DNA from: Promethearchaeota archaeon
GTDB taxonomy: Archaea > Asgardarchaeota > Lokiarchaeia > Sigyniarchaeales > SOKP01
DNA length: 21,320 nucleotides
Reading direction: 5' to 3'
Assembly (NCBI GenBank): GCA_018238625.1
Contig: JABCSY010000069.1
Coordinates: 1-21,320 of the forward strand
In this document: piece by piece, positions 1-21,320 of the stretch
Layout of the letters: each line of letters opens with the position of its first letter
Position numbering within the stretch: position 1 is the stretch's first letter
Program-made: the position numbers and the translations under genes
The notes under the pieces: model-generated
Databases searched by the model: none
Seen by the model: only the letters and a program-made list of their open reading frames with translations
Told to the model about the DNA's origin: nothing

Positions 1-1
1 C

Positions 2-1399
2 TGGAATCTAGCACCTTTCGTTATAGATAATTCTGGAGGGGGAGATTATACTTGGAATGAGGCTTCTGCTGAAACATGGTGCTCTGGTTCTGGAACTTTT
101 GAAGATCCATATCTAATTGAAAATGTTACAATCGATGGTGAAAATTTAGAGAATTGCATCACAATCAAAAATTCAGACAAATATTTTAGAATCGAAAATT
201 GCACGGTTTTTAATTCAGGATCTGATGCTTATGAGGCAGGAATCCATTTAGATCTTGCAGGGAATGGAACATTAATCAACAACAATTGTTCATTTAATAA
301 TATTGGAATATTTTTTTATGGTTCTTATAATACTACTGTCTCAGGAAATACTGCGAATGATAATCAAGATTTAGGAATATATGTTCGTGGTTCTGATAAT
401 ACTACGGTCTCTGGAAATACTGCAAATAATAATCAACATTATGGAATTTGTATTTGTCGTTCTAATAGTACTACAGTCTCAGGAAATGTTGTTGATAATA
501 ATGGGATTTGCGGTACTTATATACTTGAAAGTGATTATAATCTAATCTATAAGAATTATTTCATAAATAATGGAATACATGCTTTAGATGAAGGAAACTT
601 TAATAATTGGAATTCTTCTATTATTGGTAATTATTGGGATAATTATACGGGTATTGATGCAGATAAAAATGGTATAGGGGATACACCTCATGACTTTGAA
701 GGAGGTACTGATTATCTTCCAATATATGATATCCAGGCACCTTTGATAACGATTTATTACCCCATAAATGGAACCTATTGGAGCTATAGGAAAAATATAA
801 ATATAGAAGCGACAGATACAAACTTAGATAGCATCTGGTACGAAGTGAACGGTCAGCGCGTATTTATAAGTTCGGGAGTAACGGTTCTTTTTGACAACGA
901 AATCTGGGTAGGACTGCCCGAAGGAGCTTTTATTATTGAAATTTATGCAAACGATACATTTGGACATCTTAACGATACTTATTCTTTATTATTATATAAA
1001 GACACTACGGCACCAATCTTAACAATTAATAGCCCAATTCAAGACCAAGGATTTATCGATGCACCAACATTTAGTATCACTATCACTGAACTGAACTTAA
1101 ATACTATGTGGTATGTTATTGTTAGTGATGGAACAACAAAACACATAATTACTTCGACGACTGGTTCAATAGATGTTTCTGCCTGGAATTCTTTAACCGA
1201 CGGAACAATTACGATTAGATTTTATGCCAACGATACTGCAGGAAATGAAGTATATTCAGAAGTTTCAATCGTAAAAGATACATCTACAGCTCCAACACCA
1301 GGAATTCCCGGGTTTAATGTAATTATTGCATTAAGCGTGATTTTCTTAGTTTCAGTTGTTATAATTACGAGGAAAAAGAAATTATTAAATCTTAATTAA
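2..1399 (+). CDS. Cell-surface glycoprotein, 5'-truncated by the window edge: parallel beta-helix (NosD/CASH-like) domain, two Ig-like domains, and a C-terminal IPGF-TM-basic sorting signal (PGF-/Loki-CTERM-like)
   Basis: Frame 2 is open from base 2 and in frame with track ORF 743..1399, so TTG 743 is internal. It reads WNLAPFVIDNSGGGDYTW...GSGTFEDPYLIENVTIDG..., three (N/S)TTVSGN repeats, then GNYWDNYTGIDADKNGIGDTPH (typical NosD-like cap). Two Ig-like units contain YANDT(F/A)G. It ends GIPGF-NVIIALSVIFLVSVVIIT-RKKK. Confidence 0.85.
   Translation, partial: WNLAPFVIDNSGGGDYTWNEASAETWCSGSGTFEDPYLIENVTIDGENLENCITIKNSDKYFRIENCTVFNSGSDAYEAGIHLDLAGNGTLINNNCSFNNIGIFFYGSYNTTVSGNTANDNQDLGIYVRGSDNTTVSGNTANNNQHYGICICRSNSTTVSGNVVDNNGICGTYILESDYNLIYKNYFINNGIHALDEGNFNNWNSSIIGNYWDNYTGIDADKNGIGDTPHDFEGGTDYLPIYDIQAPLITIYYPINGTYWSYRKNINIEATDTNLDSIWYEVNGQRVFISSGVTVLFDNEIWVGLPEGAFIIEIYANDTFGHLNDTYSLLLYKDTTAPILTINSPIQDQGFIDAPTFSITITELNLNTMWYVIVSDGTTKHIITSTTGSIDVSAWNSLTDGTITIRFYANDTAGNEVYSEVSIVKDTSTAPTPGIPGFNVIIALSVIFLVSVVIITRKKKLLNLN
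329..502 (+). repeat. Three imperfect 69-bp (23-aa) coding repeats, corresponding to beta-helix rungs
   Basis: aatactactgtctcaggaaat at 329, aatactacggtctctggaaat at 398 and agtactacagtctcaggaaat at 467, with an exact 69-nt period. Confidence 0.8.
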
Positions 1400-1406
1400 T
1401 ACCTAA

Positions 1407-1421
1407 ATTTTATTTTTTTTA
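1407..1421 (+). terminator. T-tract, putative archaeal intrinsic terminator between convergent genes
   Basis: tttttatttttttt follows the stop at 1399. Confidence 0.4.
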
Positions 1422-1431
1422 TTTAAACTTT

Positions 1432-2427
1432 TTATTCTTTTCTATATCCTAAATCCATCATCATACCGTATACTATGCCTAACGCAATACCATTAAAAAC
1501 GGGATTATCCTCGATTGATAAATCAGTTCTTGGGATTAATATAGGCATGATTTGCTCGAGAACATATCTCGTTTCTGGTTTTTTACTGTAGAATTTAATT
1601 ATCGCTTCTCTAAATTCTTTCATAAAAGCTTCGTGCTCTAATAGCATTTTCCGAACGTTTTCTTTTCCATTAATAACTCCAAAATGACCAAAACCAGCTT
1701 TGGAGGGAAATAAGTTCTTAAGATTTCTTAAAGTTGCCATATATTCTTCGTGATTATAATAAGTAGGCATGGATGTTGGCATAGTTATTAATTCTGAAGC
1801 GTGGTAAATTGTACCCACGCTTTCTCCAAGTTGTATGAAGTCAATTAAGTTATCCTTAACAAATATAGGACACTGGTGGTCTGGAGTGTGTCCGGGAGTT
1901 TTTAAAATACCCAATTTAACTTCTGAACCATTAATGGTAAAAGAATCGATAGAATCGAGTTTGTTTGCTTCTGAATTGAAGTTTGTGCTAGGTTCTATTA
2001 TTTGAAATGCGCTTTCCTCAATGGGTTTCATCGAACCAATTAAATTTCCATAAGTTCGCTTTCCGCGAGCCAAATGCTCTTCGTAATTGTTAAGCAGTTC
2101 TTTAGTTTTTTGGTTCGTAAGGATTTTTACTTCCGGGTTGTAATCCTTTAAAACCTCGTAAAGCTGCCATAACCCACCGTTGTGGTCGAAGTGATGGTGG
2201 GTTGTAGTAAGGTATTTAAACGAAGCTAAGTCGATTTTCAGCTTTTTTAAAAACCTAATTAATTTCTTCGTATCTAATGACGACCCGCAATCGATTAAAA
2301 CAGAGCCATTGTCAAATTGCCCAACGAAAATAGAAAGCATTCGAGGCGTTCCGTAAGCTTTTACGTCTATATGATATAAATACTCGTTAATCTTCCCCGT
2401 TTCAATGGTGATTAAGTCTTGTATCAT
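1432..2427 (-). CDS. MBL-fold metallo-hydrolase (glyoxalase II-like superfamily), substrate unknown
   Basis: Motifs VLIDCG, THHHFDHNGG (HxHxDH), TPGHTPDH, LGESVG and FGHFG occur in the canonical order. Confidence 0.88.
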   Translation of the reverse strand: MIQDLITIETGKINEYLYHIDVKAYGTPRMLSIFVGQFDNGSVLIDCGSSLDTKKLIRFLKKLKIDLASFKYLTTTHHHFDHNGGLWQLYEVLKDYNPEVKILTNQKTKELLNNYEEHLARGKRTYGNLIGSMKPIEESAFQIIEPSTNFNSEANKLDSIDSFTINGSEVKLGILKTPGHTPDHQCPIFVKDNLIDFIQLGESVGTIYHASELITMPTSMPTYYNHEEYMATLRNLKNLFPSKAGFGHFGVINGKENVRKMLLEHEAFMKEFREAIIKFYSKKPETRYVLEQIMPILIPRTDLSIEDNPVFNGIALGIVYGMMMDLGYRKE

Positions 2428-2502
2428 ATAAATAATAAGAAAAAATCGAATAAGAAGTATAGTAATTGAAATAAAATAATTAAAAAGGTTTTGAAAAAAT
2501 AA

Positions 2503-4764
2503 TTAAATATTTAATTTTTGGCGCCAAAAATTCATTTTCATTCTGAGGTCTTCTTTCTCTGGTTGACTTAGCACATATGTTTTATTCCGTAGAGTTGTAC
2601 TAGTATTATGGATGTTTTTCAACACGCTGTTATAGCCCGTTTCTTTTATGTATTCGCTCTGAAACTTTTCGAGAGCCGAAGAGAGTTCAATACCCATCAA
2701 GGAGTCGACATTATCAAAAATTAAGTCAAATTGTTTTGTTAACATAGATTTTTCCCCGGATGGCGTTGTTTTTGGAACAGGCACCTCTTTTTCTGGTGGA
2801 GCAATTACTTTTGGTATCTGAACTATTGGTTTTAATTTTACGTGTTCTTTTAGTGGTTCTTCAGCGATCTTAACGGGTTGTTTAGCTAATTTCGGTGGTG
2901 GAGTGTCTTGTACGATTGATGACTTAATAGCATGCATAACTTCCTTTCTTGCACCCATCCAGGATTCTTCGAGAATAGGGACAAAGATTTTGATATGTTC
3001 TTCTATAATGCTTCCTATTCCAGCAATCTCAGTTATAGACTCCCCTCTTACTTCTGCTTTTGAAAGCACGCATACGATTACTTCTTCGTAGTCACGATTT
3101 ATGCCCCATAAATTTTGCAAAGCACGGTGTCTATAATCAACATTATCCATTTTATCGAACTGTTGGACTACAGATGCGTGTTCTGGATTATTGAAATCTA
3201 TATTTGCGGCTATTCTGAAATTTATCCTTGAAGGGCGGGCCATTATTGCGTCAAGATCTACATCGCTGATTTGAGGGGCAATAAGTAACACTCTCATTTT
3301 TGCTTTTGAGATCTCATCGCTAATGTGTGCCTTAGCGGCTTCAGGTGAGCGAATGAACCAAATATCTTTCATTGTAATTGAGCTCCCGGTTTTCGCTTGC
3401 TCCCAGAATTCACTTGTGACTTTTTCGGATCTTTCGAGTTTATTCAATATATTATCAAGCGTATTATCTAAAGTCGCGACAATTCGGTCGTAAAAAACAT
3501 CTTTTAAATTGCCAAGCGATTTAAACGTCGTACCAGAGATTCCTTCTATTTTTTCTTCAGCCATTAGTATTGCTTTATTAAAATTTTCAGTAATCTCACT
3601 GTATATCTTTTCTTTATCTTCTGCTAACTGTGAGTTAAGACCATCAATATTTTCAAGGGCACTTTTTAACGATGTTTTCAATTTAGATATTACTTCAGAA
3701 TCAACGCCCGTTGGTTGAGTTGTTTTTTTTAGCTCGTCAGAAAAGGCAACTTGGCTTACGCTGAGTTGCACATTGATATTATCAGAGATATCGCTTAATT
3801 TTGCGTTTATAACCTTATCAATCACTTGTTCAACAGTTTGGGAGATTACTCCAAGACGTAATTTCTGCAGATTTTGAGAGACAGTTGATTTAATGTTCTC
3901 AAATTCGTTCTTCAAATCGTTAACTTGTCCTTTAATGATTTTAGACGTCTTTGTGTTAATATCATCAAACTGTTTTTTTAGATCTGTGATTTGAGGCGTT
4001 TCCATAGCCGAAACAGCAGCTCCTTCGAGGCTTGAGATTTCCTCTGAGATCCCTTTGATTTGATCCATTACAGCTAATGTGCCGTCAAGCTCTTTCTTCT
4101 GTGATTTCATCTGTGTTAGCATATTTTCTTTTAACTCTTTCATTAACTCCGTAGGTATGGGCTTTCTTTCAACTTTAACTTCAACCGTTCCAGACTCTGA
4201 TTCTAACTGCGCAAACGATTTTTCTAGTTGGGCAGGTATGCTGACTTTAATATCTGAGATATATTTGTGAAATTTTTGTAACTGGCTAACTAAGGCGGCA
4301 TATGGAGGTAGAGCGCTATAATGCGGTTTTGCTCCAATAATTTCCTTAAAAAGACCTTTCTTAACAAATTTAGTCGCCATTTCTTGACATTTAGCTTTAG
4401 GTTTTCCCGTTAAAATTGCCATTTCGCCGATACTAACGGCTTCACGACCCGTGATTCTGAAATACAATTCAATCTCGTCGTCAGAAAGATCAATTTCGCT
4501 CAAAACTTGTTTTGTAAGTTCTTTTGAATAGGAAACTTCTTCTTTTTTGAGCATTTCTTTTATTTCAAAATTCTCGACTTCTAAATATTGATTGAAATAA
4601 ACAACTAAATTATGTTCAGGAGATCCGTGTACAGCTTCTTTTTTTATCGGAAATTTAGAAACAGCTTGGTATTCCTTCTTGGTTATTTTAAAAGGGATTT
4701 CTTTCAAACATAATTTACATGTATACGGTATCTCTACTTCTTCATCATCTTTAAATAAATACAA
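2503..4764 (-). CDS. Large TrmB-like protein: N-terminal CxxC/HxxxxH putative Zn site, TrmB-type winged HTH, ~300-aa coiled coil, TrmB effector (PLD-like) domain, Pro-rich linker, C-terminal helical domain
   Basis: C16xxC19...H46GSPEH51. LSEIDLSDDEIELYFRI...SIGEMAILTGKPKAKCQEMATKFVKKGLF...HYSALPP matches the TrmB HTH pattern. DIWFIRSPEAAKAHISDEISKAKMRVLLIAP matches the start of the TrmB C-terminal domain. TTG start with GAGGAG 7 nt upstream. Confidence 0.7.
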   Translation of the reverse strand: MYLFKDDEEVEIPYTCKLCLKEIPFKITKKEYQAVSKFPIKKEAVHGSPEHNLVVYFNQYLEVENFEIKEMLKKEEVSYSKELTKQVLSEIDLSDDEIELYFRITGREAVSIGEMAILTGKPKAKCQEMATKFVKKGLFKEIIGAKPHYSALPPYAALVSQLQKFHKYISDIKVSIPAQLEKSFAQLESESGTVEVKVERKPIPTELMKELKENMLTQMKSQKKELDGTLAVMDQIKGISEEISSLEGAAVSAMETPQITDLKKQFDDINTKTSKIIKGQVNDLKNEFENIKSTVSQNLQKLRLGVISQTVEQVIDKVINAKLSDISDNINVQLSVSQVAFSDELKKTTQPTGVDSEVISKLKTSLKSALENIDGLNSQLAEDKEKIYSEITENFNKAILMAEEKIEGISGTTFKSLGNLKDVFYDRIVATLDNTLDNILNKLERSEKVTSEFWEQAKTGSSITMKDIWFIRSPEAAKAHISDEISKAKMRVLLIAPQISDVDLDAIMARPSRINFRIAANIDFNNPEHASVVQQFDKMDNVDYRHRALQNLWGINRDYEEVIVCVLSKAEVRGESITEIAGIGSIIEEHIKIFVPILEESWMGARKEVMHAIKSSIVQDTPPPKLAKQPVKIAEEPLKEHVKLKPIVQIPKVIAPPEKEVPVPKTTPSGEKSMLTKQFDLIFDNVDSLMGIELSSALEKFQSEYIKETGYNSVLKNIHNTSTTLRNKTYVLSQPEKEDLRMKMNFWRQKLNI

Positions 4765-4771
4765 TTCTTTA

Positions 4772-4777
4772 CTCCTC
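4772..4777 (-). promoter_or_regulatory. Shine-Dalgarno site (GAGGAG) for the TrmB-like gene
   Basis: ctcctc on the + strand, 7 nt from the TTG start at 4764. Confidence 0.7.
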
Positions 4778-4802
4778 TCGTTCTAGTTAATTAATTGGTG
4801 AT

Positions 4803-6059
4803 TTAAAAAGTGACTTTTTCTGGAAAGGATATTTCCAATAAGTTTAAGGCTTTTTTAGCGATTTCGTAAGTAATTTTTCCATCGGCGTCTTCCTTTCTAT
4901 AAGCTTCTCTGATTTTTGGTAGTAAATATTCTGGAAAAATTGTTAGTGGTTTGATGTCCGTAAGCAAACAAATCCAACTTCTTTTATTCTCGTCTTTAAT
5001 TTCAGTAATCACGTTTAATTTTTTCAGGTTGTCAAGCAAGATTTCAGTGACGGCAAACTCTGAAAAGATTTTTGGTATTTTATCTAGTGGATAATGGTTC
5101 GAACGCATTAAGACGAAAAAATCGTAAACATCAGGGTTAAGTAATATTGAAGCCAATTTTTTGGTATTTTCAAAAGGTTCTACAAAGGGATCGTAATTTG
5201 TGAAAAAGTCTGTAGACTTTTGCTTAAATAAAGGTAACAACTCGTTGTCTGTGTCTTTAAAATGTTTTAACAGACGCTCGTTGGGAACGCGGGCTATAAT
5301 TATGTCCTTGACTAAAAATAAATACTCTCCTTGATTTGTTATGATTCCAGTCTTTTTATCTTTCTCACCTTTTACCCAATCACGCCTTACTAAGTTCAAT
5401 TCTATAAAAGGTCTAAGTAAAATATCAATATTAGCAGTAGGTTTCATTTTTTCAACGGTTCTTTTCATTTCTCTTTTTGAAATGGGTTGTTCTCTTAAGA
5501 TTTCTAAGATTTTTAACCGTTCGTCGCTATTATAGATTAAAGCTACTTTTTGAAGTTTGTCTAATTGACTTAAACGCTCAATTTGAAATACGGTATACTT
5601 TAATTCGTTCATTAAGCGGACATTTACGTTGGAAACTAAATCCAATTGCCTCGTATTTACAGCTTTAGTTAATTTTTCAAAAATAGTATCTAATCTTTTT
5701 GCCATATCTTTAATTAAATCCTCAAACAATTCTATTTCGTCGTCTAATTCAAATATAGACATCGCAAGATATTGAGTTCCATCGGCTAACTGCTTGAAAT
5801 ACGACAAAACTTTATATGGCGTTTCTTTTAAGCGGCCAGTATAGAAGTTACTGAAGCCATATTTCATGCCAAAAATACCGGTGGTATGTTGATAGAACGT
5901 GGCAAATATATCGTTCTCTATGATTAGTTCTGAAAAGTCGTCTTCTTTAAATTTATCGTTCTTAAACACTAATTGAATTGGGCTAAATTCGGGATCTATC
6001 TCCCCTGTAGTTTCATTCTGATTCAATTTAAATTGAAACGTACATATCGATTGTATCAA
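4803..6059 (-). CDS. Hypothetical protein, probably an N-terminal longin/uDENN-like domain followed by winged-helix domains
   Basis: 418-aa ORF with a TTG start and upstream GAGG. The N-terminal beta-beta-alpha-beta-beta-beta-alpha pattern ends YLAMSIFELDDEIELFEDLIKDMAKRL. ERLKILEILREQPISKREM...NIDILLRPFIELNLVRRDW...YLFLVKD is wHTH-like. A second wHTH-like unit is VYDFFVLMRSNHYPL...LLDNLKKLNVITEI...WICLLTD. The CDS is secure, the domain call tentative. Confidence 0.55.
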   Translation of the reverse strand: MIQSICTFQFKLNQNETTGEIDPEFSPIQLVFKNDKFKEDDFSELIIENDIFATFYQHTTGIFGMKYGFSNFYTGRLKETPYKVLSYFKQLADGTQYLAMSIFELDDEIELFEDLIKDMAKRLDTIFEKLTKAVNTRQLDLVSNVNVRLMNELKYTVFQIERLSQLDKLQKVALIYNSDERLKILEILREQPISKREMKRTVEKMKPTANIDILLRPFIELNLVRRDWVKGEKDKKTGIITNQGEYLFLVKDIIIARVPNERLLKHFKDTDNELLPLFKQKSTDFFTNYDPFVEPFENTKKLASILLNPDVYDFFVLMRSNHYPLDKIPKIFSEFAVTEILLDNLKKLNVITEIKDENKRSWICLLTDIKPLTIFPEYLLPKIREAYRKEDADGKITYEIAKKALNLLEISFPEKVTF

Positions 6060-6298
6060 TTTGATTTGCCTCTAATTTTTTATAAGTAATAATAATTAAT
6101 AATTATTAATTAATAATTATGTCTTAAGTAATTTATTAACTTAAATTTAATCAATTAAATTATTTAAAATTCGCTATATTAACAAAAAAAGAGGGTAATT
6201 TTTTATACGATAATTTTGTTAATACTTAATTAGGGAAGATTAGAAATATAATGTATTTAAAAAAATAAATTAGTAAAAAATTAATTAAGTGATAAAAT
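6060..6298. promoter_or_regulatory. Divergent promoter region, very AT-rich
   Basis: A 239-bp non-coding gap between head-to-head genes with several TATA-like tracts and a perfect A/T-only 20-bp palindrome at 6093-6112. Confidence 0.55.
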
Positions 6299-7948
6299 TT
6301 GCTATTAAGGATAAAAAAAAGATTTGGAGTAATGTTTTTAATTACAACGATTATGATTTTTATTGTGCTACCCCTTTCATTACCTACCAATTTTGCAAGT
6401 AATAAAGAGCAATTAAATATTAACCTATCGGGTGAAACCACCCACACAGATGTTCTTTGGCTTGATAATCCAACATTCGAAGATCCTATTGAACCCATTT
6501 GGTTTCCCGATATTGAGGGAGATGAGTCAGATGTTGATACTAGTACAAGTCTAAATCAAGCAAATGTAGTTATAGTAGGAGAATCGCGAGAAAAAGAAGT
6601 TCTCCTCAATACGGCAACTCAATCAAATTGGATGGCTTTTTTAAAGAGTGACTTGGAAATTGTACCTCAACGTGCTTCTGTTCCATATTACGGAATAGAT
6701 GATGATGGAGCATGGTGTAGTCATTGGTGGTGGGAAGGAGAAGGTGGTGGACAACCAAAAAATACTCCTCGTATGCATTGGAAAACAAATGTGAGCATGC
6801 CCGTCGATATGTCTGATTATATCATTACATCACTATCATTTAACGCAATAATTAATGCCAGTGTAGACAGAAATATTGATGTAGATGGTGATACTACTGC
6901 TAGGTGGGTCCCCGGCGTAGCCGGTATAAATCAATTCCAAACCTATGATTATGCTCGATTTTATGTAGAAGTAACTACTTTGGATATTGATGTGTTGAAT
7001 ACTTATAGAATTGCATTTAATCAAACGAGGATACTAGGTAATGATACTCTTTCTTTTTACGATATAGAAGGATATATTGGAATCTATGAAGAACAAGCAA
7101 TAATTGACGCCTTAAACAATGTTTTAGCAGTAGATCCGGGTCATAATAATTTTACTATTGTTTTAGGAATATATATGTATTGCGAAGATAATTATTCTGG
7201 TACGGATCGCGATCACTGGGACGATATACGCTTTAAATTTCTTAACTTAACATTTTCATATGAAAAAAAGATAAATCAATTTACTTTCGGCTCATGGGCT
7301 CAAGATCTGGACGAAATAAGTGGTTCTAACATTCAAATAACTGATGCTAATCTTAATTTTAAATATAAAATAGATAAAAATTGGACAGAATCATCCCAAA
7401 ATTCAAAATTTTTGATTTTTATCAATGAGAGAAAATTCGATCCGAAGATGAGCTTAATAGATTATGAGTATTCAAGTGATTTTCAAGAAGCTGGAAGATT
7501 TGATATTACGGAAATATTGTTACCTTATGAAAATTTTACACTTTCAATCCAAGTTTTCCTAGCTGAAGATTTTGAATTAGAGAGTAATAGAACAATTTCT
7601 ATAACTGATGTTTATCTGTACATATCTTATATTGAAACTTTTTCGGATATTTTTTCAGAACCTTGGGTATTTGCGGGATTATTCATAATTGCTGTATTTG
7701 CAGCTACTGTATTAGGTGGTTACTTGATTGCTTATCAATCATATTTAAAATACCCCGTTCCAGTCAGAAAAGTGAGAAAGTATAGAAAAACGCTGTCTAG
7801 TGATAAAACTCCCGGTGTTGGTATTGTTAGTCAAAAGACTTCATTTAGTAAGCACTACCATGCCGAATTAAAAAAGACAGACAAGTTTTTAAAAGGCGCC
7901 CCTCTAGATGGTAAAATCGTACGGGATAAATTGATTGGAAAACAATAA
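6299..7948 (+). CDS. Membrane-anchored surface glycoprotein, paralog 1 (ectodomain type A, tail type X)
   Basis: Basic then hydrophobic N-terminal signal. Acidic beta-rich ectodomain starting WLDNPTF with many N-x-S/T sequons. TM EPWVFAGLFIIAVFAATVLGGYLIAY, then basic tail KYPVPVRKVRKYRKTL. Confidence 0.85.
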   Translation: MLLRIKKRFGVMFLITTIMIFIVLPLSLPTNFASNKEQLNINLSGETTHTDVLWLDNPTFEDPIEPIWFPDIEGDESDVDTSTSLNQANVVIVGESREKEVLLNTATQSNWMAFLKSDLEIVPQRASVPYYGIDDDGAWCSHWWWEGEGGGQPKNTPRMHWKTNVSMPVDMSDYIITSLSFNAIINASVDRNIDVDGDTTARWVPGVAGINQFQTYDYARFYVEVTTLDIDVLNTYRIAFNQTRILGNDTLSFYDIEGYIGIYEEQAIIDALNNVLAVDPGHNNFTIVLGIYMYCEDNYSGTDRDHWDDIRFKFLNLTFSYEKKINQFTFGSWAQDLDEISGSNIQITDANLNFKYKIDKNWTESSQNSKFLIFINERKFDPKMSLIDYEYSSDFQEAGRFDITEILLPYENFTLSIQVFLAEDFELESNRTISITDVYLYISYIETFSDIFSEPWVFAGLFIIAVFAATVLGGYLIAYQSYLKYPVPVRKVRKYRKTLSSDKTPGVGIVSQKTSFSKHYHAELKKTDKFLKGAPLDGKIVRDKLIGKQ

Positions 7949-7987
7949 GAAATACTTATTCAAAAATGAGTATTGAATTAATCAAAA

Positions 7988-8010
7988 TTCTTTTTTCACT
8001 TCTTTTTTTT
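7988..8010 (+). terminator. T-tract, putative terminator after paralog 1
   Basis: ttcttttttcacttctttttttt lies about 40 nt past the stop codon. Confidence 0.45.
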
Positions 8011-8142
8011 AATTGAGAAATAAACTAAAATATAATGAAATTATAATTTAAAATTATTAAATATTATAAGTGTGGCTAGCTATATCCTAATATATCCTAC
8101 AATTTTTAATTCATAAATTTTAATTATAAAAATGTGAATCTA

Positions 8143-9801
8143 ATGGCTATTAAATTTATCAAGAAGAAATTCTATGTTTATTTTGTTATTGTTCTCTTCA
8201 TCGCGTCTTTAAATTTAGTTGTATTGAATCAAAATCTAAACGTTGCAGAACAACAAACAATGATTAAAACCTCAACCGTAATTCCTCATACAAAAGAATG
8301 GCTTGTAAATAATGGTTTTGAAGGCTCGATTGATCCTTGGTTTTATAGCATAGAAGGTGACTCTTCCGATGTTAATGCTACTTTCAGCCCGGGTCAAGGC
8401 AATTTAGAAATCACTGGAGATCAAGGATACTTTTCAGAGATTTCAGGAACACCAACTTCGGACGATTGGTTAAACGTTACAAACCCTGCTTTCCCTGCTT
8501 TGCCAGATTATCACGGAATTGATGAATATGGGTGTGAAGCAAATCATACATGGATCGATCCTGATGATACAAACCAATCTCCAAGCGTTCATTGGCAACG
8601 AAATATAACAATGCCTATTAATATGGCAGATTATGTAATTTCTTCTGCATCTATTTCTGCAGTTTATAACGCATCAGTTACAACTCAACCTGGAGGTGAT
8701 CCAAACCCAAGTGACTATTATGGAGTAGATTGTCCTGGTGATGCCGTTCAAAATGCAGGTGATTACGATAGTGTTAGATTTTACATATTAATCTCAGATT
8801 TGGAAGATAACGAAAAATATGAAGTAGCGTGGTATCAAAGTACAGATTTAGGACAAGACAGTCCAGAAATTAGTAATATCACAGATAGTTTGATGAACAC
8901 TGTAGTAGAAGAAGCATTAATATTTTATTTAACCTCTCTTTTTGAGCGAGATAACTATAACTTTAAAGTTACTCTAGGAATTAGAATCAAATGTGTTGAT
9001 AATTGGAATTACGATCGTGATCGATGGGATTCTTTAAGAATTAAATCGTGTAATTTATCTTTTAATTATGTTAAAAAAATTAACCAATTCACAAGCGTTT
9101 CTTGGAACCAGATTGGAAACAACATTACGGGTGAGAATTTACAAATTACTGAGGCTAATCTCAAATTTAAGTATAAAATAGACCAATTATGGCCTACTGA
9201 TTTATCTCCAAACTCAGAAATACAAATTCTGTTAAACAATAACTCCCACGAAGAAGCTCTTAAACTGAATCTAGCATCAACCGGATTTCAAGAAGCGAAG
9301 CAAGGCGGTTTTAACGTTACTAAGTTGATTCTGAAAAATGTTAACATTGGACTTTCTATTCAAGTATATCTAGCAGATGGATTTTTATTAAATCGTTCAA
9401 TTGTTATATCGATTGACGATGTATCTCTCGTAATTTCATACATAGAAATTCGCTCAGATGTATTCGGTGAGCCAGAGATATTCCGTCTTCTAGCAATTAT
9501 TGCTGTAATTGCTGGAGGAATCGTAGCTACATATTTCGTGTTGTATCAAAGAATATTTAAATATCCATTACCAGTAAGAAAAGTGCGAAAATACAAAAAG
9601 ACTTTGAGAGCGGCTAATCCTCCAAAAAAACACATAACAAATAGTAAAGATGCTTTTAATAAGTTGTATAAAAAGGAATTAACTAAATCAGCAAAATATA
9701 CCAAAACTAAACCAGTATCACAACTTGATAAAATACATAAAAGTGTCGATACGAAAAAATCAACCAGCATTAAAAATACAGGAGGGTTAGAGCAGAAATG
9801 A
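8143..9801 (+). CDS. Membrane-anchored surface glycoprotein, paralog 2 (ectodomain type B, tail type Y)
   Basis: Same architecture: WLVNNGF, PSVHWQRNITMPINMADY, TM, then KYPLPVRKVRKYKKTL. Start placed at ATG 8143 because the track's GTG 8134 lies in a GTGA SD-like motif. Confidence 0.85.
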   Translation: MAIKFIKKKFYVYFVIVLFIASLNLVVLNQNLNVAEQQTMIKTSTVIPHTKEWLVNNGFEGSIDPWFYSIEGDSSDVNATFSPGQGNLEITGDQGYFSEISGTPTSDDWLNVTNPAFPALPDYHGIDEYGCEANHTWIDPDDTNQSPSVHWQRNITMPINMADYVISSASISAVYNASVTTQPGGDPNPSDYYGVDCPGDAVQNAGDYDSVRFYILISDLEDNEKYEVAWYQSTDLGQDSPEISNITDSLMNTVVEEALIFYLTSLFERDNYNFKVTLGIRIKCVDNWNYDRDRWDSLRIKSCNLSFNYVKKINQFTSVSWNQIGNNITGENLQITEANLKFKYKIDQLWPTDLSPNSEIQILLNNNSHEEALKLNLASTGFQEAKQGGFNVTKLILKNVNIGLSIQVYLADGFLLNRSIVISIDDVSLVISYIEIRSDVFGEPEIFRLLAIIAVIAGGIVATYFVLYQRIFKYPLPVRKVRKYKKTLRAANPPKKHITNSKDAFNKLYKKELTKSAKYTKTKPVSQLDKIHKSVDTKKSTSIKNTGGLEQK

Positions 9802-11438
9802 ATAAATCGCGAAAAAACAAGAAATCAGTATATTTTATAACGCTATTTTTAATTTTTGGTATGATCTTCTTAAGTTCTTTAAATATTCAAAACCAGAATC
9901 TAAAGAAAAATATGGAGTATAATACGCTTAAACTTTCAACAATAAAAGAATATCAAAAACAATGGTTGAAAAATTCTAATTTTTCAATACCAGTTGATCC
10001 ATGGGAAAGTCAAGTTCAAGGAGACGCTTCTGATATAAATTCCTTTTCTAGCGTTGGTCAAGCAAATTATGAAGTTATAGGGGAACAGAGAAGTTATTCA
10101 AATATATCTGGTACTCCTTTAAGTTCAGAATGGACGAAAGTTCATAATCCTGAATTCCCCTTATACCCAGATACATCCACAATAAATTCTGATGGTTGTT
10201 ATGTTTCTCATACCTTTGCAGAAGGAGCTGATCAATTTCCAAGCGTTCATTGGGAGAGAAATGTTTCAATGCTAGTTGATATGGAAGACTACATAATAAC
10301 TTCTGCCTCTCTTTCAGCTGTAGTAAATGCTTCAGTTACAGCTTCCCCGGGAGATTGGGGTGGGGGGGGGATAGAAGCTCCAGGTGATGCTACAGGTTCT
10401 GGTAGTACTCAAAATTATACATGGGATTATGTTAGGTTCTATGTATTATTATCAGATTTGACGAAAACTAAAGTCTATGAAGTTGCATATAATCAAACTA
10501 TTGATCTTGGGACAGATTTAGCTGGTGCAACTGATACAATGCTTGATACATTTATGGCAACAGTATCGGAAGAAGATTTGATTTTTTATCTCACCTCCAT
10601 TTTATCAAGTGATTTTCAAAATTTTACAATTACTTTAGGAATTCGAATCTGGTGCGAGGACAATTGGTGGAGTGACCGTGATATATGGGACGCTTTACTT
10701 ATAAAATCTTGTAATCTCACATTTACTTACGAAAAAAAGATTGATCGCTTTACAACAGCATCCTGGAACCAAATTGGAAACACGATCAGTGGAGAAAATA
10801 TCGAAATTACTGGCGGAAACCTCAAATTTCAATATAAAATTGACCAATTATGGCCAGTAGGTTCATCTCCAAATTCGGAAATACGCTTTTTTATAAATGA
10901 TAATTCTTTGTTAGAAACTATTAAGTTAAGCTCAGCAACCACCAATTTTCAAGAGGCAAAAACAGAAGGTTTTGATGTAACAACATTGATTTTAAAAGAC
11001 GTTAATATCTCAGTTTCAATTCAAGTATTTATAGCAGACACTTTTGCGTTAAATCAAAACATCACTATTTCGATAACAGATGTGTATTTAGAGATTTCTT
11101 ATACGGAGTTCATTCGTGACACTGAAGAAACACCTTGGTTTTTTAGTGGAATATTTATAATTGCTCTCATAGCGGTAGGCGCATTATCGGGGTTTTTAAT
11201 TGCTTACATTAAAGTATGGCGATATCCCGTTCCTGTTCGAAAGGTCCGTAAATATAATAAGACTTTAGCAAAAGAAAAAGGTCCTGATTTGAAAATTGTT
11301 ACGCGTAAGACTGCTTTCAATAAGAATTATCACGAAGAGCTAAAAAAAACAGACAAAATTCTAACAGGCACTCAGATGGATGGAAAAATATTGAAAGATA
11401 AATTGCTCGACAAAAAAGAAGGGGCATTACCAAAATAA
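9798..11438 (+). CDS. Membrane-anchored surface glycoprotein, paralog 3 (ectodomain type B, tail type X)
   Basis: ATGA overlap with paralog 2 and GGAGGG at 9781-9786. WLKNSNF, PSVHWERN, TM TPWFFSGIFIIALIAVGALSGFLIAY, then RYPVPVRKVRKYNKTL. Confidence 0.85.
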   Translation: MNKSRKNKKSVYFITLFLIFGMIFLSSLNIQNQNLKKNMEYNTLKLSTIKEYQKQWLKNSNFSIPVDPWESQVQGDASDINSFSSVGQANYEVIGEQRSYSNISGTPLSSEWTKVHNPEFPLYPDTSTINSDGCYVSHTFAEGADQFPSVHWERNVSMLVDMEDYIITSASLSAVVNASVTASPGDWGGGGIEAPGDATGSGSTQNYTWDYVRFYVLLSDLTKTKVYEVAYNQTIDLGTDLAGATDTMLDTFMATVSEEDLIFYLTSILSSDFQNFTITLGIRIWCEDNWWSDRDIWDALLIKSCNLTFTYEKKIDRFTTASWNQIGNTISGENIEITGGNLKFQYKIDQLWPVGSSPNSEIRFFINDNSLLETIKLSSATTNFQEAKTEGFDVTTLILKDVNISVSIQVFIADTFALNQNITISITDVYLEISYTEFIRDTEETPWFFSGIFIIALIAVGALSGFLIAYIKVWRYPVPVRKVRKYNKTLAKEKGPDLKIVTRKTAFNKNYHEELKKTDKILTGTQMDGKILKDKLLDKKEGALPK

Positions 11439-11643
11439 TAGATTTCCTTTCTATATCTGATGCAAAAAAAGTAACTCTAAAAATACTAATTTTTTCTTAC
11501 ATTGTAATCCAATGATATTAATAAGATCTAGACTAAATATTAAATGTTAAACTAAATTATTAATAAGTATTTCCTTATAGGAATTATTTAGTCTAAAATT
11601 TTAATAATTTAAAATTATTTAAATTTGGTAAAGGGTGAATATT

Positions 11644-14600
11644 ATGGTTATTAATAAAAAGACCAAGGCAAAACATGTTATTGCACTTTTATGTCTCATT
11701 TTTATTGGGAATCTTTCAAATATTTTCATGTTAAACTTAAATAGTCATAATAATGATTTAAGAGATATTCACCCCAAATCTGAAGGAATTATTCAAGATG
11801 ATTATACTATTGAATGGCTAGATAATCCTACATTTGAGACTCCAATAACGCCGTGGTATAACGCAACTCAAGGAGATACATCTGATATAAATGCTACTAC
11901 AGATCTCAACCAAGCGAATTATAAAATACTGGGCGATTCAGGAGTATTACAAGTTGATGACGCTTTGAGTAGTTCAGATTGGACTGTTTTTCGAAATCCA
12001 GGAAGACCTGTTTTACCAGATACTTATGGTATAAGTTCTGCTGGCGCTGAAGTATACCACCTCTGGGATGAGGGTGTAAACCAAACGCGTAATACGCCTA
12101 GTATTCACTGGAAAAGAAATATTCAAATGCCAGTAAATATGTCTGATTATATTATTACTTCAGCATCATTAGAAGTAGTTTTTAACGCTACTGTAACTGT
12201 TTCACCTCATTCAAGCGGAGGTATAGATAGGGAGGGTGATGCGGGATTGAGTGCTTACGCAATTGGTGATTTTGCTGAATTCTATATTTTAATTTCGGAT
12301 ATTAATAATACTCAAGAATATCAATTGGCATATTATCAAACTGTTGATTTAGGGCAAGACGACCCAGCAACCCCGAGTATTGCAGATACTATTCTAGATT
12401 CTGTACCTGAAGATGTCTTAATTAGCTTGTTATCAGCGGTTTTAAGTATTGATAATTATAATTTTACCATAACAATGGGAATTGATATATACTGCGAAGA
12501 TAATGAATATGGAGCAGATGAAGATGAATGGAATTCACTATTAATGAAATCACTAAATTTAACATTTAGTTATAGGAAAAAAATAGATAAGTTTACTTCA
12601 CTCTCATGGAATCAAATTGGAGATACAATCAGTGGAGCAAATATTGATATTAAAAATGCTACACTAAATTTTAAATATAAGATTGATAAGACTTGGACAG
12701 AAGAATCTCCAAATTCAGAATTAAGGTTTTTCATTAATAATAATCAGTATCCAGAGGCTGTTAAATTAAGTACAGCTACTGCTATATTTCTAGATGCCAA
12801 AGTAGGGGGATTTGATGTAACCAATCTAATCTTAAAGAATGTTAATATCACTCTTTCAATTCAATTGTATTTAGCAGATACATTTCCTTTAGATCAAGAA
12901 TTCACTCTTTCAATTGATAATGCATCGCTATTAATATCTTATACTGAAACCACTATTGAAGAGACAACCAGTTTGGAGATTTTTCTAAATGACGAGGATA
13001 AAACTTTAGAAAAATCAATTGAAGTCACTATGGGTAATCCGGTTAATATTACTACTATATATAAAGATTCAACAGACAATTTTATACAATATGCTACAGT
13101 ACAGTTGGGGGGATTAGGATTACCTAAGAATTTAACAGAAAATAGTTCGCTGGAACATTATAATATTACTATTCATTCTTCGAACTTGCAGATTGGTAAT
13201 AATTACTTAACTATATCTGCGAGTAAAAAGTATTATGAATCAATAGAAGTTCTAATCAATATCAAAGTACTTGAAAGAAACACAGATTTACAACTCTTTT
13301 TAGATGGGACAAACAAAACCCTGGATAAATCTATACAAATGATATATGGGAATGATGGGAACATAACAATATCATACAAAGACATTGAACAACTCCCATA
13401 TACTCATATCGATGGAGCAACTGTTGAATTAATAGGGTTAGCTACCCCAGAAAATTTAACAGAAGATCCCTCAAATGAACAATATTTTATATTAATCAAC
13501 ACTATGGATCTCGGTTTAGGTAACAGTTTCCTCACTGTTAATGCATATAAAGAAAATTATACTACTCAATCCATTCGTTTTAAAATAGAAGTGCTTGAGA
13601 GAAATTGTTATATAGATAACATAAATTTAAACGGAATTGAAGCCATATCTATAGAGATTCCTTGGAATGAAACTTTAAGCATTTCAATATCTTATAATGA
13701 CAGCTTTACAAATGCTTTTATAGACGGAGCTTTGGTACAACTTTCGGGGACTGGAATTTCTGAAAGCTTCACAGAAAATTCACCAATAGAATATACTTTA
13801 GATATCAACACAGCATTAATGGCGCTTGGCATTAATTTTCTAACGATTTCAGCTAATAAAGAGAATTACACTCTTTCTTCGAGAATAATTTCTATATCTG
13901 TCATTGAAAGAGACACTAAAGTTGATGTTTATCTAAATGGTACGCTGTCATCTAATTTTGAATTTTACAATATTTCTATTGGAGAAAAATTAAACATTAC
14001 TGTTTTTTATAAGGATTTGAACACAGACGCTTTCCTTAATTCTGCGAATGTTCGACTCATTGAATCTGGGATTCCAACAGATTTAACTGAGAGCTTAATC
14101 TTTAACCAATATTATATCACTATAAATTCTGATGATTTAGGAGTAGGAGTCAAATTTTTAACTATAAGCGCAAAAATAGAAAATTATACATTAACTTCAG
14201 AAGTAATAACACTTATAGTAAATGAAAAGAAAACTCAACTACTACTTTTTCTTAATGGATCTCAGTATAATAATGGAGATACTATCGAATTGGAAATAAC
14301 TGATAAATTAAATATCACTGTAAAATATCTAGATAACATTACGAAAGAATATCTCGGTGGTGCAGATGTTGATATAATAAACCAAGGAGATATGACAGAA
14401 AATGCATTACTAGAGCATTACAATATAACGATAGATATAATTGATTTAAATAGCACTTTAAATAGGATGGTCATCCGTGCTCAAATAGAAAATTACCAAA
14501 CAGCCCTTATTGAGTTTTTCATACAAATTATTGAAAGAGGGTCCACTGGCGAGCTTTTTATCAACGAATTAAATAAAACCGCAGATCCTTATATTGAGCT

Positions 14601-15468
14601 TACTATAGGTTCTCTTCTTAATTTAACTATCAAATATAGTGATATACGAACAGAAAATCATATTTCAGGTGCTATTGTTCAGTTAAATGGAGATTTAACG
14701 GGTTTGTTATCTGAATATATAGCTTTAGAACAATATTCTATAATAATAAATACGACTGATTTGGGAGTTGGATTAAATATCTTTACTATAATTGCGGAGA
14801 AAGCAAATTTCGAGTTGTTTTTAATCCAAAAATTATATGTAATTGTAGAGAGAATACATACAAATATTACAACAATTTCAGGGGAGTCAAATATAGTTAT
14901 AAGACCCGGCGAAAGTGTTAATTTAAGAATTGTAATAAACAACTTAGACTTTGGAGGTTTAGTGAAGGGGGCTAGTGTTACATATAGATGGGCTCGTGGT
15001 GAAGGTTTCTTAACTGATAATGATAATGATGGCATATATACAGTATTATTAACAGATATTCCGGAAGGTTCATTCACTCTTACAATAAATGCATATAAGG
15101 GTGAAGATTACGATTTTACATCATATGAACTGGTAATTAGTGTTATTAGACCGGCAGAAGAAATATTACTTTTTCAAATACTAATGATTGTTTCAAGTAT
15201 AGTTGCAGCGAGTGCGTTGATTTATCTATATCTATATCAAAAGGTATTAAAGTATCCTAAACAAGTTAGAAAAGTTAGAAAATTTAAGAAAACGCTTAGA
15301 AAAACAAAAATTCCAAGAATTGATATAACGGAGAGAGAAAAAGCTTTCAATGTTGAATACAAAAGTGAATTAAATAAAACATCCAAATTATTAAAAGTAA
15401 AACCCGTAGAACAAATTACTAAACCAGAACAAATTATAAAGAAACCAATTGAAACTTCTAAGAGTTAA
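11644..15468 (+). CDS. Large membrane-anchored surface glycoprotein, paralog 4 (ectodomain type A, seven Ig-like repeats, tail type Y)
   Basis: Head domain starts WLDNPTFETPITPW, followed by a ~730-aa repeat stalk, TM and KYPKQVRKVRKFKKTL. Start placed at ATG 11644, 5 nt after GGGTGA (SD); the track uses GTG 11635. Confidence 0.85.
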   Translation: MVINKKTKAKHVIALLCLIFIGNLSNIFMLNLNSHNNDLRDIHPKSEGIIQDDYTIEWLDNPTFETPITPWYNATQGDTSDINATTDLNQANYKILGDSGVLQVDDALSSSDWTVFRNPGRPVLPDTYGISSAGAEVYHLWDEGVNQTRNTPSIHWKRNIQMPVNMSDYIITSASLEVVFNATVTVSPHSSGGIDREGDAGLSAYAIGDFAEFYILISDINNTQEYQLAYYQTVDLGQDDPATPSIADTILDSVPEDVLISLLSAVLSIDNYNFTITMGIDIYCEDNEYGADEDEWNSLLMKSLNLTFSYRKKIDKFTSLSWNQIGDTISGANIDIKNATLNFKYKIDKTWTEESPNSELRFFINNNQYPEAVKLSTATAIFLDAKVGGFDVTNLILKNVNITLSIQLYLADTFPLDQEFTLSIDNASLLISYTETTIEETTSLEIFLNDEDKTLEKSIEVTMGNPVNITTIYKDSTDNFIQYATVQLGGLGLPKNLTENSSLEHYNITIHSSNLQIGNNYLTISASKKYYESIEVLINIKVLERNTDLQLFLDGTNKTLDKSIQMIYGNDGNITISYKDIEQLPYTHIDGATVELIGLATPENLTEDPSNEQYFILINTMDLGLGNSFLTVNAYKENYTTQSIRFKIEVLERNCYIDNINLNGIEAISIEIPWNETLSISISYNDSFTNAFIDGALVQLSGTGISESFTENSPIEYTLDINTALMALGINFLTISANKENYTLSSRIISISVIERDTKVDVYLNGTLSSNFEFYNISIGEKLNITVFYKDLNTDAFLNSANVRLIESGIPTDLTESLIFNQYYITINSDDLGVGVKFLTISAKIENYTLTSEVITLIVNEKKTQLLLFLNGSQYNNGDTIELEITDKLNITVKYLDNITKEYLGGADVDIINQGDMTENALLEHYNITIDIIDLNSTLNRMVIRAQIENYQTALIEFFIQIIERGSTGELFINELNKTADPYIELTIGSLLNLTIKYSDIRTENHISGAIVQLNGDLTGLLSEYIALEQYSIIINTTDLGVGLNIFTIIAEKANFELFLIQKLYVIVERIHTNITTISGESNIVIRPGESVNLRIVINNLDFGGLVKGASVTYRWARGEGFLTDNDNDGIYTVLLTDIPEGSFTLTINAYKGEDYDFTSYELVISVIRPAEEILLFQILMIVSSIVAASALIYLYLYQKVLKYPKQVRKVRKFKKTLRKTKIPRIDITEREKAFNVEYKSELNKTSKLLKVKPVEQITKPEQIIKKPIETSKS
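12961..15150 (+). repeat. Seven tandem ~104-aa Ig-like beta-sandwich repeats
   Basis: Recurring NIT(V/I)xYxD...GAxVxL...LTE...YxIxIxxxxLxxG...LTIxAxxENY pattern. Units end VLER, VLER, VIER, VNEK, IIER, IVER and VIRP. Confidence 0.8.
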
Positions 15469-15606
15469 AAATCAAATCACTATAATAAATTAATTTTTTA
15501 TTTTTCAATTTTTAATTTTCATTTAATATAACTTTTTATTGGGTATTATAATTTTAATCTATACTAAAGAAAATTGAAATATTATCATAACTTAATGATT
15601 TTATAG

Positions 15607-16668
15607 ATGAGTTCTAATATTAAAATTTTTAAGTTAAATTATTCTGGAACCTTTAAGGAAATTTCAGAAGAGAAAATACTCCTTAGCTTTACTCTGTTTG
15701 ATATTTTAACGTTTTACGTGCCAGATCAAAGGTTAATGTATATTTGGATTGGGAAAAAAGTCTCCCAAAGCTTGAAAAAACTTATCCCACAAATACGAGG
15801 AGCTATTTCAAGTGAGTATCCCGAATTAAAAATTTTAAGAAACATTACAATCGAATCGGGATTAGAACCTGCGGAATTTTTAAGTATTATTGGGATTACA
15901 GAAGAGAGATTGAAAGCTAGAATTAAAAAACTAGAGATAGACTTGTTACCAATTCTCTCTGAAATAAACAGGTTAAAAGAAAAAGTAGATAAATATTTCA
16001 TTTCAGAAAATTATAATATGGCAATTGATGCCGCTCAGAAAATTGTTAACCTTGCCAAGGATATAGACGATGATTCTCTTGAGCAAGATCAAATAAATTT
16101 TATCAACGAAGCTCGAGCGAGAGAGAGCGCCAGCGAGATTCTCCACCAAATAGAGCACAATAGTAAGGAAGCGATTAAGAGATTTGACCAGTTAGTGGAA
16201 GTAGAGAATTATCGAGAGGCACATAGCATAGCGGAACATTTCAAAAAAAAATACGATAATGAATACGACATTTCTTCGATTCCCTTAGCCCAGCAATTAA
16301 TATTAAAAGACGAAAACATGATATATAGTTTGAAAATCGAACAAACAAAGATAAAAAAGGAAATTGATGAATTCTACAATTCTTTCAAGACAGGTCCCAA
16401 TAAAGGTAATTTAAAGCAAGCAAAAGAATTTTTTGGAAAGATTAAAGCTGAGATTAAGAATTTATTCGATGATGATGTTATAAATAGTTTGAAACAATTT
16501 GAAACCCAATATAATGAAGCAAAAAAAGAAACAGTTAGTGAGATAGCTCAAGTAAGTATGGAAGCCCTTAATAATTTGGAAAAAGGTGAAATATCTAAAG
16601 CTATAGAAATCTTTGAAAAAATTATCAAAAAATTAGAATTTACCAATAAAACTTTGACGGGTGCATAG
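15607..16668 (+). CDS. Gelsolin-domain protein with a C-terminal helical/coiled-coil region (Asgard 1DGelX-like architecture)
   Basis: The first ~97 aa show gelsolin-repeat hallmarks: IKIFKL, DILTFY..., MYIWIGKK and IESGLEPAEFLSII (xxGxEPxxF). The remainder is amphipathic helical with TPR-like AIDAAQKIVNLA and AIEIFEKII. Confidence 0.75.
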   Translation: MSSNIKIFKLNYSGTFKEISEEKILLSFTLFDILTFYVPDQRLMYIWIGKKVSQSLKKLIPQIRGAISSEYPELKILRNITIESGLEPAEFLSIIGITEERLKARIKKLEIDLLPILSEINRLKEKVDKYFISENYNMAIDAAQKIVNLAKDIDDDSLEQDQINFINEARARESASEILHQIEHNSKEAIKRFDQLVEVENYREAHSIAEHFKKKYDNEYDISSIPLAQQLILKDENMIYSLKIEQTKIKKEIDEFYNSFKTGPNKGNLKQAKEFFGKIKAEIKNLFDDDVINSLKQFETQYNEAKKETVSEIAQVSMEALNNLEKGEISKAIEIFEKIIKKLEFTNKTLTGA

Positions 16669-16670
16669 TA

Positions 16671-17639
16671 TTGGATTTAAACTCAGACAAAGAGACTAAT
16701 AATAAGAAAAAAATAGTAGTTCTATCTAAAATTGATGAGTTGAAAGTAATAGCGAATAACCACTATCTAATGGGAAAGTTTGATGACGCAATAAAAGTAG
16801 CAGAAGAAATAATGGATATAGCCGAAGAGGCTAAACTATATTCTATGGTAAGGGAAGAAGGAGAGTTCATTGCGGACCTTTATAAAAAAGTTAAAGAAAA
16901 TAATAAATTTATTGAAATTGAAAATCAACAAAATACTCTAAAAAAACAACTTGAACCATTAGAAATCCAGTTTAATAGCTATATAAGTACTAATAATCTC
17001 ACATTAGCAGAAGAAACGTTAGAACAAGCAAAAAAACTTCTGGAAAAGCTTAAAGATACCGAAACGCTGAAAATGTGGGAAACTTCTGAAGCAATGTTTT
17101 TAGAATTAAAAAAAAGAATTGATATCAATGAAGACATTGAACTTTCCTTAGCAGAAGTTTCAGGATTAATAGATAATTACGAATTTGATAAGGCAAAACA
17201 AATACTTAACTCTAAAATAGAATTATTGCAAAAAGAAGATTTCTCAGATTCTCAACAGAAATTAAAAATAAAAATGAAAAGTTTAGTTGATGCTGAGGAT
17301 AAATATATTAAATTAGAAGAAGAACTAAAAGATTTAGAAAGCGAAATTAAACAAAATGTTTCTCAAAATCAATTTGAGCAAGCAATAAACAATATTAAGA
17401 AAATTATTAAAATTTCAAGATTTATTGGTAAAAATCATTATTTAGAGAAATATACTGAATATATTGATATTATTGAAAATAAGATAAGGGAAGTTTCCAA
17501 AAGCGAAGAATTTAAAATTAAGGTTAACAATTTAAACATCCAAGGTATCGAAGCCTTGAAATACGACGATTATTCTGGAGCTCTTGAAATATTTAAAGAA
17601 ATATTGTCCCAATTAAAAGCTGTATTTAATAAAAAATAG
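16671..17639 (+). CDS. Helical/TPR-like coiled-coil protein, paralogous to the non-gelsolin part of the upstream protein
   Basis: Starts 2 nt after the upstream stop, with a TTG start and a GGGTG SD. LSKIDELKVIANNHYLMGKFDDAIKVAEEIMDIA aligns with upstream LSEINRLKEKVDKYFISENYNMAIDAAQKIVNLA. ALEIFKEILSQL aligns with AIEIFEKIIKKL. Confidence 0.7.
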   Translation: MDLNSDKETNNKKKIVVLSKIDELKVIANNHYLMGKFDDAIKVAEEIMDIAEEAKLYSMVREEGEFIADLYKKVKENNKFIEIENQQNTLKKQLEPLEIQFNSYISTNNLTLAEETLEQAKKLLEKLKDTETLKMWETSEAMFLELKKRIDINEDIELSLAEVSGLIDNYEFDKAKQILNSKIELLQKEDFSDSQQKLKIKMKSLVDAEDKYIKLEEELKDLESEIKQNVSQNQFEQAINNIKKIIKISRFIGKNHYLEKYTEYIDIIENKIREVSKSEEFKIKVNNLNIQGIEALKYDDYSGALEIFKEILSQLKAVFNKK

Positions 17640-17744
17640 TTTTTATTCTCTTCTTAATAACCGGTTTAATTAATATCAATCGGTTTATAATTTTTTAACG
17701 AAGGTATTAAATAGTATAAAATCAATTTAATTTTTGGATAAAAA

Positions 17745-18191
17745 TTGATCCAAGAGATTATTATTCTTAATGACAAGGGTATTCCCATATTTTGCCATGA
17801 TTTTAGCGGTAGTTCAAATGAGGATAATAAATATCAATTAATTGGTAGTTATTTCGACCAACTCTGCCGATTTGCCAAATACGGGTTCAAGGAGAGTTTA
17901 ACCACCATAAAAATGAATAAAAGCGTATTTTATTTTAAAACTCATCCTAACACTAATTTTCATCTAATAATAAAATGCGACAGTAAAATCGATAGTAAAA
18001 AGCTTAAAAAAAAATCGATTGATAATATTGCTATTAAAATCTTTGATAATTTCTTTGTTAAATTTAAAAGCGAACTGATGGATTTCAACGGAAATATTAC
18101 TCCTTTTAAACGATTCTCAAAAGATATTGATGAGATGATAAAACCTAAAGGGCTTTTAAGAAGTTTTGTAATAAGTCCTGGAGTTTTCTAA
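17745..18191 (+). CDS. Stand-alone longin-domain protein (Asgard type, sybindin/sigma-adaptin-like fold)
   Basis: 148 aa. MIQEIIILNDKGIPIFCHDF beta hairpin, LIGSYFDQLCRFAK helix, three strands (LTTIKM, FYFKT, FHLIIKCD), and C-terminal FxxKF...FNGNITPFKRFSKDIDEMI. Confidence 0.75.
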   Translation: MIQEIIILNDKGIPIFCHDFSGSSNEDNKYQLIGSYFDQLCRFAKYGFKESLTTIKMNKSVFYFKTHPNTNFHLIIKCDSKIDSKKLKKKSIDNIAIKIFDNFFVKFKSELMDFNGNITPFKRFSKDIDEMIKPKGLLRSFVISPGVF

Positions 18192-18739
18192 ATTTTGAAG
18201 CAAGCTAATATCAGAGCATCGTGATATTGATTACCATCAATATTAAGATATTTTCTTAATATTCCTTCCTCTTCGAAGTTAGAATTTTTAAACATTTTAA
18301 TGGACCTTTCATTTTTAACAGCGATATGTGCTTCGAGTCTATTCAGATTTAAATGAATAAAAGCAATATTTTTAACTAAATCTATTACTCGTTTACCTAA
18401 TCCTTTCTCCCAATATTCTGGAAGAATCCATATTCCAACACCGGAACGATTATGAAACCAAGATATATTCCAGAGACTAACTGAACCAATCCTACTTTTA
18501 CTTTTATCGTCTCGTAATTCTATAATGTAATTAAATTGAAGGTATTTATCCCAAGATCTTAGATAATTTTTGATTAATCTTCTTGAATGCTCTAAAGATC
18601 TTAGCGGGCCTAGCGACAAAAAATTAGTCATCTCTTTATTAGTAAGACTATTGTAAAAAAAAGAGATGTCATCTTTAGAAACCTTCCTAAGAAAAAGATT
18701 TCCTTCGTTAATTTCATCGATTATTTCGATATTTGCCAT
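18188..18739 (-). CDS. GNAT N-acetyltransferase, RimJ/RimL family
   Basis: LFLRKV, IGSVSL, GVGIWILPEYWEKGLGK (acetyl-CoA loop), LNLNRLEA, NERSIKMF and FEEEGILRK. Its stop overlaps the longin gene stop in CTAA at 18188-18191. Confidence 0.92.
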   Translation of the reverse strand: MANIEIIDEINEGNLFLRKVSKDDISFFYNSLTNKEMTNFLSLGPLRSLEHSRRLIKNYLRSWDKYLQFNYIIELRDDKSKSRIGSVSLWNISWFHNRSGVGIWILPEYWEKGLGKRVIDLVKNIAFIHLNLNRLEAHIAVKNERSIKMFKNSNFEEEGILRKYLNIDGNQYHDALILACFKI

Positions 18740-18843
18740 TAGTTATTCTATAACCAAAATTGTTTAAAAAATTATAGATTGAAACGCGTAGTATTTGTAA
18801 ATAAAAAAAGTAAAAAAATTTGAATATAATTTTTGATAATTGA

Positions 18844-19794
18844 CTACATTCCTATATAATGAGGCGTATCCTTAATCTTTCTCCTACCACCGCATACGTC
18901 ACATTTTGTACCGTCTTCAAATTTTCCCTTACCGCCACATTTTGGACACTTAACCTTTCTATTGAATGCCATTATTCCCTCCTTAGAATCGGAGGCTCCA
19001 CTGTTTACTCCGAAGCCCATTTGCTCCATAATTAAGCCTAATTGTTCGTATCTCGTTCCAAATTTGACGCATTTCTTTATTATAAACAAAGCGGTTGTTG
19101 CGGCTTCACCAAACCATTTAGCTTTCTCGTGGACAATTTTCTCAAATTCCTCTCCAGCAGGTGCAACCCAAGAAGCTAAACCCCAGTCTACAGCCGTCTG
19201 ACCATCAATTGGTTCGCCAAACATTGCCATTCTCAACGCTCTATTAACCCCTATTCTCGCAGCCATTCGAGTAATACCACCATTAGCAGGGAATATTCCT
19301 CTGTTGACTTCTGGTAAACCAATTTTTGATCTATCAGAAACTATAACAATATCACAACATAATACTAATTCGCAGCCTCCACCGAGCGCAAACCCATCAA
19401 CCGCAGCAATTAAAGGTTTTGAGAATTGTTCAATTTCGTCGTAATCACGATGTCGAATCCTCATTGCTAAAGACATGTGCCAGGTGACGTTTGGTTTTAG
19501 ACCAGGGCTAAAAGCTGCTGCTAAGTCCGCTCCAGCAGAAAACGCGGGTTTCTTAGTAAAATCTTTCGTACCTCTTAAAACAACAGCTCGAACGCTCCCG
19601 TCGGTTTCCATAATTCGTAAAGCTCTAGAAATTTCTGAAACTGTTTGCTCCGTTAATGCATTCAATCTGTCAGGTCTATTGATCGAAATAACGGCGTAAT
19701 TTCCATCAATTGTTCCTTCTCGAATAACATTACCTTGTTCGTCTGTTTTTGTGGGCCATTCAATTATAAGATGTTCAAATACATTTTCCGACAT
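18844..19794 (-). CDS. Enoyl-CoA hydratase/isomerase (crotonase family) with a C-terminal CxxCxGxG zinc-finger insertion
   Basis: INRPDRLNAL, AFSAGADL, KPLIAAVDGFALGGGCEL and GLPEVNRGIFPANGG, so both catalytic Glu are present. C-terminus contains CPKCGGKG...CDVCGGR. GAGGT SD upstream. Confidence 0.92.
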   Translation of the reverse strand: MSENVFEHLIIEWPTKTDEQGNVIREGTIDGNYAVISINRPDRLNALTEQTVSEISRALRIMETDGSVRAVVLRGTKDFTKKPAFSAGADLAAAFSPGLKPNVTWHMSLAMRIRHRDYDEIEQFSKPLIAAVDGFALGGGCELVLCCDIVIVSDRSKIGLPEVNRGIFPANGGITRMAARIGVNRALRMAMFGEPIDGQTAVDWGLASWVAPAGEEFEKIVHEKAKWFGEAATTALFIIKKCVKFGTRYEQLGLIMEQMGFGVNSGASDSKEGIMAFNRKVKCPKCGGKGKFEDGTKCDVCGGRRKIKDTPHYIGM

Positions 19795-19967
19795 ATTTAA
19801 TAACCTCTTTTAATAACCTTTTTTCAATTAATTCAATTAATTTAAAAATTTGATTTATGAATATTTAGTAGTAATTTTTTAGCAATTAAAAACTTTCAAA
19901 TTTTTCATTTTCTAATTTTTAACGTATATAAAAAGTAATTCAATCTATCAAACCAATAATACAATGG

Positions 19968-19982
19968 AAAAAAAAGAAAAAA
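19968..19982 (-). terminator. T-tract on the minus strand, putative terminator after the dehydrogenase gene
   Basis: aaaaaaaagaaaaaa on the + strand, about 35 nt past the stop at 20015. Confidence 0.35.
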
Positions 19983-20014
19983 CAAATGATAATTTTTAAT
20001 TAATTTTTTTAAAT

Positions 20015-21190
20015 TTATTTTCGCATGCTAACAAAGCCGCCAGTTTTCATCAATTCGCAAGGTTTAAGATATTCCATACCAGTCTTCTCTGCTAACTCTT
20101 CTAAAATCTTAGCCCATTTCTCAAATTGTTTTTTACCAGCCGCAAATGGCCCAGGCGTGTTCATTCCCGCCATATTTGCCTCGTCAATTACCTTAAAGCC
20201 TGTTACAACTTTCTCTTCTAATAGGCGGCAACCTTCGTTTAACATAATTGCCATCGAAGTTTCAACATTAAATAGACCTGCTTTTTGAGATTTATCGACT
20301 TTTGGTCTTCCTTTAGACCAATCATAAAAACCTTGAGCTGTTTTACGACCAAGCTTCTTATCTTCAACCATCTTGGTAAGAACTTTTCCGGGTCTAAAAT
20401 TAGGAGATAATGTTTCTGTATAATAATTACCCACATGGAACATGGTATCGAGTCCTACGTAATCCGTTAACTCACACGGTCCCATTGGCATCAAAGATCC
20501 CGCGTCACCGTCAATTTGTTCCCATGGAATTCCTTTTTCAGCTGCTTGATCAAATACCCAATTCATATAAATTTGGACTGGTGCATTCATTCTGTTAACA
20601 ATAAATCCAGGTCTATCCTTCAATACTTTAGGAACAAATCTCTTTCCTCTTAAACAAGGTAAAGATTGACCTACTTGAACGCCTATATTCATTGACTCAT
20701 CAGAGCTTTTTTCACCGGCTATTATCTCAATTAATCTCATGAGTATCGGTGGATTAAAGAAATGCATTCCAATTACCTTATCTGGCCTATTTGTTGCCGT
20801 AGCAATTTCAGTAATGCTCATCGTAGAAGTATTTGTGGCTAAGATACAATGAGCTGGTGCGTTTTCGTCGCAAGTTTTAAAAACTTGTTTTTTGATATCC
20901 ATTAATTCAACAACAGCTTCTAACACAAAATCAGCGTCTTTTACTGCGCTTGCCGTATCTATAGACTTTTTTAATTTTCCCATAAGATCGGCGGAAGAAA
21001 CACCCTCCCCTAACTTTCCTTTTGCTTCAAGTTTTTTTAATCCTTCATCTATTTTAGCAACTCCATTATCAACGAATTCATCTTTAATATCGACTAATGT
21101 TACGTTATAACCACCCATTAGAAAGATTTGACCGGCATTGTGGCCCATTAGGCCAGCACCAATAATAACTATGTTTTTAACATCAACCAT
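20015..21190 (-). CDS. 3-hydroxyacyl-CoA dehydrogenase, NAD-binding, with a duplicated C-terminal domain
   Basis: GAGLMGH Rossmann motif, EAVVE, ATNTSTM, GMHFFNPP (catalytic His), PGFIVNR, PMGPCELTDYVGLD and LGRKTAQGFY. A second C-domain reads NEGCRLLEEKV...IDEANMAGMNTPGPF. Confidence 0.93.
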   Translation of the reverse strand: MVDVKNIVIIGAGLMGHNAGQIFLMGGYNVTLVDIKDEFVDNGVAKIDEGLKKLEAKGKLGEGVSSADLMGKLKKSIDTASAVKDADFVLEAVVELMDIKKQVFKTCDENAPAHCILATNTSTMSITEIATATNRPDKVIGMHFFNPPILMRLIEIIAGEKSSDESMNIGVQVGQSLPCLRGKRFVPKVLKDRPGFIVNRMNAPVQIYMNWVFDQAAEKGIPWEQIDGDAGSLMPMGPCELTDYVGLDTMFHVGNYYTETLSPNFRPGKVLTKMVEDKKLGRKTAQGFYDWSKGRPKVDKSQKAGLFNVETSMAIMLNEGCRLLEEKVVTGFKVIDEANMAGMNTPGPFAAGKKQFEKWAKILEELAEKTGMEYLKPCELMKTGGFVSMRK

Positions 21191-21320
21191 TTTTGTTTTT
21201 CAACCTTTTATTTTTAATTATATTCTTATTTTAAAATTTTTCATAAACAGATTGTATTATGTAAACTAATTCGATTTTTTTTTTAACTTTTGACATTTTA
21301 TTTTTCAAAAAGTACAAATA

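Follow-up and report, generated by a model that had tools for sequence, protein, structure and literature searches.

The vertebrate paired receptors KIR, LILR and SIRP are encoded by tandem paralogues in which gene conversion homogenises the ectodomains, with distinct types of transmembrane segment and tail being kept. These receptors act singly with adaptor chains. Integrins consist of two different single-pass subunits, alpha and beta, which have large ectodomains and short conserved cytoplasmic tails. Archaeal S-layer glycoproteins of the PGF-CTERM/archaeosortase type carry a PGF motif, a helix and a few basic residues at the C-terminus.

Four tandem genes, g1 to g4, of Promethearchaeota archaeon, an Asgard archaeon of the Loki type (assembly GCA_018238625.1, contig JABCSY010000069.1), can be compared with each of these systems. 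The window, which is the whole stretch of DNA analysed, comprises 21,320 nucleotides. Like the KIR, LILR and SIRP genes, the array consists of paralogues with converted ectodomains and separate anchor/tail types; however, it is unrelated to them in sequence, fold and domain of life, and its two types seem to be partnered within a single complex. The likeness to integrins is one of analogy only: the family has two single-pass types, large ectodomains and conserved tails, and its genes lie beside an actin regulator, but no integrin chain is among the Foldseek or VIA matches listed, and no counterpart of talin or kindlin was identified. As in the PGF-CTERM glycoproteins, the proteins are sequon-rich and held by a C-terminal membrane segment. 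PGF-CTERM/archaeosortase anchoring itself was considered and rejected, the tails extending 65–80 aa past the helix, with no PGF and no NCBIfam match.

On balance, and with modest confidence in the whole, we favour an Asgard surface-protein locus built on Y-then-X gene pairs, with conversion of central ectodomain tracts and a probable Y/X heterodimer as its product.

The four-gene array and its family

All four genes described in the earlier note were found as plus-strand open reading frames, and every motif it quoted is present in the alignment of g1–g4. g1 (nt 6299–7948, 549 aa) is a short family member with a fast-evolving ectodomain and an X-type (X1) anchor and tail, the helix/tail module being nt 7646–7948. 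g2 (nt 8134–9801, plus strand, 555 aa) and g3 (nt 9798–11438, plus strand, 546 aa) are also short; the module of g2 is of the non-X (Y) type (nt 9457–9801) and that of g3 is X-type (nt 11118–11438). g4 (nt 11635–15468, 1277 aa) is a long member. Its ectodomain (about nt 11635–12960) is followed by six tandem repeats of about 100 aa each (about nt 12970–14835), one more beta domain and a non-X anchor/tail (nt 15151–15468), which places the repeats between ectodomain and anchor. g4 is more than twice as long as g1, g2 or g3; its length and repeats had been overlooked earlier. The order in the window may be read as a g2/g3 pair flanked by the X1-type g1 and the long, stalked, Y-type g4. An X1-type gene and a long stalked Y-type gene directly adjoin in five of six arrays.

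The four proteins are paralogues, with an overall identity to g1 of 39–44%. Each has a hydrophobic segment at the N-terminus, then an N-x-S/T-rich ectodomain of some 400 aa, and at the C-terminal end a single membrane helix with a basic tail of roughly 70 aa. The juxtamembrane motif K-Y/F-P-x-x-V-R-K-V-R-K is invariant in the family. The start context that g2 and g4 were said to share was found in both genes (GTGAATCTAATGGCTATTAA and GTGAATATTATGGTTATTAA).

The array belongs to an Asgard-restricted, unannotated family of single-pass membrane glycoproteins with a CBM/MAM-like beta-sandwich ectodomain. Neither Pfam (E up to 1, with chance-level matches only) nor NCBIfam holds a family for g1–g4. 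Among 8000 candidates scored there were 834 homologues; those with a name are all "hypothetical protein" from Promethearchaeota/Lokiarchaeota-type MAGs, except for one "LapA family". A LapA identity was rejected, PF06305 scoring 15.1 bits on g3 against a cut-off of 28 and covering the membrane helix only. The family is present in 36 of 41 related genomes, and a profile of the tail module retrieves only 248 clusters among 1.84 billion representatives. The literature on Asgard gelsolins, surface proteins and adhesion, surveyed chiefly at the level of listings, yielded no account of the family or of a receptor-gelsolin cluster. Of the sequencing runs listed, nine, from six studies, contain half or more of the sampled words; no RNA run is among them, a result that has no bearing on expression.

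The AF2 model has a mean pLDDT of 79. The best VIA matches of the ectodomain model are CBMs (Z 12.2–11.3, 128–159 residues, rmsd 2.8–3.6), with the MAM domain of RPTPmu at Z 10.6, and a wide VIA search gave the jelly-roll beta-sandwich fold (4d0q_A, Z 12.2, 138 residues aligned, rmsd 3.2; 4bj0_A, Z 11.7; 2v5y_A, Z 10.6). The domains matched include CBM70, CBM4, CBM16, CBM61, an adhesin domain of Kgp and the MAM domain of receptor phosphatase mu (Z 10–12, about 130–160 residues), but the sandwich of the family is broken by a second beta domain, and the likeness comes from the model, with no curated Pfam CBM or MAM sequence match for the ectodomains. The whole g3 model gave poor global matches in Foldseek (TM 0.1–0.2).

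Coupled and fused Y-then-X pairs

What recurs from locus to locus is a Y-then-X pair, either tightly coupled or fused; g2/g3 is the example in the window. The comparison set consisted of the window and 13 arrays from the same genus. The tail tree splits X from non-X 12|12 with support 90/100. "Y" is not a clade: in a tail tree of 52 rows it is the remainder outside X and contains several non-X types. In a second family of the order none of the tail types is recognisable by eye, and only the juxtamembrane core is common.

The non-X-tail gene precedes the X-tail gene in all ten tightly linked short pairs. Six of these pairs overlap by 4 bases (gap −4); two have a gap of +2 bases, and the other two have gaps of 9 and 32. 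In the window the g2 stop overlaps the g3 start codon (ATGA), and GGAGG lies 12–17 bases before the g3 ATG, within g2. At six loci the pair is fused into a single ORF, in which ectodomain, helix and tail appear twice and four hydrophobic segments are found; in every one a non-X tail comes first and an X tail follows. Two tail modules also occur in 13 of the 150 tail-profile matches listed, which are representative clusters.

The earlier note suggested heterodimeric receptors. Translational coupling, the fusions and a complex prediction speak for this, and Y/X heterodimers are plausible. For g2 (residues 44–505) with g3 (residues 44–500) the predicted ipSAE is 0.48 (runs 0.50, 0.35 and 0.48), against 0.02 for the best control, in a prediction that cannot separate X:Y from X:X association. 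Agreement between the runs covers no fewer than 44% of contacts, and the pLDDT of the partner is 79 or higher. Of 157 solved complexes 116 reach the ipSAE mark, as do 2 of 215 mismatched pairs; values up to 0.60 comprise only 18 of the 157 complexes and both mismatches, and the verdict for this range is weak support. A Y and an X subunit would probably assemble as a heterodimer at the cell surface, which might bind glycans or the surfaces of partner cells, and the conserved tails would engage cytoplasmic partners.

Alternatively, the mosaic could be real and the proteins independent envelope glycoproteins or adhesins. X and Y would be mere anchor variants and the fusions tolerated read-through accidents, and the tandem family would diversify by conversion, for example under pressure from viruses or partners. 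The weakness of the g2:g3 prediction, which is blind to hetero- versus homo-association, agrees with this, as does the strong variation of the arrays between species in copy number and composition. Genes of g1 type and g4 type lie 137–293 bases from their neighbours and are hence uncoupled, and cultured Loki cells, in the cell-surface passages of PMC9834061, lack an ordered S-layer and carry many unidentified surface densities. Independent adhesins are nevertheless rather unlikely. The Y-then-X order is kept in short pairs that come from several paralogous lineages, six of them with the ATGA overlap, it is the same in all fused ORFs, fusion is seen again among the clusters of the tail profile, and the split between X and non-X is old and maintained.

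Separate histories of ectodomain and tail

Besides paired receptors, the earlier note proposed that an X-Y gene pair duplicated and that ectodomains were then swapped or converted. At the family level, duplication with conversion is supported by the recurring Y-then-X unit, the X and non-X tails, ectodomains grouped by partner and central conversion tracts; for the g1–g4 of the window the case is weaker.

Some relatives contain discrete central tracts copied from a neighbouring gene, with both gene ends intact. Residues ~60–320 of the X1 gene in genome G013 are 64–90% identical to window g4 (81% over 936 bases at the DNA level), and its first 40 residues and everything beyond residue 330 match the X1 orthologue at 50–88%. 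In the two clearest cases the foreign sequence lies inside the gene, and both ends are orthologue-like. On this reading, neighbouring paralogues traded the central ectodomain-coding tract by gene conversion, in tracts of about 0.8–1 kb, and the 5′ end and the 3′ module (last beta strand, helix and tail) kept their own type. The N-terminal motif V-N-[LIF]-[MV]-x-I-K/N is found in 5/6 g2-type and 3/5 g4-type genes; because it is common to the two types, conversion of central tracts is preferred over swapping of tails. A conversion origin is shown in the relatives and inferred for the older events in the window.

Across the genus, ectodomains cluster by genomic partner, with supports, from trees built by a quick method, of 99 for the a/b units, 98 for the G004/G013 pair, 98 for the G017 pair and 99 for the short/long pair of G007. 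A single tree for ectodomain and tail is rejected once the 13 genus arrays are included, with AU p-values that are optimistic since the groups were named after the trees had been inspected. Ectodomain data reject one clade of the six X1-tail genes (dlnL 70.5, p-AU 0.0066) and one of all 12 X-tail units (dlnL 187, p-AU 1.7e-4). Tail data reject the ectodomain grouping of g1 with g4 (dlnL 127, p 2.8e-21) and two partner pairs (p 0.005 and 0.0003), but are compatible with holding the a and b units of the fused genes together (p 0.25).

The direction might also be reversed. The pairs would be local tandem duplicates, the ectodomain tree would be the history of the genes, and the end modules, namely the 3′ anchor/tail and sometimes the 5′ end, would have moved. 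Sister ectodomains of genomic partners, for instance in the a/b units and the G017 pair, have long separate branches (0.5–0.8 changes per site) and are therefore not recent conversions. The X1 gene of G007 and a Y-type gene of G004 have nearly the same N-terminus, showing that ends can move. This reading is improbable in view of the internal position of the foreign pieces between orthologue-like ends and of the N-terminal motif that g2-type and g4-type genes share along with non-X tails; moreover, one old X/non-X split costs fewer events than repeated acquisition of tails.

The signal of central-tract conversion is weaker in the four window genes, judged by their own sequences, than in the family. 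They had been described as a complete 2x2 mosaic. Ectodomain identity is 54.0% for g2-g3, 49.5% for g3-g4, 48.2% for g2-g4, 43.2% for g1-g4, 41.3% for g1-g3 and 39.6% for g1-g2. For helix plus tail it is 57.0% for g1-g3, 45.1% for g2-g4, 43.8% for g1-g2, 37.3% for g2-g3, 37.0% for g1-g4 and 34.3% for g3-g4. The 2+3 ectodomain pair and the 1+3 tail pair are solid, but ectodomain 1+4 and tail 2+4 stand only marginally above the alternatives. The symmetric description is overstated, and "A" (1+4) and "Y" (2+4) are largely residual classes. Strict two-against-two sites number 12 for 14|23, 13 for 13|24 and 9 for 12|34; the ectodomain is near-star, and 4/4 such sites in helix and tail back 13|24.

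Breakpoints were sought by maximum chi-square with 10000 permutations. In g3, the ratio of sites that match g2 alone to those that match g1 alone falls at residue 422 from 96:41 to 6:28 (about nt 11061, p=0.0001). In g1, the ratio of g4-only to g3-only sites falls at residue 418 from 44:30 to 12:38 (about nt 7550, p=0.0015). Both positions are about 25 residues N-terminal of the membrane helix, and a breakpoint near the ectodomain-TM junction is thereby found for two of the genes, but g2 (p=0.15) and g4 (47:53 then 12:30, p=0.45) gave no significant one. In AU tests on the four orthologue clades, rival quartets survive with ectodomain data when g1+g3 is held (p=0.079) and with tail data (p=0.13 and 0.21, and p=0.089 when g2+g3 is held). 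The g2+g3 ectodomain sisterhood varies with sampling, being supported at 86/90 and, by the quick method, 99 in two trees and absent from two others. The stem of the g1 ectodomain measures about 1 change per site; when this long branch is divided by the intermediate gene of G013, an ectodomain tree of the quick kind places the g1 clade with window g4 at a support of 100.

Unequal rates, with a fast g1 ectodomain and fast g2 and g4 tails, together with retained ancestral residues could in principle produce such figures with no recombination among g1–g4. The nearly balanced ectodomain sites, the non-significant four-clade tests, the long g1 stem and the fact that g4 lies no nearer to g1 than to g2 (47:53) fit this, but the significant g3 and g1 breakpoints, and the nesting of g1 with g4 in a grouping that the tail data reject, make it very improbable. 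A chimeric join between similar paralogues in a metagenome bin, for which one could cite the 201 contigs and 7.6% estimated contamination of the assembly and the standing of tandem paralogues as a classic source of misjoins, is effectively excluded, because the same ectodomain/tail combinations recur elsewhere (orthologues of g2 and g3 in five genomes, of g1 in two, of g4 in three), the closest relative is 89–92% identical over full length with the same gene order, and paralogue DNA identity, at most 66–79% over short stretches, is too little for misassembly.

Neighbouring genes and the gelsolin link

The gene that follows the array (nt 15607–16668, plus strand) encodes a cytoplasmic protein of the 1DGelX type, with a gelsolin domain at residues ~1–98 (nt 15607–15900) and then a long helical-repeat domain. 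It lies directly behind the array in 14/14 assessable loci of the genus (13 fetched and the window). The top PDB match of the gelsolin-domain profile is Thor ProGel (7c2f_B, E 5e-5). The same entry ranks first in Foldseek (TM 0.79 on target), followed by domains of gelsolin, adseverin and villin, and VIA gives Z 13.3 and rmsd 2.0 with 88/88 residues aligned. Residues 99–347 are all helical in the AF2 model, with alternating long and short helices (pLDDT mostly 82–96), as in "domain X". No fold is assigned to this part, since its matches to MIT/TPR-like three-helix units (Z 9–10) are within the stated noise for helical models. The next gene, which is always in this place (nt 16671–17639, plus strand), encodes a helical, TPR-like paralogue of the helical domain.

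It is the gene 3′ of the array, and not g1–g4, that has the single gelsolin domain and long helical domain of 1DGelX proteins as the relevant passages of PMC7444086 present them. The parts of that paper on the Thor protein report actin binding and severing studied by pyrene-actin or TIRF assays (Akil et al. 2020, PMC7444086). The words "operon" and "neighbor" each occur 0 times in its 1DGelX passages.

Two genes lie upstream on the minus strand. One (nt 4803–6059) is transcribed divergently from the array and encodes a 418-aa protein of no known family, 80–98% identical across the genus. The other (nt 2503–4764) encodes a protein of 753 aa, in which residues 88–154 weakly match a TrmB-like winged helix, and is syntenic with the array in the genus. 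In the second family of the order, homologues of both (29–31% and 31–33% identity, respectively) adjoin the arrays. Cluster searches with the two proteins found only unnamed Promethearchaeota clusters, one having TrmB in 33% of members.

The gelsolin-domain homologue of the second family has 914 aa, and its gene, with that of a TPR-like partner of its own behind it, lies apart from the arrays. The adjacency of array and gelsolin gene may therefore be genus-level synteny only. A prokaryotic two-subunit adhesion receptor wired to actin, in which the invariant juxtamembrane motif and the type-specific tails of Y/X heterodimers would recruit the gelsolin-domain protein and its helical paralogue, and contact of the CBM/MAM-like ectodomains with a partner cell or glycan would locally remodel Lokiactin, is unlikely. 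If true, such a receptor would be a functional forerunner of eukaryotic receptor-to-actin adhesion systems.

According to the surface-related parts of PMC9834061, cultured Loki-type Asgard archaea have no ordered S-layer but bear unidentified "complex surface proteins" on actin-filled protrusions, which are thought to mediate cell-cell contacts relevant to eukaryogenesis. The locus offers testable candidates for these proteins: an Asgard-restricted, receptor-like family with a predicted lectin/adhesion-type ectodomain, a strictly conserved cytoplasmic motif and a paired or fused design, whose genes in one genus always lie next to a gelsolin gene of the actin-severing type. The mosaic is also a clear archaeal case of what has been described mostly for immune receptors of animals, in which ectodomains are homogenised and the anchor/tail types are kept apart.

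Four paralogous genes for membrane-anchored surface proteins

Genes g1 (6299–7948, 549 residues), g2 (8134–9801, 555 residues), g3 (9798–11438, 546 residues) and g4 (11635–15468, 1277 residues) lie in succession on the forward strand, and alignment of the four proteins identifies them as paralogues. Each has a basic N-terminus with one hydrophobic segment, an N-x-S/T-rich ectodomain of about 400 residues, a single C-terminal membrane helix and a basic tail of 65–80 residues. The juxtamembrane motif K-Y/F-P-x-x-V-R-K-V-R-K-Y/F-x-K-T-L is nearly invariant across all four. The g2 stop codon overlaps the g3 start codon as ATGA, and GGAGG is situated 12–17 bases 5′ of the g3 ATG. Between its ectodomain and anchor, g4 carries a stalk of six tandem repeats of about 100 residues each (12970–14835, forward strand), homologous to an internal ectodomain segment of its own family, residues ~283–362. 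Repeats of this type recur in relatives, in family-tail proteins of about 1240 residues that have no ectodomain (loci L038, L041, L044, L047 and L048).

Pfam and NCBIfam searches with g1–g4 returned no matching family, and the homologues come from Promethearchaeota/Lokiarchaeota-type MAGs, where they bear the label "hypothetical protein". The family is undescribed in the literature searched. The genome of the window holds four copies only, g1–g4. The family is present in 36 of 41 related genomes, including all 24 in the genus and 10 of the 11 that represent a second family of its order; a further family of the order gave no match in any of its four genomes. Of the sixteen loci fetched, 14 belong to the genus, 13 of these being arrays that include their downstream end, and the other two belong to the second family.

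Separate histories of ectodomains and tails

An earlier note proposed that the four genes form a complete 2x2 mosaic, with ectodomain types A (g1, g4) and B (g2, g3) combined with tail types X (g1, g3) and Y, or non-X (g2, g4). Every motif quoted for it is found in the alignment, as are both start contexts. The mosaic is real yet asymmetric. The X type is a genuine shared module and the g2–g3 ectodomain link is genuine, but the symmetry was overstated, A and Y being mostly residual groups. Ectodomain identity is 54.0% for g2–g3, 49.5% for g3–g4, 48.2% for g2–g4, 43.2% for g1–g4, 41.3% for g1–g3 and 39.6% for g1–g2. For helix plus tail it is 57.0% for g1–g3, 45.1% for g2–g4, 43.8% for g1–g2 and 34–37% for the other three pairs. 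Since the strict two-against-two sites of the four genes are almost even (12 for 14|23, 13 for 13|24 and 9 for 12|34), the ectodomain alone approaches a star.

A maximum chi-square scan of each gene with 10000 permutations found the breakpoint predicted near the ectodomain–membrane junction in two genes. Gene g3 switches sharply at residue 422 (96:41 to 6:28, p=0.0001) and g1 at residue 418 (44:30 to 12:38, p=0.0015), but the switches in g2 (p=0.15) and g4 (p=0.45) are not significant. The switch falls some 25 residues short of the helix, and thus the "anchor module" takes in the last ectodomain beta strand. The mosaic events of these genes are old; DNA identity between paralogues in the window is only 66–79% over 80–826 bases.

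A chimeric assembly is excluded, since each of the four genes belongs to a separate orthologue clade in which the combination of ectodomain and tail is unchanged. In trees of the four orthologue clades, the ectodomain groups g2 with g3 (86/90) and the tail groups g1 with g3 (92/99). In AU tests, g1+g3 narrowly escapes rejection for the ectodomain (p=0.079), and the alternatives for the tail are not rejected either (p=0.13 and 0.21). With rival quartets unrejected, the incongruence of the window genes by themselves is suggestive only.

The decisive evidence for the mosaic comes from relatives. The X1 tail, the g1-type subset of X, occurs in three short genes of genomes G007, G016 and G013 (clade support 98/86), and their ectodomains fall within the g4 clade (99–100). 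Addition of the G013 gene breaks the long g1 branch, and the g1 clade then nests with the window g4 (100). In AU tests of groups that were named after inspection of the trees, ectodomain data reject the X1-tail clade (dlnL 70.5, p-AU 0.0066) and all X-tail units as one group (dlnL 187, p 1.7e-4), and tail data reject the grouping of g1 with g4 ectodomains (dlnL 127, p 2.8e-21). Three of the ectodomain trees were built by a quick method, and the genomes compared are kin and not independent samples.

Gene pairs, fusions and conversion

The ectodomains cluster by genomic partner (12 partner pairs), with support of 99 for the two units (a and b) of the fused ORFs, 98 for the G004/G013 pair, 98 for the G017 pair and 99 for the short/long pair of G007. 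The tail tree instead splits X from non-X units 12|12 (90/100). Two partner groupings conflict significantly with the tail data (p 0.005 and 0.0003), whereas the a/b grouping is not rejected (p 0.25).

Gene order follows the tail types. In all ten short–short pairs a non-X gene precedes an X gene, with gaps of -4 bases (six pairs), +2 bases (two pairs), 9 bases and 32 bases (one pair each). Six loci (L036–L039, L043 and L045) each contain a fused ORF of 1099–1157 residues, for example at 2531–5905 (reverse strand) in L036, with two complete family units in series; ectodomain, helix and tail occur twice, with four hydrophobic segments. In all six, a non-X tail precedes an X tail, and the ORFs represent naturally fused non-X and X subunits. 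The four hydrophobic segments would place the two ectodomains on the outer side of the membrane and the two tails on the inner side. A search of 1.84 billion representatives with a tail-module profile yielded just 248 clusters, and two tail modules are present in 13 of 150 clusters among the matches listed. In the second-family arrays (L049 and L050) the juxtamembrane core F-K-Y/F-P-x-Q/H-V-R is kept, no X or non-X tail type is recognisable, and a multi-pass membrane protein of 446–450 residues lies between the array genes.

The long stalked gene directly follows an X1-type gene in 5 of 6 arrays, and in the window the g2/g3 pair lies between the X1-type g1 and the long stalked g4. The window thus reads as a pair (g2, g3) nested inside a pair (g1, g4), which accounts for ectodomains that are alike within partners (g2 and g3, g1 and g4) and anchors that match across pairs (g1 and g3).

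Sliding windows reveal discrete internal tracts in the relatives. Residues ~60–320 of the G013 X1 gene are 64–90% identical to the window g4 (81% across 936 bases of DNA), and its first 40 residues and everything past residue ~330 match the X1 orthologue at 50–88%. In the X1 gene of G007, a tract of residues ~110–420 matches its own neighbour at up to 95% identity in a window. The sparing of both gene ends argues for gene conversion between neighbours and not for tail swapping. Neighbouring paralogues would exchange an internal ectodomain tract, leaving the 5′ and 3′ ends untouched. The start context reported as shared by g2 and g4 is conserved in orthologues; V-N-[LIF]-[MV]-x-I-K/N occurs in 5 of 6 g2-type and 3 of 5 g4-type N-termini, and both types also have non-X tails, consistent with conversion that spares gene ends. 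In one further case, the first ~45 residues of a short X1-tail gene of G007 (L040) are nearly identical to those of the first gene of L042 (G004), a non-X gene from a different species and a different paralogue lineage, indicating that 5′ ends have been exchanged as well. Support for the proposed history, in which an ancestral gene pair came first and ectodomains were converted later, is good across the family and moderate for g1–g4.

Flanking genes and possible association of the subunits

A 5′-truncated ORF at the contig edge (2–1399, forward strand), with NosD/right-handed beta-helix and Ig-like (Big_13) domains, probably encodes another surface protein. Upstream of the array, two divergently transcribed genes (2503–6059, reverse strand) encode Promethearchaeota-specific proteins of 418 and 753 residues; the former is 80–98% identical across the genus and the latter has a weak TrmB-like winged-helix match.

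Directly 3′ of the array lies a two-gene unit (15607–17639) conserved across the genus. All 14 assessable genus loci, counting the window, have after the array and on its strand a gene of ~350 codons and then one of 330–390. The first protein has a gelsolin domain and a long helical domain (model pLDDT 86; PDB profile match 7c2f_B, E 5e-5; Foldseek TM 0.79; VIA Z 13.3), which is the 1DGelX architecture; the second protein is paralogous to that helical domain. The 1DGelX protein from Thor cuts actin filaments in a calcium-independent manner (PMC7444086), and the supplements of that paper list Loki 1DGelX sequences, which may tell whether the present neighbour is among those catalogued before. 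In 21 of 25 genomes of the genus, comparison by eye places the top gelsolin-domain match no more than ~350 bases from a match to the family. Outside the genus, in another family of the order (L051 and L052), the homologue is 914 residues long and forms, with a TPR-like partner of 693 residues, a longer version of the two-gene unit at a locus apart from the arrays. Given this separation, and as synteny in general is also kept across the genus, the adjacency is weak functional evidence. The 418- and 753-residue genes accompany arrays in the second family too, in a different orientation, which makes their products better candidates for functional partners than the gelsolin unit; they are perhaps regulators or partners.

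The AF2 model of g3 (mean pLDDT 79, above 85 over most of residues 50–440) shows beta structure in two parts, a membrane helix at 447–475 and a low-confidence tail helix at 503–522. Foldseek with the whole chain gave poor matches. VIA matched carbohydrate-binding modules (Z 12.2–11.3), a Kgp adhesin domain (Z 10.9) and the MAM domain of receptor phosphatase mu (Z 10.6). A lectin- or adhesion-type ectodomain would be the most economical reading of this model.

Complex prediction for g2 (44–505) with g3 (44–500) gave 0.48 (runs 0.50, 0.35 and 0.48) against 0.02 for the best control, a verdict of "weak support", with contact agreement of at least 44% between runs and partner pLDDT of at least 79. 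Of the benchmark pairs, 116 of 157 solved complexes and 2 of 215 mismatched pairs attained this mark; just 18 of those solved complexes, and both mismatches, did so with scores of 0.60 or under. The score does not discriminate between X:Y and X:X association. Gene coupling and the fusions supplied a prior, so that it shifts the odds slightly upward. Heterodimers of a Y and an X subunit, as the earlier note envisaged, are plausible.

Follow-up and report, generated by a model that had tools for sequence, protein, structure and literature searches.

The question raised by this locus, part of a 21,320-nt window of Lokiarchaeial DNA (the window being the whole stretch that was analysed), is whether its cell-surface receptors and the gelsolin gene that follows them belong to a single system connecting the surface to actin. 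Lokiarchaeia grown in culture possess an actin cytoskeleton, form protrusions and are coated with surface proteins in place of an S-layer, and a sequence-only reading of the window proposed that four receptors, a gelsolin protein, its gelsolin-less paralogue and a longin protein form an adhesion or sensing complex, with the receptor tails recruiting an acidic adaptor pair that carries an actin-binding domain. Overall, we believe the locus holds two separable modules, a receptor-tail/longin-adaptor module and a 1DGelX-type actin cassette, and not one seven-gene system, a reading to which we assign a probability of roughly 0.6. The juxtaposition of the two modules is lineage-specific, and a link from the receptors to actin is possible.

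The seven co-oriented genes of that proposal are present as ORFs between positions 6299 and 18191, all on the plus strand (Table 1). The two T-rich gaps that it had flagged as a caution about co-transcription are likewise there: T-runs follow the stop codon in both, and the TATA-like words of the second lie about 30 and 61 nt ahead of the next start. The convergent GNAT gene that closes the block matches Pfam Acetyltransf_3 (E 6e-21).

Table 1. Coordinates of the genes, domains and intergenic regions discussed, numbered from the first nucleotide of the window.
Feature	Position (nt)	Strand	Description
U753	2503..4764	-	TrmB-like winged helix, then a long coiled coil, with a conserved domain at the C-terminus; belongs to the receptor module as its third member
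U418	4803..6059	-	longin + helical hairpin + two winged-helix-like units + C-terminal helices; predicted tail partner
U418 longin domain	5565-6059		residues ~1-165
U418 hairpin, two winged-helix-like units, C-terminal helices	4806-5558		
Divergent intergenic region, U418/R1	6060..6298		239 nt, 13% GC
Receptor R1 (first receptor)	6299..7948	+	549 aa; type-I-like glycoprotein, basic tail
Receptor R2	8134..9801	+	555 aa; end overlaps R3 start by 4 nt
Receptor R3	9798..11438	+	546 aa
R3 cytoplasmic tail	11205..11435	+	residues 470-546, the piece modelled with U418; predicted contacts at residues 477-524
Receptor R4	11635..15468	+	1277 aa; ectodomain as in R1-R3, followed by six or more tandem repeats of ~105 aa, TM, same tail
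Gap R4/GelX	15469..15606		138 nt, 12% GC; four runs of five or six T just past R4 stop
GelX	15607..16668	+	353 aa; gelsolin-like domain, then helical X domain
GelX gelsolin-like part	15694-15900		residues 30-98 (span of PDB match)
GelX helical X domain	15934-16641		residues 110-345
X-only paralogue	16671..17639	+	322 aa; starts 2 nt beyond GelX stop
Gap X-only/small longin	17640..17744		105 nt, 18% GC; T-runs, TATA-like words
Small longin	17745..18191	+	148 aa, pI 9.4; stand-alone longin-fold protein
GNAT acetyltransferase	18188..18739	-	convergent; block boundary, member of conserved chromosomal frame

The receptors are, as had been supposed, four paralogous membrane glycoproteins with a conserved basic tail. 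R1-R4 are mutually 39-44% identical, and each has an N-terminal hydrophobic segment, a single C-terminal transmembrane segment and a tail of 72-94 aa, a length that depends on crude TM limits. N-x-S/T sequons are in excess in the ectodomains (11-36 observed against shuffle means of 4.6-17.7), and in the tails lysine and arginine (18-25) outnumber aspartate and glutamate (5-9), for a pI of about 10.2. The tails carry a nearly invariant motif, KYPxPVRKVRKYxKTL, and a second conserved motif, AFNKxYxxEL.

GelX has the 1DGelX layout, one gelsolin domain with a helical domain X after it, in agreement with the initial description of a gelsolin-plus-helical protein. Its residues 30-98 match the gelsolin-like domain of PDB 7c2f_B (E 3.4e-5); with the family profile the gelsolin part gives E 5.5e-5, and E 5e-3 against Loki 2DGel 7whg. 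Given these matches, and since the Pfam Gelsolin model (PF00626) does not match GelX, we regard the protein as a divergent member of the gelsolin/cofilin superfamily. A BLASTP comparison of the window's GelX and X-only proteins is not significant (E 0.24); profile-profile comparison of the GelX X domain with X-only gives a probability of 99.8% (E 6e-29), and X-only can thus be accepted as a gelsolin-less paralogue. It is shorter here (322 aa) than in most other members of the genus (347-392 aa), with weak Pfam matches to TPR. Among 201 genomes of the phylum, the X positions of the GelX family profile find matches in just two families of the window's order, f1 and f2; outside these two only the gelsolin part is matched, weakly, in 4 genomes.

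The small protein that follows X-only has no sequence match in Pfam, NCBIfam or PDB, and its anticipated identity as a longin was recovered through structure. In its AF2 model (pLDDT 73.2, pTM 0.70; element order b-b-a-b-b-b-a-a) the protein has a longin fold, the top 25 Foldseek matches at E<=1e-3 being longin domains (TM up to 0.63), led by AP sigma/mu, TRAPP, SRX, VAMP7 and Sec22b. The divergent upstream gene, U418, had been described as longin-like with a winged helix, and this too agrees with the model (pLDDT 84.9), in which two putative winged-helix units come after a longin-like N-domain. In the model the N-terminus has a longin fold, with VIA Z scores of 10.9 to 8yqg_B (rmsd 3.7 A, 144 aligned), 10.9 to Lst4 and 10.7 to FLCN, and longin matches to 8yqg, 4zy8 and 6nzd; the Foldseek match to longin is weak (E 3.4e-3), and sequence-level membership in longin families was not found for this domain. 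The winged-helix units are predicted from the model's secondary-structure order, which over residues ~168-374 fits three helices and a beta wing, twice. Pfam HVO_A0261_N scores 18.9 bits against U418, under its cut-off of 35, and the fold searches, which probed only residues 1-209 well, matched no solved chain to the whole architecture of a longin and two winged helices. NPRL2-like longin families in Asgard genomes are reported in a preprint (10.1101/2020.10.19.343400). The U418 family itself is unannotated; it is present in 133 of 201 sampled Asgard genomes. Within the genus U418 is 78-97% identical, with lower values for GelX (34-92%), X-only (32-93%) and the small longin (34-88%). Its neighbour U753 scores 19.9 bits against Pfam TrmB (cut-off 25.6; homologues 17.6-24.2 bits), and its family profile matches TrmB 3qph (E 2.9e-4); it is thus TrmB-like and not a filed TrmB member.

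Receptor genes travel with U418 and U753 across the class Lokiarchaeia. At 12 receptor loci outside the window's genus (g1), from families f2, f3, f6 and f7, U418 and/or U753 is found in 11 (U418 in ten, U753 in nine), and their adjacency to the receptors (R) is kept in varying order: U418>U753>R, R>R>U418>U753, U753>R>U418, R>U418>U753 and the window's divergent form. Receptor and U418 profiles are matched in all 24 sister-genus genomes of family f1, with the two lying at most 4 kb apart on one contig in 20 of them, among the matches listed. In the window's own genome, each of the four U418-family ORFs abuts an ORF that fits a crude description, C-terminal TM plus tail, shared by 41 of 3425 ORFs; three 367-aa U418 paralogues directly follow surface proteins of 934-1429 aa whose tails read R.ARIP.FVKK. 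In other Asgard classes an adjacent single-pass protein of 862-1595 aa with a related juxtamembrane motif accompanies U418 at 6 of 10 loci; the other four, in families f12 and f31, lack a single-pass protein as neighbour, and the pairing of tail protein and U418 is thus not universal. These synteny counts are not independent events, since members of the same genus or family are related. The adjacency of receptor and U418 is conserved beyond shared ancestry, as seen in ten of the 12 loci in several orders, in the paralogues within this genome and in the other classes.

The U418-paired proteins elsewhere include a lectin-like Laminin_G_3 match above the Pfam cut-off and sub-threshold CarboxypepD_reg matches, and these domains, together with sequon-rich, repeat-bearing ectodomains present in 1-5 receptor copies per locus, would also suit a purely structural role. 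On this account the receptors are structural glycoproteins in the envelope of a cell that lacks an S-layer, tail and U418 serve their insertion, sorting, anchoring or turnover, and GelX is unrelated. In cryo-tomography of a cultured Lokiarchaeon (PMC9834061) the surface proteins are numerous and unordered and an ordered S-layer is absent, in keeping with such an envelope. We nevertheless find this account rather improbable: a longin-platform adaptor with a winged-helix/coiled-coil partner exceeds the needs of anchoring, and the module is devoid of secretion or glycosylation genes.

The gelsolin cassette keeps different company. GelX and X-only are adjacent in 27 of 28 family-f1 loci. In the window's genus, 19 of 20 loci have this pair and the small longin next to receptors, the 20th being cut 47 nt past GelX, and the cassette is again beside receptors in G191, a genome of another genus, in a different internal order. 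Selection for adjacency, and not inheritance, might lie behind this recurrent placement.

Farther afield the association dissolves. GelX, X-only and the small longin occur at none of the 12 receptor loci outside the genus. Among the 24 sister-genus genomes GelX is matched in ten, two of them with X-domain fragments only, and the other 14 have no GelX match although receptor and U418 profiles are matched; of the eight genomes with full GelX, only G191 has it adjoining receptors. At all eight GelX loci of family f2 there is no receptor. In a sister-genus genome, G068, one locus (L080) reads MBL-U753-U418 / R R / GNAT-ECH-HADH, the window's frame with GelX, X-only and the small longin absent. GelX is dispensable and mobile. 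The expectation that receptors would be linked to gelsolin and longin genes across genomes held almost everywhere for a longin, U418, and largely failed for GelX outside the genus.

Complex prediction points in the same direction. U418 modelled with the tail of R3 gave ipSAE values of 0.77, 0.76 and 0.77, which are the model's own confidence, against 0.01 for the best of three controls; of 80 solved complexes 58 attained the ipSAE mark, as did 2 of 110 mismatched pairs, counts that apply only approximately here, since the prediction used our own alignments. Contact agreement between runs was at least 82%, and partner pLDDT at least 69. The predicted site is the winged-helix/C-terminal half of U418, not the longin domain, and the 37 residues of the interface include 8 of the 25 U418 columns that are invariant (hypergeometric p 6e-4; p 5e-3 within the C-terminal half alone). 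Of ten conserved tail positions, six lie in the predicted interface, an enrichment that is not significant (p 0.11). The receptor tail most likely docks, as modelled, onto the winged-helix half of U418.

These results bear on the mechanism put forward in the sequence-only reading, wherein the basic tails recruit the mildly acidic GelX and X-only, the small longin is an accessory, and surface binding leads to actin severing or nucleation. The placement of the cassette within the genus and in G191 speaks for it, as do a tail pI of about 10.2 set against net charges of -9 (X domain) and -12 (X-only), and the in vitro severing and nucleation of actin by Thor 1DGelX (PMC7444086). This mechanism is difficult to reconcile with receptor loci and whole genomes that dispense with GelX, with GelX loci that lie away from receptors, with a tail that is nearly invariant where GelX diverges to 34% identity, or with the confident placement of that tail on U418, and we consider it very unlikely. 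Recruitment of a cytoplasmic adaptor by the tails is favoured by both the comparison and the predicted complex; the adaptor to which they point is U418, with U753, and not the X pair.

Our two-module reading can then be set out as follows. Module A (2503-15468) would comprise the four N-glycosylated single-pass paralogues and the divergent U418 and U753. The juxtamembrane tail (KYPxPVRKVRKY...AFNKxYxxEL) would dock on the winged-helix/C-terminal half of U418, leaving its longin domain free. Longin domains usually provide the platform on which a small GTPase or a second longin/roadblock protein sits, and the free domain may do likewise, with U753, TrmB-like by sub-threshold similarity, as the likely output or scaffold. 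With the tail docked, the longin domain free and U753 at hand, module A would be an adaptor system working from the outside inwards, whether in sensing, in adhesion or in the sorting of surface proteins. Module B (15607-18191) unites GelX, X-only and the small longin in a cassette that most likely regulates actin; in this genus and one sister genus it has come to sit with the receptors on one side and the GNAT gene on the other.

The two modules might also be bridged, with U418 as the tail adaptor everywhere and the gelsolin cassette recruited to it in genera g1 and g22, for example by pairing of the small longin with the longin domain of U418, so that signals run from receptors through U418 to actin. 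Two longin proteins flank the receptors, the fold matches include solved longin complexes such as FLCN-FNIP, Mon1-Ccz1 and the AP sigma/mu subunits, which are heterodimers, and the cassette stays by the receptors in two genera despite its internal reshuffle. In addition, in 3 of 8 family-f2 loci a TPR protein encoded next to long forms of GelX carries a small-longin-like domain (hhalign E 3.5e-10) as a fusion, which ties this longin type to GelX. Set against these observations, 7 of the 8 sister-genus GelX loci have no small longin next to GelX and the adjacency of receptors and cassette is confined to two genera, and we hold such a bridge to be doubtful.

Regardless of how the modules are connected, the locus supplies testable parts: a receptor family with an invariant tail, a U418 family predicted to bind such tails, and a GelX pair that sometimes adjoins them. 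The proposed receptor-tail/longin-adaptor pair is undescribed; should the contact between tail and U418 prove real, archaea would have their first described pairing of a receptor tail with an adaptor, and some members of the large, puzzling set of Asgard longins would gain a function. It is a speculative and improbable extension that tail motif and U418 family form an ancient, widespread two-gene Asgard device, a prokaryotic forerunner or analogue of eukaryotic cargo-tail/adaptor recognition, here wired through a second longin to gelsolin-X as a primitive surface-to-actin link. The comparison also corrects an attractive but over-reaching reading based on neighbourhood.

Among known systems, the Asgard 1DGelX of Thorarchaeota (Akil et al. 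2020, PMC7444086) has the same order of an N-terminal gelsolin/cofilin-like domain and a helical domain, and 7c2f, the structure deposited with it, is the one matched by the gelsolin part of GelX. The likeness rests on layout and the gelsolin part, the X profile match being confined to f1 and f2, and the window, unlike the Thor system, also has the X domain as a separate adjacent paralogue. U753 resembles the TrmB family of archaeal transcription regulators in having a TrmB-like winged helix at its N-terminus with a coiled coil after it; it differs in being far longer (753 aa), in its unrelated conserved C-terminal part and in its genetic tie to membrane receptors. The small longin and the N-domain of U418 share their modelled fold with longin platforms and adaptors (AP sigma/mu, TRAPP, SRX, FLCN/Lst4, NPRL2 and the Loki Roadblock-Longin 8yqg). 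AP complexes bind the cytoplasmic tails of membrane proteins, and U418 would be AP-like in this respect, unlike them in that the predicted contact is on its winged-helix half and not on the longin. Integrin/talin and cadherin/catenin offer an analogy only: Pfam gave no match at E<=0.1 to integrin, cadherin, FERM/talin or vinculin/catenin domains in the seven proteins, U418 or U753, the favoured adaptor U418 carries no actin-binding domain, and linkage of receptors to an actin regulator is confined to two genera. What the window has in common with them is a single-pass, adhesion-type receptor, a short conserved tail that would be read by a cytoplasmic adaptor, and an actin regulator encoded nearby.

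Three observations point the same way, to a longin and winged-helix-like gene (U418) and a TrmB-like coiled-coil gene (U753) as the probable conserved partners of the four paralogous single-pass receptors (R1-R4): the near-invariant receptor tail; the identity of U418 within the genus, which stands at 78-97% while the gelsolin protein with a helical X domain (GelX), its X-only paralogue and a small longin, together called the cassette, drift to 32-34%; and the survival of the receptor/U418/U753 trio through repeated rearrangement across a class. The window covers the first 21,320 bases of contig C9 of a 4.29 Mb genome in 201 contigs (~30% GC). Among the source labels on close homologues of its proteins are 'Candidatus Lokiarchaeota archaeon' and 'Promethearchaeota archaeon'. 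ORF calls place receptors and cassette, seven genes in all, on the plus strand at 6299-18191, exactly as the sequence-only reading had them. R2 and R3 overlap by 4 nt and GelX and X-only are 2 nt apart; the remaining junctions span 105-196 nt at 12-18% GC, with T-runs following the stop. At two junctions TATA-like words lie 27-30 nt ahead of the next start, and before R2 and GelX such words lie only 7-9 nt upstream of it. None of the RNA runs listed contains 9000-18500, and three metatranscriptome runs of one study held next to no words from that interval.

Genes of the window and related loci in its genome (G000) and in other fetched loci (L numbers)
Feature	Location	Strand	Remarks
Surface-protein ORF, 5'-cut	window 2-1399	+	NosD/right-handed beta-helix (Pfam E 2.9e-27); weak Big_13 Ig-like match, under Pfam's cut-off; C-terminal TM; very short basic tail without U418-type tail motif
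U753	window 2503-4764	-	753 aa, upstream of receptors
U418	window 4803-6059	-	418 aa, upstream of receptors
GelX	window 15607-16668	+
X-only paralogue	window 16671-17639	+	322 aa, as in three closest relatives (most other genus members 347-392 aa); lacks ~53-60 residues present in most genus members, gap after ~residue 83
Small longin	window 17745-18191	+	148 aa
GNAT acetyltransferase	downstream	convergent	Pfam
Enoyl-CoA hydratase	window 18844-19794	- (convergent)	Pfam; downstream; C-terminal CxxC...CxxC zinc-ribbon-like tail; weak DnaJ_CXXCXGXG match, E 7.7e-4
3-Hydroxyacyl-CoA dehydrogenase	downstream	convergent	Pfam
Pairs with 367-aa U418-family genes	G000:C157:136-5529; G000:C139:27197-31104; G000:C93:1-4519		stop and start abut
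Pfam Gelsolin matches above cut-off	G000:C148:62437-62937; G000:C152:22883-23080; G000:C150:34323-34526; G000:C48:12949-13155		none in window; one is two domains in a 354-aa frame
Short third X-domain paralogue	G000:C37:490-894		unlinked to locus; matches GelX residues ~109-246; like frames of ~160-200 aa in many genus genomes
Broken small-longin copy	G000:C74:40246-40446		59% identity over residues 2-66; 5 internal stop codons
TPR-longin proteins of family f2	L071:6100-8181; L069:11508-13562; L073:6971-9013	-; +; -	conserved N-terminal region AEWDE.LGP, TPR repeats (Pfam), C-terminal longin; each adjoins a long GelX form
1248-1487-aa protein of family f2	L071:11141-15604; L074:5015-9478; L072:9935-13684; L076:7113-10859		constant neighbour of long GelX forms

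The receptors are 39-44% identical in pairs and share one plan: a hydrophobic stretch at the N-terminus, then an ectodomain whose N-x-S/T sequons are about double the number in shuffled sequence, a single C-terminal TM and a cytoplasmic tail; in R4, at least six repeats of ~105 aa are inserted between ectodomain and TM. The basic, conserved tails claimed from the sequence are borne out: they measure 72-94 aa at a pI of ~10.2 and are the most conserved part of the receptor, with the motif KYPxPVRKVRKYxKTL immediately behind the membrane and AFNKxYxxEL ~20 residues further on. No Pfam or NCBIfam family matched the receptors above cut-off, and for R3 the ESM Atlas gave unnamed Promethearchaeota clusters and nothing else. 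Across the 201 genomes sampled from the phylum, the ectodomain was confined to the window's own family (f1) and to f2; a separate search also gave matches in f3, f6 and f7, which belong to the same class.

The sequence-only reading had placed receptors and gelsolin-longin genes in one system, for which conservation of the neighbourhood across Asgard genomes was the natural check, and the outcome is divided. Within the window's genus the association holds: a receptor gene stands ahead of GelX in 19 of 20 loci (the contig of the 20th ends 47 nt past GelX), the order GelX, X-only, small longin, GNAT is kept in all 20 fetched, and U418 lies on the far side in all 14 that reach far enough. Since unrelated flanks are kept too, what these kin conserve is the synteny of the entire neighbourhood. 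Outside the genus the association fails; none of 12 receptor loci from f2, f3, f6 and f7 has GelX, X-only or the small longin, and the same loci have U418 (10), U753 (9) or at least one of the two (11), in several gene orders and often with overlaps or gaps of less than 120 nt. Genomes of cultured Lokiarchaeia are probably among those with a U418-U753-receptor array. Sister genera within f1 tell a similar story. Receptor and U418 profiles matched in all 24 genomes and the two genes are adjacent in at least 20 among the matches listed, a lower bound, as three receptor candidates were scored per genome; GelX matched in 10, two of these being X fragments only, and in 14 there was no match. In one sister-genus genome (G068, locus L080) the frame reads MBL - U753 - U418, R R, GNAT - ECH - HADH, matching that of the window apart from the absent cassette.

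The earlier description of U418 as a longin-like/wHTH gene agrees with a confident AF2 model (pLDDT 84.9, pTM 0.79) that predicts a longin-like domain at the N-terminus, then a helical hairpin and a pair of winged-helix-like units, with helices at the C-terminus. In an all-against-all structural search the model scored Z 10.9 against both Lst4 and a Lokiarchaeota Roadblock-Longin protein and Z 10.7 against FLCN, followed by GATOR1, TRAPP and AP subunits; Foldseek gave weak matches, a profile search of PDB sequences nothing meaningful, and the ESM Atlas unnamed Promethearchaeota clusters only. Neither U418 nor U753 matched Pfam or NCBIfam above cut-off; the N-terminal winged helix and the coiled coil of U753 are TrmB-like, with scores under the curated thresholds. 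Complex prediction of U418 (14-row alignment) with R3 tail residues 470-546 (35-row alignment) returned ipSAE values of 0.77, 0.76 and 0.77, against 0.01 for the best of three controls; 58 of 80 solved complexes and only 2 of 110 mismatched pairs attained the ipSAE mark used as threshold, counts that are a rough guide here, as our own alignments were used. Contact agreement between runs was at least 82% and partner pLDDT at least 69; the model supports a putative binding of the R3 tail to U418. Tail residues 477-524, both motifs included, are predicted to rest on U418 252-292 and 370-412, and not on the longin domain. Of 25 invariant U418 columns, 8 fall within the 37 interface residues (p 6e-4); conserved tail positions showed no significant enrichment in the predicted interface (p 0.11).

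The pairing of U418-family genes with tailed surface proteins also extends beyond these receptors. All four U418-family ORFs of this genome abut an ORF with a C-terminal TM plus a 50-220-aa tail, a type that accounts for 41 of 3425 ORFs; three 367-aa paralogues lie directly 3' of surface proteins of 934-1429 aa with basic R.ARIP.FVKK tails, one of which has a lectin-like Laminin_G_3 domain. In other Asgard classes, 6 of 10 U418 loci adjoin a single-pass protein of 862-1595 aa whose juxtamembrane motif is related, and the receptor profile matched two of these six proteins via the TM and tail region alone; the other four loci, in families f12 and f31, lack such a neighbour. U418 occurs in 133 of the 201 sampled genomes, in many families, and a tree of 32 U418 proteins has two well-supported clades, one tied to the Lokiarchaeia receptors and the other uniting this genome's 367-aa paralogues with proteins of other classes. 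The two types appear to be old paralogues, because this genome's own 367-aa copies group with those of other classes. Tail-motif labels cluster on this tree, with 8 label changes against a shuffled mean of 14.6 and none of 200 shuffles as low. We discarded this clustering as evidence, because kin share labels and the Lokiarchaeia clade has 8 of the 13 'none' labels, many of which are artefacts of the labelling rules, by which the partner had to lie within 3 kb and its tail to be shorter than 260 aa.

The cassette follows a course of its own. Its gelsolin domain was rightly recognized from the sequence: over residues 30-98 GelX matches, at E 3.4e-5, a gelsolin-like chain in PDB 7c2f, the entry deposited with the Thor gelsolin paper (PMC7444086), and a 24-sequence GelX profile also matches Loki 2DGel 7whg (E 5e-3). 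The domain is divergent, since Pfam's Gelsolin model misses the GelX gene and matches at four other loci of this genome; GelX, X-only and the small longin all lack a Pfam or NCBIfam match above cut-off. X-only is likewise the paralogue it was taken for, being homologous to GelX residues 110-345 (hhalign probability 99.8%, E 6e-29), a relationship visible only by profiles and via relatives, as BLASTP of the two window proteins was not significant (E 0.24). The X domain of GelX is confined to f1 and f2 in the phylum sample. The small longin, too, has the longin order of strands and helices in its AF2 model (pLDDT 73.2), with best Foldseek matches, from E 5.6e-5, to longin domains of AP sigma/mu, TRAPP, SRX, VAMP7 and Sec22b; against PDB sequences, singly and as a profile, it gave nothing meaningful.

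Among the eight sister-genus genomes with a full GelX, X-only comes next after it in seven, and the receptor adjoins GelX in only one (G191), which is also the only one with the small longin beside GelX, apart from a trace of 60 aa at another locus. Its order, receptors - small longin - GelX - X-only - GNAT, puts a reshuffled cassette in the same place as in the window. In eight GelX loci of f2 the encoded proteins are longer, at 323-914 aa with a further frame of 1362 aa that came from one search only, and receptor, U418 and U753 are absent from all eight; three of these loci have as neighbour a TPR protein of 680-693 aa, the C-terminal domain of which shares homology with the small longin (hhalign E 3.5e-10). 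A reading of X-only and the small longin as the halves of a split gene is unsupported, because the TPR part compared with X-only gives an hhalign probability of only 5.5%. By these comparisons, GelX and X-only behave as a pair of their own, and in two families the small-longin type is tied to GelX. Beside receptors in two genera, the cassette may owe its position to function or simply to inheritance. We consider a bridge from receptors to the cassette via U418 unlikely, and a direct link between receptor tail and X domain, as first proposed, very unlikely.

The full texts searched held no account of the receptor family, of a longin and winged-helix adaptor or of their pairing, nor of the gelsolin-longin-receptor neighbourhood; supplementary asCOG lists may name U418. 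Homologues in protein searches were all named 'hypothetical', except for three evidently unrelated automatic names. Already in print, as far as these sources go, are Asgard longins and NPRL2-like longin families (10.1101/2020.10.19.343400), as well as 1DGelX of Thorarchaeota, described as one gelsolin domain plus an unknown helical domain X, with calcium-independent severing and nucleation of rabbit actin (PMC7444086). GelX of the window shares the 1DGelX layout, a single gelsolin domain followed by a helical X domain.
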